This document shows positions 1 through 58,268 of a stretch of 58,268 bases of DNA, piece after piece; position 1 is the first letter of the stretch, and every line of letters begins with the position of its first letter. The notes beneath the pieces were generated by a model. It worked only from the letters and a program-made list of their open reading frames with translations. It did no database searches and was not told the DNA's origin. This DNA comes from Patescibacteria group bacterium (lineage in GTDB: Bacteria > Patescibacteriota > WWE3 > UBA101185 > UBA10185), in the NCBI GenBank assembly GCA_016926555.1, contig JAFGOI010000002.1, positions 1 to 58,268 of the forward strand. The letters are read 5' to 3'. The position numbers were made by a program, and so were the translations under genes.

Positions 1-193
1 AGCAGCTGTAAGAAAGTTTTATCCTACTTAGGGCCCCCTCATAACACTCTTTTGGGCAAAGAAGTACTGGCAGGTACTTATGTGTATACTGAGCGGGGCT
101 TTAAGTAAAAAGTGCAAAATAGTTCCAAGAACGTGACCAACAATACTTCCTATCTCAGAAAAACAAGTGATATACTAATTACGTAGCAGGTAT

Positions 194-1006
194 ATGAAAA
201 AACTTTTTGAAAAGATTAAAAATATAGATAAGAGAATAAAAACAGCTTTTCTAGTACTTGTACTACTGGCCGCGGGAGGCACTGCTTTTTGGTATTTCTT
301 TTACTCTAAATATGAAACCTTACAGAACGAACTTACTTCATATAAAAACAATCCAAAGCTAAGCGCTATAAAAGATAAATACGATATCATCCGGGAAGTT
401 TCGGAAATGGTAGAGGTCCCTTCTAACGAAGAGCCGACAGTAGCGAATATTAGCAACGTCCACAGACTTCAAAACCAGAAATTCTTCGAAAACGCTCAAA
501 ACGGAGATAAGCTGGTTTTTTACAGGGATGCAAAGAGAGCAATTTTATATAGACCAAGCACAAATAAAATAATCGAGATAGCAACCGTGAACGTGCAGGA
601 AATGGATGAGACAGTAACCGAAAGCACCTCCAGTGTTAAAGGGGAATCAACCAATATATATAAAATAGATCCGAGTAACGAGGATACAACACCAACTGTA
701 AACATATCCATCTATAACGGCACAAGAACGGTATCGGGGCTTGCTAAAAAAACCGAATTATTTCTAGAGAAAAACGTCAAGGAATATAAACTCCAAGTCG
801 CAGGTATGGGAGATACAAGCAAAGTATTTGATGAATCTATTGTAGTATCACTCAATGAGGATACATACGGGGTGGCCGAAGATCTAGCTGACTACTTGGG
901 TGCTACGGTAACCGAACTCCCTGATTCAGAAGGCGACTTGGGGAAGGGTTCGGATATTGTTATTATAATAGGATACACTTATAACGAAGCTATTACTACT
1001 CAGTAA
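194..1006 (+). CDS. Membrane-anchored protein with C-terminal LytR_C-like domain
   Basis: N-terminal TM (AFLVLVLLAAGGTAFWYFFY). C-terminal ISIYNGT..SGLA...L and DIVIIIG pattern typical of LytR_C. Confidence 0.7.
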   Translation: MKKLFEKIKNIDKRIKTAFLVLVLLAAGGTAFWYFFYSKYETLQNELTSYKNNPKLSAIKDKYDIIREVSEMVEVPSNEEPTVANISNVHRLQNQKFFENAQNGDKLVFYRDAKRAILYRPSTNKIIEIATVNVQEMDETVTESTSSVKGESTNIYKIDPSNEDTTPTVNISIYNGTRTVSGLAKKTELFLEKNVKEYKLQVAGMGDTSKVFDESIVVSLNEDTYGVAEDLADYLGATVTELPDSEGDLGKGSDIVIIIGYTYNEAITTQ

Positions 1007-1075
1007 TCATAAGGTTAACTTTCATTACCTCACCTATTCTGTAGAAATTATGTAAATAGTTCATTTAATTTCGCA

Positions 1076-2518
1076 CTAGATGTACTCCAACCTACCCGAA
1101 GATAAATTAAGTCTCTTATTTACACCTACCCGCTCAACAAAAAACCTGTCATGAGATACAAGAAGTAAAGTCCCTTTGTATTCTTTTAGACTTTCCTCTA
1201 TTACTTCCTTTGTTTCAATATCTAAATGGTTCGTCGGTTCATCTAATATGAGCATGTCATAATCATTGTGCGCGAAAATCGCAAAGGCAAAGCGTGCCCG
1301 TTCACCAGGGCTGAGATTTTGCACCTTCAGCTGAATACTATCCTTATCGAATAAAAATCTCTTCAAATAACCGTATGCTTTCTGATTTGGACAGTGAGTT
1401 TCATCCGTAAAGTGTTCCAATATGTTCTTGTTAAGATCTAGGTGAGTCTGTTTCTGCGCAAAATAACCTATCTCGATTGAGTTGCCTATTTTTACTTCTC
1501 CACTGGTTGGTTTTTCTTCACCAACTATCATTTTTACTAGAGTAGTCTTCCCCACCCCATTCGGCCCAAACAGCCATATCTTCTCTCCGGCTCTGATTTC
1601 AAAGGATAAATCTTGAAAAACTACATTATCCCCAAATAACTTCTCTACGTTCTCCATACGAACCATCAGCTTTTGTGATGTAATATCCGTGTTGAACTTT
1701 ACGGAAGATATTCGCTTATTTTCGTACTTTTCTTTTTTATCTTTGACAACTTCACGTTCTATCCTTTTTTTTGTAGCTCTAACAGCTTTTCCCCTTGCTT
1801 TTCCACCTTCGATTTTTCGAACACAATGCAATAGTCTCTCTAATTTCGCTTTCCGTTTAAGAAATAGGACGTATTCCTCATCCCATTTATCAATTAACTT
1901 TAATTTTTCCGATTTGTAGTTATCATAGTTTCCCACGAAGGTCAGCATTTTGCCTCTCTCCATTTCCCAGACTTCATCAACTGTACTATTAAGAAACTCC
2001 CTATCATGCGAAATCATTACTACTGATTTCTCTAAGCTTTTCAAGTAATCCTCAAACCAAATGATTCCTTCAATATCTAAATGATTTGTAGGTTCATCTA
2101 TAAGTAAAACTGTAGGATCATCGAGCAAGATCTCCATCAACTTAAGCTTTAGCTTTTGGCCTTCGCTAAGAGTCTCTATTTTCTGATACGGGTCATAATT
2201 ACTAAACCGAAGATCATTTACTAAAATATCAATAATATAAGAATCCCATTCATTCTCTAGTTTAGGCTCAAGACACTCCCCTACTAGTTCAGCATCGAAC
2301 TTAATTTCTTGTGGAATATAACCTATTGTTTCTTCGGTAATTTCAATATTTCCTGAAGTTAAATCTTCTTCTCCAACTATTAATTTAAACAGTGTGGATT
2401 TTCCGCAACCGTTTCGACCAACAAGTGCAACTTTCCTATTATTTCCTATTTTAAAGTTTAGGTCTGTAAAAAGGGGTTCTCCTACATATGTTTTTGATAC
2501 GTTTTTTCCTATGATCAC
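1076..2518 (-). CDS. ABC-F family ATPase (two nucleotide-binding domains, no TM)
   Basis: Two Walker A motifs (GRNGCGKST, GPNGVGKTT), LSEGQ/LSPGE signatures, two DEPTNHLD motifs and an interdomain linker. Confidence 0.92.
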   Translation of the reverse strand: MIIGKNVSKTYVGEPLFTDLNFKIGNNRKVALVGRNGCGKSTLFKLIVGEEDLTSGNIEITEETIGYIPQEIKFDAELVGECLEPKLENEWDSYIIDILVNDLRFSNYDPYQKIETLSEGQKLKLKLMEILLDDPTVLLIDEPTNHLDIEGIIWFEDYLKSLEKSVVMISHDREFLNSTVDEVWEMERGKMLTFVGNYDNYKSEKLKLIDKWDEEYVLFLKRKAKLERLLHCVRKIEGGKARGKAVRATKKRIEREVVKDKKEKYENKRISSVKFNTDITSQKLMVRMENVEKLFGDNVVFQDLSFEIRAGEKIWLFGPNGVGKTTLVKMIVGEEKPTSGEVKIGNSIEIGYFAQKQTHLDLNKNILEHFTDETHCPNQKAYGYLKRFLFDKDSIQLKVQNLSPGERARFAFAIFAHNDYDMLILDEPTNHLDIETKEVIEESLKEYKGTLLLVSHDRFFVERVGVNKRLNLSSGRLEYI

Positions 2519-2567
2519 TGTACGATTGTAGCACTGGTGATAAGATTTTCACCAGAATTCTGACTAT

Positions 2568-2621
2568 AAAAAAACAAAAGGCGTCCAATCGCTGCGATGT
2601 ATATGCAGTTCATGAACGCCT
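2568..2621 (-). terminator. Long hairpin plus U-tract, probable intrinsic terminator of the GC-rich gene upstream
   Basis: Minus strand AGGCGTTCA...TGGACGCCT with an inner CTGC/GCAG stem, followed by TTTTGTTTTTTT. Confidence 0.65.
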
Positions 2622-2676
2622 CTTGGGCAGTTAGTTCTTTGCCTTATCTCACGGGCCTCAGGTCCATGTGGTTTAG

Positions 2677-3534
2677 CTAATCACAATACCCTGTCGAAAG
2701 CTCCCCCGTTTCGATGTTGCCGCAGTAGAACTCGGTAATCATATAAACGTAGTCGGCAACCTCAAAAGACACAAAGGCCGGGTCGTGTATCAGGATGTCG
2801 AGAGCCTGTCCCGGTTGAATTGGAATGTTGAAGGGCGTACCCTCAGCCGTCACTCTCAACTGGCCGTTGTAAACCGGAGCTGTCCATACCGGAACAGTAT
2901 CAGTGTATGTAGATGGTTCAAGTAGTGCTCCGCTGATTGTTATAGAGGAGGGGATGTACCCCTGCACACTCATCACCCTCACGGTCCCGTCCATCACCAG
3001 CTCGAACGTATCGAAGAGCCTCTCCCTGGTTACTTGGATCATCCAATCAATGTAGCGTTCGTCATACTCACTGAGGTTTGTGTTATCCCTTAAGAACCTA
3101 CCGTTGATCGCGACCAAATCAGCTTCTAGATCGTTGCCCCGGCTGTCCTGAGAAAAGAGACTCTCCTCGTGACGGCCAAGTTGTGCTTTAACACCTTCCC
3201 ACTGAACGGTACCTTCCATAGCGGCGCCAAAGTCGGTGACGTCTTTTGGCAGCCACCCGGTGCGAACGTCGATTTGACGAATGTACTCGTTGATGGACAC
3301 ACTGTCTAATTCGTCGCACCGCTCAGCAACACTTGCCTCGACTTGCGCAACAATCCGTCCCTCAACGATACCCATGATCCGCTCTTGTGCTGTTTCCAAG
3401 TCCTGAACTTGTTTTTTCAAGTGGGAGTTCTGACGAGCCAGCAAACCCGTGAGAACAACGGTCACTACAAGCAGGAATACAAACGCCACGGTGAGCTCTT
3501 TACGAAGCCCACTCTTCCTAATACTGCGAAACAT
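2677..3534 (-). CDS. Hypothetical membrane-anchored protein (TM + coiled coil + extracellular domain), GC-rich orphan
   Basis: ORF track 2677..3552. Start moved to ATG 3534, which follows AAGGAGG at 6 nt. TM VAFVFLLVVTVVLTGLLA. Confidence 0.7.
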   Translation of the reverse strand: MFRSIRKSGLRKELTVAFVFLLVVTVVLTGLLARQNSHLKKQVQDLETAQERIMGIVEGRIVAQVEASVAERCDELDSVSINEYIRQIDVRTGWLPKDVTDFGAAMEGTVQWEGVKAQLGRHEESLFSQDSRGNDLEADLVAINGRFLRDNTNLSEYDERYIDWMIQVTRERLFDTFELVMDGTVRVMSVQGYIPSSITISGALLEPSTYTDTVPVWTAPVYNGQLRVTAEGTPFNIPIQPGQALDILIHDPAFVSFEVADYVYMITEFYCGNIETGELSTGYCD

Positions 3535-3566
3535 CTTTTGCCTCCTTAGCAAAGACTGGTGTCCTA

Positions 3567-3620
3567 CAACACACGTTGTGCCCCTCTTGGGATCTGTGTC
3601 TTGCCGACTCAGACTGTGGA
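3567..3620 (-). promoter_or_regulatory. Conserved structured leader motif, copy B
   Basis: TCCACAGTCT..GTCGGC.AGA..AGATCC...GGC.CA.ACG.TGTGTTG, shared with 5226-5292. Confidence 0.5.
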
Positions 3621-3691
3621 CAAATAACCATCTAGTTACTAAATGGCTAATTGTCCTATACCTGAGAAACTAAAGCTCATAAATACGTATA

Positions 3692-3774
3692 TGGGCTGGT
3701 TTGGGGTTGTAAAAAGATACTTCGTAGGTAGCGGCCTACTTGATCTATGTTTACAACTGTTCCAAACCAGCCCA
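3692..3774. repeat. 83-nt imperfect inverted repeat just downstream of the 470-aa gene
   Basis: TGGGCTGGTTTGG/CCAAACCAGCCCA is a 13-bp perfect arm. Inner pairs GTTGTAAA/TTTACAAC, AGAT/ATCT and GTAGG/CCTAC. Confidence 0.85.
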
Positions 3775-3788
3775 ATGGCTACACGTGT

Positions 3789-5186
3789 CTATCGTCCCAA
3801 AGATATCTCCTCAATCTGCCCCTGTCGGTGAACAACACCGTCCTCCGTCTGGTAGGGTTCGCCTGCAGAGTCGATAACCCAATAAATGGCGTTCTCGTAC
3901 CCGTCACAATTGGGCGATACCGTAACCACCGCGGGACCTCCGTATGTGTGTTCGCCAAGAGGGCGGTACCATGTCAGTTCACCAGTCTCGGAAACCGTAA
4001 TATATACAAAATCCCCGGGATCCGATTCCTGAGCTTCCTCATCCCAGGAGTAACCCTGGAAGAGTGAGATGAGATCTCCAAAACCGATGACAGCCCCGAT
4101 CTCTGATCGGACGCTGTTGGTAACACCAACGGTTACGATCAGAAGCTTATCCGAGGGCCAACCGTTAGGCCAAACCTGGCAGATCGTAGAGTCCCAATGA
4201 ACCTGGAAAGCAGCCTGCGAGCCGTAGTCGTCGGACCATCGAAACTCGTGCTGGTCATTCCCGGTGGAGACGTTGACCCAATCGGGCTGGTCGATCTGGA
4301 CCATACCGTTGTCCCCGCAGAAGTTCGGAATAGCAGATGACGATGTGGGAATGTGATAGTCGAGCATGATATCGCGGGTTTCGTCATCCCAGGTATCCAG
4401 TATCAGCGTGGGGCCGCTCCATTCGCCCGCAGCGTAAGTGAGAGTGTCCTTGAAACATTGCCGACCGATATCGGGCACCCCGCCGGACCACTGGATCTGC
4501 CCCAGGAATCGGCCATCCACACGATCAAACACAGCGTAGTGACCGTCCTCAGAAAGCGTGTTCGTGTTCATCAGGGCGTGGGGCAGGAGGGCTCTGTAAA
4601 CCTCCTCCGTAAGGTAGCCCCCACGGGGGATCTCAATATTCCCGATGCGCTCAAGGTAGCCAAGACAGGGTCCGTTGGTACTCATATACCTGCCTCCGAT
4701 GTAAGCACTAAAGTGCTTGCCTCCTGCGTAAGACCAGGAACACACATCGCCAACGTTCCGGATGATAGTGGAAACTTCTTCTCTTGCGATGTCATAGTCC
4801 TCACCGACACCGCTTTCCACCATCTGAACGTCGACTTTGTACGAACCCTCCCCCACCGTAGAGGCTACTACTGTGACCTCGACGGCGTACAAGTAACTGT
4901 ACTCCGGCAAAGGAGTCGGAGAAGGTGTGGCCGTTGCCCAAATCGAAGGAATGGGCGTCGCCGCAAACGCAACTGCAGCTGTCGGAACCGCTGTAAACGT
5001 AGCATAAGGTTCTGATGTAGACACCACTGCTGCCGTCACCGTAGCTGTGGGACTGGGCATCGTAATATCCGGCTCCCGCAACGCGGCAATCATCAAATAG
5101 ATCCCCTGCACCAAAGCGGCCACTGACAATGCGAGACACAGCAAAATTGAAATGCGAACATGCGGATTCTGAATCTTCCAAAACAT
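3789..5186 (-). CDS. Hypothetical membrane-anchored protein with Pro/Thr/Ala linker, GC-rich orphan
   Basis: ORF track 3789..5201. Start moved to ATG 5186 after GGAGG. TM ISILLCLALSVAALVQGIYLMIAAL, then linker PTATVTA...ATPSPTP. Confidence 0.75.
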   Translation of the reverse strand: MFWKIQNPHVRISILLCLALSVAALVQGIYLMIAALREPDITMPSPTATVTAAVVSTSEPYATFTAVPTAAVAFAATPIPSIWATATPSPTPLPEYSYLYAVEVTVVASTVGEGSYKVDVQMVESGVGEDYDIAREEVSTIIRNVGDVCSWSYAGGKHFSAYIGGRYMSTNGPCLGYLERIGNIEIPRGGYLTEEVYRALLPHALMNTNTLSEDGHYAVFDRVDGRFLGQIQWSGGVPDIGRQCFKDTLTYAAGEWSGPTLILDTWDDETRDIMLDYHIPTSSSAIPNFCGDNGMVQIDQPDWVNVSTGNDQHEFRWSDDYGSQAAFQVHWDSTICQVWPNGWPSDKLLIVTVGVTNSVRSEIGAVIGFGDLISLFQGYSWDEEAQESDPGDFVYITVSETGELTWYRPLGEHTYGGPAVVTVSPNCDGYENAIYWVIDSAGEPYQTEDGVVHRQGQIEEISLGR

Positions 5187-5225
5187 TTGATTTTCCTCCA
5201 CTTTCTATGTGATATAGGTTTTATC

Positions 5226-5292
5226 CAACACAGCCCGTGATGAGCCGCCTGGTGCGCAGGATCTCTCTCGCCGCCACGACAGAGACTGTGGA
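5226..5292 (-). promoter_or_regulatory. Conserved structured leader motif, copy A
   Basis: CACAG/CTGTG closing stem with internal TCTC..GAGA and CCTG/CAGG hairpins. Sequence blocks shared with 3567-3620. Confidence 0.5.
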
Positions 5293-5540
5293 AAAAACTC
5301 ACTCAACGTTTATAGATTTGAATGAATTTTGCCCACAGCCTCCCATGACGACTTATATGACATTTATAGACACATAAACTTTCAAAGTTCTTGAAAACAT
5401 AAAGCTGGAACTTATTCCAACTTTCTGTTAGCATTTTAGTACTATAGGGTGTTTACGGCTTGAGTAATCCTGAGTGTTTCTGAGTCGCGATTCTTCTGAA
5501 TATAAATTGTATTAATCTTACATATTGGTAAAATTACTAT

Positions 5541-7445
5541 ATGGGCACATATGGCGAAGGACAAAATAAACCGGAACTTCAACACCAAGATAGGCTTGAG
5601 TTTATTAGAGGGGAAGTATCCGAAAATCATGTTCTTGTACGGATGGATTATGAAACTCTAAAAGACAGAGCAAGGATAGAATGGGATGTTTTAGAACCTC
5701 TACTTGGAGGAGAATTTAAAGACGAATTGCTGGAAAAAGCACTTAGAAATCCGGGAGACTCAGTAACTTTAAAGGGGAGTACTGTACTTAACCTAATATA
5801 TGGACAGTATGTCTACAATACACAAACCGGTTACGCAGCAGAATCCTATAGGTCCGATATAGATGTGATGGTATCAGATCCAGAAGTGCTAGAAAGATTG
5901 ATCGAAAGCGGATTTGCCGTTGAAAATACGTATGCTGCAACCAAAGCAAAAGTCGGAGAAACACAAGTTGATATTATTTCAACAGAAACTATGAAAAATA
6001 TGGACATTGAAGCAATGAATGACATTGAAGCCTGGGCAGATACTCTTGAGGATCCCGAATTACAGGCTTATTTAAAGCATAACGCCAATTATTTTAAACA
6101 AGCTCTTCAGGGAGCCACGGAAAGGCAATTACTATCCTTACACAGTCTTTTTGGATATGAAGCTATTGGGATTAAAATTGAAAGGGATGAAAACGGGGAA
6201 CTACAAGCAAGTCTAGAGGATCCCACATGGATAGTTACTGATGATGTACTAGTAAAACAACAAATTAAGTTAAATAGAGCCAATGGTTTAGCGGGAGGTT
6301 TTCAAGTCACAATATACAATGAACCAAGTGTGAGATCATTTATGCTAGAAGCTTTTAGACACATGGAAACACCTTCAACTGGGGCAGATGATGGTGAAAA
6401 CAAGACTAATAGCACATTTCACTCCTCGACAAAGGTTCCCTTGTATACATTAGATGGGTATAGCAGAATGCTCAGAACCGCCTGCGAATTAAATGTTGGA
6501 GTTTATTGGAATCCCCTCGATCCCATATGTTTTTACAACCCAGATAGTTATAGAATGTACAGTACCCTATACAAAGTTGCTCAAAAAATTGATCAAGAAG
6601 GAATTATGTTTGAAGTTGACGATAAGGTTTTACAAAAAGATAGCGGAGAAACCCGAACTGCAGAAGAATGGTACAAAGAAAAAATGCAGACAGCGTTCGC
6701 AAGATCCTGCGTTGCCGATCCTATGCAGGCATTTAACAGAACTTTTGCATGTTTACCATTAGGTCGAACTATTGCAGAACCTGTTGCGGATACGTTTGAT
6801 AAGTATCATGAAACAGTTACTCCAAACACATTGCTCCCTGATCTAATTGATATATACGGTGTCGACACATTGTTAGGTAAATCAGATCGGAACGCTCCCG
6901 AGGGCCTTAAACAAGCAGCGTACGCGTTAGTGGGAAATAAAGAAGCTCTAGAAGCCAAACCCATGAGAACCATAGACAGATTAAATATACTATATTTGAG
7001 ATACTATGGAGAGGACTTGTTACTAACCTCAAGATTAGATCAGGTCCAAAGGAATGAAACAGATGAGAACTTGGATGACGATGAATATTTCGAAAAAGCA
7101 ATGCTGGAAAATGCAGGCTCCCACGGAAAAGATACTATTGCTGCTTTAAGAAATGATTGGATCAAGCAACACGGACTACCGGAAGGCGTTTTCGGTACTG
7201 TTACTATGAAGCATTATCCAGAAGGAATGTCTGAAATAATGGCAATGATTTTTGTAGCTAATGAAATGGACCCGGACGAGGGACGTGAGAAGATAAAACA
7301 AGTGGTAGATAACTGGATTCCCAGCGGAATACTTAAAGGAGAATGGAAAAAAGATGTATACGAATTTGAAATGGGTCTGGATGAAGAAAAAATCGTTAAA
7401 AGAATGAAAGAAATAAAAGCTGATATAGGGGCTAAACCTCTTTAA
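5541..7445 (+). CDS. Hypothetical protein, possibly a highly diverged class II (CCA/poly(A) polymerase-like) nucleotidyltransferase
   Basis: LKGSTV...SDIDVMV, VDIIST, LEDP and SRMLRTACEL occur in the order of class II NTase motifs. Confidence 0.5.
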   Translation: MGTYGEGQNKPELQHQDRLEFIRGEVSENHVLVRMDYETLKDRARIEWDVLEPLLGGEFKDELLEKALRNPGDSVTLKGSTVLNLIYGQYVYNTQTGYAAESYRSDIDVMVSDPEVLERLIESGFAVENTYAATKAKVGETQVDIISTETMKNMDIEAMNDIEAWADTLEDPELQAYLKHNANYFKQALQGATERQLLSLHSLFGYEAIGIKIERDENGELQASLEDPTWIVTDDVLVKQQIKLNRANGLAGGFQVTIYNEPSVRSFMLEAFRHMETPSTGADDGENKTNSTFHSSTKVPLYTLDGYSRMLRTACELNVGVYWNPLDPICFYNPDSYRMYSTLYKVAQKIDQEGIMFEVDDKVLQKDSGETRTAEEWYKEKMQTAFARSCVADPMQAFNRTFACLPLGRTIAEPVADTFDKYHETVTPNTLLPDLIDIYGVDTLLGKSDRNAPEGLKQAAYALVGNKEALEAKPMRTIDRLNILYLRYYGEDLLLTSRLDQVQRNETDENLDDDEYFEKAMLENAGSHGKDTIAALRNDWIKQHGLPEGVFGTVTMKHYPEGMSEIMAMIFVANEMDPDEGREKIKQVVDNWIPSGILKGEWKKDVYEFEMGLDEEKIVKRMKEIKADIGAKPL

Positions 7446-7486
7446 TAATCTACATTATTTATACGGTATGGAAACTAAATCTTTTA

Positions 7487-8824
7487 CTAAACCAACATAA
7501 TCCCCTTCCCCTTTACCGTCTTCATCTCTTTTTCTGCATCAACATTTTTCAGCTTACCTCTCATATCTGATAGTAACCTGTCTATCGCCCAGTCGCTATA
7601 TCTATCTTCCCACTCATTACCCCACATACACTGAGCAACTTCGTCCCTCGCTACCAATTCCCCTCCTCTATTTACTAATAAACTATAAACTTGGAGCTCT
7701 TTTGCACTTAACGTTTTTCTTATTTTTTGAGGAACGTCAGCAAAACTATATTTTATGAGACCTCCGACACTTATCAAAGTGTTCTTATTATCCAAAACAT
7801 ACTGTTCGAACAACGGATTTAGCAGTTTTGGTTCACCCCCACTTTCATCTAAACATACTAAACCGGTAAATAAAAGATAATCAGATGGATAATTATCTTT
7901 TTTATCCCCCAGCGTCCCTAAATATTCAAGCGAGTCCTTTGACAGTGAATTTATAATCTTTTTGAACCTATGATCCAGCCACTCCTTTCCTACTATGTCA
8001 TATGTTTCCTTCACACTTTTCGCCTTTATTATTTTCTCTTGGATTTCCTCATTATCGGTCACAGCTGCTGCTAATTGTTTTAAAGTAGAAGGATCTCCAT
8101 ACGACAATTCGGAACACCTTGATATATATTTTCTATCATACTTCAACTTACGCAACCCTGAATGATACTTAAACAACACCTCGGCTGAATCCTTTCCAAA
8201 CAATAATTCCTTCCCGTTAACAATATTTTCTATGAAAATCTGTGATAATCCTCCTAAGTGATCTTTCGTATCTTCTGTAACCTCACAATCACAAATAAAA
8301 ATGAAAGAAAAATTCATGGGCGCTACTTTTTTCATTGAATCAAGTGAAGACACTAGCGCCCCACTATTCACCGAATTGCCGCATGCAAGTCTAAAATTAT
8401 CAATTATAAATGTAAGCTTAAAACCTTTGTCGTAGGTAATATAATAAAGAAACTCATTTAATAAATCCTGGGATATTGTTTCGTGAGCCAAAACAGAGTT
8501 TAGTTTATCTTGAGATTCAGTATCTAATATGCTTTTGTAGTGGTTGTTTATAAACGAAAGGCTTTCTCTTAGCCCTTCCGCTATATCATCATCATATTTT
8601 TCGAGATCAACCAACACAAAAATTCTGTCACTTGTGTCCTCCCCTAATATCTTGGGGTTTCTTATTAAATACATCAGATTCGATATATCACCGGATCCTC
8701 TAAAAGAAATAATTGTCACATTAAGATTCTTTAATGCTCTTTTTAACACCAAATTAAAATATTTTTCTATTAATTCTTCAGAAGCCGGAGGATCAATAAG
8801 TTTTGAATAATTCGAAATTCCCAT
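7487..8824 (-). CDS. Putative regulator: degenerate P-loop-like N-terminus plus C-terminal OmpR-type winged helix
   Basis: C-terminal LSAKELQVYSLL...VARDEVAQCMWG...SDWAIDRLLSDMRGKL...TVKGKGIML. Confidence 0.7.
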   Translation of the reverse strand: MGISNYSKLIDPPASEELIEKYFNLVLKRALKNLNVTIISFRGSGDISNLMYLIRNPKILGEDTSDRIFVLVDLEKYDDDIAEGLRESLSFINNHYKSILDTESQDKLNSVLAHETISQDLLNEFLYYITYDKGFKLTFIIDNFRLACGNSVNSGALVSSLDSMKKVAPMNFSFIFICDCEVTEDTKDHLGGLSQIFIENIVNGKELLFGKDSAEVLFKYHSGLRKLKYDRKYISRCSELSYGDPSTLKQLAAAVTDNEEIQEKIIKAKSVKETYDIVGKEWLDHRFKKIINSLSKDSLEYLGTLGDKKDNYPSDYLLFTGLVCLDESGGEPKLLNPLFEQYVLDNKNTLISVGGLIKYSFADVPQKIRKTLSAKELQVYSLLVNRGGELVARDEVAQCMWGNEWEDRYSDWAIDRLLSDMRGKLKNVDAEKEMKTVKGKGIMLV

Positions 8825-8888
8825 ATACTAATTTTACACAATTGTCCCACTCTTCAAAATTAGCTTCTTCTAAGTTATTATTAATACA

Positions 8889-10841
8889 ATGCCCACAAAA
8901 AATAGATTCAACCCGGTTGTCATGTGCTTTATTCTGTTACTAGCAAGCGCATTTTTCTTTCTCTTACAACAAAAAACCTCCTATGCAGGTACAACACCTC
9001 CAACTACTACAGAAACCTTTGACCCTTCATCGCCTGATGGAAGAAATGGTTGGTATGTGTCACCTCTCGACATTACCCTGGAAGCTACAGACCTTGAAAG
9101 CGGGGTAAAAGAAATTAATTACAGATTAAACAGCGGTTCATGGATAAAAACAGAATTCGGGAATACACTGAACTTAGCTCCTAATCCATCTTTTGAAGTG
9201 TATGGCGTAATAGCCCCTCTCCACGTTGCTGACTGGGGTGTTGTAACACCAGGTGACCCTGCAACTTTCACTAGAACCATTACAGAATATGCGCCAGGCG
9301 CAGCAATATATTCAGTGGAAATAGGATCTACAACACCCGGATGGCATGCTATCCAACACAAAGAAGACTTTGCAGTGGTAACCCCCTTTAGCAATATGAG
9401 TGCCTCTGCTCAAATAAAAACGGTTGGTGCCAACTTAGCATACTTCAAAATGTATGCGGTTAGTCTGGATGGGTTTGGCCAACCCGTGTACACTCAGCTT
9501 TCACAAAGCACAACACTATCGGGAACAAATGACTGGACCCAAGTAGATTCTAATTTTGTTGTCAGCCTCGCCGATGCAATTGGAGTTTTCATGGAAGTTG
9601 GTCTTGACGGCGCAGGAACAATTTACGTTGATGCTATAACAATAACCGAATCATATACCACGGCTCAAGTAAACTTTGTAGTAGGGGCAGATGGATCGCA
9701 TACATTAGAATGGTACAGCGTAGACAGAATGGGCAACACTGAGTCAACTCACTCACGAAGTTTCAAAATCGATCAAACCCCACCTGGAAAGTGGTACAAT
9801 GCAGGAGCGTTCAGAGGGCTTTTTGGTACAAATTATATGCTATGGGTGTATGTAAATGTTCAAGATGATACATCAGGAATCTCTACTTTCACCGACAAGT
9901 ATCAATACCATGTAGATGCCGAACCAGGATTCGGGCGCTACGATGATATACTAGACTGCGGGTCTGACTGGGAACCTGATGGATGGGTTATCCTTATTTC
10001 ACCCCCATTTCTGCCCGGTGTAAAATCGGCTTATTTACTCACACCAAAAACTAATTTCTGTAATGATAACTGGAGAGTATGTAAAAAAGTCAAATTCCAC
10101 GCGGAGGACATGGCGGGAAACATAAACGAACAAGATTTCTGTATTAATGGACCTTGGATAAAATTTAGAGGTGAAGGAATAATAGGATCTACCGCCGGAA
10201 TTGATATGATATCAGAACCGGAAGATGATAATACAGATGGGTTAGTTGAGATCGGAAATGACACACTAGACTTTTTCAGAATGGAAAATGATTGGAATAT
10301 AAAAAACTACAACCTCGCCACTGTTTTTGACTACGACACTTTATGGGACATGACCTCATCAAAAACTGAAATTACAGACGGCAACCTCGTATCCGAAGAT
10401 GGCGTATACAATATAGATGGAAACTTCGAGATTAACAGTAGCAGCACTCCTTCCGACTACGATTCAAATACTTTTAACCAAATAGTTTTCATTAACGGCG
10501 ATTTATTAATATCCGAAGATATTATGGTAAATAACTCATCTACAGCCTTTTTCGTAGTAAGCGGTGATGTCGAAATCGCGAAAATTGTTGAAAATGTTGG
10601 CATAGCAATATTAGCAGACGAGGAGTTTAAAACAGCCTACGACATTGAGGAAGGAGATGCCACGGAAATACTAAACTTAAACGGGGTTTACGGAGCAAAC
10701 AAATTCGTATTCCAAAGAACCCTACAGGGAACAAACAACAACGATGTTCCTTCCGAAAACTTTGTCTACGAACCAAAATACTTGATAGGACTAAAAGACT
10801 TCTTTGAGGGTGGCTCCATAAAGTGGCTTGATTCTAATTAA
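8889..10841 (+). CDS. Secreted/surface protein with Ig-like and carbohydrate-binding-like domains
   Basis: Signal peptide. Ig-like PPTT..GWY..L.ATD..SGV and HTLEWYSVDRMGNTE..FKIDQTPP halves flank a CBM-like NLAPNPSFE...GTIYVDAITI segment. Confidence 0.65.
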   Translation: MPTKNRFNPVVMCFILLLASAFFFLLQQKTSYAGTTPPTTTETFDPSSPDGRNGWYVSPLDITLEATDLESGVKEINYRLNSGSWIKTEFGNTLNLAPNPSFEVYGVIAPLHVADWGVVTPGDPATFTRTITEYAPGAAIYSVEIGSTTPGWHAIQHKEDFAVVTPFSNMSASAQIKTVGANLAYFKMYAVSLDGFGQPVYTQLSQSTTLSGTNDWTQVDSNFVVSLADAIGVFMEVGLDGAGTIYVDAITITESYTTAQVNFVVGADGSHTLEWYSVDRMGNTESTHSRSFKIDQTPPGKWYNAGAFRGLFGTNYMLWVYVNVQDDTSGISTFTDKYQYHVDAEPGFGRYDDILDCGSDWEPDGWVILISPPFLPGVKSAYLLTPKTNFCNDNWRVCKKVKFHAEDMAGNINEQDFCINGPWIKFRGEGIIGSTAGIDMISEPEDDNTDGLVEIGNDTLDFFRMENDWNIKNYNLATVFDYDTLWDMTSSKTEITDGNLVSEDGVYNIDGNFEINSSSTPSDYDSNTFNQIVFINGDLLISEDIMVNNSSTAFFVVSGDVEIAKIVENVGIAILADEEFKTAYDIEEGDATEILNLNGVYGANKFVFQRTLQGTNNNDVPSENFVYEPKYLIGLKDFFEGGSIKWLDSN

Positions 10842-12226
10842 AGCTTCCTCTTCACTCTATACATTCCCGAAGAGTGATCCTCCACAACGTAACCTTTTTC
10901 TTCGATTTTCCTTCTCAGCATATCCGCTTTATCCCAAATACCCGCTTTCCTATACTCTTCACGTGTGGCAGCCATATTTTGAATGTCCTTCGGTATCTCA
11001 AATCCTATATGCTCACTCATCCTTAAACCAAGCACCTTGTCCATTTCTACAACAGTGGCTACTTTTGACTCTTCCGATACATCACTTTTGAACAGATCCC
11101 AAAGAACCGCTAATGCTTCAGGCATATTTACATCAGAGTTTAAAGCTGCGTCAAACCTGCTCATATAATCCACGGACACTTTAGCCCCAGGATCTTCCGC
11201 ATATCCTGACACCAAAGTATAAATTTTTTTAAGGGAGTTCTGGGCACTTTCTAAAGCTGTCCAAGTAAAGTTTAAAGAACTTCGATAATGCGCAGTGAGG
11301 TAAAAATATCTCATTGATAATGGTATAAAACCCTTCTCGACAACATCCTCCATAGTATATGCGTTCCCAAGGCTTTTCCCCATTCTGCCCCCATCTACCT
11401 GTAAAAAGGCGCCATGCACCCAGTAATTTACGAATTTCTTTCCCGTGGCTGACTCACTCTGAGCAATTTCATTCTGATGATGGATCATTTTAAGATCCTC
11501 CCCACCCACGTGTATATCAACAGTCTCTCCTAATTCTTCCAGACACATGGCTGAGCACTCTATATGCCAACCTGGAAATCCAACTCCCCACGGTGAATTC
11601 CATTCCTGTGCCCTTTGTTCCTTCCCACGAGATAGCTTCCACAAAGCGAAATCTGTTGGATTTTTCTTCCGCACAGTCGATTCAACCCTAGCACCTTCCA
11701 TTACACTGTCAGATGTTAACCCGGATAATTGTCCATATCTTTCATATTTAGACGAATCGAAGTAGATTCCATCCTCAGTTTGATAAGTGCACCCTTTGTC
11801 TTCAAGGTCAACTATCAATTCTATCATTTGATCTATGTAACTGGTAGCTCTAGTAAACTTGCTTGGTTCCTTCATGTTTAAGACCTTAAAATACTTCATG
11901 AAGTCTTTTGTATAAAAGTCAGCAATTTCCTGGGCTGTTTTTCCCTCTTTTTTCACTGATGTTTCCATCCTGTCATCACCTATATCGGCATCTCCTTCAT
12001 TATCTCCAGTGAGATGTCCCACATCCGTAATATTCATAATGTACTTGACCGGATAATCGAAATACTTGAGCGTTCTATACAAAATATCACCTAACATATA
12101 AGTCCTATAATTTCCTATTGTTACATAATCATAAACAGTAGGTCCACATGTGTACATTGTTACCTCACCTGGATTCATCGGACTGAAATTTTCAACTTGT
12201 TTTGTTAGGGAATTGTATAATTTCAT
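10838..12226 (-). CDS. cysS: Cysteine--tRNA ligase
   Basis: MYTCGPTVYD, TIGN (HIGH-like), PGWHIECSAM, RMGKSLGN (KMSKS-like). Confidence 0.97.
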   Translation of the reverse strand: MKLYNSLTKQVENFSPMNPGEVTMYTCGPTVYDYVTIGNYRTYMLGDILYRTLKYFDYPVKYIMNITDVGHLTGDNEGDADIGDDRMETSVKKEGKTAQEIADFYTKDFMKYFKVLNMKEPSKFTRATSYIDQMIELIVDLEDKGCTYQTEDGIYFDSSKYERYGQLSGLTSDSVMEGARVESTVRKKNPTDFALWKLSRGKEQRAQEWNSPWGVGFPGWHIECSAMCLEELGETVDIHVGGEDLKMIHHQNEIAQSESATGKKFVNYWVHGAFLQVDGGRMGKSLGNAYTMEDVVEKGFIPLSMRYFYLTAHYRSSLNFTWTALESAQNSLKKIYTLVSGYAEDPGAKVSVDYMSRFDAALNSDVNMPEALAVLWDLFKSDVSEESKVATVVEMDKVLGLRMSEHIGFEIPKDIQNMAATREEYRKAGIWDKADMLRRKIEEKGYVVEDHSSGMYRVKRKL

Positions 12227-12264
12227 ACCGACTAAGATTTTACCATATAAATTTCTAATATGAT

Positions 12265-12888
12265 CTAATAATTTGCTCTCCCCTCCAATGCGCGTTTCAA
12301 CGTAATGTCATCCGCGTACTCAATATCTCCACCAACAGGGAGACCTCTCGCAATTCTTGTAATAACAACCTTATCCTCGTTATATCCTAGATCTCTAAGT
12401 AGTCTGGAAATATACATAGCAGTCGATTCACCTTCTAAACTTGTATTTGTCCCTAATATTATTTCGACGGGTTTAGATGATTGAGTAAACAAATCTTCCA
12501 ATCTTTGTTTTAACTCTTTTATAAACAATTCCTCGGGTCCAACGTGATTAAGCGGATCAATGGTACCATGTAACACGTGATACACACCTGAAAAATTTGT
12601 CTTTTCTATGGCAAATACATCTAAGGGATTCGAAACTACAATAATCTGCCTTTCGTCTCTTTTACTATCACTACATACAGAACATATATCAGTTTCGGAC
12701 ACATTCTTACATATACTACATAGCTTCGTACCTGTTTTTAGACCCACAAGTGAGTCGGCAAAACGCTGTAAATCTTCTTGGGGAAAATGCAGAAGATGGA
12801 ACGTGAGTCTCTGCGCAGTTTTTGGCCCAATTCCGGGCAAACGCTCAAATGACTCTATCAGTCTAAGTATCGGTTTTGGAACTTTCAC
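12265..12888 (-). CDS. recR: Recombination protein RecR
   Basis: LPGIGPKTAQRL HhH, C4 zinc finger, EGESTA, GLPVGGDIEYAD. Confidence 0.97.
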   Translation of the reverse strand: MKVPKPILRLIESFERLPGIGPKTAQRLTFHLLHFPQEDLQRFADSLVGLKTGTKLCSICKNVSETDICSVCSDSKRDERQIIVVSNPLDVFAIEKTNFSGVYHVLHGTIDPLNHVGPEELFIKELKQRLEDLFTQSSKPVEIILGTNTSLEGESTAMYISRLLRDLGYNEDKVVITRIARGLPVGGDIEYADDITLKRALEGRANY

Positions 12889-12929
12889 TTCAATATTCTA
12901 CCAAAATAAAAAAGCGCCTTGTATTACAC

Positions 12930-14573
12930 TTACATCAAAGGCAGTTCTCCATCAAAAGAATTCATCAGTACATCCTTATCAATCTGTATATCTTCATCAT
13001 TTGGCACTACAACATTACGATCTGTAAGTATATGAACTTCTCCAGTTTGTATCTTTCGTGCTCTTTCCTTATTTACTTCACACTCCATTTTTAGCTTCAA
13101 CGAATAAGCATTTTCGAACGCTTCATTAATCAACCTTCTGCTCTTTGGCATATCTAATCTTTCCTTATGAAAGGCATAACATACTTCAATTACTACTGTA
13201 GCCCCCTCAACCCTTATAGGCTTGCTATGTTTCATTATAGCTATTAAAGAATGATTTAATATTTTTACTTCATCTAAAAACACTCGCCAGCCCTTCTTTA
13301 CTTCCTCAAGTGTTATTGCCAGTTTATCTTCTTCTTGGTCTATTAGAAATTCATCCTGCACATCCTCGGCGGGGTTTTTCTTACTATCACTATCTTCCCT
13401 TTTGTCTAACTTACGGTCGCCATCTTTTTTCTCGCTCACGTTCTTCCTATCAGAAGAACCCCTATCCGAATCATGTGATACCGGTTTATTGCCAAGTTCC
13501 CCAACTCCCGGACTATCAGTAAAATGGCACGCCTTAACAATGGCCAGTTCTATTGGAAGCTGTGATATAAATGCATCCTTAATCTGCGGCTGAATACTTA
13601 TGAACTCATCAATTACCTTCACTATCCAAGTCTCTTCAATGTTTCTTGATTGTTCCACGATTTTTTCCGATAAATCTTTAGGAACTATGGACAAAACCTC
13701 ATTAACACCTGAATTAACAAAAAGAAGATCCCGCAAATATCTCAATAGCTCCCCCACCCAAACATATAGATCCAAACCTTCTTCATACGCTTCGTCCACC
13801 ATATTGAGAGCACCCTTTATATCTCGCGTCCCTAAGAAATCTACAAATCTTAAATATCCTTCGTAAGTTTCTAAGTCCGAAAACGAATCTATACTTAACT
13901 CCCCTTCCAAAATCTGCTGAAGAAGCGTCTCTGCATCTCTAAAACCCCCTAAAGAAGCCTGGGCAACTTTTTCCAAATCTTTCTTTGAAATGTTGGCGTG
14001 CTCCATTTCGGCTATGTAACTTAACTTCTCAACTATCTGTTTTATACTGGCCCTCTTAAAGTGGAATATCTGGCAACGAGATTTGATTGTATCTGGAACC
14101 TTATTGGATTCAGTTGTACATAATATAAAAGTAACCCCTCTGGGGGGTTCTTCTAGAGTCTTTAAGAGTGCATTGAAGGCTTCCTTCGTAAGCATATGCA
14201 CTTCATCAATAATGTATACCTTATGTTTACCATAAGAAGGCGCTAGATTTATTTTGCTCTTCAGCTCCCGTATATCATCGATTCCCCGATTACTAGCGGC
14301 ATCAATCTCTATAAGATCTAAAAATGTCCCATCCTTAACCGCATTACATATATCACATGACGTACAAGGATCCCCATTATCATCTATGTTCAAGCAATTC
14401 AAAGCCTTCGCGAGTATTCTTGCTGTAGTAGTTTTTCCTGTTCCCCGGGGTCCAATAAAAAGATACGCATGTACTGTTTTGTTCGCACTCACCTGCTTGG
14501 ACAAGGCATCCGCTGCATCATTGGGGCGTAATATTTCACTAAATTTCTGCGGACGGTACTTGGTATAGAACAT
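12930..14573 (-). CDS. dnaX: DNA polymerase III subunit gamma/tau
   Basis: YTKYRPQKF, GPRGTGKTT, EIDAASNRG, IIDEVHML, TIKSRCQ. Confidence 0.97.
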   Translation of the reverse strand: MFYTKYRPQKFSEILRPNDAADALSKQVSANKTVHAYLFIGPRGTGKTTTARILAKALNCLNIDDNGDPCTSCDICNAVKDGTFLDLIEIDAASNRGIDDIRELKSKINLAPSYGKHKVYIIDEVHMLTKEAFNALLKTLEEPPRGVTFILCTTESNKVPDTIKSRCQIFHFKRASIKQIVEKLSYIAEMEHANISKKDLEKVAQASLGGFRDAETLLQQILEGELSIDSFSDLETYEGYLRFVDFLGTRDIKGALNMVDEAYEEGLDLYVWVGELLRYLRDLLFVNSGVNEVLSIVPKDLSEKIVEQSRNIEETWIVKVIDEFISIQPQIKDAFISQLPIELAIVKACHFTDSPGVGELGNKPVSHDSDRGSSDRKNVSEKKDGDRKLDKREDSDSKKNPAEDVQDEFLIDQEEDKLAITLEEVKKGWRVFLDEVKILNHSLIAIMKHSKPIRVEGATVVIEVCYAFHKERLDMPKSRRLINEAFENAYSLKLKMECEVNKERARKIQTGEVHILTDRNVVVPNDEDIQIDKDVLMNSFDGELPLM

Positions 14574-14640
14574 ATGGAATTAGTATATAATCTCGCGAGT
14601 CATATTTAAATATGACAATGGGTGATATCAGATTTTCAGG

Positions 14641-15180
14641 TTATAAATTCTTATTATTTTCTATACTCTTTTCCAACACAGCTTTCAGATAACCTCCAAT
14701 ATCAAGCTCTGATATTTGTTTAAGTTCATCTTCCGTAAACTTCTGCAGAACCCAGTCTTCCGTAGATAACTGCGGATTCTGAGATCTGCCCACACCTACC
14801 CTTATTCTCCAAAAATCCTGTGACCCCAACATATTAATAATATCCTCAACACCCTTATGCCCTGCAGATCCTGACCCAAACTGGACTCTAACTTCGGAAA
14901 AATCTAAGTCAACATCGTCATGCACCACCCCCAAATTTCTCTTTTCAACCTTATAGAATCCTAAAATCTTACTCACACTCGACCCGGAATTATTCATATA
15001 TGTGGTAGGTTTTATAAACACAAAATCGTCTGAAACACTAATATCCGCGTTAAACTTTCTCTCACTCTGCCAGCTTGAACCTTTCGCATTTACCAGTTTA
15101 TCCAGCAATATAAAACCAGTATTATGCCTTGTTAGCTTATATTTTTCTCCCGGGTTACCCAAACCTGCTATTAAAAACAT
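14641..15180 (-). CDS. pth: Peptidyl-tRNA hydrolase
   Basis: GLGNPG..Y..TRHNTG, KPTTYMNNSG, VHDDVD, GHKG. Confidence 0.96.
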   Translation of the reverse strand: MFLIAGLGNPGEKYKLTRHNTGFILLDKLVNAKGSSWQSERKFNADISVSDDFVFIKPTTYMNNSGSSVSKILGFYKVEKRNLGVVHDDVDLDFSEVRVQFGSGSAGHKGVEDIINMLGSQDFWRIRVGVGRSQNPQLSTEDWVLQKFTEDELKQISELDIGGYLKAVLEKSIENNKNL

Positions 15181-15201
15181 TTCAATACTCCTTATCTTCT
15201 C

Positions 15202-15501
15202 TCAATGGTCATCACCATCATGATGAATCCCCAATAAATGCAGAACACCATGTTTCACTAAATCGGATATCTCTTCTTCAACTGAGCACCCTCTATCTTT
15301 AGCCTGCTTCTCAGCCTGCTTCAGATTTACAACAACATCACCCACATATATCTCATTATCACCTAAATCTTTGTTAATACTAAACGATAATACATCGGTA
15401 GAGGAATCTTTATTCCTATACTTTTTATTCATTTTAGAAACTTCATTATCATCAGTTAAGGATATGGAGATTTGATAACGGAATCTATCATCAAAATTCA
15501 T
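15202..15501 (-). CDS. ybeY: rRNA maturation RNase YbeY (N-terminally short)
   Basis: TDVLSF and HGVLHLLGIHH metal motif. Start placed at ATG 15501, which overlaps the 3' end of the upstream gene. Confidence 0.88.
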   Translation of the reverse strand: MNFDDRFRYQISISLTDDNEVSKMNKKYRNKDSSTDVLSFSINKDLGDNEIYVGDVVVNLKQAEKQAKDRGCSVEEEISDLVKHGVLHLLGIHHDGDDH

Positions 15502-15793
15502 AATCAGGTAGTAACTCACAAAATTCTTTTAATACATTAAGTTCCGAAGTTTCTCTTTCTACAACATCTTCCCGTCTAGCTTTTTCCGCCAACTCGATGA
15601 CCTCTCTTCTCTTCTTGAGTTCCTTTTTAAGTATTTTTGCTACATGCGCATCCCCTAATTCTTCTTTCGATGTCCTTAAATCAATTTCCTTGTTTTTTAT
15701 TTGCGCCAATAAATACCTCAACACACTCAGTCTCAGAGTGTCATTACTTTTCATATACTGGGGTAATTTTGATTTTAACTCATCTGTAATCAT
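15491..15793 (-). CDS. GatB/YqeY domain protein (short)
   Basis: MKSND..RLSVLR.L...IKNKEID...KKELKKRRE....E.A.REDV...E..EL.VL, located downstream of rpsU. Confidence 0.85.
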   Translation of the reverse strand: MITDELKSKLPQYMKSNDTLRLSVLRYLLAQIKNKEIDLRTSKEELGDAHVAKILKKELKKRREVIELAEKARREDVVERETSELNVLKEFCELLPDYEF

Positions 15794-15987
15794 TAATAAT
15801 TTCCCTTTTTTCTCTCCCAGTAGATTTTTCTCGCTAATTCTTTCTTCTTTAATCGTTTCAATTCACTAGGTTTTTTGAAGAACATCCTATCTTTATACTC
15901 ATCTAATGTGTCTTGAACCTGCTTGTTAAATCTTCGTAAAGCCTGCTCCAAGCTTTCGCCATGTCTTACCTTTACTTTTGTCATCAC
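15793..15987 (-). CDS. rpsU: 30S ribosomal protein S21
   Basis: VKVRHGESLEQALRRFNKQV...FFKKPSELKR. Confidence 0.92.
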   Translation of the reverse strand: MMTKVKVRHGESLEQALRRFNKQVQDTLDEYKDRMFFKKPSELKRLKKKELARKIYWERKKGNY

Positions 15988-16199
15988 TTGCTAGGTTAAT
16001 CTGCCATCACACAAGCGACCAACCTGATAATACACCTCCAAACATACTCAATTTTAAATATACACTCAGTTCTATACCGAGATAATTATATAACTATATA
16101 CTAAATTGATCAAAAATATTACTACATAACTATTTGCTTTTAGTAAAGGAAAATACTATATCACACTCTTTTATTACCACAAGAGGAAATAGTCTAAAT

Positions 16200-17333
16200 C
16201 TATCTAAAAATGTCCTTAAGTGTCACTAAAAACAAAAGCCCTAGTAAAAACGCCATTCCATATCTGTGAAGTGTTGTTTCCAGCTTGGGATTTATTCTCT
16301 TCCCTCTAATAGCTTCTATCAATACAAATAATACTCTGCCACCGTCTAGAGCGGGAAGAGGGAGTATATTTACTATTGCCAAACTCATAGACATCAAACC
16401 AACAAAGTCCAGCAAACTAAGAAACGCTTCGCGAGTATCTAATTGCAGTATACCTCCTACAAGCTGATATATCCCTACAGGACCGGCTATTGAGCTAGAA
16501 ACGGGTTCCAAATCTTTACTTTCAAACGAAAACGAAATCACCTTTCCAATAGCCTTGATAGAATAGGAAGTTGTGTTATACAAATGAAGGAACCCAGCAA
16601 AGATCCGTTCATATGGTTTGGTATATTCAACAAATATAAACTCCCCTAAATATACACCCAAAATCTCCTCCCCCATATCATTAGTAGTGGGCTGCAAAAT
16701 AACCGTGCGAATCTTGCTTTCATCTCTTTTTGTCATATCTCGCAGCGTCACATTAACTGTAGTTCCTAATTTACCTTTTAATATATCCTTTACACCCTCC
16801 ACTGTAGAGACTTCAGCTCCATCTATTGATATAACGGCCTCCCCATATTTTATCCCTGCTTGGGCAGCCGGAGAATCTTCTCGGATACCTGTAACTACGG
16901 TACCAATACTCCTTGTCTCACCAAATGCGAATTTATAGTCAAAAAACAATGGAAACTCAAAAGACTTAAAGCCATTAGCGAACAGAAAGATATAAAAAAC
17001 AACCACGGCAAGTACCAAGTTCATTCCCACACCTGCAACTAAAACAGCCGCCCTCTGTAATGGTTTCTTTGAAATAAAGCTTTTGGGATCGACTAGATAT
17101 CTTTCTTCGTCCTCATCAACTTCCTCACCCGTTAATTTCACAAAACCGCCGAATGGCAGTAAGTTTAGCGAGTACAGAGTCTCACCTATCTTTTTCCCAT
17201 ACACCATGGGAGGAAGACCTAAACCAAACTCTTCCACACGAATACCGTTTTTCTTAGCGACAAAATAATGCCCTAGTTCGTGAACCAACACCATTACTGA
17301 CAATGTCATCAAGAAAATAAGTAAAGTCATCAT
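16200..17333 (-). CDS. rseP: RIP metalloprotease RseP (M50, PDZ)
   Basis: HELGH, PDZ segment DSPAAQAGIKYGE, NILPLPALDGG. SD AGGAGG upstream. Confidence 0.92.
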   Translation of the reverse strand: MMTLLIFLMTLSVMVLVHELGHYFVAKKNGIRVEEFGLGLPPMVYGKKIGETLYSLNLLPFGGFVKLTGEEVDEDEERYLVDPKSFISKKPLQRAAVLVAGVGMNLVLAVVVFYIFLFANGFKSFEFPLFFDYKFAFGETRSIGTVVTGIREDSPAAQAGIKYGEAVISIDGAEVSTVEGVKDILKGKLGTTVNVTLRDMTKRDESKIRTVILQPTTNDMGEEILGVYLGEFIFVEYTKPYERIFAGFLHLYNTTSYSIKAIGKVISFSFESKDLEPVSSSIAGPVGIYQLVGGILQLDTREAFLSLLDFVGLMSMSLAIVNILPLPALDGGRVLFVLIEAIRGKRINPKLETTLHRYGMAFLLGLLFLVTLKDIFR

Positions 17334-17368
17334 TTAATTACCTCCTGAAATATACTAATATAACTAGC

Positions 17369-17917
17369 CTAAATAGACAAAATTTCTTCCTTCTTCGAAG
17401 AACCTATATCCTCAACTTTATCTATATAGTCTCTTACAGTTTCCTCCACCTCTTCACGAAAATAGAATCTATCATCCTCACTTATACTTTTGTCATTAAA
17501 ATCCTTATCAATCTCTTTCATGGTTTCCTGTCTTATGTTTCTAAGGGCAATTTTGCATTCCTCAACCTTAATTGATACTTGCTTTGCAAACTCTTTTCTT
17601 CTTTCTTCTGTTAAAGCCGGTATCTGAATCCTTATTTTGTCTGTATCTTCAATTGGATTTAAACTTAGTTCACTCTCTCTAATCGCCTTCACAACAGCTT
17701 TAAGTAAACTTTTATCCCATAGAACAATAACTAGATTTTGGGCATCCTGCATAGTGATTGACGCCACCTCCTTTATTGTCATAGGAGTCTCGTATGCCAC
17801 TACAGAAATATCATTAATTAATGCGGGACTTGCTCTTCCTGTACTGATATGACTTAGTTCAGTTTTTAGAAATTCAAGAGATTTATCTAATTTCGTTTTT
17901 AGTTCGTGACTGTTCAT
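17369..17917 (-). CDS. frr: Ribosome recycling factor
   Basis: STGRASPAL, IPALTEERRKE, RNIRQ. Confidence 0.96.
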   Translation of the reverse strand: MNSHELKTKLDKSLEFLKTELSHISTGRASPALINDISVVAYETPMTIKEVASITMQDAQNLVIVLWDKSLLKAVVKAIRESELSLNPIEDTDKIRIQIPALTEERRKEFAKQVSIKVEECKIALRNIRQETMKEIDKDFNDKSISEDDRFYFREEVEETVRDYIDKVEDIGSSKKEEILSI

Positions 17918-17921
17918 AAGT

Positions 17922-18380
17922 TTAGTTTAACACACTAAACTTAACGAAATCTTTAATTTCTATCTTCTCCCCCACCTTTGCTATAGTTTCATTAATAAGG
18001 TCTTGTACGTTTTTACTGCTATCTCGAATATAATCGTCCTTTAATAAATCGTCCACAGACTCATAATCATCTGTACACACCTGCATGGCAATTTCATCTG
18101 CCAATTTCTTGAAATCATCTGTTTTCGCGACAAAATCTGTTTCACACGCGACAACTACCAAACTACCTATCCTCCCTCCGGAATGGATATACGAAACAAC
18201 AATCCCATCTTTAGTTTCTCTATCAGCCTTCTTAGCCGCTTTATCACCAACTTTTTCCATTAGTATCTGCCTTGCCCTTTTGTAATCACCATTAGTTTCT
18301 TCTAGAGTTTTCTTAACTTCCAACACCCCAGCACCAGTTTCTTCCCTTAATTTCTTAATATTCTTTACATCTAATTTCAT
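17922..18380 (-). CDS. tsf: Elongation factor Ts (short form)
   Basis: IKKLREETGAG, ACETDFVAK, KVGEKIEI. Confidence 0.94.
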   Translation of the reverse strand: MKLDVKNIKKLREETGAGVLEVKKTLEETNGDYKRARQILMEKVGDKAAKKADRETKDGIVVSYIHSGGRIGSLVVVACETDFVAKTDDFKKLADEIAMQVCTDDYESVDDLLKDDYIRDSSKNVQDLINETIAKVGEKIEIKDFVKFSVLN

Positions 18381-19504
18381 TATTTGTCCTCCTTCTTTTT
18401 ATCAATCTTGGATTTTTTGTCTGACTTTTCTTTTTTAGCCAATTTACCGATTTCCTTCATAAGCATATTAATTTGGGATGCAACATTTCTTTCCTCCTGA
18501 TCCAAATAATCGAACGCGGCATTCTCCCTAAGGTCTTTATTTCCCTCGGCAGCTTTCCCCCTTTCGAGGATAACTTCTTCTCTCTTTTTCTTCAGCTCTG
18601 AAAGTTGGTCACGAAGTTGATTGATTTTCGACCTTTTCTTTAAGTCTTCATCCCCAGCTTTACTCTTCCCTTCCCTTTCACCCTCATCAAGTTTCTCACC
18701 AGGTTCCACATACTCGTCATCTACCTTTACCACTCCTTCCTCTATATTGGGTTTCGCCTCTTCTTTTTGGATACTTTCCTCTTCGCTTTCTTCCTCCTTT
18801 TTACTCAATTCATACTCCTTGTACCCAGTTTTAATCGCGGCAGAGATTGATTTCAAAACTAATAAAATAGCTTTAATAGCATCGTCATTCCCAGGAATAG
18901 GATAATTCACTTCGGTAGGGTCAGAATTCGTATCTATTAGAGAAACAATCGGAACATTACATCTTTTTGCTTCTTTCACCGCTGTTTTTTCTCTTCGAGG
19001 GTCAATTATAAAAATAGCTTTAGGAAGTCTTCTTAGGTTAGTTATTCCGCCATATGTCACTGTTAATTTTTCAATCTCACGATCAATAAGAAGTCTTTCC
19101 ATCTTCGTATACTTCTCAAACTCTCCCGCATCCCTCTTTGAAAGATAATCCAGCAATTTATCTATGTTTTTTCGGATAGTACGAATATTGGTTAGCGTGC
19201 CCCCAATCCATCTTTCAGTAACATACATAGCACCGCAATTCTTTGCTTCAAGTTCAATAGTTTCGGCAGCCTGTCTTTTTGTTCCTACAAATATTACATC
19301 TCCACCTTTACTTGCCACCTCGTACAGAAATTCACATGCTTCCTTGAGTAAACTTTCAGTCCGCTCCAAATCAATGATATGAACTCCTTTTTTAACAGTG
19401 TAAATATACTGCTCCATCCTCGGATTCCATCTTCGTGTTCTGTGTCCAAAGTGAACACCTGCGCTTATCATTTCTTTAATTGTCGGTATATTAAATTTAG
19501 CCAT
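18380..19504 (-). CDS. rpsB: 30S ribosomal protein S2 with C-terminal acidic linker and GreA-like coiled coil
   Basis: AGVHFGH, RWIGGTLTN, DTNSDP, PGNDDA. Tail contains QLRDQLSELKKKREEV...DLRENAAFDYLDQEE. Confidence 0.96.
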   Translation of the reverse strand: MAKFNIPTIKEMISAGVHFGHRTRRWNPRMEQYIYTVKKGVHIIDLERTESLLKEACEFLYEVASKGGDVIFVGTKRQAAETIELEAKNCGAMYVTERWIGGTLTNIRTIRKNIDKLLDYLSKRDAGEFEKYTKMERLLIDREIEKLTVTYGGITNLRRLPKAIFIIDPRREKTAVKEAKRCNVPIVSLIDTNSDPTEVNYPIPGNDDAIKAILLVLKSISAAIKTGYKEYELSKKEEESEEESIQKEEAKPNIEEGVVKVDDEYVEPGEKLDEGEREGKSKAGDEDLKKRSKINQLRDQLSELKKKREEVILERGKAAEGNKDLRENAAFDYLDQEERNVASQINMLMKEIGKLAKKEKSDKKSKIDKKKEDK

Positions 19505-19694
19505 TTTAGGTTTTTAGTGAGAGAAAAGTAAATAACTGCGAAGGATTATTTATATTCTCCCTTTATTTTTTGAAATTAGGATCCCGCGATTTATATATCA
19601 CAGCCTAATTCCTCACCTGAAAATATCTTCACAGACAAGAGAGCTTCAGGACTGGTACAAGTTATCACACAATAAATGTTTTGACAAGGTTTGC

Positions 19695-21839
19695 TTATTC
19701 AGAATCCTGTGTCTTGCCGCGGGGATCCGTCCAACTGCTCCAGTCACACTCAGGATAGTTACTACATCCGTAAAACACTTTTCGCTTGGCTTTTTTTATT
19801 ACAACGTCACCATCTTTGCCGTTTTCCTGGCACTTGGGACACTTTACTCCAATCTTTTCGAGATAGGGTTTGGTTGTTTTACATTTTGGATAATTGCTGC
19901 AAGCCAAAAACTTTCCAAATCTGCCCTTTTTCAGAACAAACTTTCCATCTTCACAATTGGGGCACTTGCCAAATTCCGTAACCTCATTACCTTCATCGTC
20001 ATATACTTTGTCTTCCTCCATGGGCCTCGCATATTCACAGTCTGGATAACCGCTGCAGCTAATGAATTTCCCATATTTACCAAGTTTAATAACTAATTCT
20101 TTTCCACAATCGGGACACTTTTCATCTAATACTTCCAAAGTTGTGACGTCAGTTTTACTTAGCTCCTTCTCTTTGCTTTTTAACTCCTTCTCAAATGGTT
20201 TATAAAATTCCGAAACAACCGGCACCCACTTTTTGTCTCCTCCAGCAATTTCATCAAGCTGTGACTCCATCTCAGCAGTGAATTCATACCCAATAATATC
20301 TGGAAAGTGCTCTACTAAGAGATCAACAACAACATACGCAACATCTGTGGGAATAAAATATCTGCCATCTCTTTCCACATATCTTCGTGCAGTTATAGTG
20401 GAAATTGTCGGCGCATAAGTTGATGGCCTACCTACTCCTATTTCCTCCATTTTCTTAATTAAAGAGGCATCATTATACCTAGGAGGCGGCTGTGTAAAAT
20501 GTTGGCACGGAATTACTTCATTTAGCTTGACTTTCTCCCCCTCATTGTACTCCGGCAACTCACTTATTTCACCGTTAATATCAAAATTAAGAAGTTTACT
20601 AACGACCATCCACCCTAAAAATTTAATAATAGATCCGGTAGAACGAAGGAGGAACTTCTTTTCGGACAAAACTTCCAAAGTTGTCTGATCATAAACTGCA
20701 GGCACCATTTGACATTCCACGGCCCTTTTCCAAATCATTGTATATACCTTCAATTCATCACCCTTCAATCTATCTTTATCTAACGGGGTTTTTCTGACAT
20801 CCGTGGGTCTTATTGCCTCATGAGCTTCTTGAGCGCCTTTTGAGTTACTCTTATAGAACAAAGCTTTTTCAGGCAGGTAATCCGCGCCAAATTCCTTTTT
20901 AATGTAATTACACGCACTGTCAACAAACTGTGGAGAAAGATTGAAAGAATCAGTTCTATGGTAAGTTATATAGCCCTTCTCAAATAACTTTTGTGCAGCA
21001 CTCATGGTACTACGCGCAGATAATCCATACACATTCGCCATCACCTGCTGCAATGTTGAAGTTTTAAAAGGCGGATTAGTACTTCTCTTTTTCTCAGTTT
21101 TCTTAATCGTTTCTACCTCAAAAACATCTTTTTTAAGTTCCTCGACTATAATATTCGCTTGCTTTTCATTTCCTATCTTTTCATTCTCACCAGCTATCTT
21201 TACTAACTCAGCCTCGAATGGCCTTTTATTTTCTACATCTTTAAACGACGCTTTTATACTCCAATATTCTTCCGGTTTGAATGCTTTTCTCTCGCGTTCT
21301 CTTTCGACTATCAATCTAACCGCTACACTTTGAACCCGGCCGGCGGACAGACCATACCTAACTTTTTTCCAGAGGAGAGGTGACAGCTTATAACCCACAA
21401 GCCGATCTAATATCCTTCTAGCCTGTTGAGCATCGACGAGCGCCATATTCAGCTCACCTAAGTTATCAAACGATTCCTGAATAGCTCCTTTGGTGATTTC
21501 ATGGAATACAGCTCTTTTAAACTCCTTTTGTTTGGATTTTGTTTTGGGCTGAAGTAGTTCGTAAAGATGCCACGCGATAGCTTCCCCTTCTCTGTCAAGA
21601 TCCGTAGCTAATATTATTTTTTGTGATCCTTCTGCTGATTTTTTTAATTCACGAAGCACTTTCTTGGATTTTTCAGGAACAACATACTCAGGAGTGAAAT
21701 CATGTTCCACATCAACACCTAACCCGCTTTTTGGCAGGTCTCTTATATGCCCTCTTGACGCTTTGACTTCATATTCCTTTCCTAAAAACCCTCCAAGGGT
21801 CTTTGCTTTTGTTGGTGATTCTACAATGACCAGGTCCAT
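19695..21839 (-). CDS. topA: DNA topoisomerase I with C-terminal zinc ribbons
   Basis: MDLVIVESPTKAKT, DLDREGE, SAGRVQS, ITYHRTDS. Start placed at ATG 21839. Confidence 0.97.
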   Translation of the reverse strand: MDLVIVESPTKAKTLGGFLGKEYEVKASRGHIRDLPKSGLGVDVEHDFTPEYVVPEKSKKVLRELKKSAEGSQKIILATDLDREGEAIAWHLYELLQPKTKSKQKEFKRAVFHEITKGAIQESFDNLGELNMALVDAQQARRILDRLVGYKLSPLLWKKVRYGLSAGRVQSVAVRLIVERERERKAFKPEEYWSIKASFKDVENKRPFEAELVKIAGENEKIGNEKQANIIVEELKKDVFEVETIKKTEKKRSTNPPFKTSTLQQVMANVYGLSARSTMSAAQKLFEKGYITYHRTDSFNLSPQFVDSACNYIKKEFGADYLPEKALFYKSNSKGAQEAHEAIRPTDVRKTPLDKDRLKGDELKVYTMIWKRAVECQMVPAVYDQTTLEVLSEKKFLLRSTGSIIKFLGWMVVSKLLNFDINGEISELPEYNEGEKVKLNEVIPCQHFTQPPPRYNDASLIKKMEEIGVGRPSTYAPTISTITARRYVERDGRYFIPTDVAYVVVDLLVEHFPDIIGYEFTAEMESQLDEIAGGDKKWVPVVSEFYKPFEKELKSKEKELSKTDVTTLEVLDEKCPDCGKELVIKLGKYGKFISCSGYPDCEYARPMEEDKVYDDEGNEVTEFGKCPNCEDGKFVLKKGRFGKFLACSNYPKCKTTKPYLEKIGVKCPKCQENGKDGDVVIKKAKRKVFYGCSNYPECDWSSWTDPRGKTQDSE

Positions 21840-21877
21840 ACTTGGAAAAGTATAGCACATAAAATCCTTAGGGCGAC

Positions 21878-22531
21878 TTATAGATAGTTCAATATGTCTT
21901 TATAGTCTCCTAGAACATAAGCTCCTTCCTGAATCATCTTATGCGTACCTGTCGATTTCTCACTAAAAATACTACCCGGAACTGCAAATATAGGTTTTCC
22001 ATATTCTAATGCTGCTTCAACAATACTATCCGTGTTACTGTTCTCACCTGCTTCAACCACTATTAACACAGAACAAAACGCGGCTAACACATTATTTCTT
22101 ATTATATAGGTGTCTATTGATGGCGGAATACGTTGACTAAAGGGCGAAACAACAACATGATTTGGGGAATCTATCATTTTCTTAACTAAATTTACACCCG
22201 GAACCGCCTCATTTTGGTGTAATAAATCAAAACTAAAACTCAGAAACCCAATCGATCTGCCATTAACGGCGCATACACTTCTGTGCACACATGTATCTAT
22301 TCCATAACCAAGCCCAGAAACAATTGTTATTCCCGCTTTGGAAAGATAGCTTACTAAGGACCGAACAACTTTTCGCCCATATCTTGTACACTCTCTAGTT
22401 CCGACTAATCCGACTGTTTTTATATCTTCGTCCCTAAAATTACCAAGATATTTAATAGACACATTTAGATCCAACTCTTTAAGACATATGGGGTAAAATT
22501 TGCTTTGTTTATCTATTTCTTTAATTTGCAT
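21878..22531 (-). CDS. dprA: DNA-processing protein DprA (core domain only)
   Basis: VGTRECT.YG, IVSGLGYGID, RN, VVEAG, AVPGSI. Adjacent to topA as usual. Confidence 0.85.
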   Translation of the reverse strand: MQIKEIDKQSKFYPICLKELDLNVSIKYLGNFRDEDIKTVGLVGTRECTRYGRKVVRSLVSYLSKAGITIVSGLGYGIDTCVHRSVCAVNGRSIGFLSFSFDLLHQNEAVPGVNLVKKMIDSPNHVVVSPFSQRIPPSIDTYIIRNNVLAAFCSVLIVVEAGENSNTDSIVEAALEYGKPIFAVPGSIFSEKSTGTHKMIQEGAYVLGDYKDILNYL

Positions 22532-22632
22532 ATGAAATATTCCAGCTTAATTACTACCAGATTTTTAGAAAAAGGCAGTGCTATAGTCTCTATCTAAATT
22601 AGAAAACACCCAAAGCATGATAAAATATCTAT

Positions 22633-23172
22633 ATGGCAGTAAAACCAATAGTTACAATTCCAGACGAACGATTATATAAAAAGACTATAAAGGTAAAGGA
22701 ATTCGATAAAGAAATAAAAGAATTAGTTCAGAACCTTAAAGACACCGTATTATCAGCAAAAGAACCTGAAGGAGCGGGTCTGGCCGCACCACAAATAGGC
22801 AGTGATAAAAGGGTCTGCATAGTCAGAAACTTCTTTCTGGATCCTGACAATAACAATTTAGAGGCCAGCGAAGATTTTATACTTATAAACCCTAAGATAA
22901 TTAGCAAATCAAAGGAAACCGAACTTGATTTTGAGGGCTGTTTAAGTGTTCCTGATATATATGGGAAGGTACAAAGATACAGGAAAATCAAGGTCAAAGC
23001 CCTAAATGAAACTGGCGAACTAATAAGATTGTCCGCAAGTGGGTTCTTCAGCAGGACAATTCAACATGAGATAGATCATCTAAACGGAGAGATTTTCACA
23101 GATAAAGTTGTTGGGAATATCTATACACTAAAAGAACTTGAGGAGTTAGAAAAAGAAAAAAAGATTCTATGA
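22633..23172 (+). CDS. def: Peptide deformylase
   Basis: GAGLAAPQIG, EGCLSVP, QHEIDHLNG. Confidence 0.97.
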   Translation: MAVKPIVTIPDERLYKKTIKVKEFDKEIKELVQNLKDTVLSAKEPEGAGLAAPQIGSDKRVCIVRNFFLDPDNNNLEASEDFILINPKIISKSKETELDFEGCLSVPDIYGKVQRYRKIKVKALNETGELIRLSASGFFSRTIQHEIDHLNGEIFTDKVVGNIYTLKELEELEKEKKIL

Positions 23173-23218
23173 CAATGCCTTCCATTTATCTATTCTAACC
23201 TAATTAGATTACTAGACC

Positions 23219-24187
23219 ATGGGAAAGAAAAAACATATTAACAAAAACTTAAAGGTTTGCTTTTTTGGAACTTCCGACCGCTCTGTTCCAATTTTGGAGT
23301 CTCTCAAAAACAACCTTGATCTTAAATTATATATTACGAAGAAAGACACGCTATTTGGGCGGAAGCAAATTCTAAAAACAACGGAAGTTAAGAGATGGGC
23401 AAGGACAAATAATATATCCATTTATGAACTTAATACTTTGAGTGATAAGGTCGCCCTTGACCTTATACATACGCTAAACTTACAAAAAATCGAGTATGGA
23501 ATCGTGACAGACTTCTCTTTTATCCTACCGGAAACACTCATAAATCATTTTGACAAAAAGTTAATAAACATACACTTTTCATTGCTGCCAAAGTATAGAG
23601 GGGCATCCCCCCTACAGTTTGCAATAAAGAATGGTGATAAAAAAACAGGAATTAGCTTTCAACTCGTAGATAGAAAAATGGACAAAGGCCCGATATTATA
23701 TCAATATGAGTATAATATACCAGACAATAATACATCAGGGGAGGTGTACGATAGTATGTTCAGAGTAACTTCTGAAATACTTCCCCAGGTATTGAACGAC
23801 TACTCCTTCGGGAATTTACAACTCAAAGAACAAAACGAAGCGGAAGCAACCTACACTTATTCAAGCAGCCATCCAAAAAATACACTTATTTACAAAGAAG
23901 ACGGAAAAATAGACTGGAATATGTCTCCCAAACAGATCCACAATTTTGCTCGTGCCTACAATCCTTGGCCCATTTCTTGGACAACTCTAGACGAATTTGA
24001 AAAAGGATATTTAGAACCACAGGGTTTTTGTTTAAAGAATCATATCAAAAAGCAATTAGCCCTTAAAATATACAGAACAGAGCTAAACGAAAAAGATAAA
24101 CTAAATATATTAGAATTACAGATCGAGGGGAAAAAGAAAACAAAATGGCCGGATTTTGTGAATGGATATATTGAGATTAGAGGCTAA
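23219..24187 (+). CDS. fmt: Methionyl-tRNA formyltransferase
   Basis: INIHFSLLPKYRGASP, MDKGPI, RAYNPWP. Follows def. Confidence 0.92.
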   Translation: MGKKKHINKNLKVCFFGTSDRSVPILESLKNNLDLKLYITKKDTLFGRKQILKTTEVKRWARTNNISIYELNTLSDKVALDLIHTLNLQKIEYGIVTDFSFILPETLINHFDKKLINIHFSLLPKYRGASPLQFAIKNGDKKTGISFQLVDRKMDKGPILYQYEYNIPDNNTSGEVYDSMFRVTSEILPQVLNDYSFGNLQLKEQNEAEATYTYSSSHPKNTLIYKEDGKIDWNMSPKQIHNFARAYNPWPISWTTLDEFEKGYLEPQGFCLKNHIKKQLALKIYRTELNEKDKLNILELQIEGKKKTKWPDFVNGYIEIRG

Positions 24188-24203
24188 CTTTAGTTTATTT
24201 TAC

Positions 24204-24440
24204 TTAATTTTCTTCTTGCGCGGACCGATTTTCGTAATCTCTTTTAGCTTTTTTAATCCTCTTTAGACAGGAAGCGCAAATGGTAATCTTGACCTTCTTC
24301 CCATCAATCTCGAGACGCTTTGTTCTAAGGTTAGGAGCCTTTCTAGTAATAGTCCTTCTTATAACACGGTTACCAATACCTCTAGGCACAAGGTTTCCTT
24401 TTTGATAAGTTTTTCCGCACATTTCGCACATTTTAGTCAT
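24204..24440 (-). CDS. rpmB: 50S ribosomal protein L28
   Basis: CEMCGK...R...PNL......ICASCLK. Confidence 0.88.
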   Translation of the reverse strand: MTKMCEMCGKTYQKGNLVPRGIGNRVIRRTITRKAPNLRTKRLEIDGKKVKITICASCLKRIKKAKRDYENRSAQEEN

Positions 24441-24455
24441 AACGTTGGAATTAAA

Positions 24456-24838
24456 TCATGTATTAATAGGTGTGTCAATTGACGCACGGGCCGAGTACAC
24501 TTGTGGGATATTAAGCTGTCTTACAGCCTTAGCAAAGTGACCCTCAAACTCTGCTCCGTTATCTGTATGTACAATTTGAATATTGTTATCAGTGATCATA
24601 GAGTAATCTTTGGATGAAATCCTTAGCGTATTTGGGGGCAATAGAATTGTATACGTTTATGTTTCGGAAGGTTTGGGTCTAGTTTGTGTTTTCTTATTAC
24701 TCGTTCTGTTCTCCATGTGGAGATATCCTGGTCATAAAACCTTTTGTATAGTTTCTTAAGCTTTTTCTTACCATACAGCATGTTATTTTTACGTAGGTTA
24801 TATATTCTATCTTCCTGTAATGAACAGGTATCTAAATA
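24456..24838 (-). pseudogene. Degraded DDE/rve transposase remnant (IS481/IS3-like)
   Basis: Pieces in three frames: YGKKKLKKLY..ISTWRTERVIRKHKL, KYAKDFIQRLLY, IQIVHTDNGAEF..F..AVRQLNIPQVYS. It ends before the final catalytic Glu. Confidence 0.75.
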
Positions 24839-24869
24839 TTTTTCGATGAAACTCTGCTAAAATTTTGGT

Positions 24870-27389
24870 ATGAGTTATGAAGATTATATTGACCTCTCAC
24901 CTCAAGCAATCCTAGATAAATTCAACCAAAATAGAGAAAAAGGTTACAATCAAAACAAAATAACCTCATTACAAGAGCAATACGGAAAAAACTTACTTAT
25001 TAATAATCAAATTACTTGGTGGCATATTTTATTAAGACAGTTCAAGTCTGCCTTTATTTATATACTGATAGCCGCTTCAATTGTCACTTTTGCTCTTGGA
25101 GAGCATATAGATAGTATATTTATACTGTTTTTTATAGTCATAAATGTACTTTTAGGATTCTATCAAGAATATAAGTCTGAACAAACTACAAAGTTTCTTA
25201 AAAAGTATACAAACAAACGTGCTACAGTAATAAGAGATGGGGAGGAAAAAACTGTAGATGCTACTGAACTTGTACCAGGAGATGTTGTAATAGTAGAAAC
25301 AGGCGATATCATACCTGCAGATATTAGAATTATTCAAAGTACATCTCTGATGTTAGATGAATCAACTTTGACTGGCGAGTCAGTTCAAGTTAGAAAAGAT
25401 GAAAAAGAACTGACACAAAAAGTTTCTGAAACATTCCCAGCAACTAATACCGTTTTTTCTGGTACAACAGTAACAGAAGGTCGTGGCATAGGTATTGTTG
25501 TTGGTACCGGGGCTAATACACAGTTTGGAAAAATATCAAAACTAACAACTCAAGTAGAAGAATCAAGCTCTTTTGAAAAGCAGATTGATAAGTTCGGCAA
25601 ATTTATTTTGTTTCTAACTTTAATAACACTAGCTTTAGTTATTATTGTACATATTGTTTTTAAAGACACCCTATCAATTGTAGAGTTAACAATATATTCT
25701 ATCGCTTTAGCAGTAGGGGTTATTCCGGAGGCTATGCCCCTTGTTACGACATTCTCATTATCGTTAGGAGCACAAAATCTCGCAAAAAAGAAAGTTATTG
25801 TCAAAAGGCTCTCTGCAATAGAAGATCTTGGTGGTATACAAGTTTTATGTACAGATAAAACGGGAACCATTACAGAAAATAAACTATCTGTAGCTAATAT
25901 ATATTCAAATGACAATGATCATACTTTGATAAAAGGCTTGATAGCGGCTTCTTCTTTAGACAAAAAAGGAACTCCGAATAACTCATTCGATTTAGCAATA
26001 ATGAATAAACTTGGAAATAAAGCGGAATCAATAATTAATAATGCAAAAAGAATAAACGAGATTCCCTTTAATCCAAACAGAAGAAGAAATAGTGTTATGG
26101 TTGAGTATGAAAATAATACACAACTAATTGTACGTGGCGCAGTGGAATCTGTGATGCCTCATGTGAAAAAACTAAATAGCGGTGAGAACGAAAAACTAAT
26201 GCAATGGATACTAAACGAAGGAAGAGAGGGAAGAAGAATTATTGCAATAGCCTATAGAGACTTCAATAAGGAAGAATACGAGATTGCAGATGAGGAATCC
26301 TCTTTGACCTTTGTTGGGCTAATTTCATTTGAAGATCCCATCAAAGAAAGTACAGAAATTGCAATAAAAAAGGCAAAGGAGCTGGGGATAACAACAAAGA
26401 TTATAACGGGGGACAGTCCTGAAGTGGCACTGGCTGTGGGGTCCGAGATAGGAATTACAGGAAACCAAAATGATGTAATTACAGGGGATGATTTTCATTC
26501 TCTACCAAGAAATAAGCAAAAAGAAATAATTAAAAAGGTAAATGTTTTTGCCCGCGTATCACCTGAACAAAAACACGAACTGATAAAATTACTTCAAGAA
26601 GATTATGAAGTTGGATTTTTAGGGGAAGGAATAAACGATGGCCCTGCCCTAAAAGCAGCGGGAGTCTCAATTGTTGTTGACAATGCTTCAGATGTCTCTA
26701 GAGAAGTCGCAGATATAATATTACTTAAACATGATCTTAAAGTCATAATTGACGGAATAGAACAAGGTAGAAAGACATTTGTAAATGTAGCAAACTATAT
26801 AAAAGCAACATTAGCATCAAACTTTGGTAACTTCTATGCAATGGCGTTCGTTACTCTATTTATAGATTATTTACCCATGCTACCTATGCAGATACTGCTA
26901 GTAAATCTGTTATCCGATTTCCCTATGATATCAATAGCAACAGATAATGTAGACAAAAAAAACATATTAGATCCAAAAAATTACGCTATAAAAGAACTTA
27001 TACTTTTAGCGACTATTCTTGGGCTTGTCAGCACTGCATTTGATTTTACGATGTTTGGGATTTTTAGAAATTACGGGGAGAGTTCACTTCAAACATATTG
27101 GTTCATTGGTAGTATATTGACAGAGTTAGTATTGATTTATTCAATAAGGACTAAAGGTTGGTTTTTCAAGATCAAAAATTTACCTTCAAAAACCATTTTG
27201 ATTCTTACAATTATTGCAGGATTTATTACAGTTTATATTCCATTTACAAACCTTGGTATCGAAGTATTTAAATTCATCACACCATCAATGGATAAATTGC
27301 TAATAATATTTGCGGTCGTTATTGGATATCTTGTCAGTACTGAGTTTGTTAAAAAGATTTATTATAAGTACCTTAATTTTTCAAGCTAG
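24870..27389 (+). CDS. mgtA: P-type cation-transporting ATPase, MgtA-like
   Basis: LTGES, PEAMP, DKTGT, TGD, GEGIND, ASNFGN, PMLPMQIL..NLLSD. Confidence 0.85.
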   Translation: MSYEDYIDLSPQAILDKFNQNREKGYNQNKITSLQEQYGKNLLINNQITWWHILLRQFKSAFIYILIAASIVTFALGEHIDSIFILFFIVINVLLGFYQEYKSEQTTKFLKKYTNKRATVIRDGEEKTVDATELVPGDVVIVETGDIIPADIRIIQSTSLMLDESTLTGESVQVRKDEKELTQKVSETFPATNTVFSGTTVTEGRGIGIVVGTGANTQFGKISKLTTQVEESSSFEKQIDKFGKFILFLTLITLALVIIVHIVFKDTLSIVELTIYSIALAVGVIPEAMPLVTTFSLSLGAQNLAKKKVIVKRLSAIEDLGGIQVLCTDKTGTITENKLSVANIYSNDNDHTLIKGLIAASSLDKKGTPNNSFDLAIMNKLGNKAESIINNAKRINEIPFNPNRRRNSVMVEYENNTQLIVRGAVESVMPHVKKLNSGENEKLMQWILNEGREGRRIIAIAYRDFNKEEYEIADEESSLTFVGLISFEDPIKESTEIAIKKAKELGITTKIITGDSPEVALAVGSEIGITGNQNDVITGDDFHSLPRNKQKEIIKKVNVFARVSPEQKHELIKLLQEDYEVGFLGEGINDGPALKAAGVSIVVDNASDVSREVADIILLKHDLKVIIDGIEQGRKTFVNVANYIKATLASNFGNFYAMAFVTLFIDYLPMLPMQILLVNLLSDFPMISIATDNVDKKNILDPKNYAIKELILLATILGLVSTAFDFTMFGIFRNYGESSLQTYWFIGSILTELVLIYSIRTKGWFFKIKNLPSKTILILTIIAGFITVYIPFTNLGIEVFKFITPSMDKLLIIFAVVIGYLVSTEFVKKIYYKYLNFSS

Positions 27390-28097
27390 ATGGAAATGAA
27401 AACTAAAATAATTGCTACAATAGGTCCTGCAACTTTGAACTTTGATACATTTCAAAAACTTGTAGATGAGGGTATTGATTTTATAAGAATAAATTGCTCG
27501 TATGGTGATAAAAATCAATATAACACTATCCTAAAAAACTTGGACGATGCTAGAAAAACAAAGGATATCTCAGTTTTACTTGATATTAAGAAGTTAGAAC
27601 ATTTGCAATACGCTAAAGATAATAATTTAAAATATATTGCTCTATCGTTTGCTGAATATGAGGAACAAATTACCCGGGTTAGAAATATACTCGAGGACGC
27701 TATTGTTATATCAAAGATTGAATCTAATATAGGAGTCGAGAATTTTAACTCAATTTTGGAAAAATCTGACGGAATAATGGTAGCAAGGGGAGATTTAGGA
27801 GAAGCAGTTAGTTTAGAAAAGGTACCACCACTTCAGAAAGATTTCACCATTAAAACTCTCAGACAAAATAAATTTTTAGTAACAGCCACTGAGATGCTTC
27901 TTTCAATGATAAACAATCCCACACCTACTCGAGCTGAGGTTTCAGACGTTGCAAATGCTGTTTTTGATTTTTCATCAGCGGTGATGCTTTCTGAAGAAAC
28001 AACTATAGGGAAATATCCGGTAGAGTCGGTCAGCTATATGAGAAAAATTATTGGGGAGGCTGAAGAATGGAACGAAAGTAATAAGAAGAAACCTTAG
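27390..28097 (+). CDS. pyk: Pyruvate kinase, catalytic barrel only (no B or C domain)
   Basis: TKIIATIGPA, RIN.S.G, SKIE, MVARGDLG, PTRAEVSDVANAV, MLSEET..GKYP. Confidence 0.85.
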   Translation: MEMKTKIIATIGPATLNFDTFQKLVDEGIDFIRINCSYGDKNQYNTILKNLDDARKTKDISVLLDIKKLEHLQYAKDNNLKYIALSFAEYEEQITRVRNILEDAIVISKIESNIGVENFNSILEKSDGIMVARGDLGEAVSLEKVPPLQKDFTIKTLRQNKFLVTATEMLLSMINNPTPTRAEVSDVANAVFDFSSAVMLSEETTIGKYPVESVSYMRKIIGEAEEWNESNKKKP

Positions 28098-28228
28098 CTA
28101 TGATTAGCCGGCAGTGTGCTACTGGCCTTTTTATACCGTCTCATTTACACTTCTTGGAAGTATACTGTAAAGATTAGAAAAGAGGTTTTTAATAAAAACT
28201 TCTCCATAAAAGCGATGAGGCTCGCTTA

Positions 28229-28438
28229 ATGCCCTTTTTAGGACTGATGGCTTCTACATACTTAGAAGCTATGAAATTCAACAAGAAATCAATAATAGAA
28301 TACATTACAAACAGACACCAAAAGGATGGTGGGTTTCATTTTGCTAACATAGAACCATCGGGCGGTGCAGATACATATTATGCTGTATCCATTTTAAAAG
28401 TGTTAGAAGAGGTAACTGATAGAACCTTGTTTTATTAA
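28229..28438 (+). pseudogene. Fragment carrying one prenyltransferase/squalene-cyclase-type repeat
   Basis: I.EYI..RHQKDGGF.......ADTYYAVSIL..L. A single repeat in 69 aa, so probably truncated. Confidence 0.5.
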
Positions 28439-28439
28439 C

Positions 28440-28658
28440 ATGACCATATTTACAACAGTCTTACTTATAGGTTTGCTCTTCAGTCCCATTGCCGGATTAA
28501 TGGCATTTTTAATTACATACGAAGAGTATAAACACCACTATTCCAGTAAGGAAATACCTTTAAAAGAGGGGGTATCTGCGGGATTATTTACTTTTTTTAT
28601 ATTTTTGTCGTTATCAGCAGTAGTCGGTTTGGTATTTAGTTATACTATCAACACCTAA
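28440..28658 (+). CDS. Small two-TM membrane protein
   Basis: Two hydrophobic helices flank YEEYKHHY. Starts 1 nt after the previous stop. Confidence 0.6.
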   Translation: MTIFTTVLLIGLLFSPIAGLMAFLITYEEYKHHYSSKEIPLKEGVSAGLFTFFIFLSLSAVVGLVFSYTINT

Positions 28659-28729
28659 CGCAATTTTTGGCTGATAAAAGTTCCAACTAGATCCCAACTG
28701 CTCAAGCATGCTAAAATCATGATTGGCGT

Positions 28730-28804
28730 GCCAGCGTAGCTCAGTGGCAGAGCAATCCCCTTGTAAGGGATAGGTCGTGAGTTCAAATCTCACCGCTGGC
28801 TCCA
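28730..28804 (+). tRNA. tRNA-Thr(TGT)
   Basis: GCCAGCG/CGCTGGC acceptor stem, ATCCC-CTTGTAA-GGGAT anticodon arm, GTTCAAATC, encoded CCA. Confidence 0.96.
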
Positions 28805-28864
28805 AGAGAAACTGCCTAGATTAAGTTTCGAAATTAGGTAAAATACTATTACTTGAGAATTTGT

Positions 28865-28950
28865 GCCGGGATACCAAAGTGGCCAAATGGAGCGGTCTGT
28901 AAAACCGTTGGTTTATACCTTCGTAGGTTCGAATCCTACTCCCGGCACCA
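28865..28950 (+). tRNA. tRNA-Tyr(GTA)
   Basis: GCCGGGA/TCCCGGC, CTGTAAA loop, long variable arm, GTTCGAATC, CCA. Confidence 0.96.
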
Positions 28951-29111
28951 GGGAGAGTTATATTTCCAAACTGACAAATGGGCTAACTGGTGTGTTCTCA
29001 CCTTTTATTACCCGACCCTCTCTTGCAAATAGAAAATAATGGAACAAGCAAAACATCAATGATAGAATTTGGTACGTCGACAGTATTAGCTATGAAATAC
29101 GATGATACTGC

Positions 29112-29188
29112 GCCCGCTTAGCTCAGCTGGTTAGAGCGCATCCATGGTAAGGATGAGGCCGGCGGTTCGAATCCGCCAGCGGGCTCCA
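29112..29188 (+). tRNA. tRNA-Thr(GGT)
   Basis: GCCCGCT/AGCGGGC, CATCC-ATGGTAA-GGATG, GTTCGAATC, CCA. Confidence 0.96.
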
Positions 29189-29255
29189 TAGAAACTCCTT
29201 AAAAAACTACACCTAAAATGAGTCTCCAAAACTAATGATATGGTAAAATACCATA

Positions 29256-29624
29256 ATGCCAACAAATACATGGAGACATGAAAATAAGGATAAATTACAG
29301 AGTTATAGAAGAAAGTGGTACCAAAAAAACAGAAAACACGCGATAAATAAATCGAAGGAAAGAAAAAGGAATATAAGAAAATGGCTAGTAGGTTACAAAT
29401 CTCATATTAACTGTTGTGTCTGTGGGGAAACTCATCCAAGTTGCCTAGAATTCCACCACAAAGACCCTTCTAAAAAGGATCTCAACATTTCTGCAGTAAT
29501 AAATCAAGGGTGGAGTATTAGAAGAATCACTACCGAGATAAATAAATGTAGTGTATATTGTGCTAATTGCCACCGTAAACTACACTATAAAGAAACGAAG
29601 GGGCGTGGTGTAATGGTAACATAA
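29256..29624 (+). CDS. HNH endonuclease-like protein
   Basis: CCVCG....CLEFHH.DP..K and KCSVYCANCHRKLH, with a basic N-terminal helix. Confidence 0.85.
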   Translation: MPTNTWRHENKDKLQSYRRKWYQKNRKHAINKSKERKRNIRKWLVGYKSHINCCVCGETHPSCLEFHHKDPSKKDLNISAVINQGWSIRRITTEINKCSVYCANCHRKLHYKETKGRGVMVT

Positions 29625-29672
29625 CTCTCTCCAAAAGAGTCGCTGGGGGTTCGATTCCCTCCGCCCCTGCCA
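29599..29672 (+). tRNA. tRNA-Trp(CCA)
   Basis: AGGGGCG/CGCCCCT, ACTCT-CTCCAAA-AGAGT, GTTCGATTC, CCA. Confidence 0.95.
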
Positions 29673-29717
29673 AGACAAGTTATGACATGAGGGCGGGTTT
29701 TTGGGATAAGAAAAGTG

Positions 29718-30269
29718 TTATTTTTTACTTTTGTTCCAGTCCTCCTTATACTTAAGAAATATCTTTTTCATATCATCGAAACTCGTTAGTCCCATCTCGT
29801 AGGGATCCAATCCGACTGCATATATTTCGAAAAAGTCGTACACACTATTATTAACACGTATATTCTTCATATCAGGATCAACAACGTACCACCTGTTGTT
29901 CAAATATACTTCTGCAAACGCATGACCTCGGATCATACTTGCTTGTGGATCTTCTAACCACCGTTTACTCAAGGTTTCCACATATTTGGTAGGTACTCCT
30001 TTCGCCCGGGACAACGTTACAAAAACAAGAGCTGTATCTGTACAACCTGTTGAAAATTTATCAGTTATTATTTGAGAAGCCGTCCTTTTATTAAAAAGTT
30101 CAATAAATCCTTTTGTTCTATCAAAAGGTAGATTTTTATCTAGGTAATCTAAAATACCTATCAGGTACTCAAATTTATCACCTTTTATACCATCCACAAC
30201 TCCCTGAACTATAGAATCTATTTTTGTTAAATGGCCTTCATTTAGAAATTGTTTAATATCATTTTTCAT
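29718..30269 (-). CDS. Transglutaminase-like domain protein
   Basis: Cys-His-Asp triad context: GCTDTA..F..L.RAKGVP, GHAFAEV, WYVVDP. Confidence 0.85.
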   Translation of the reverse strand: MKNDIKQFLNEGHLTKIDSIVQGVVDGIKGDKFEYLIGILDYLDKNLPFDRTKGFIELFNKRTASQIITDKFSTGCTDTALVFVTLSRAKGVPTKYVETLSKRWLEDPQASMIRGHAFAEVYLNNRWYVVDPDMKNIRVNNSVYDFFEIYAVGLDPYEMGLTSFDDMKKIFLKYKEDWNKSKK

Positions 30270-30453
30270 ATGATTAAATATAACATGGAGTTTATAATAA
30301 CAAGTTTAAGCTTCATTTCTCGGTATGGATTATATCGTATTTTTAACTCGAAAATAGACTAGGAACAACCACATCAGTATGCATATAGTAGTTACTCACA
30401 TATTCAACTACTGCCTGCCATAAAAATAATATTTAAACACTTGAGAGGAAACA

Positions 30454-30482
30454 TTGACAAATGTTTAAACCTGATATATGAT
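30454..30482 (+). promoter_or_regulatory. Sigma70-type promoter of the TA operon with palindrome GTTTAAAC in the spacer
   Basis: TTGACA-N17-TATGAT, 6 nt before ATG 30489. Confidence 0.75.
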
Positions 30483-30488
30483 CTCGAC

Positions 30489-30752
30489 ATGATTCAAAAA
30501 GCATTCAAAATTGGCAATAGCACAGCCGTAACGATACCAAAAAAAACAAACATAAAACCAGGAACTAAGTTAAAAGTCTCCAAAGTCACAAAAAAACAGC
30601 TCGTGTACGATATCCTCGAAGAAAACACCACCGAGATTGAAAACTACATCAGGGACGTCAGTGGCGGGTTTGATCTAAGTGACAAAATCAATCAAGAGGA
30701 CCTAATGAAGCAAATTACGTACCTAGAAAAACATCCATATGAGAAACTGTAG
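30489..30752 (+). CDS. AbrB/MazE-type antitoxin
   Basis: MIQKAFKIGNSTAVTIPK...IKPGT. Overlaps the PIN gene start. Confidence 0.8.
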   Translation: MIQKAFKIGNSTAVTIPKKTNIKPGTKLKVSKVTKKQLVYDILEENTTEIENYIRDVSGGFDLSDKINQEDLMKQITYLEKHPYEKL

Positions 30753-31167
30753 AATTTTCTTGGATACAAACTTTCTTATTGCGTCCCAACTAAAAAAACA
30801 TATTTTCCACGAAAAAGCTAAAAACGTATTAGAACAAATGTATTTAGAAAACAGCCACCCGGTAACACACAGTATAGTCTTTGACGAATTCTGGTATGTG
30901 CTAAAAGGAATAGAAAACAGTAAATCAAGTGTATATAAAAAAATGAAGCTAGTGACAGAAAAAGTATTCATGTTTAAGAATTTTTGCCTCTTACAAACAA
31001 GTCTCAATCAAACTGAACTTATAGATACACTAGATCTAGCTGAAAAGTACAAGTTACGCCCAAGAGATGCCATAATAGCGGAGATTATGAAAAAGGAGGA
31101 CATACATCGTATAGCCAGTTTCGATAGTGACTTTAAAAAAATCCCAGCTTTAAAAGTCATCCACTAA
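30739..31167 (+). CDS. PIN-domain (VapC-like) toxin
   Basis: IFLDTNFL, VFDEF, PRDAII, IASFDSDF acidic tetrad. Confidence 0.88.
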   Translation: MRNCRIFLDTNFLIASQLKKHIFHEKAKNVLEQMYLENSHPVTHSIVFDEFWYVLKGIENSKSSVYKKMKLVTEKVFMFKNFCLLQTSLNQTELIDTLDLAEKYKLRPRDAIIAEIMKKEDIHRIASFDSDFKKIPALKVIH

Positions 31168-31327
31168 TCCTATTCAACTTCCTAAAAATTCACCCGAGTA
31201 TGCATCATTGGGTCTTAACCTATTAAGTGATAAAGAAGAAAATGAACTTAAAGAAGCTATGACATACTGGGATGATAACAGCACCTTAACAAACTCTACA
31301 ATAAATTATTATGAAAATAGACTTTAA

Positions 31328-34300
31328 TCACTCAACAACTTCAATCAAACCCCCACTAGTATTAGCTCGAATATCCGGAGAATATCTTTCATAAACCTGC
31401 GCCGGTCTAAGCTTATATGTACCGGGCACAGTCGCTCTTACAACATAAGTGTATTCATATAAACCTTTGTTAATATAGTTTATATACATCTCGGTTTTAC
31501 TATCCTCCATCTGAAGATTCGAGATCCACAAATGGTTCGCATCAGAAGTCTGTTCTGATACCTGTGCCATTCGTACATCATTCAAACTTGACTCATTTTT
31601 AAGTGTTCCATTTACTGATTCCATACCTCCAGGCAAGAAATCCTCAAGGAGCAAATTCCTTCTTAAATTAGGAGATGCTAACGTAAGTCTGACAATATAT
31701 GTCTCACCTACTTTAAATTGCTTTCCATCCAGAACATTACCGTCAAAATCTAAGAATTCTCTTTCCAATGCAATCTCATTGGATTTAGGTTCAACATTTT
31801 CAAACGGCATAAGTGTCTTTAATACAAAATTGTAGTAACTATCCCCGCCTTTGACCAACTTAAACTGCAGTTTGTTGCTGCCTTCGGCTAACTCACTTAC
31901 TGGAATAAAATGCTCGAATTTAGAATTTACATCTTCCTTTTTTACTTCTCCTTCCGCAACTACATTATCATTAACTAATAACTCAACTTTTGTATCTCGA
32001 GATTTGATACCCTTCTCTAGCACATTTTCATACAATGACACTGACATCAATCTTCGAACAAAGTTTGTGTAATATGAGTTTGGAGTTTTCTGAGTTATGT
32101 GTCCTACAGCCAAAGATGCTAAAGGACTTTTCGGATCAAGCTTATTTATTGCCCTTAAAACGGCTGATGTAACCGCAACATCGTGCTGTACAAACCAGTA
32201 GCCGTCTGGGCTATTCCAAAATACTCTCTGACTGCCTAAATCGGCTTTTTCACCTAGTTCGGCCAACAACTGTGATTGAAATTTGCCCCATTTTGACTTA
32301 TTTTCCCACATAGCTAATATAAGGTACGCTTTACTATAATCGGAGAGGCTGTGTCTCATGGAATACATGCTCTGTAGTCTTCCGGTCTGATCTGAACCGC
32401 TCATTTCCAGTACATACAATATATAAGACAATTCATCCGTTCTTATTGAGGTTTGAGAATTTATCGCGTTTTGGACATAGTTCACACCTTGATTAACAAC
32501 ATCCAGATCAACCGCAAATCCGGCCCTTTCAGCTTCTAAAAGAGCCTCCAAAGCAATTGTAGTGTTATACACATCACTTCCATCACTATCTTTCCAATAA
32601 CCCCATCCACCATCCATAAGTTGCAGATTAACAAGATTTCTAATATCAGATTCTACTACAGATTTAGAATATGTATCCTCTTGGTCAAACTGCTTCAGCT
32701 GATACTTATACTTATAAACTAACGCCATCATCCTGCTTGATACATTTTCTGTCATTTGATTATTGGTTTTAGCAGTTAGCTGATTTACACTATCATCCGC
32801 TACTCCAATAAACGTTCCGTAGAGCTCGGCATTTAAGCCCCCATAATTTTTATTAACACTTGGGTCTACATACATCTCCTCGACCATTTCGTAATTCACT
32901 ACATTTGAAACACTATCAACTATTTCCAAACCATAAGGTAATATCGGGATCTGTTTTTTGACTGCATCAACAGGCACCCCGTTGTTTGCTAACTTAAATA
33001 GAAATTCCGCTGTTCCCTCATCTTCGGCTTGGACCTTAAATTCTAACTTCTCCTGGCTCCCCGCTCTTACGTTGACATTCTGCGACACTTCTCCGGATAG
33101 AAGTTTTAAACCATTCACTTCTAACGCAACTTGAACTGACTTATTCTCTTTGGTGTTGTTATGAACAACTACCGCCATATCAAATTCGTCCTCTACTCGC
33201 GCAAAACGCGGGTTCGCGGGTGAACCGAACAGATCCATAGAGGATCCAAATGTCGAGTACCCTTGACCAAACTTTTCACCTGAAGCATCCTGAGCCACGG
33301 CAAAAAGATTCCACCTTGTTGTTGAATCCGGAAGCGTGAACTGCACCTCCGCCATTCCAGAAGAATCAGTTTTTACGGATGCAACCCATAACACCGTCTC
33401 CGAAAAATCCTCTCTTGTCAAATCAATATATTCCCCACCGGCGCCTCCCTTACTGCCAGAGCCACCTTTTGCACCTATTTCAGTATTTGCGTTTACCCTA
33501 TCCAATGACTCTGTCAAACTATGAAGAGTTCTCACCCCCAGATACCTCTGTGTATAAAACTGGGAAAACGCGTCCTCACGTTTAATAGGGCTCATTGTCA
33601 CTAGTGCATCATCAACTAGACCAACCGTAACACTCGCGTTTGAAACCAGATTGCCGTTTTTATCCTTCACAAATATCTTCGCTGTACCTACATCTTTCGG
33701 ATTATATTTATCTTCTGTGGTACTAACATTAACTTCTAGTTTTCTTTCAGAAATATCCACATTCAATTTTGCTAACCCCATTCTGAACTCCGCCGGCTCG
33801 TAGACACTTTTCCCGGGCTCAAAGAACAACGCAGACACGTAAACATTCGGCGCGTATTCATCTTTGATATCCAATTTCAGTACTTCGCTGCTGTGATCCT
33901 GTTTGAATACTTTATAGTCGATAATCCCCTCAGCCTCTGTTGTCAAAAGGCCCACTGTATCTTCCAATGTAGAAGTGGCCACGATTGTCGCAGTATCGCC
34001 CACTGAATATTCTTCCTTGTCCGTATGAAGCTCTACCCGATCATGATTTTCTCTCCTCCAGTAACCGGAAGAGCTACTTGACCCAACATACAATTGTGTA
34101 TCCGCTGTTGAAATATTCCCTCTACGGTCCTTGCTTTTTACAACTATAATATGCAAACCTCCCTCCCTTGGAGTAAATTCAAAGTCAGCATGTCCTTCAC
34201 CATCTGTTTCCACTTTTCCGGAATCTACTAATATATCTTCAAAAGAGACTTTATAGTAGTATTCTCCATCGCTCTCTTTATTTTTCACTCTATAATATTT

Positions 34301-37300
34301 TCTTTTATAGACTTCATATTCAACATCAACTCCCGGGACTGCTCCGTAATTTGGGTTAAGTGTTTTAACTTCAAACCCAGACTCCTCGTCCATCATGCCA
34401 ATGTATGACTTTGCTTTTATGCCAGTATAGTGCTCAGCCATGTGAACCACATACTCATTACTTCCTGTAAGTTTTCTTCCGCTTTCAGCCTTCACATCTG
34501 TTTCAAATGTATATATTTCGCTAACCCCACTCTGCGTAGAGGTACTTGGACGTACCGTAACCAAACCTTCATTATTTATCACACCACTAGACTCAAGTAC
34601 CTCCTCCTCCTCAAATCCTCGCCAGATGTCGTCATCTTCGTAATATCTCAACGTAGAATAAAAGTTAAAACGGCGATCCTTTTCCCATCTGAATATGTAA
34701 TTTCGTTTATAAAGTCTATAATCCGCTTCTGCGTTAGCAACGGGGGCACCATAAAAGTATCTTGCTAAGGCATTAAGTTGAATAGAATCACCTCGTATGA
34801 CATTATCATCGGGCACTTCCGCGACTATTTCAAACTCGGGAACAACATACTCCTGCACACTAAATATCGCCGAGTAGTATTCTCTACCCTCTAGACTAAC
34901 ACTAACCTTGTAATTTCCAAGTTTAATGTTATCCGGGAGTACAAAGGAACCATCAATTTGCCCATCAACAACGTTTGTGAACTCTTTTGATTGCATACTC
35001 TTTTTCTCGTAATCATATTGACCCATCAGTTGAATAATTACCGGGACGTTTGGATCTACATATGAAAGTGTATGAAGATCATTATTGCGTATAAATGCTT
35101 TATAGTGCACTTCATCTCCCGGCCTATACAGGGTCCTGTCAGTAAAGGAAAAAGCCTTATACTTTACTGGACCATTTATGGAGACTTCATACGAGTAATC
35201 TACATTCTGAAATTCATATGGCTGTATTCCCATGTACCAATCACTAAATAAAACACCGACATCGTCACCTTTTTGAACCAGCACTAGATAGGGATCGTTG
35301 CTGGTAGAGAGATTACTATTGTTATCAAGATACACCCCATCACTATTCGTTTTACCTGTTTGGACAGGGGCATCTTGCCGCAAAATCGGAGTATTTAAAT
35401 CTCTCGGATAAGCTTTTAATTTATAGACTTTAACATCATAATCGCTTTTTACATCCCTACTTTCTAAGCTAGTTGACCAAACCAACAAACTATCATGGGA
35501 AATTTTAGACATCACCGAAACATCACCAACAGCAAACGCAATATTATCGTGTACATTTGTCACAGGTCGTATACCTTCTACTACCGTAACATTAAGAAAG
35601 TAAAAACCTTTCGGGAGATCATAATCCACATCTCTATTAAAGTTGAAGAGTACATCCGTATGAACATTTGTCTCCAAATCGAGACCTAAATCACTACTCG
35701 CAACTTTTGTGTAGCCCAAAGATTCAGCCTGTGTATCATCAATCTTATCCCAGGCATATCTGTCTAAATTGTATAGAGAAATAAACTGTTCGAGATTTAT
35801 TTTATAAAGACTGTACCTTAATTTGGACACATTTACTGCTCTGCCAACAAACCTAGTGTCAATATTTGACGCAAAGGTTGAAAAGTATTTACCCGACGGA
35901 AACAAACTAAATGAGGGGCTATACGGAGCAGTAGTAAATTTAATTCTTATATCTTGACCTATGGACCTGCCAAATTTATCTTTGGTGGAGCCCGGCAAAA
36001 AGAACTCATAATCAATCGATCGGGATAGATACCTATTGTAACTCACCGTCTTTTCACCACTATATACACTTATAAAATAATCACTCTTACTACCTTCACC
36101 TGGATTCACAACAATATTTCTCTCAATTTCTTCTCTGTCCATTGGAGATCTGAACATCAATTCCAAACGCCTGTTTTCATCGACATCGACCTCACCATTT
36201 GTAATCGTAGATGAGATAAAACCGGGAAGATCAGCCGTCCAATAGGACATCGCTATTCCTGCCTCAGCCGTAGCGTTCCCGATAGCACTCGCAAAACCCG
36301 GAGTTAGACTTGCTGAATATTGCGTCAGCGGTTTGAGGGTTACAGCAGGATAAAACTTCACCTTCTGCTTCCAGTTCTCTTCCCATTCATTGTAGTAGTA
36401 TGTTTTATTGTCATCCTCTGTCCTATCTTCGAACACAGCTCGTGTTGGAACTACTGCTCCCGTCGAAGTTTCCTGCAACTCAAACTTATCAATGACATCC
36501 TGGCGATCCACTTGCTGATTAAAGTACACCGTAACGGGTCCCTTTGGATCTTTGTCTAACTGATTACCACTCACATAATAACCAGCTAAACTCTCTCCGG
36601 CTTCCATGGAATAAGCTACAGGAGCATAATTTACAAAGCTGAACTTATATCCCTTTTCTAGAACTCCACCATCCAATGCCTCCAAATCCCGAATCAATTC
36701 CACCTCATATCTTTGTCCCATAAGCAGGTTTCGCGGTTTAACAACATAAGTATTACTACCAACCCACTTTCTCACACCTTCAACTTGTGGCGTGATGGAC
36801 AATATTTCCTCCTCGACTCTCCTAACAGACTTATTAAACATAATCACAATATTTTTAACAGGTTCCGCAATATTCCCCGTTGGCGCGGCAAACGCAACTG
36901 ATGGAGATGACAGGGTTGTAAATTTAAGAGTGAAATCGTTCTTAAGTTTGATCAGGTTTTTCGCTCTCGCTTGTCTTCCTACTTTCACATGGAATGTCAT
37001 ATCCCTCTCGAAATCCTGATCAGGATCAAAGGTCACCGTATTTCCATCCCACGTAAATTTACCGGTAACATTGGGCTCAATTGAGAAGACACTTTCAACG
37101 CTTGAAGTATTCATGGACCGGGAGAAAGAAATACTGATTACTGAATCTAGAGATACTTCGACATCATTTGTCATAGGGGCTGAGAAGACGACTTTGGGAC
37201 GTTCCAAAACTTTATTTATAAAGTTAACAGTTATGTTTTGTACCCAAAAAATTCCAACAACAACTACAATAGATAATAGTATTCTAGGATTCCGCAGAAC

Positions 37301-37420
37301 GGACAACGAAATCTGACGACTCTTTTCCAATAATATTGAGATTAGCGTCTTTAAAGTGCGCCTCAACGGTGTGAGAGCCTTTTGAAGGAGACCATAGATA
37401 TTTGAAAGCATCCTTTTCAT
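31328..37420 (-). CDS. Bacterial alpha-2-macroglobulin family protein with N-terminal TM and Ig-like (SbsA/Big_5-like) domains
   Basis: TDRTLYRPGD, V.EYVVPEF, REDFSETVLW, LPDSTTRW, QLMDGGWGYW, VRATVPGTY..RPA....Y.P. Start uncertain (37444, 37420 or 37411). Confidence 0.9.
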   Translation of the reverse strand: MKRMLSNIYGLLQKALTPLRRTLKTLISILLEKSRQISLSVLRNPRILLSIVVVVGIFWVQNITVNFINKVLERPKVVFSAPMTNDVEVSLDSVISISFSRSMNTSSVESVFSIEPNVTGKFTWDGNTVTFDPDQDFERDMTFHVKVGRQARAKNLIKLKNDFTLKFTTLSSPSVAFAAPTGNIAEPVKNIVIMFNKSVRRVEEEILSITPQVEGVRKWVGSNTYVVKPRNLLMGQRYEVELIRDLEALDGGVLEKGYKFSFVNYAPVAYSMEAGESLAGYYVSGNQLDKDPKGPVTVYFNQQVDRQDVIDKFELQETSTGAVVPTRAVFEDRTEDDNKTYYYNEWEENWKQKVKFYPAVTLKPLTQYSASLTPGFASAIGNATAEAGIAMSYWTADLPGFISSTITNGEVDVDENRRLELMFRSPMDREEIERNIVVNPGEGSKSDYFISVYSGEKTVSYNRYLSRSIDYEFFLPGSTKDKFGRSIGQDIRIKFTTAPYSPSFSLFPSGKYFSTFASNIDTRFVGRAVNVSKLRYSLYKINLEQFISLYNLDRYAWDKIDDTQAESLGYTKVASSDLGLDLETNVHTDVLFNFNRDVDYDLPKGFYFLNVTVVEGIRPVTNVHDNIAFAVGDVSVMSKISHDSLLVWSTSLESRDVKSDYDVKVYKLKAYPRDLNTPILRQDAPVQTGKTNSDGVYLDNNSNLSTSNDPYLVLVQKGDDVGVLFSDWYMGIQPYEFQNVDYSYEVSINGPVKYKAFSFTDRTLYRPGDEVHYKAFIRNNDLHTLSYVDPNVPVIIQLMGQYDYEKKSMQSKEFTNVVDGQIDGSFVLPDNIKLGNYKVSVSLEGREYYSAIFSVQEYVVPEFEIVAEVPDDNVIRGDSIQLNALARYFYGAPVANAEADYRLYKRNYIFRWEKDRRFNFYSTLRYYEDDDIWRGFEEEEVLESSGVINNEGLVTVRPSTSTQSGVSEIYTFETDVKAESGRKLTGSNEYVVHMAEHYTGIKAKSYIGMMDEESGFEVKTLNPNYGAVPGVDVEYEVYKRKYYRVKNKESDGEYYYKVSFEDILVDSGKVETDGEGHADFEFTPREGGLHIIVVKSKDRRGNISTADTQLYVGSSSSSGYWRRENHDRVELHTDKEEYSVGDTATIVATSTLEDTVGLLTTEAEGIIDYKVFKQDHSSEVLKLDIKDEYAPNVYVSALFFEPGKSVYEPAEFRMGLAKLNVDISERKLEVNVSTTEDKYNPKDVGTAKIFVKDKNGNLVSNASVTVGLVDDALVTMSPIKREDAFSQFYTQRYLGVRTLHSLTESLDRVNANTEIGAKGGSGSKGGAGGEYIDLTREDFSETVLWVASVKTDSSGMAEVQFTLPDSTTRWNLFAVAQDASGEKFGQGYSTFGSSMDLFGSPANPRFARVEDEFDMAVVVHNNTKENKSVQVALEVNGLKLLSGEVSQNVNVRAGSQEKLEFKVQAEDEGTAEFLFKLANNGVPVDAVKKQIPILPYGLEIVDSVSNVVNYEMVEEMYVDPSVNKNYGGLNAELYGTFIGVADDSVNQLTAKTNNQMTENVSSRMMALVYKYKYQLKQFDQEDTYSKSVVESDIRNLVNLQLMDGGWGYWKDSDGSDVYNTTIALEALLEAERAGFAVDLDVVNQGVNYVQNAINSQTSIRTDELSYILYVLEMSGSDQTGRLQSMYSMRHSLSDYSKAYLILAMWENKSKWGKFQSQLLAELGEKADLGSQRVFWNSPDGYWFVQHDVAVTSAVLRAINKLDPKSPLASLAVGHITQKTPNSYYTNFVRRLMSVSLYENVLEKGIKSRDTKVELLVNDNVVAEGEVKKEDVNSKFEHFIPVSELAEGSNKLQFKLVKGGDSYYNFVLKTLMPFENVEPKSNEIALEREFLDFDGNVLDGKQFKVGETYIVRLTLASPNLRRNLLLEDFLPGGMESVNGTLKNESSLNDVRMAQVSEQTSDANHLWISNLQMEDSKTEMYINYINKGLYEYTYVVRATVPGTYKLRPAQVYERYSPDIRANTSGGLIEVVE

Positions 37421-39521
37421 AATATGTACCCAAGGATGTACCATCTAAAAAGTATTCAACCGCAAATACTTCATCAGAAACGGTAACTTCCATTAATATT
37501 CTCTCAAAATTACTTTCCGACGGCAATATCACATATTCACTATTTGGCGGTGGATTTGTAATGTGATTTTTTGTGATCCCCACATTTTCGTTCTTTTCAC
37601 CTTCTATATCTCCCCCATTATCTTTTCTATTTAAAATAGAATTATCCCCAGCAACATCTGAATCACCTTCTTTAGATATATCATTCGGATATTGAATTAA
37701 TAATATGTCATACGTCTCTAACATTACATCTCGCCATATAGGTCCAGCACCTGTTACACCGTCTATAGAATACATAGGAGAATGGTCCGAGTTACCAACC
37801 CATACACCAACTGAAAAGTCTCTTTCTAAGCCTTTAGTATAACCAAATGTCCAATTGTCATGCCAATCTGTTGTAGTTCCGGTTTTACTCGCACATGCAA
37901 ATGGCAACTCTAACACGTTATTACGACCAAATCCGAGTACTTTAGCACTACTATCACTTAATATGCTATGCAGTGCTGACGCTATTTCCTCAGACTTGTC
38001 TTCCCATGCTTTTTCACCTGACGATACTTTGTGTTCATATATAGGTATATCATTCTCATCTCTGATCTGCGCAATTGAGTACACATCCTTAAACACTCCG
38101 CCACGCGAAAGAGAAGCATATGCATTTGTTAGTTCAAGTAGAGTCACTTCCCCGCCTCCCAAGGTCACACTTAGATCATATCTATCAGGATTATCAAGAG
38201 ACTTGACCCCAAGCTTTTGAGCCGCGCTAAGCATATCTTCAACCCCGAGCATATCTAACACCTTCACTGCCGGTAAATTCAGAGAACTGGCCAAAGCCAC
38301 TCTAGCAGTTACAGGACCATTAAAAACACCATTATAATTGTATGGCACAAAACTTTTACCGTTTTTATCTATAAACGCGGTTTTCTCATCTAGTATCGTT
38401 GATTCCGGAGTCAATAAACCTCTATAAAACGCCTGGCCATATGTTATTGGTTTTAAAGCCGAACCAGGTTGTCGCGGGCTTATCGCTACATTTACAGCTC
38501 CATCAATTTCCTCATTAAAATAATCCACACTGCCAATCATTGCCAAAATACCCGAGTCAAACGAATCCATTACAACTACAGCCGCATTTGATAGCTTATG
38601 ATCTTCCTGCAAAAAGGCCACATGATCCTGAGCAGATTTTTGAGCTATTCTGGAAATTGACGGATTTAGAGTCGTATAAATATCTAAACCTTCTAGATCG
38701 GAAACTTCATCCTTCACTAGAATCGTTTTAGCTTCCTCCAAAACATAATCAACAAAATGAAGGAACTCCGCATTTCTATTTGTGAAATTCACACCAGATG
38801 GAAATTCTTTGTATAGGTTCAAATCATCCTGCGGTATATAACCATTCTTGTACATAAGATCGAGTATTTCATTACGCCTGCCTACTCCTGCGTCAGCGGA
38901 ATCCTTTGGATTTAGAGCAACCGGGGATCTTATTACCCCTGCAAGTAGTGCTGCTTCAGGTAGAGATAACTGGGAAGCAGGCTTTCCGTAGTATGTGTAT
39001 GCTGCCGCTTCAATACCATATGAATTATTACCCATATATACTGCGGTGAGATATTCGCTTAAGATCCTATCTTTTGAATAAAACACTTCTATGAAAAATG
39101 ATGAATATAGTTCACGGACTTTTCTGATTACTTTACTACTTAAAATCCCCTCGTTAAAAGCCAAGTTGTTTCGCGCAACCTGCTGTGTAATTGTACTTCC
39201 CCCGGATACTATTCGCTTTGCTTTAATATTAAGAATCAATGCTCTCAAAATCCCTAAAGGACTTATTCCAAAATGTTTATAGAAAGAGCTATCTTCCGCA
39301 GATATTACTGAGTATTTTACATACTCCGGCAACTCATCTACTTTAACCGGATTCTGATATCCTTCCAAATCTGTAATGTACTCATAAATTAAATTGTTTT
39401 CCAAATCATATATCCTTATTGAACCCTTATTTTGATTCAGTCGAGATACAGTTATTAATGAATCTATTATAAATACCGATCCAAGAATCAGTAATACTAC
39501 TATGATTATCTTCTTTTTCAC
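37284..39521 (-). CDS. pbpC: Class A penicillin-binding protein, PBP1C-like
   Basis: SAEDSSFYKH, GGSTITQQ, RKVRE (GT51); PGSALKP, SLN, KTGTT (transpeptidase); C-terminal beta domain. Directly upstream of A2M. Confidence 0.85.
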   Translation of the reverse strand: MKKKIIIVVLLILGSVFIIDSLITVSRLNQNKGSIRIYDLENNLIYEYITDLEGYQNPVKVDELPEYVKYSVISAEDSSFYKHFGISPLGILRALILNIKAKRIVSGGSTITQQVARNNLAFNEGILSSKVIRKVRELYSSFFIEVFYSKDRILSEYLTAVYMGNNSYGIEAAAYTYYGKPASQLSLPEAALLAGVIRSPVALNPKDSADAGVGRRNEILDLMYKNGYIPQDDLNLYKEFPSGVNFTNRNAEFLHFVDYVLEEAKTILVKDEVSDLEGLDIYTTLNPSISRIAQKSAQDHVAFLQEDHKLSNAAVVVMDSFDSGILAMIGSVDYFNEEIDGAVNVAISPRQPGSALKPITYGQAFYRGLLTPESTILDEKTAFIDKNGKSFVPYNYNGVFNGPVTARVALASSLNLPAVKVLDMLGVEDMLSAAQKLGVKSLDNPDRYDLSVTLGGGEVTLLELTNAYASLSRGGVFKDVYSIAQIRDENDIPIYEHKVSSGEKAWEDKSEEIASALHSILSDSSAKVLGFGRNNVLELPFACASKTGTTTDWHDNWTFGYTKGLERDFSVGVWVGNSDHSPMYSIDGVTGAGPIWRDVMLETYDILLIQYPNDISKEGDSDVAGDNSILNRKDNGGDIEGEKNENVGITKNHITNPPPNSEYVILPSESNFERILMEVTVSDEVFAVEYFLDGTSLGTYYEKDAFKYLWSPSKGSHTVEAHFKDANLNIIGKESSDFVVRSAES

Positions 39522-39610
39522 AAACTTATATTATCTGAATACAAATTAAATGGCCATACTAAAATCTATGAGTTTGGAACGTATCTAGCATCCGACGTAA
39601 CGATGTGATA

Positions 39611-39668
39611 GGTATTGCGGCGGTATGTGCGCTTTATAGCGTGTATTGTCGTACTGCACCGCGATACT
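39611..39668 (+). other. GC-rich intergenic long hairpin
   Basis: GGTATTGCGG/CCGCGATACT, CGGTAT/GTACTG and TGCGCT/AGCGTG. G-U pairs favour the + strand. Confidence 0.5.
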
Positions 39669-39859
39669 CCGGCAATCTCCTTATAATATATGCTAGCCGG
39701 CAATGTATTTTGAGCTCATATCTGAGAGAACTATGAATAGCCTCAGTCTCATGCCAATTAACCGAACCCTTGACATGGCAGTTTAATCTTTGATTAAATA
39801 TAGAAACAACTTTTCTGGTTCATTGGGAACCAGAACACATTTATCGAAAGGAGCAGCTA

Positions 39860-40057
39860 ATGTCACAAGGCAAGGCAAAAGCAATACAAGAGGGAAAAGT
39901 GCACATCATATGTCGTCAAGCAGGAAAAAGACTAAAGGGCCCTGGACCGAGTGGCCGAAGAAAATACTGGACAGGAACAAGATGGTCCCCGGAGAGGTCT
40001 CAAGCGAAAGAATACAGACGAGGAAGGGAGGCCATGGAGGTGGCCGCTGCCCTCTAG
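39860..40057 (+). CDS. Small basic hypothetical protein (65 aa)
   Basis: AAAGGAG SD 7 nt upstream, TTGACA at 39770, downstream hairpin at 40093-40135. Confidence 0.55.
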   Translation: MSQGKAKAIQEGKVHIICRQAGKRLKGPGPSGRRKYWTGTRWSPERSQAKEYRRGREAMEVAAAL

Positions 40058-40092
40058 TCTAGTACATTATTCGTAGATTGGAGAAAGCCAAC

Positions 40093-40135
40093 CCGCCGAG
40101 TGGCACCATTAATCTATAATGGGATCACTCGGCGG
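40093..40135. repeat. Inverted repeat after the 65-aa ORF
   Basis: CCGCCGAGTG/CACTCGGCGG with inner CCATTA/TAATGG. No U-tract. Confidence 0.7.
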
Positions 40136-40274
40136 CACGGCACAACATAATTTCACATATTTTAATTTACACACTTTATCTAATATCTTAGCCACTCACC
40201 TCATCTTGTAACCCTGATAATACTTCCTGCTCAAAATCGCAAAATAAAGAAAGTAAAGTAGTAAAAACCAAACG

Positions 40275-40300
40275 AAAAAAAACCCCGCTTTCGCGAGGTT
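40275..40300 (-). terminator. Intrinsic terminator of the ncRNA
   Basis: AACCTCGC-GAAA-GCGGGG followed by T8. Confidence 0.85.
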
Positions 40301-40313
40301 ATTTATAATGTCT

Positions 40314-40465
40314 ACCCGATGTGACGTTCCGCTGTTCGGCGATGCTTCCACGCTGGATAAAGGCGGACCCCTGGCAGTACTCCTGGGAGTAGCGCACTAA
40401 GCGAGATCCTCGATTGCTATGTTGAAGGTTATAACCAGAATCCAACTTAAGCGTTCACATCAGGC
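40314..40465 (-). ncRNA. ssrS: Probable 6S RNA
   Basis: Has its own promoter and terminator and no ORF. Rod fold: GCCTGATGTGA/TCACATCGGGT closing stem, CTTC/GAAG, central bubble, GGATCTC/GGGGTCC and apical TACTC/GAGTA. Confidence 0.7.
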
Positions 40466-40471
40466 AACTAA

Positions 40472-40500
40472 ATACTACATCATCACATCCAAAATGTCAA
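40472..40500 (-). promoter_or_regulatory. Sigma70-type promoter of the ncRNA
   Basis: TTGACA-N17-TAGTAT on the minus strand. Confidence 0.8.
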
Positions 40501-40553
40501 TCGTGGGCATAACGGATTTACACCGCTATTAAAGGTAAAAATCCATTTTAATA

Positions 40554-41177
40554 TTAACCTATTGTTAAGCCAAATAATCTCATAAAAAAAGACAGAAATG
40601 GTTCAATTATGTATCCTATATATCTTGTAATTACCAAGAACAATAAAATGTACATTCCATAGGGCTGCATTTGCTGCCATTGAATAGATAAGTTATGAGG
40701 CAAAAGGCCATTTACAATTTTAAAACCATCTAGAGGATGAAAAGGAAGAATGTTAAAAATCCCAAGCATAATATTGTATAAAGCAGTGTAAAATACAAAT
40801 GCACTTACAAAACCAATAGAGCTCCATCCACCCATTAATCTAAAAATTACTGACAATACTCCTGCCAAAATAAAATTCGACATAGGACCCGCCAACGCTA
40901 TTAGAGCGGAATCCCTTTTAGGATTTGCTAAGTTTATCGGATTAAAGGGTACAGGCCTCCCCCACCCAATGCCTGCAAATACGAGCATTAATGTTCCGAT
41001 TGGGTCTAAATGCGCTTTTGGATTTAGAGTTACTCTACCCAAATATCTTGGTGTCGGATCACCTAACTTATCCGCTACATAGGCATGCGCGAACTCATGT
41101 ATTGAGATTGACACAATTAACGCAGAAAGTGTTAATACAAATACTATTGGATTAGAAATAAGCTCCATTAATAACAT
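40554..41177 (-). CDS. Site-2 protease family (M50) membrane metalloprotease
   Basis: HEFAH, GDPTP..GRVTLNP, AGPMSN, NILPFHPLDG. Confidence 0.92.
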   Translation of the reverse strand: MLLMELISNPIVFVLTLSALIVSISIHEFAHAYVADKLGDPTPRYLGRVTLNPKAHLDPIGTLMLVFAGIGWGRPVPFNPINLANPKRDSALIALAGPMSNFILAGVLSVIFRLMGGWSSIGFVSAFVFYTALYNIMLGIFNILPFHPLDGFKIVNGLLPHNLSIQWQQMQPYGMYILLFLVITRYIGYIIEPFLSFFMRLFGLTIG

Positions 41178-41282
41178 GACAATATTATATCAGGTCTACT
41201 TTTATAGAATTGATATACTATCATAATTAGATTTTCCGCTAAATACCTTCCCGAAAGATCTCAAACATGCTAAAATCCCAAC

Positions 41283-41468
41283 GTGAACAAAGTGCTAGAT
41301 TTTATAAAATCAGCAATTAATGAACTGAAAAAAGTACAGTGGCCGTCTAGGAAAGAAACTGTTCGCCTGACTGCCTATGTCATAGGCGTTAGTTTCGGTG
41401 TTGGCTTGTTTGTAATGTTATTTGATTATATATTTAAGGAACTGCTAACCTTAGTAATTACTGATTAA
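41283..41468 (+). CDS. secE: Preprotein translocase SecE
   Basis: ELKKVQWPSRKE plus one TM, upstream of nusG. Confidence 0.93.
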   Translation: MNKVLDFIKSAINELKKVQWPSRKETVRLTAYVIGVSFGVGLFVMLFDYIFKELLTLVITD

Positions 41469-41475
41469 ATAAGGT

Positions 41476-42195
41476 ATGACAAAAAAGAAGAAAAAGAAAA
41501 CTGAAGATACAGCAAAGACTCAACAAGAAGAGGTAATTGAAGAAGTTAGTGAAGAAGAAACTACCAACAACGAACACATGGAAGACACAAATGATGCACA
41601 GGAAGGAGACCAAGAACATAAAAAGAAAGATAAGAAAGATGGTGTAGTTGTTATAAATCCAGATGTGCCCGAAACTGCGCAGTGGTATGTTGTTCACACT
41701 TACTCAGGTCACGAAAATAAAGTGGCGGCTACTCTCAAACAAAGGATAGAAGCCGGCGGATATACTAACAGAATTTTTAAATTATTCATTCCTCAACAAC
41801 AAAAAATAATTGTGTCTGAGGGCAAGAAAAGATCTGTTGAAGAAAAACTCTTTCCTGGTTATTTAATAGTACAAATGCTATTAGACGATGACTCGTGGTA
41901 TATAGTACGATCCACCCCCGGGGTTACCGGGTTCGTCGGAATGGGTTCGACACCCACACCACTACCCGAAGCTGAAGTTAAAGGTTTGATGAGATTCGCC
42001 GAAATGGAAGCTCCTAAATTTGAGGCTAAGTTTAGAGTTGGGGATTCAGTAAAGATAAAGGAAGGACCTTTTAAAGACTTTCTGGGTAAAGTAGATGAAG
42101 TTAATGAAGACCAAGGAAAAGCAAAAGTATTAGTTTCAGTATTTGGCAGAGAAACTCCTGTTGAACTAGACTTTGAACAGATAGTTAGTTTATAA
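41476..42195 (+). CDS. nusG: Transcription factor NusG with charged N-terminal extension
   Basis: WYVVHTYSGHENKV, FPGY, TPGVTGF, KOW motif GPF.DF.G, FGRETPVEL. Confidence 0.96.
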   Translation: MTKKKKKKTEDTAKTQQEEVIEEVSEEETTNNEHMEDTNDAQEGDQEHKKKDKKDGVVVINPDVPETAQWYVVHTYSGHENKVAATLKQRIEAGGYTNRIFKLFIPQQQKIIVSEGKKRSVEEKLFPGYLIVQMLLDDDSWYIVRSTPGVTGFVGMGSTPTPLPEAEVKGLMRFAEMEAPKFEAKFRVGDSVKIKEGPFKDFLGKVDEVNEDQGKAKVLVSVFGRETPVELDFEQIVSL

Positions 42196-42204
42196 TCAAT
42201 CACT

Positions 42205-42651
42205 ATGGCTACAAAAAAGAAAGGCAAAAAAGTAAAAGCAATCGTTAAACTGGCAATAGAGGCTGGTAAAGCTAATCCAGCACCACCGGTTGGACCTGCA
42301 CTTGGCCAACACGGTGTGCCTATTATGGATTTCTGTAAGGAGTTTAACGCGAAAACTTCAAAGATGGGAGCAGATGTTATTCCAGTTATATTAACAGTGT
42401 ATGAGGATAGATCATTCACATTTATTACAAAGACCCCTGTTACTTCTCATCTAATTAAAAAAACTCTAAAGCTAAGTAAAGGATCTGCAATACCAAACAA
42501 ACAGAAAATAGGGAAATTAACACAGGCACAAGTTGAGGAAATTGCGAAAATCAAGATGCCTGATCTAAATACAACTGATATGAATGAGGCCGTAAAAGTT
42601 GTTTTGGGTACTGCAAAATCAATGGGTGTGGAGGTTGCAAATGGCAGGTGA
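42205..42651 (+). CDS. rplK: 50S ribosomal protein L11
   Basis: [34 protein letters not shown]. Confidence 0.97.
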
Positions 42652-43273
42652 CAACAAACCAGAATTCCCGATCAAGGAGGGTATTGAATATATTAAAGAC
42701 ACATCCAAAGAAAAGTATGATGCGAGTATTGAAACACATGTAAACCTCACTCTGGAGAAAAATCAAGCCGTAAACTTCTCTATCTCATTACCTTATGGTA
42801 CAGGTAAATCAAAAAAGGTAGCGGTCATGTCACCAACAAAGGTAGCAGCAGCCGATCTTATACTAACAGAAGATGATATAGGTGAAATCGAAAGCGGAAA
42901 GATAAAACCAAAGGTGGATTTCGATGTGCTTATAGCTCATCCCAGTTTTATGCCAAAGATTGCCAAGATCGCCAAGATCCTGGGTCCCGCAGGTACCATG
43001 CCAAACCCTAAAAGTGGTACAGTAACCGAAGATATAGCGGAAGCTGTACAAGAAATCAAAAAAGGAAAGATACAAGTAAAATCCGAAAAAGATGCCCCGA
43101 TTATTCACACCATAATAGGTAAAGTAAGCTTCCCCAACGAACACCTCGTTGAAAACTTCAATGAACTTATTAAGGCACTAAATCAGAACAAGCCTGCGAA
43201 AGCAAAACCAGGCTGGATTAAGAATGTATATATCTGTTCCAGCATGGGACAATCCTTCAGAATCCAAATATAA
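42641..43273 (+). CDS. rplA: 50S ribosomal protein L1 (N-terminally short)
   Basis: [33 protein letters not shown]. Start placed at ATG 42641. Confidence 0.93.
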
Positions 43274-43320
43274 ATCATTTGAAAACCTTAGCGCAAATTT
43301 AGTTTCTAATTGATTATTTC

Positions 43321-43599
43321 TCACAAACCTATATACACATTCACCTCATCAAGTATTGCACTTAGAAGTCCCTTATCTATATCGAACTTCTTCTCGGACT
43401 CTCTACCTTTATCAATAATCACATAATCCTTAATAAGGGTGATGAAATTTGTGTGCTGAGGAAGTACGTCAAACTCACCTTGTTCATTTACAGAAGTCAC
43501 TGTGGCAGCTGTATCTTCATACATAGTCTTTATCCTTGTTTTAATAAGTACCTTTATAGGTGTTGCTTCTTTTCCTAATACCTTTACCGTATTTTCCAT
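43321..43599 (-). CDS. atpC: F1 epsilon-like subunit, beta-sandwich only
   Basis: VTSVNEQGEFDVLPQHTNFITLI, last gene after atpD. No C-terminal helical hairpin. Confidence 0.75.
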   Translation of the reverse strand: MENTVKVLGKEATPIKVLIKTRIKTMYEDTAATVTSVNEQGEFDVLPQHTNFITLIKDYVIIDKGRESEKKFDIDKGLLSAILDEVNVYIGL

Positions 43600-43609
43600 A
43601 ATTGTACTA

Positions 43610-45863
<2,254 letters not shown>

Positions 45864-45866
45864 ACA

Positions 45867-47387
45867 TTATTCTCCTTTATCGCCAATTCTTGGCCTATCT
45901 TTAAAATATTCATTGAATTTCGCTGCATTCTGGCCCATTTTACCTAATAGCGCATTTATATCATCCTCGTCCACAAGTACACTATCAACAAGTGCTTTAA
46001 AACTACTATTAGTGCTATAGTATGAATTACACATCTCTGCAATAATGTTAACGTCATCGTTACTCTCGATGTTAATAATACCTGTCCATATGAGAGAGAA
46101 TACAATTAGTTGAACTTTCATATCATATATCTTACCCATTGACTGATCAAAAAAGGTTAGTAATCTTTCACCCATATTAAGTGTGGACTTAATTCCCTCG
46201 TTTAATTCCGCTCCAAAATGAACAAAACTAAGTGTTTTATTGTACAAAACTAAAAAACTACTAATTTCCCTATTTATGGTCCACCTTAGCTTAGTTTGTG
46301 TCTGCCTACCAACCCTTGTAACTGAAAGGAAATTGTTAAGGGCAGGTCTTCTACCTTCCTTGAAAAGATCTGTATCAAAATACAGATGCCCGTCAGTGAT
46401 TGACATTAAATTAGTCTGAACATACCCGGATATATCTCCTTCAATAGTTTCGGCAACTGGCAAACATGTAATAGACTTTATACCATGCTCCGTCTTAAAA
46501 CATCCCCCTCTTTCCAATAATCTTGAGTGCAGGTAAAAAACATCTCCCGGATAGGAGCTCCTACCAGGAAATCTCTTACCTAAAAGTGATATTTCCCTGT
46601 ACGCCTTAGCATGTGTAGTTAAGTCGTCTAATATAAGTAGAACATCGTAACCAACATCTCTAAAATACTCTGCTAAACTCATCGCAGCATAAGGACTTAT
46701 ATATATTAAACCTAAAGGATCTGATGCCCCAGTAGCTATTATTACAGTTCTATCCACAAAGCCCTTATCTTTAATAAAAGCTTCAACCTTTCGGATATCT
46801 GCCTTCTTTTTTCCTATTCCGGCATATATACAAATCGTATCCCTGGTCGCTTGGGTCAACATTGTCTGAAGCAAAAATATAGTCTTACCTGTCTTCCTGT
46901 CACCAATCACTAGTTCTCTCTGTCCTTTTCCTAGAGGGATCAACAAATCTACTACTGAAACCCCGGTTAGAAACGACTCCGTAATTTTTTCCCTATAAGC
47001 AATTCCCAATGTCTCCCTCTCAAGTGGAAGCCTATCCTCAGCTTTAAATATTGGAGTGTTGGTATAAATAGGATCACCTAAGGGATTTATAGCCATCCCC
47101 AACAATGACTGCGAAACTGATATTTTTAACACCTCGCCACATCTTGACGCCTCTGATCCAATTAATAAAGGATCGTCCGTAAAAAGTAAAACTTCCACTT
47201 GATCTTGATTCAGTGACATTACTTGGCCCATTTGGCCACAATCAAAGTATATAACCTCACCCAACCTCGCGCCGGGGAGCCCACTAATATAGGCAAGTGG
47301 CGGTGTCACCACCTCAACACAACCCACCTCACCAATTTCATCCCTAAATCTTTTAAACTTATCTACGTAAAATTTCTTCGAAGACAT
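45867..47387 (-). CDS. atpA: F1 ATPase alpha subunit (divergent C-terminus)
   Basis: GKGQRELVIGDRKTGKT, DDLTTHAKAYREISL, PGRSSYPGDVFYLHSRLLER, SITDG, SVTRVG. Confidence 0.95.
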   Translation of the reverse strand: MSSKKFYVDKFKRFRDEIGEVGCVEVVTPPLAYISGLPGARLGEVIYFDCGQMGQVMSLNQDQVEVLLFTDDPLLIGSEASRCGEVLKISVSQSLLGMAINPLGDPIYTNTPIFKAEDRLPLERETLGIAYREKITESFLTGVSVVDLLIPLGKGQRELVIGDRKTGKTIFLLQTMLTQATRDTICIYAGIGKKKADIRKVEAFIKDKGFVDRTVIIATGASDPLGLIYISPYAAMSLAEYFRDVGYDVLLILDDLTTHAKAYREISLLGKRFPGRSSYPGDVFYLHSRLLERGGCFKTEHGIKSITCLPVAETIEGDISGYVQTNLMSITDGHLYFDTDLFKEGRRPALNNFLSVTRVGRQTQTKLRWTINREISSFLVLYNKTLSFVHFGAELNEGIKSTLNMGERLLTFFDQSMGKIYDMKVQLIVFSLIWTGIINIESNDDVNIIAEMCNSYYSTNSSFKALVDSVLVDEDDINALLGKMGQNAAKFNEYFKDRPRIGDKGE

Positions 47388-47859
47388 CCTTATTCTCCAA
47401 AAAACGACCCTCTAAGACGTTTTCTAGATCCAAGTTAATAAAGTTTCCTTTCCAACTGACATGTACTCCAGCTCCTATTTCCATATTAACTTTTGTTTGT
47501 ATAAAAAAATGCCCAAATGCACTCTTTCTAAACCACTCAAACAACTGTTCAGAAAATTCGTCAGACGCTTCGAAGGGCAACTCAAGCTTAATTACAGGAG
47601 CACTTACTAAATATTGTCGTAACAAGGTTAAGAAGTCTTTGTACTCAGTTAGGTTCCTTATATCGACTCCCGAGCGGTATATAATGTCATCTAATAGCTT
47701 TTTATGCTCACTTATCTGTATTGTTGTCTCATTTTCCCCCTCTGGCTGCCCCACGCTCAGTATTTTAGCGTCGAGTTCACTTAAAAAAGACGCTATCACT
47801 TTAGATGTCTTTAGTGATAGATGTAACAAGTCTTTAATTTCATTATTTAGCACCTCCAT
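47359..47859 (-). CDS. Putative delta-like subunit
   Basis: Occupies the atpH position. C-terminal IKLELPFE...WFR....IQTKVNMEIGAGVHV.W.G..I.LDL resembles the delta/OSCP C-domain. Confidence 0.6.
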   Translation of the reverse strand: MEVLNNEIKDLLHLSLKTSKVIASFLSELDAKILSVGQPEGENETTIQISEHKKLLDDIIYRSGVDIRNLTEYKDFLTLLRQYLVSAPVIKLELPFEASDEFSEQLFEWFRKSAFGHFFIQTKVNMEIGAGVHVSWKGNFINLDLENVLEGRFLENKDVFEEILRR

Positions 47860-47862
47860 AAT

Positions 47863-48501
47863 TTACACCTCAAACTTGGCACGGGTCTTCGCATCTTCCA
47901 GCAGCCTTAGTACTAATTCCTCATGCTCTTTCATAGGCAATATCCTGCCAAATATGTCGGACATCACTTGAGCCAATATTTTATAAACAGCTCTATCAAT
48001 CTGCGTAATCCTATTGTTCTTATATTCATATAGTTCTTTCTTTATTTCAGCATAGTCAGAATGTACTTGATCATCCACCCTTTTTTGACTCTCTACTGTG
48101 GTTTCCTGAAGTGATTCCTTGAAAACCTCAACCTCAGATGAAATAAGATCAGTATATTTTTTTAACAAGTGCCCCGATACATCTTCTAATGAATGCAGCT
48201 GTTTCTGCGAAATCTGCTCAAGCCTTTCCTGAAGCTTCTTTTTGGTATCGTCATCAAACACTTTGGAATCAGCAATTATTCTAAGGGACTTTAGCCTAGC
48301 TTCATCCAAAATTCTTAGAGCCTTCTCATAGGATTCATCCTCAAGAAAATCTTTTGGTAATTTAGGTAACTTTTTACCAAATCGTCTGCCCTGTTTAGAA
48401 ACATTATTAATCAAAAAAAATAGTAAGGTAATAGAAACGGAAACAATTAAAATTCCAAAAAAATATAGAAATATTTCAGAATAATCGGGCAGTGCTAACA
48501 T
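47863..48501 (-). CDS. Putative b-like peripheral stalk subunit
   Basis: Occupies the atpF position. One N-terminal TM, a long charged coiled coil, and a b-like end (AQVMSDIFGRILPMKEHEELVLRLLE). Confidence 0.6.
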   Translation of the reverse strand: MLALPDYSEIFLYFFGILIVSVSITLLFFLINNVSKQGRRFGKKLPKLPKDFLEDESYEKALRILDEARLKSLRIIADSKVFDDDTKKKLQERLEQISQKQLHSLEDVSGHLLKKYTDLISSEVEVFKESLQETTVESQKRVDDQVHSDYAEIKKELYEYKNNRITQIDRAVYKILAQVMSDIFGRILPMKEHEELVLRLLEDAKTRAKFEV

Positions 48502-48510
48502 GAGTTTAAT

Positions 48511-49308
<798 letters not shown>

Positions 49309-49643
49309 TTAATATTTTTTCTAGTCAAACTTTTTTAACGAATTCTCTAATCAAAATTCTCATTTTTTATACATTACTACATTCAGAACATTATTTCATA
49401 TTCCAACACATTGGACGATGTATATATTTTCGGCTATTTTCCTACGTCGCGTATATTCATTCCTTATCTACTATATTCGCACTATTTACCCCTGCCCATC
49501 ATCCGTCATATATATTCTGCTCAATATAATTATTACTTCTTAAAACAATATGTGGTAGATATTACATCTTTTTCTGCGTAATACATATGTAAATTTTCCA
49601 CACTCGGATTACCACTTTACCCCACTATGACAATAAAAAACCC

Positions 49644-49672
49644 TTGACAAGTATAGTGTGTGAACTTAGACT
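49644..49672 (+). promoter_or_regulatory. Sigma70-type promoter of the giant gene
   Basis: TTGACA-N17-TAGACT, about 50 nt before ATG 49722. Purine-rich GGAAAGG precedes the ATG. Confidence 0.7.
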
Positions 49673-49721
49673 TTAATAGATTACCAAATGCTTCAGTACA
49701 AACATTTGGAAAGGTATACAG

Positions 49722-52700
49722 ATGCCCTCCTCTGCCGAAAAAAAACCAAATATATCTTCTCTAGAGAAAACACAATTGAGTGTTTCTGAAGCTGCAGCAT
49801 ATCTAAAGGTATCTCCTTCGACACTACGAAGACTTGAATCAGAAGGTGAAATCAAGGCAATTAGGCAACCCAATGGTTACAGACTATTTGAACTAAACGA
49901 TCTATTGAACCTAAAAAAATCCCTAGAAATAAAGAAAAACGAGAAGAAAATCCAAAAGCAGATAGAGAAAAAGACAGTGAAAAGAGTACACCAGATCCAA
50001 AAAAATCAAAGGGAAGTAAAAGTAAGCAACCAATATGTAGTAAATAACGTTATATATGGTCAACCAAATCCAAATGTATTTTATAGTATTTCAAAGGCAT
50101 CAAAGTACCTTGGTATATCCCCATCTACCTTGAGAAGAAAGGAAAAATACGGAGAAATAAACTCCTACAGAAAATCTAACAGACATAGGGTATTTAATCT
50201 AAATGATCTAAAAAAACTCAAAGTAAAACTAACTGAAGAAAAAAAATACAAAGACGATCATACATTAGAAAAAAAAGAAATCGCAACCCAAACTAGAATA
50301 CAAAAACAGAAGGCAATACATGAAAAAATTGAGGAATTCGAAGAAAAACTAAATCAGATAGCCCAGTTTAAACCCTCCCAATTACCTAGCACAAGGGTAA
50401 AAGGGCCGGCTGGCACTTCCCATGTTGTAGTGCGAAAATACTCCTCACAAAAGGGCTTAATTCACGATAGAATTGAAAAAAGAAAACTAAATTATGGAAT
50501 CTTGTTAGGTCTTGCATGGTTAGTTACCACATTGGGAGTTGCAACAACGACAATTATACTAAGCAAGAAAGACTTAAATATACTCGCAAAGAGAAACACA
50601 TACAACACATACATGCTCCAAGGTGGAAACGTGTTGGGACTCGCAGACAAATTGCAAACTTATATTTTCAGAATTAATGTTGCAAGTGTAATGGAGAAAT
50701 CTCTTGCTATAAAAGATACTTTGGAGGTAGAACATCTCTCAACACTTAAAGGGGGCATAACAACTTTAGGTTCTTATGTCGAAACCGGAACACTAAACTT
50801 CACTGATACAGGTGATATGAATAATTTGTTAGCAATCGATGATACAACAGAGACAACACTTGAAGAAGCCTTAGACATCAGAGGAGACGTAATCGGAGAT
50901 AGTTTACTTGATGTAAAAATTGCAGAAGATATTGTAGATGATGGTCACTTAGTTAATACTCTTACATACACAGGAGACTGGGACTTTGGTGGTACATGGG
51001 GAATAGACGGAGCCACTGTTGAAGCTACCGCAGATGAAATAAACTTACTAAGTGGATTAAGTGCGACTACGGAGGAACTAAATACATTATCAGGGGTTAC
51101 TATAGAAGACGGAGGAATAGTATACTCTGACGGATCAACCTTCTTAACAGACGCAACCAATCTTACCTGGGACTCATCAAGCTACAGACTAGGCATAGGA
51201 ACAAATGCACCAAACTATGCACTTGAAGTAAACGGATACACAGGGATCTCTTCGGGATACGACTTGTTGATCGGAGGAATTGGTCTAAGCGATGTTGGTA
51301 CATCTAGCACTACATCAGGAGCTTCGCTAATAAGTGCTTTTGATGAATTTACAAGCACAGACCAGACTAATCTTCAGGATATTCTTAGGGAATTTGACGC
51401 AAATATCGGCATAGCAGGAATCAGATATTGGGAACTGTATGGAAATACTGTTTCCACAATACTGCCAACATATGACATGTCCGTGGGAGGATCCGAACCT
51501 GGATCTTCTCTTTATTTTGATGCGGATGCCGAACTTTTGACTCTAACAAACACAACATCCGGAGTCTCTTTTATTGTTAACGATCAGGCTAACGACACTA
51601 CCCCATTTGCTATTGATAATGCCGGAAATATCGGAATTGGTACTTCAGCCCCAAATTATAAACTAACAGTTGACGGTACTGTGGCAATAAGAGAAACAGG
51701 AGCGTCTCCACATTATTACACGATATTACAAGCAGACGACCAACCAAACAACATAACATACACCTTGCCTGAGAATTACCCCGCTGATTTTAACTTTGTA
51801 CTAGCAGGTGACCCTACAGGGGATCTTAGATGGGCTTCAGTATCTGGCGTTGGCAGCATCACTGGTAGCGGTTGGCCTAGCTACATTACCAAATGGTCTA
51901 GTGGATCAACGCTAGGAATCTCCGTTATGTATGAAACCGAGGGAAAGATTGGTATTGCAACAACCGCTCCCGATTACATGCTTGATATTGCCGGTACATT
52001 AAATATGACAAACCTATACATAGATGATAACGAGGTTATATCCACAGCCGCAGAAATAAATTACCTAGATGGATCAAGTATAACGACAGGAGGCGTGGTT
52101 TTTGCGAATGGAACAAACTTCACACAGGATGTTACAAACCTTTTCTGGGATAACACTAACAACTATCTTGGCATAGCCACTTCCACACCCAACGCTGCAT
52201 TAACCGTAGGAAACAACGAACAATTCACAGTAGACTCTTCAGGAAACGTAAACACTACAGCCGGAGTCCTTTGGGATTTATCGTCGGTAATCCACAGCGG
52301 ATCAGAACCTCAAGGATTTAAACTACCCCAGGGAAATGGTCTAACCAGCATGACCATAGCGGCTGGTGAGGGCTACATTGCGTGGGATTCAAGTGATAAA
52401 AAACTAAAAGCATTCGACGGAACCGGGTGGTTCGATGTAGCTTACGGAGCTAAAGTTTTATGGACTGACGCAGGTCCACATGTATACGCAGATAACTTTC
52501 CCCAATTCGTAATTTCGGATCTTCATCGAATCGGCATAGGAACTTCAACTCCCTCCTATCTATTAGATGTTGCAGGAACAATGAATACTAATACGCTACT
52601 AATAGCGGGCTCTACAATAACTTCTTCGGCGTCAGAAATAAATTTCTTAGACGGCGCTACGGTCATTTCTGGGGGCTTAGATTTTGGAAACGGTACTTTC

Positions 52701-55700
52701 ATAACCCAAGATGCAGAAAACCTTTTCTGGGACGATTCTGGGGATCGCCTGGGAATTGGAAACTCCAACCCACAATACACACTCGATATAACAGGAAATA
52801 TTCGAATAAGTAATTTCTCGGGAAGCGATACAAATGAAATTGTGATATCCGACTCAGGTGAATTAGGAACCCGAACAGTTGACTCACGAGTTTGGGGAAC
52901 TACACTTCTGGATGGAAGTGGACCTGCAAATTACATAGCCAGATTCCTCGATAGTAATACTATAGGCATCGGTATACTATATGATAGTGGAAATGCCGTA
53001 GGTATAGGGAATACTGCCCCCGCGCACATGCTGGACGTGGCAGGAACGATGGCATCACAGGGTTTAGTCTTGGCTGGCACAGCTGTAACCTCATCTGCTA
53101 ACGAAATTAACATTTTGACAGGTGCGACAGTGTCAACTGCTGAAATTAATTATTTAACAGGCTCGTCCGTTCTAACGGGGGGCATTGTCTTCGGAAATGG
53201 GGCAAACTTTGCACAAGATGTCACAAATATCTTCTGGGATAATACAAATAACTACCTCGGTATAGCCACATCCACCCCAACAGCAGCGCTAACTGTAGGA
53301 AATAATGAGGAGTTTACTGTGGATTCATCTGGAAATGTAACGTCCGCAGATGGTACCTTGTGGGACTTATCAGATATTGCGCACAATGACTCTGCAGTGC
53401 AGGGGTTTAAGTTACCACAAGGAAATGGTCTGACCAGTCTGGTCCCCGCAGCCGGAGAAGGTTACATCGCATGGGATTTAAATGATCAGAAATTAAAAGC
53501 ATTCGACGGAACAGGATGGTTCGACGTAGCCTACGGCGCTAGGGTCTTGTGGACGGATGCCGGCCCGCATGTATATGCAGACAACTTTCCTCAATTTGTA
53601 ATTTCGGATTTACATCGAATCGGTATAGGCACCTCAACCCCCTCCTACTTACTGGATGTAGCAGGAACCGCTGCTGTACAATCTCTAATACTAAACGGAG
53701 GAACAATTACTTCATCAGCTTCCGAAATAAACATATTGGATGGCGCTACTGTGACATATAACGAACTAAATTTTCTAGACGGCGCATCGGTCACGAACGG
53801 TGGACTGGTATTTGGAAATGGAACATACCTTACTCAAGACGCAGCGAACATATTTTGGCAAGACACAAACAATAGATTAGGAATAGGAACAAGCTCTCCG
53901 AACTACACACTTAGTATAAACGGAACACTGGGTTTTATAGAAGTCGGCACTGAGCCGACCCCGCAGTTTTACACAATATTTCAAGGTGGAGACCAAAACC
54001 AAAACATAACTTACACATGGCCCGTAGATTATGCAGGAGGAAACAATTACGTTTTATCTTCAGATACCTCCGGTACACTAGAATGGTTAGATCTCGCGGC
54101 TGCAGGCTCCGTAATTGGGTCTGGTACTCCAAACTACGTAATGAAATGGTTAACCACGCAAAATGCTACAATTTCTCAACTATATGATGATGGAACCTTT
54201 GTAGGTATCGGAACTTCTGCACCATCTTACCTTTTAGACGTAAGCGGTACGCTTAACACACTAAACTTATTTTTGGCCGGATCCGAAGTTAGCACAACCG
54301 CAGCTGAACTAAATATTTTAGATGGAGCAACTGTTACAACTGCTGAGGTTAACTACTTAAGCGGCTCATCCGTACTTAACGGCGGAGTTGTTTTTGGCAA
54401 TGGTACAAGATTTACTCAAGACATAGCTAATTTCTACTGGAACGATGCTACTAATAGACTTGGAATTGGCAATACATCGCCATCCGCAACATTTTCCGTA
54501 GGTTCAGCCTCTCAATTTGCGGTAGATAACTTGGGAAATATTCTATTGGACGCCAATATGACGATTTCCAATTCACGCCTAGTAGATCTATCGGGAATAA
54601 TTCATGCCGACACCGCTCCCCAGGGTTTAAAACTCCCACAAACCGGATCATTAACCAATATGGATAACGCGTTGGCAGGTGAAGGATATATCGCCTGGGA
54701 TAATACAATAGATAAACTCATGGCATTTGATGGAACAACATGGTTCGACGTTGCTTACGGTGCCACAGTTCTATGGTCGGATGCTGGACCCCATATATAC
54801 GCAGATAATTATGGGCTTTTCGCTATTACAGATTCAGGTCGCGTCGGAATTGGCACCTCTACTCCTTCATTCAATTTAGACGTTGCGGGAACCGTAAACA
54901 CTACGAATCTCTATATAGCTGATACTGCAGTTACTTCATCCGCAAATGAACTGAATTTCCTGGATGGCACATCAGTTATTTCGGGAGGAATAACCTTTGG
55001 AAATGGTACATATATTACCCAAGATGTTTCCAACTTATTCTGGGATAACTCGAATAACAGACTCGGTGTCGGAACTAGTTCACCTGGGTATGAAGTTACC
55101 ATTAATGGTTCCCTCGGATTTATTGAAGTTGGTACTGAACCTGTTCCCCAGTTCTACACGATCTTTCAGGGAGGGGATCAATACCGAAATATTACATACA
55201 CATGGCCTACAGACTACGCGGGCGGGGATGATTTCTTATTAGTCTCAAACGCATCGGGAACGATGAGATGGATGGATTTAAGTCAAACTGATACGATTTT
55301 TGGAAGCGGCATCACAAACTTTATACCAAAATTCTCAGACACCGATACCATTACTGTCTCACAGCTATATGATGACGGGACATATGTCGGGATCGGAGAT
55401 TCAAACCCAGCTCATTTATTAGATGTAGGAGGAACTACCGCTACTATCGGTTTCATACTCAGCAACGTAGCAATTACTGCTGACGGAAATGAAATAAACA
55501 TTCTAGACGGGGTAACAGCAAATGCGGGAGAGATTAACTATCTAGATGGTGCATCTGTCCTTATTGGAGGTATCACTTTCGGAAATGGAACATATATAAC
55601 CCAAGATGTATCTGAGTTGTACTGGGATGCAAGTAACGACAGACTCGGACTTGGTATAACTAATCCATCTTATACTCTGGACATAACCGGAAACATGAGA

Positions 55701-58268
55701 CTTACTACATTCTCTGGCGTTGATTCGAATTCTGTTGTAATCGAAAACAGCGGCGTAATTGGGAACAGGACCATTGATTCCAGAGTATGGGGTACTACGC
55801 TACTCGACGGATCCGGACCAGCTAACTATATAGCTAGATTCCTGGATCTAAACACACTTGGCACTGGACTTATATACGATAATAATACTTACGTAGGTAT
55901 CAACGACCTCACTCCAAGTTACATGCTGGACGTTGGTGGAACTATAAGCGGACAAGCACTTGTTTTGGCAGGAACCGCTATCTCCGCTACAGCTGCCGAA
56001 CTAAATATACTGGACGGAGCAACTTTATCAACCACGGAACTAAATTATCTTACCAATTCTTCCGTAATTAATGGCGGGGTTGTTTTTGGTAATGGTACAA
56101 ACTTTACCCAAAATGTAAGTAGTTTCTTTTGGGACAACACAAATATTTTGCTTGGAATTGGGACGTCAAATCCGGGATATAACCTAGATGTGGCAGGAAC
56201 TATCAACACAACAAATCTGTATATGGCAAATATAGAAGTTACTTCAACCGCCACAGAATTAAATTACCTAGATGGGTCAACAGTTTACTCAGGGGGTATT
56301 ACCTATGGTAACAGCACAAACTTAACTCAAGATCTCGCCGATTTTTACTGGAACTCCTCCTCAAATAGATTGGGACTTGGAACTTCTGCACCGGGACAAA
56401 CACTTACCATTTACGGAGATTTCGGATTTATAGAAACCGGCACAGACCCTGTTCCTCAATTTTATACAATCTTCCAAGGAGGAGACCAAAATCAAAACAT
56501 TACATACACTTGGCCCACAGATTACGCAGGAGATATTAATTACGTTCTACTTTCAGATCCAACCGGAAAACTGGAGTGGACTTCCCTACTCGCCGCGGGC
56601 AGTGTCATCGGTTCAGGAACAAATAACTACGTAACCAAGTGGACTACATATGGTAATATTGGCGACGCGTCACTTTACGATGATGGCACATATGTCGGAA
56701 TCGGAACTTCTGTACCATCCTATACGCTTGACGTGGTCGGAGACGTAAGAATTTCCTCAGGGAATGATTATTATATTGGTACTATAGGTTTGGGTAGTAC
56801 AGGACCAACACAGACAACATCGGGGGCTTACTTAATAGGTGTATACGATCAATTCAACAGCTCAGACGCAGAAGATCTACAAGAGACTCTGTACGACTTT
56901 GATCAGGCAATTGGCGCCGGAGCATCAAAATGGACTCAAACAGGAGGCCTGACTTTCTTAACCATTGCTGCAAACGATCTTGCAGTAGGCGGCTCGCACC
57001 CCAGTTCAGTACCATTCTATATCGATGTAAGCGAAGACACAGTTTGGATAGATCAAAATACACTTTTTGTCGACGGGAATAACGATAGAGTCGGAATCGG
57101 AACTACAATCCCACAGGCCACTTTTTCAGTTGGCGCAAACTCACCATTTAGAGTAGATAGCAGCGGCGACATTACAAGATTAAAAAATGTTTCATACTCA
57201 TGGCCAAACGTCGCAGCCGACAATAATGATTATGTTTTGGCCTCCGATACATCCGGCAATCTTACGTGGAAATCTGTAAGTGGGGTCGGCAGTATTACAG
57301 GACAAGGGGAAGTAAATTATCTCGCAAGATTTGATACGCGGTTCACTCTTACATATAGCACGGTCTTTGATGACGGTGTCTTTGTTGGTGTAGGAACAAG
57401 TACTCCTTCCTTTTTACTGGATGTGGCCGGAACCTTAAACACTACAAATTTATACATTGCCGGCTCCGCTGTTACGGCCGACGCGAGCGAAATTAATCTT
57501 CTTGATGGTGCCACAGTCACAACCACCGAGATAAACTACCTAGCCGGTTCCGCGGTAACTGTCGGAGGATTAGTTTTCGCAGATGGATCAAATTTTACTC
57601 AAGACGCAGTAAACCTTTCATGGGATGATTCCAATAACAGACTGGGAATTGGCACTTCAACTCCTTTATATACTCTCGACGTTAACGGAGATGCTAGGAT
57701 TGCAACCTTTACGGGCACCGATACCAATTCCGTAGTTATTGAGGATAGCGGGGTTCTCGGCAACAGAACAATTAACTCAAGAGTCTGGGGGAATACTCTA
57801 CTCGATGGGTCTGGACCTGCTAACTATGTGGCCAGATTTACCGACCTGGATACACTGGGACCAGGACTTATATACGACAATAATACTTATGTCGGAATTA
57901 ACGATCCGACCCCAAGCTACATGTTGGACGTTGGCGGAACTATAAGCGGACAGGCCCTGGTACTTACTGGCACTGCCATCACAGCATCGGGATCTGAAAT
58001 TAACATATTAGATGGCGCAACTGTGACTTACAACGAGCTTAATTACCTGGATAATTCCTCAGTTATATCCGGTGGAATTGTTTTTGGCAATGGTACTAAT
58101 CTAACTCAAGATACTGGGTTCTTATTCTGGGACAACAGTAACAATAGGCTTGGCGTTGGCAATTCTGCGCCCACACAGACTCTGTCCGTAGGACCTTCCT
58201 CACAATTCACGGTAGATTCATACGGAAACGTCTCTGTGGCCGATAATGCTTTGGTAGATCTATCCGGA
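49722..58268 (+). CDS. Giant membrane-anchored repetitive fibre-like protein with two N-terminal MerR-like HTH domains (partial, at least 2849 aa, runs off the window)
   Basis: Translated by hand from 49722 to about 51240 and spot-checked in frame at about 53.0, 55.1, 56.8 and 58.2 kb. Its absence from the ORF track fits a frame with no stop in the window. LSVSEAAAYLKVSPSTLRR and YSISKASKYLGISPSTLRR HTHs, TM at about 50490-50563, then repeated EINxLDG / FWDNxNNRLGIGT / P.Y.LDVAG units. Confidence 0.9.
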   Translation, partial: MPSSAEKKPNISSLEKTQLSVSEAAAYLKVSPSTLRRLESEGEIKAIRQPNGYRLFELNDLLNLKKSLEIKKNEKKIQKQIEKKTVKRVHQIQKNQREVKVSNQYVVNNVIYGQPNPNVFYSISKASKYLGISPSTLRRKEKYGEINSYRKSNRHRVFNLNDLKKLKVKLTEEKKYKDDHTLEKKEIATQTRIQKQKAIHEKIEEFEEKLNQIAQFKPSQLPSTRVKGPAGTSHVVVRKYSSQKGLIHDRIEKRKLNYGILLGLAWLVTTLGVATTTIILSKKDLNILAKRNTYNTYMLQGGNVLGLADKLQTYIFRINVASVMEKSLAIKDTLEVEHLSTLKGGITTLGSYVETGTLNFTDTGDMNNLLAIDDTTETTLEEALDIRGDVIGDSLLDVKIAEDIVDDGHLVNTLTYTGDWDFGGTWGIDGATVEATADEINLLSGLSATTEELNTLSGVTIEDGGIVYSDGSTFLTDATNLTWDSSSYRLGIGTNAPNYALEVNGYTGISSGYDLLIGGIGLSDVGTSSTTSGASLISAFDEFTSTDQTNLQDILREFDANIGIAGIRYWELYGNTVSTILPTYDMSVGGSEPGSSLYFDADAELLTLTNTTSGVSFIVNDQANDTTPFAIDNAGNIGIGTSAPNYKLTVDGTVAIRETGASPHYYTILQADDQPNNITYTLPENYPADFNFVLAGDPTGDLRWASVSGVGSITGSGWPSYITKWSSGSTLGISVMYETEGKIGIATTAPDYMLDIAGTLNMTNLYIDDNEVISTAAEINYLDGSSITTGGVVFANGTNFTQDVTNLFWDNTNNYLGIATSTPNAALTVGNNEQFTVDSSGNVNTTAGVLWDLSSVIHSGSEPQGFKLPQGNGLTSMTIAAGEGYIAWDSSDKKLKAFDGTGWFDVAYGAKVLWTDAGPHVYADNFPQFVISDLHRIGIGTSTPSYLLDVAGTMNTNTLLIAGSTITSSASEINFLDGATVISGGLDFGNGTFITQDAENLFWDDSGDRLGIGNSNPQYTLDITGNIRISNFSGSDTNEIVISDSGELGTRTVDSRVWGTTLLDGSGPANYIARFLDSNTIGIGILYDSGNAVGIGNTAPAHMLDVAGTMASQGLVLAGTAVTSSANEINILTGATVSTAEINYLTGSSVLTGGIVFGNGANFAQDVTNIFWDNTNNYLGIATSTPTAALTVGNNEEFTVDSSGNVTSADGTLWDLSDIAHNDSAVQGFKLPQGNGLTSLVPAAGEGYIAWDLNDQKLKAFDGTGWFDVAYGARVLWTDAGPHVYADNFPQFVISDLHRIGIGTSTPSYLLDVAGTAAVQSLILNGGTITSSASEINILDGATVTYNELNFLDGASVTNGGLVFGNGTYLTQDAANIFWQDTNNRLGIGTSSPNYTLSINGTLGFIEVGTEPTPQFYTIFQGGDQNQNITYTWPVDYAGGNNYVLSSDTSGTLEWLDLAAAGSVIGSGTPNYVMKWLTTQNATISQLYDDGTFVGIGTSAPSYLLDVSGTLNTLNLFLAGSEVSTTAAELNILDGATVTTAEVNYLSGSSVLNGGVVFGNGTRFTQDIANFYWNDATNRLGIGNTSPSATFSVGSASQFAVDNLGNILLDANMTISNSRLVDLSGIIHADTAPQGLKLPQTGSLTNMDNALAGEGYIAWDNTIDKLMAFDGTTWFDVAYGATVLWSDAGPHIYADNYGLFAITDSGRVGIGTSTPSFNLDVAGTVNTTNLYIADTAVTSSANELNFLDGTSVISGGITFGNGTYITQDVSNLFWDNSNNRLGVGTSSPGYEVTINGSLGFIEVGTEPVPQFYTIFQGGDQYRNITYTWPTDYAGGDDFLLVSNASGTMRWMDLSQTDTIFGSGITNFIPKFSDTDTITVSQLYDDGTYVGIGDSNPAHLLDVGGTTATIGFILSNVAITADGNEINILDGVTANAGEINYLDGASVLIGGITFGNGTYITQDVSELYWDASNDRLGLGITNPSYTLDITGNMRLTTFSGVDSNSVVIENSGVIGNRTIDSRVWGTTLLDGSGPANYIARFLDLNTLGTGLIYDNNTYVGINDLTPSYMLDVGGTISGQALVLAGTAISATAAELNILDGATLSTTELNYLTNSSVINGGVVFGNGTNFTQNVSSFFWDNTNILLGIGTSNPGYNLDVAGTINTTNLYMANIEVTSTATELNYLDGSTVYSGGITYGNSTNLTQDLADFYWNSSSNRLGLGTSAPGQTLTIYGDFGFIETGTDPVPQFYTIFQGGDQNQNITYTWPTDYAGDINYVLLSDPTGKLEWTSLLAAGSVIGSGTNNYVTKWTTYGNIGDASLYDDGTYVGIGTSVPSYTLDVVGDVRISSGNDYYIGTIGLGSTGPTQTTSGAYLIGVYDQFNSSDAEDLQETLYDFDQAIGAGASKWTQTGGLTFLTIAANDLAVGGSHPSSVPFYIDVSEDTVWIDQNTLFVDGNNDRVGIGTTIPQATFSVGANSPFRVDSSGDITRLKNVSYSWPNVAADNNDYVLASDTSGNLTWKSVSGVGSITGQGEVNYLARFDTRFTLTYSTVFDDGVFVGVGTSTPSFLLDVAGTLNTTNLYIAGSAVTADASEINLLDGATVTTTEINYLAGSAVTVGGLVFADGSNFTQDAVNLSWDDSNNRLGIGTSTPLYTLDVNGDARIATFTGTDTNSVVIEDSGVLGNRTINSRVWGNTLLDGSGPANYVARFTDLDTLGPGLIYDNNTYVGINDPTPSYMLDVGGTISGQALVLTGTAITASGSEINILDGATVTYNELNYLDNSSVISGGIVFGNGTNLTQDTGFLFWDNSNNRLGVGNSAPTQTLSVGPSSQFTVDSYGNVSVADNALVDLSG
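52265..54890 (+). repeat. Three copies of an ~100-aa internal module (about 52265-52580, 53360-53670, 54580-54890)
   Basis: DLS.I.H...QG(F/L)KLPQ...GEGYIAWD....L.AFDGT.WFDVAYGA.VLW.DAGPH.YADN. Confidence 0.85.
52800..57960 (+). repeat. Three copies of an internal module (about 52800-53050, 55690-55960, 57690-57960)
   Basis: F.G.D.N..VI..SG..G.RT..SRVWG.TLLDGSGPANY.ARF.D..T.G.G..YD. Confidence 0.85.
53930..56535 (+). repeat. Three copies of an internal module (about 53930-54040, 55115-55230, 56420-56535), plus a diverged copy near 51690-51790
   Basis: GFIE.GT.P.PQFYTIFQGGDQ..NITYTWP.DYAG. Confidence 0.85.

What the first reader, a model, noticed from the sequence alone, without database searches (positions are those of the whole stretch)
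18440..18630. Ribosomal protein S2 carries a GreA-like coiled coil with both catalytic acidic residues
Seen: after the S2 core and an ~60-aa Glu/Lys linker, the ORF reads QLRDQLSELKKKREEVILERGKAAEGNKDLRENAAFDYLDQEERNVASQINMLMKEI. It then ends in a Lys-rich tail whose stop overlaps the tsf ATG, so this is not read-through into a neighbour. Known: the GreA N-terminal hairpin has the pattern L.EEL..LK..R..I...I..A...GDL.ENAEY..A...Q.....RI..L, and the tip Asp and Glu enter the RNA polymerase secondary channel to stimulate transcript cleavage. Both are kept (D-L-R-E-N), but the GreA C-terminal RNAP-docking domain is missing. Inference: the 30S subunit tethers an anti-backtracking finger, so the trailing ribosome could rescue or modulate RNAP. 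This would be a covalent form of transcription-translation coupling.
Basis: partly seen in the sequence, partly recalled or inferred. Interest (0 to 1): 0.85.

Follow-up and report, generated by a model that had tools for sequence, protein, structure and literature searches.

The report
Ribosomal protein S2 fused to Gre finger
In this tiny uncultured bacterium the only ribosomal protein S2 gene ends in a flexible linker and a helical hairpin related to the finger that Gre factors push into RNA polymerase, so the ribosome itself may carry a tool for rescuing stalled transcription.

Summary
The only rpsB gene (window 18380-19504, minus strand, 374 aa) has four parts. They are a complete S2 core, a 60-aa Glu/Lys-rich linker modelled as disordered, a 62-aa hairpin that matches Pfam GreA_GreB_N at about the curated cut-off, and a Lys-rich tail. 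Its TAA stop overlaps the tsf ATG.

The hairpin is a real Gre N-domain homologue. It belongs to a small, apparently undescribed family of free-standing 52-136 aa proteins with only the Gre N-domain. These occur in 32 of 85 other genomes of the same Patescibacteria family, often next to gyrB, and keep the tip Asp and Asn invariant and the tip Glu in at least 90%.

This genome has no free copy and has the S2-fused one instead. A second fused S2 (421 aa, 59% identical, sister in both trees) rules out a one-off chimera. A canonical two-domain greA is also present.

A complex model places the hairpin in the beta-prime secondary channel, touching the NADFDGD active-site motif (score 0.65, best control 0.14). 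That may reflect memory of solved Gre complexes.

Function is inferred: a ribosome-tethered Gre finger that acts when the ribosome is close to RNA polymerase. This is a new variant of a known kind.

The parts
18380..19504 (-). rpsB, whole ORF with stop: 374-aa S2 / Gre-hairpin fusion (P0001). It is the only S2 gene in the genome.
18812..19504 (-). S2 core, residues 1-231
   Evidence: Pfam Ribosomal_S2, residues 12-227, 285.3 bits, full profile. Block-mean pLDDT is 85 for residues 1-10 and 88-98 for residues 11-230. 71% identical to P0031 (165 of 231).
18632..18811 (-). Glu/Lys-rich flexible linker, residues 232-291
   Evidence: 18 E and 10 K in 60 residues, and only 30% identical to P0031 with indels. 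Residues 255-281 have pLDDT under 50. All relatives' S2 proteins carry comparable low-complexity tails.
18446..18631 (-). Gre N-domain-like antiparallel helical hairpin, residues 292-353
   Evidence: PF03449 at 25.8 / 25.1 bits against a cut-off of 24.5. Family profile 107 bits. Best PDB sequence hits are GreA and GreB. AF2 hairpin, mean pLDDT 90.1. 61% identical to P0031 (38 of 62).
18521..18535 (-). hairpin tip D324-L-R-E327-N328, which aligns with the GreA D41...E44 acidic pair
   Evidence: D and N are invariant, and L, R and E are kept in at least 90% of 43 family sequences. Aligned to the DLKEN of GreA 1grj. Partner residues 32-47 are in the modelled interface, which includes beta-prime N206/D208/D210 of NADFDGD.
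18383..18445 (-). Lys-rich C-terminal tail, residues 354-374
   Evidence: It continues helix 2 in the models at lower confidence.
18387..18394 (-). AAGGAGGA Shine-Dalgarno-like sequence for tsf, inside the last rpsB codons
   Evidence: read directly from the sequence
17922..18380 (-). tsf (EF-Ts, 152 aa). Its ATG overlaps the rpsB TAA by one base.

Best explanation
Shown: the sole ribosomal protein S2 of this Patescibacteria genome is a natural fusion of four parts. These are the S2 core, a linker of about 60 aa modelled as disordered, a Gre N-domain-type helical hairpin with the acidic tip D324/E327, and a Lys-rich tail. The hairpin descends from a free-standing paralogue family with only the Gre N-domain, found in the same bacterial family. 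One lineage, known from two sequences, lost the free gene and fused it to rpsB. Inferred: the hairpin still works as a secondary-channel finger of RNA polymerase. In canonical Gre factors the C-terminal globular domain supplies the affinity for RNAP. Here that domain is absent, so the tether to the 30S subunit would supply local concentration instead. The finger would then enter the channel only when a ribosome (a 30S taking up nascent mRNA, or the leading 70S) sits next to RNAP. The most likely activity is stimulation of transcript cleavage in backtracked or misincorporated complexes. The canonical GreA would serve uncoupled polymerases. In effect this would be a covalent, proximity-gated link between translation and transcription.
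For: 1. The fusion is real. The frame is continuous and rpsB-tsf translational coupling is intact. There is one S2 match in the genome. A second fused S2, P0031 (421 aa), sits on a contig listed as 226,511 bases from a different source, and is 59% identical. The two are sisters in the S2-core tree (100/97) and in the hairpin tree (98/93).
2. Selection acts on the hairpin. Identity between the two fused proteins is 71% in the core, 30% in the linker and 61% in the hairpin.
3. Gre homology. The profile search fades from small family members into full-length GreA-like proteins of 145-150 aa.
4. The tip is conserved. D41 and N45 are invariant and E44 is kept in at least 90% of 43 sequences.
5. The module came from a free-standing gene. 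It is 36-47% identical to nine free-standing proteins but 21% to the genome's own GreA. The family is strong in 33 of 86 family genomes, of which only G000 is fused. G000 has no free copy, and its gyrB-DHH-gyrA locus lacks the gene that relatives carry there.
6. Structure: AF2 gives a hairpin with helices 2-38 and 46-90 at pLDDT 90.1. In the whole protein the hairpin is separated from the core by residues 255-281 at pLDDT under 50.
7. Complex model of the hairpin with the genome's own beta-prime residues 330-1222: score 0.65, best of 3 controls 0.14. The mark was reached by 58 of 80 solved complexes and 2 of 110 mismatched pairs. These counts hold only roughly, because my own alignments were used. 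The runs agree in at least 76% of contacts and the partner pLDDT is at least 73. The interface includes fragment residues 206, 208 and 210, which lie in NADFDGD (fragment 206-212). It also includes 498-509, inside a stretch I recognise as the bridge helix, and 642-651, inside GEPGTQLTMRTFH, the trigger loop; both names are from recall.
8. Literature passages read: uS2 is listed in the RNAP interface of both the 30S-RNAP complex and the expressome (PMC6566652). [quoted passage not shown]
Against: There is no functional, expression or proteomic data. The fusion is known from only two sequences. I could not fetch the contig of P0031, so its synteny is unchecked. The Pfam score is borderline: 22.1 bits in the whole protein, under the 24.5 cut-off. 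Foldseek cannot tell this hairpin from generic helical hairpins: no hit reached E <= 0.001, seryl-tRNA synthetase and LSD1 arms rank beside GreA, and 1grj is rank 4. GreB-RNAP complexes are solved (6ri7 and 6rin are listed), so the complex pass may be memory of likeness, and it was run on a beta-prime fragment without beta. Acidic tip residues do not prove cleavage: Gfh1 keeps them yet inhibits (PMC4598747). Ribosomes far outnumber RNAP, so a constitutive finger on every 30S could also be harmful or irrelevant. Whether the linker can reach the channel in any coupled geometry is not modelled. A canonical GreA is present, so there is no obvious need.
Confidence: 0.5

Rival explanations
1. The fusion is real but incidental. 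The small paralogue with only the Gre N-domain landed between rpsB and tsf and lost its own start. It does whatever the free-standing proteins do, and tethering to the ribosome has no role. It might even be released, by proteolysis or by internal initiation.
For: Only one small clade has the fusion: 1 of 33 family genomes with a strong match, plus P0031. 32 relatives manage with the free protein. The linker is long and poorly conserved (30% identity). An in-frame GTG at V258 has a purine-rich, SD-like stretch just upstream.
Against: The fusion has persisted to 59% overall divergence with the frame, hairpin and tip intact. The free copy was not found in G000, which is 92% complete. There is no in-frame ATG/GTG/TTG within the last 25 codons before the hairpin. 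Purine-rich Glu/Lys codons look like SD sequences by composition alone.
Confidence: 0.2
2. The hairpin enters the secondary channel but acts as an inhibitor or gatekeeper, in the manner of Gfh1 or Rv3788 or as an anti-Gre factor, rather than as a cleavage stimulator. It might, for example, pause RNAP until the ribosome is properly engaged.
For: Gfh1 and Rv3788 keep conserved acidic tip residues yet inhibit catalysis (passages of PMC4598747). A canonical GreA already covers cleavage. The family has its own extra invariants, G33, A36 and N45, and an R at position 43.
Against: The tip motif D-L-R-E-N-x-x-[YF] aligns residue for residue with the GreA D-L-K-E-N-A-E-Y. Nothing seen here separates the two activities.
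Confidence: 0.15
3. The hairpin family has left RNAP altogether. It would serve a ribosome- or nucleic-acid-related role, such as a spacer or arm on the 30S solvent side, or a gyrase-linked function suggested by the gyrB neighbourhood.
For: The RNAP-binding C-terminal domain is absent in the whole family. The tails are Lys-rich. There is frequent gyrB adjacency. Foldseek finds generic hairpin arms just as well.
Against: An invariant Asp and Asn and a near-invariant Glu at a solvent-exposed hairpin tip are hard to explain without a catalytic-site target. The complex model scored 0.65 against 0.14 for the best control, with the caveats given.
Confidence: 0.1
4. It is an assembly or sequencing artefact: a chimeric join, or a lost stop codon, between rpsB and a separate small gene.
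For: The genome is a metagenome-type assembly in 13 contigs.
Against: A second fused protein with the same architecture comes from a different source at 59% identity. The stop-start overlap with tsf and its SD are intact. The locus lies about 18 kb inside a 58-kb window.
Confidence: 0.03

Closest known systems
GreA / GreB transcript cleavage factors (Pfam PF03449 N-domain plus PF01272 C-domain)
   Same: The hairpin is a homologous N-terminal antiparallel coiled coil of the same length, ungapped against GreA residues 12-73. It has the same acidic tip, D..E followed by N. In the model it sits in the beta-prime secondary channel reaching the NADFDGD motif.
   Different: It has no C-terminal globular RNAP-docking domain. 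It is attached to ribosomal protein S2 through a 60-aa linker. It is only 21% identical to the genome's own GreA. Activity is untested.
Free-standing proteins with only the Gre N-domain, in the same Patescibacteria family (unnamed; loci L034-L042, L046, L052; P0002-P0040)
   Same: They have the same hairpin, at 36-54% identity, and the same invariant tip. The fused modules nest among them in the tree.
   Different: They are separate genes of 52-136 aa, often beside gyrB. 15 of 41 in my alignment end in [KR]-W-[LF], which both fused forms lack. I found no description of this family in print with the searches listed under Tried and rejected.
Gfh1 / Rv3788 (Gre-like inhibitors)
   Same: They are Gre-fold secondary-channel binders that keep acidic tip residues (passages of PMC4598747).
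   Different: They retain the C-terminal domain and they inhibit catalysis. Whether the S2 hairpin stimulates or inhibits is unknown.
DksA / TraR
   Same: They are small secondary-channel factors with an acidic-tipped helical element. TraR is a minimal form (passages of PMC4598747).
   Different: They belong to an unrelated sequence family with a zinc-finger globular part. They are not fused to a ribosomal protein, and no Pfam match to them was seen.
NusG / RfaH bridging of RNAP to ribosomal protein S10
   Same: It works alike in principle: a physical link between RNAP and the 30S subunit (review PMC6566652, passages).
   Different: NusG is a separate, non-covalent adaptor that binds the clamp, not the active-site channel. 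There is no homology.

Membership tests
Ribosomal protein uS2 (PF00318) | Full-length match to the S2 profile | tested here: met
   285.3 bits, profile 1-216/216, residues 12-227
Ribosomal protein uS2 (PF00318) | Acts as the genome's S2: single copy, in the conserved rpsB-tsf arrangement | tested here: met
   One S2 match in G000. The gene order is topA-rpsB-tsf-frr, with the stop and start overlapping.
GreA/GreB N-terminal domain (PF03449) | Profile match at or above the curated cut-off of 24.5 bits | tested here: met
   Met narrowly: 25.8 bits on the tail alone and 25.1 bits in the six-frame genome scan, but 22.1 bits when scored within the whole protein. Reinforced by the family profile, whose two best PDB hits are GreA and GreB.
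GreA/GreB N-terminal domain (PF03449) | Antiparallel coiled-coil hairpin of Gre length | tested here: met
   AF2 gives helices 2-38 and 46-90 at pLDDT 90.1. GreA 1grj superposes at rmsd 1.1 over 61 columns, but Foldseek E-values are 0.12 or worse and generic hairpins score alike. The sequence alignment to GreA 12-73 is ungapped.
GreA/GreB N-terminal domain (PF03449) | Two acidic residues at the tip (E. coli GreA D41 and E44) | tested here: met
   D324 and E327. D is invariant and E is kept in at least 90% of 43 family sequences.
Full Gre factor (GreA/GreB/Gfh1) | C-terminal globular domain (PF01272) that binds RNAP | tested here: not met
   The only PF01272 match in the genome is the separate greA on contig 7. 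The S2 tail ends in a Lys-rich stretch.
Full Gre factor (GreA/GreB/Gfh1) | Binds in the RNAP secondary channel | tested here: inconclusive
   Complex model score 0.65 against 0.14 for the best control. The mark was reached by 58 of 80 solved and 2 of 110 mismatched pairs. Contacts agree in at least 76% and the partner pLDDT is at least 73. The interface includes NADFDGD residues. It may be memory of solved Gre complexes, and it is a model, not a measurement.
Full Gre factor (GreA/GreB/Gfh1) | Stimulates (or, for Gfh1, inhibits) transcript cleavage | not testable with these tools
   Needs biochemistry.
Free-standing Gre N-domain-only family of this Patescibacteria family | Hairpin with the family motif, nested in the family tree | tested here: met
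   107 bits to the family profile. 36-54% identity. Inside the 32-row clade, apart from the GreA-like rows.
Free-standing Gre N-domain-only family of this Patescibacteria family | Separate small gene of 52-136 aa, often beside gyrB, often ending in [KR]-W-[LF] | tested here: not met
   It is fused to S2. The gyrB locus of G000 lacks the gene. There is no W-[LF] end.

The most novel reading that the evidence does not exclude
The S2 fusion is a Rosetta stone for the whole family of proteins with only the Gre N-domain. In this Patescibacteria family, a Gre finger without its own RNAP-docking domain would be delivered to the polymerase by the ribosome. In two lineages the link would be covalent, through S2. 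In the others it would go through the Lys-rich tail and the terminal [KR]-W-[LF] peptide. Transcript cleavage or proofreading would then be gated by the presence of a coupled ribosome. That would offset the loss of fidelity that a pushing ribosome causes in E. coli (abstract and passages of PMC10135430).
Probability: 0.2. Interest if true: 0.85.

Novelty: new variant of a known kind. Interest (0 to 1): 0.66.

Why it matters
Known links between transcription and translation are non-covalent and act on the outside of RNA polymerase, such as NusG or RfaH to S10, or direct contacts with the 30S. A ribosomal protein carrying an active-site-directed Gre finger would be a different principle: the ribosome would reach into the polymerase's catalytic centre. 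It would also show that the Gre C-terminal docking domain can be replaced by a tether. It would define a new minimal class of secondary-channel factors in reduced genomes. The idea can be tested with recombinant proteins, without culturing the organism. If the fusion proves incidental, it is still a clean example of a gene moving and fusing, and it uncovers an undescribed Gre paralogue family.

Tried and rejected
Read support. The look-up of sequencing runs listed one DNA holder, which may be the source sample, and two RNA runs holding next to none of the words; no RNA holder was listed. Read laying laid only two trivial pieces of one Logan contig, of 26 and 19 bases. The junction therefore could not be checked at read level, and nothing can be said about expression.

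More fused loci. The search for homologous proteins on residues 285-374 found only the query among 190 candidates. With the two fused tails as query and lengths 'longer' it found only P0001 and P0031 among 4,186 candidates. Both are word-index searches and so have limited reach. Two scans of metagenome contigs were run. The tail alignment gave 588 pattern matches and 0 confirmed. With P0031 as query there were 18 loci; 17 of them matched no further than residue 250, and one short piece matched residues 175-246. The genome-contig scan gave 7 loci. I opened two of them (L046, L052) and both hold free-standing genes; the other five I did not open. The contig of P0031 could not be fetched, so its neighbourhood is unknown.

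A combined alignment of S2 proteins and the small proteins (A6) misaligned the small proteins onto the S2 core. I discarded it. The whole-protein fold used S2 sequences only (A7, 21 rows).

S2 tails of relatives. My script found an S2 ORF in 28 of 30 loci (not in L022 or L026), and I read their tails by eye only. The formal test is the six-frame profile search.

Literature. ('GreA' with 'Patescibacteria') was swamped by 'great/greater'. One search (GreA, 'ribosomal protein S2' and 'secondary channel' as whole words) found 0 papers. One search ('GreA_GreB_N') found 0. Searches found no paper, in the listings I read, that describes an S2-Gre fusion or a protein with only the Gre N-domain. Supplements are closed and subscription journals are not searched, so domain-architecture tables there could hold it. 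That an isolated GreA N-domain keeps reduced cleavage activity while the C-domain binds RNAP (Koulich et al. 1998, J Mol Biol) is recalled; I did not see it here.

Considered and set aside: an internal start that would give a free hairpin. The only in-frame candidates are TTG at residue 233, GTG at 258 and 266, and ATH (ATC or ATA) codons at 245, 254 and 294. This is kept as part of a rival explanation.
Full report
What is there. The ORF at window 18380..19504 on the minus strand encodes 374 aa. Pfam finds a complete Ribosomal_S2 domain (residues 12-227, profile 1-216/216, 285.3 bits). It also finds GreA_GreB_N at residues 292-353, profile 6-67/71. That match scores 22.1 bits within the whole protein and 25.8 bits on the 124-aa tail alone, against a curated cut-off of 24.5. 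The six-frame scan of the genome scores it 25.1 bits, over the cut-off. Between the two domains lie 60 residues with 18 Glu and 10 Lys. After the hairpin comes a 21-aa Lys-rich tail. The TAA stop shares one base with the ATG of tsf, and an AAGGAGGA sits inside the last rpsB codons. The neighbours are topA upstream and tsf, frr and an RseP-type protease downstream.

Is the Gre likeness real? The window's genome (G000) has 872,428 bases in 13 contigs and is 92.3% complete. It holds a canonical greA on contig 7: 158 aa, PF03449 at 92.3 bits and PF01272 at 87.8 bits. The S2 tail is the only other PF03449 match, and it has no PF01272 part.

Searching 41 related genomes with the whole protein gave S2 in 37. 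In nine genomes of the same family it also gave separate hits of residues ~288-372 to small ORFs elsewhere, at 40-50% identity. These are free-standing proteins of 76-121 aa. They share a sharply conserved core with the S2 tail (EKGLAAE-NKDLREN-x-x-YDYW). They align with the genome's own GreA so that the tip D and E coincide. Identity to the S2 tail is 36-47% for the small proteins and 21% for GreA.

A profile of the tail plus the nine small proteins found E. coli GreA (1grj, E 0.0014) and GreB (2p4v, E 0.014) as the two best of 177,635 distinct PDB sequences. The GreA alignment is ungapped over residues 12-73, with DLKENAEY on DLRENaaY.

The same profile, run against 1.84 billion representative proteins, gave only 49 hits at E <= 0.001, of which 37 were at <= 1e-10. 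All but one are 52-150 aa. The four weak hits of 145-150 aa that I fetched continue well past the hairpin, unlike the small family members, and I read them as full-length GreA-like proteins.

In a 43-sequence alignment the tip Asp and Asn are invariant. Gly33, Ala36, Leu42, Arg43 and Glu44 are kept in at least 90%.

AF2 with this alignment gives a helical hairpin: helices 2-38 and 46-90, mean pLDDT 90.1. Foldseek puts GreA 1grj at rank 4, with rmsd 1.1 over 61 columns. No hit reaches E <= 0.001, and seryl-tRNA synthetase and LSD1 hairpins score alike. So the case for homology rests on sequence, not on fold.

Is the fusion real, and where did it come from? The one long hit is P0031, a 421-aa protein from a different source on a contig listed as 226,511 bases. 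Its source names it small subunit ribosomal protein S2. It has the same architecture and is 59% identical overall (218 of 367). By region, identity is 71% in the core (165/231), 30% in the linker (18/60), 61% in the hairpin (38/62) and 43% in the tail (9/21). The hairpin is thus conserved almost like the ribosomal core, while the linker drifts and has indels.

The two fused proteins are sisters in a tree of 43 S2 cores (100/97). They are also sisters in a tree of 48 hairpins (98/93). There they nest inside a poorly resolved clade of free-standing proteins, away from the GreA-like rows. A single fusion event is the simplest reading.

Among the 86 species genomes of the same GTDB family, 33 have a strong match (>= 55 bits). 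In 32 of them the open frame is 77-139 aa, and only G000 is fused. The other matches of that call, at 26-34 bits, have open frames of 153-206 aa (one of 288 aa contains a stop), which fits canonical GreA. In the whole class (134 genomes) the family is found in f1 only, 32 of 85 besides G000. The single outside hit is weak, at 41.5 bits, with a 167-aa frame. The Gre C-domain, and so canonical GreA, is present in 81 of 86 family genomes and in 57 of 58 good-quality ones. The small protein is therefore an accessory paralogue.

In relatives the small gene often lies directly after gyrB or beside the DHH-gyrA pair (L037, L038, L041, L042 and L052). In G000 the gyrB-DHH-gyrA locus is intact but has no such gene; the gap between gyrB and the next gene is 48 bases. 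The family profile finds no second copy in G000.

All S2 proteins of the relatives already carry low-complexity Glu/Lys/Ala-rich tails, 23 to about 120 aa past the conserved GY motif, and none shows a hairpin. So the small gene appears to have been captured into a pre-existing disordered S2 tail. In a whole-protein AF2 model the block-mean pLDDT of the core is 85 for residues 1-10 and 88-98 for residues 11-230. Residues 255-281 fall under 50, and the hairpin is again confident.

How it may work. What follows is inference. Reviews state that secondary-channel factors bind RNAP through their C-terminal globular domain. They insert the coiled coil, with two acidic tip residues, towards the active centre (passages of PMC4598747). 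The hairpin here keeps Gre length and tip but lacks that domain.

A complex model of the hairpin with the genome's own beta-prime residues 330-1222 passed the tool's mark. The score was 0.65 and the best of 3 controls 0.14. The mark was reached by 58 of 80 solved complexes and 2 of 110 mismatched pairs, and these counts hold only roughly because I supplied my own alignments. The runs agree in at least 76% of contacts, and the partner pLDDT is at least 73.

The interface lists fragment residues 206, 208 and 210, which lie in the NADFDGD motif at 206-212. It also lists 498-509 and 642-651, which lie in stretches I recognise from recall as the bridge helix and the trigger loop. On the hairpin side it lists residues 32-47, which include the tip. 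GreB-RNAP structures are solved (6ri7 and 6rin are listed). The pass may therefore only show that the module looks like a Gre finger to the model. It does not show binding.

The review PMC6566652 lists uS2 in the RNAP interface of both the 30S-RNAP complex near the Shine-Dalgarno site and the expressome (passages). bS1 is anchored on uS2 in mRNA-delivery complexes (PMC10983998, passages). A 60-aa flexible linker from S2 could thus plausibly reach a neighbouring polymerase, though I did not model the geometry.

The mechanism I favour is a Gre finger of low intrinsic affinity, whose effective concentration at RNAP is set by the proximity of the ribosome. The canonical GreA would serve uncoupled polymerases. 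A trailing ribosome speeds E. coli RNAP at the cost of fidelity (PMC10135430, abstract and passages). A ribosome-borne cleavage finger would be a logical counterweight, but that is speculation.

Rivals. (a) The fusion is incidental and the tether has no role. (b) The hairpin is a Gfh1-like inhibitor or gatekeeper. (c) The family has left RNAP for another target. (d) It is an artefact. The second fused sequence and the intact coupling to tsf make (d) unlikely. The invariant acidic tip argues against (c). Nothing here separates (b) from cleavage stimulation. Rival (a) stays open, because only two fused sequences are known.

Compared with what is known. By sequence the module belongs to the Gre N-domain superfamily. 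It is not a Gre factor in the full sense, because the C-domain test fails. Its nearest kin are free-standing proteins with only the Gre N-domain, for which I found no description (searches; supplements and subscription journals were not searched). In principle it works like NusG-type bridging, but it is covalent and aimed at the catalytic channel. I rate it a new variant of a known kind. It would interest specialists in transcription-translation coupling, but it is limited to two uncultured lineages and lacks any functional data.

What could not be done. Read-level validation, expression data, the context of P0031, cluster membership and earlier findings were all out of reach.

Noticed in passing
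L034-L042, L046, L052 (for example L037:2944-3255 minus, L041:2950-3246 minus, L042:2992-3243 plus, L052:3995-4267 plus): There is a free-standing family of proteins with only the Gre N-domain (52-136 aa), confined to this Patescibacteria family among the class genomes searched. It is often found directly after gyrB or beside the DHH-gyrA pair. 15 of 41 representatives end in a C-terminal [KR]-W-[LF] peptide after a Lys/Pro-rich tail. This could be a docking peptide for an unknown partner.
   Followed up: partly
L005-L033 (rpsB of relatives): Every S2 protein I read in this family and its class carries a low-complexity Glu/Lys/Ala-rich C-terminal tail, 23 to about 120 aa past the conserved GY motif, that ends Lys-rich. 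This is unusual for bacterial S2, and it is the context into which the hairpin was inserted.
   Followed up: partly
L045:3619-9294 (G000 contig 13): The gyrB - DHH phosphoesterase - gyrA cluster of the window's genome lacks the small Gre-like gene that relatives carry there. Only 48 bases separate gyrB from the next gene.
   Followed up: yes
window 17922-18380 (minus): EF-Ts is only 152 aa. Its best-scoring stretch matches only positions 3-76 of the 204-position Pfam EF_TS profile.
   Followed up: no
window 18731-18733 (minus), codon V258 of rpsB: An in-frame GTG in the linker is preceded by GAGGAAGGA. It could be an internal start giving a free 117-aa hairpin protein, or it could be just purine-rich Glu/Lys codons.
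   Followed up: no
window 28730-29669 (plus): A cluster of four tRNA genes (Rfam RF00005, 58.8-73.3 bits).
   Followed up: no
window 2001-6000 and 52001-58000: G+C is 0.43-0.48 in these stretches, against 0.33-0.42 in the rest of the window. Rfam found no rRNA there.
   Followed up: no
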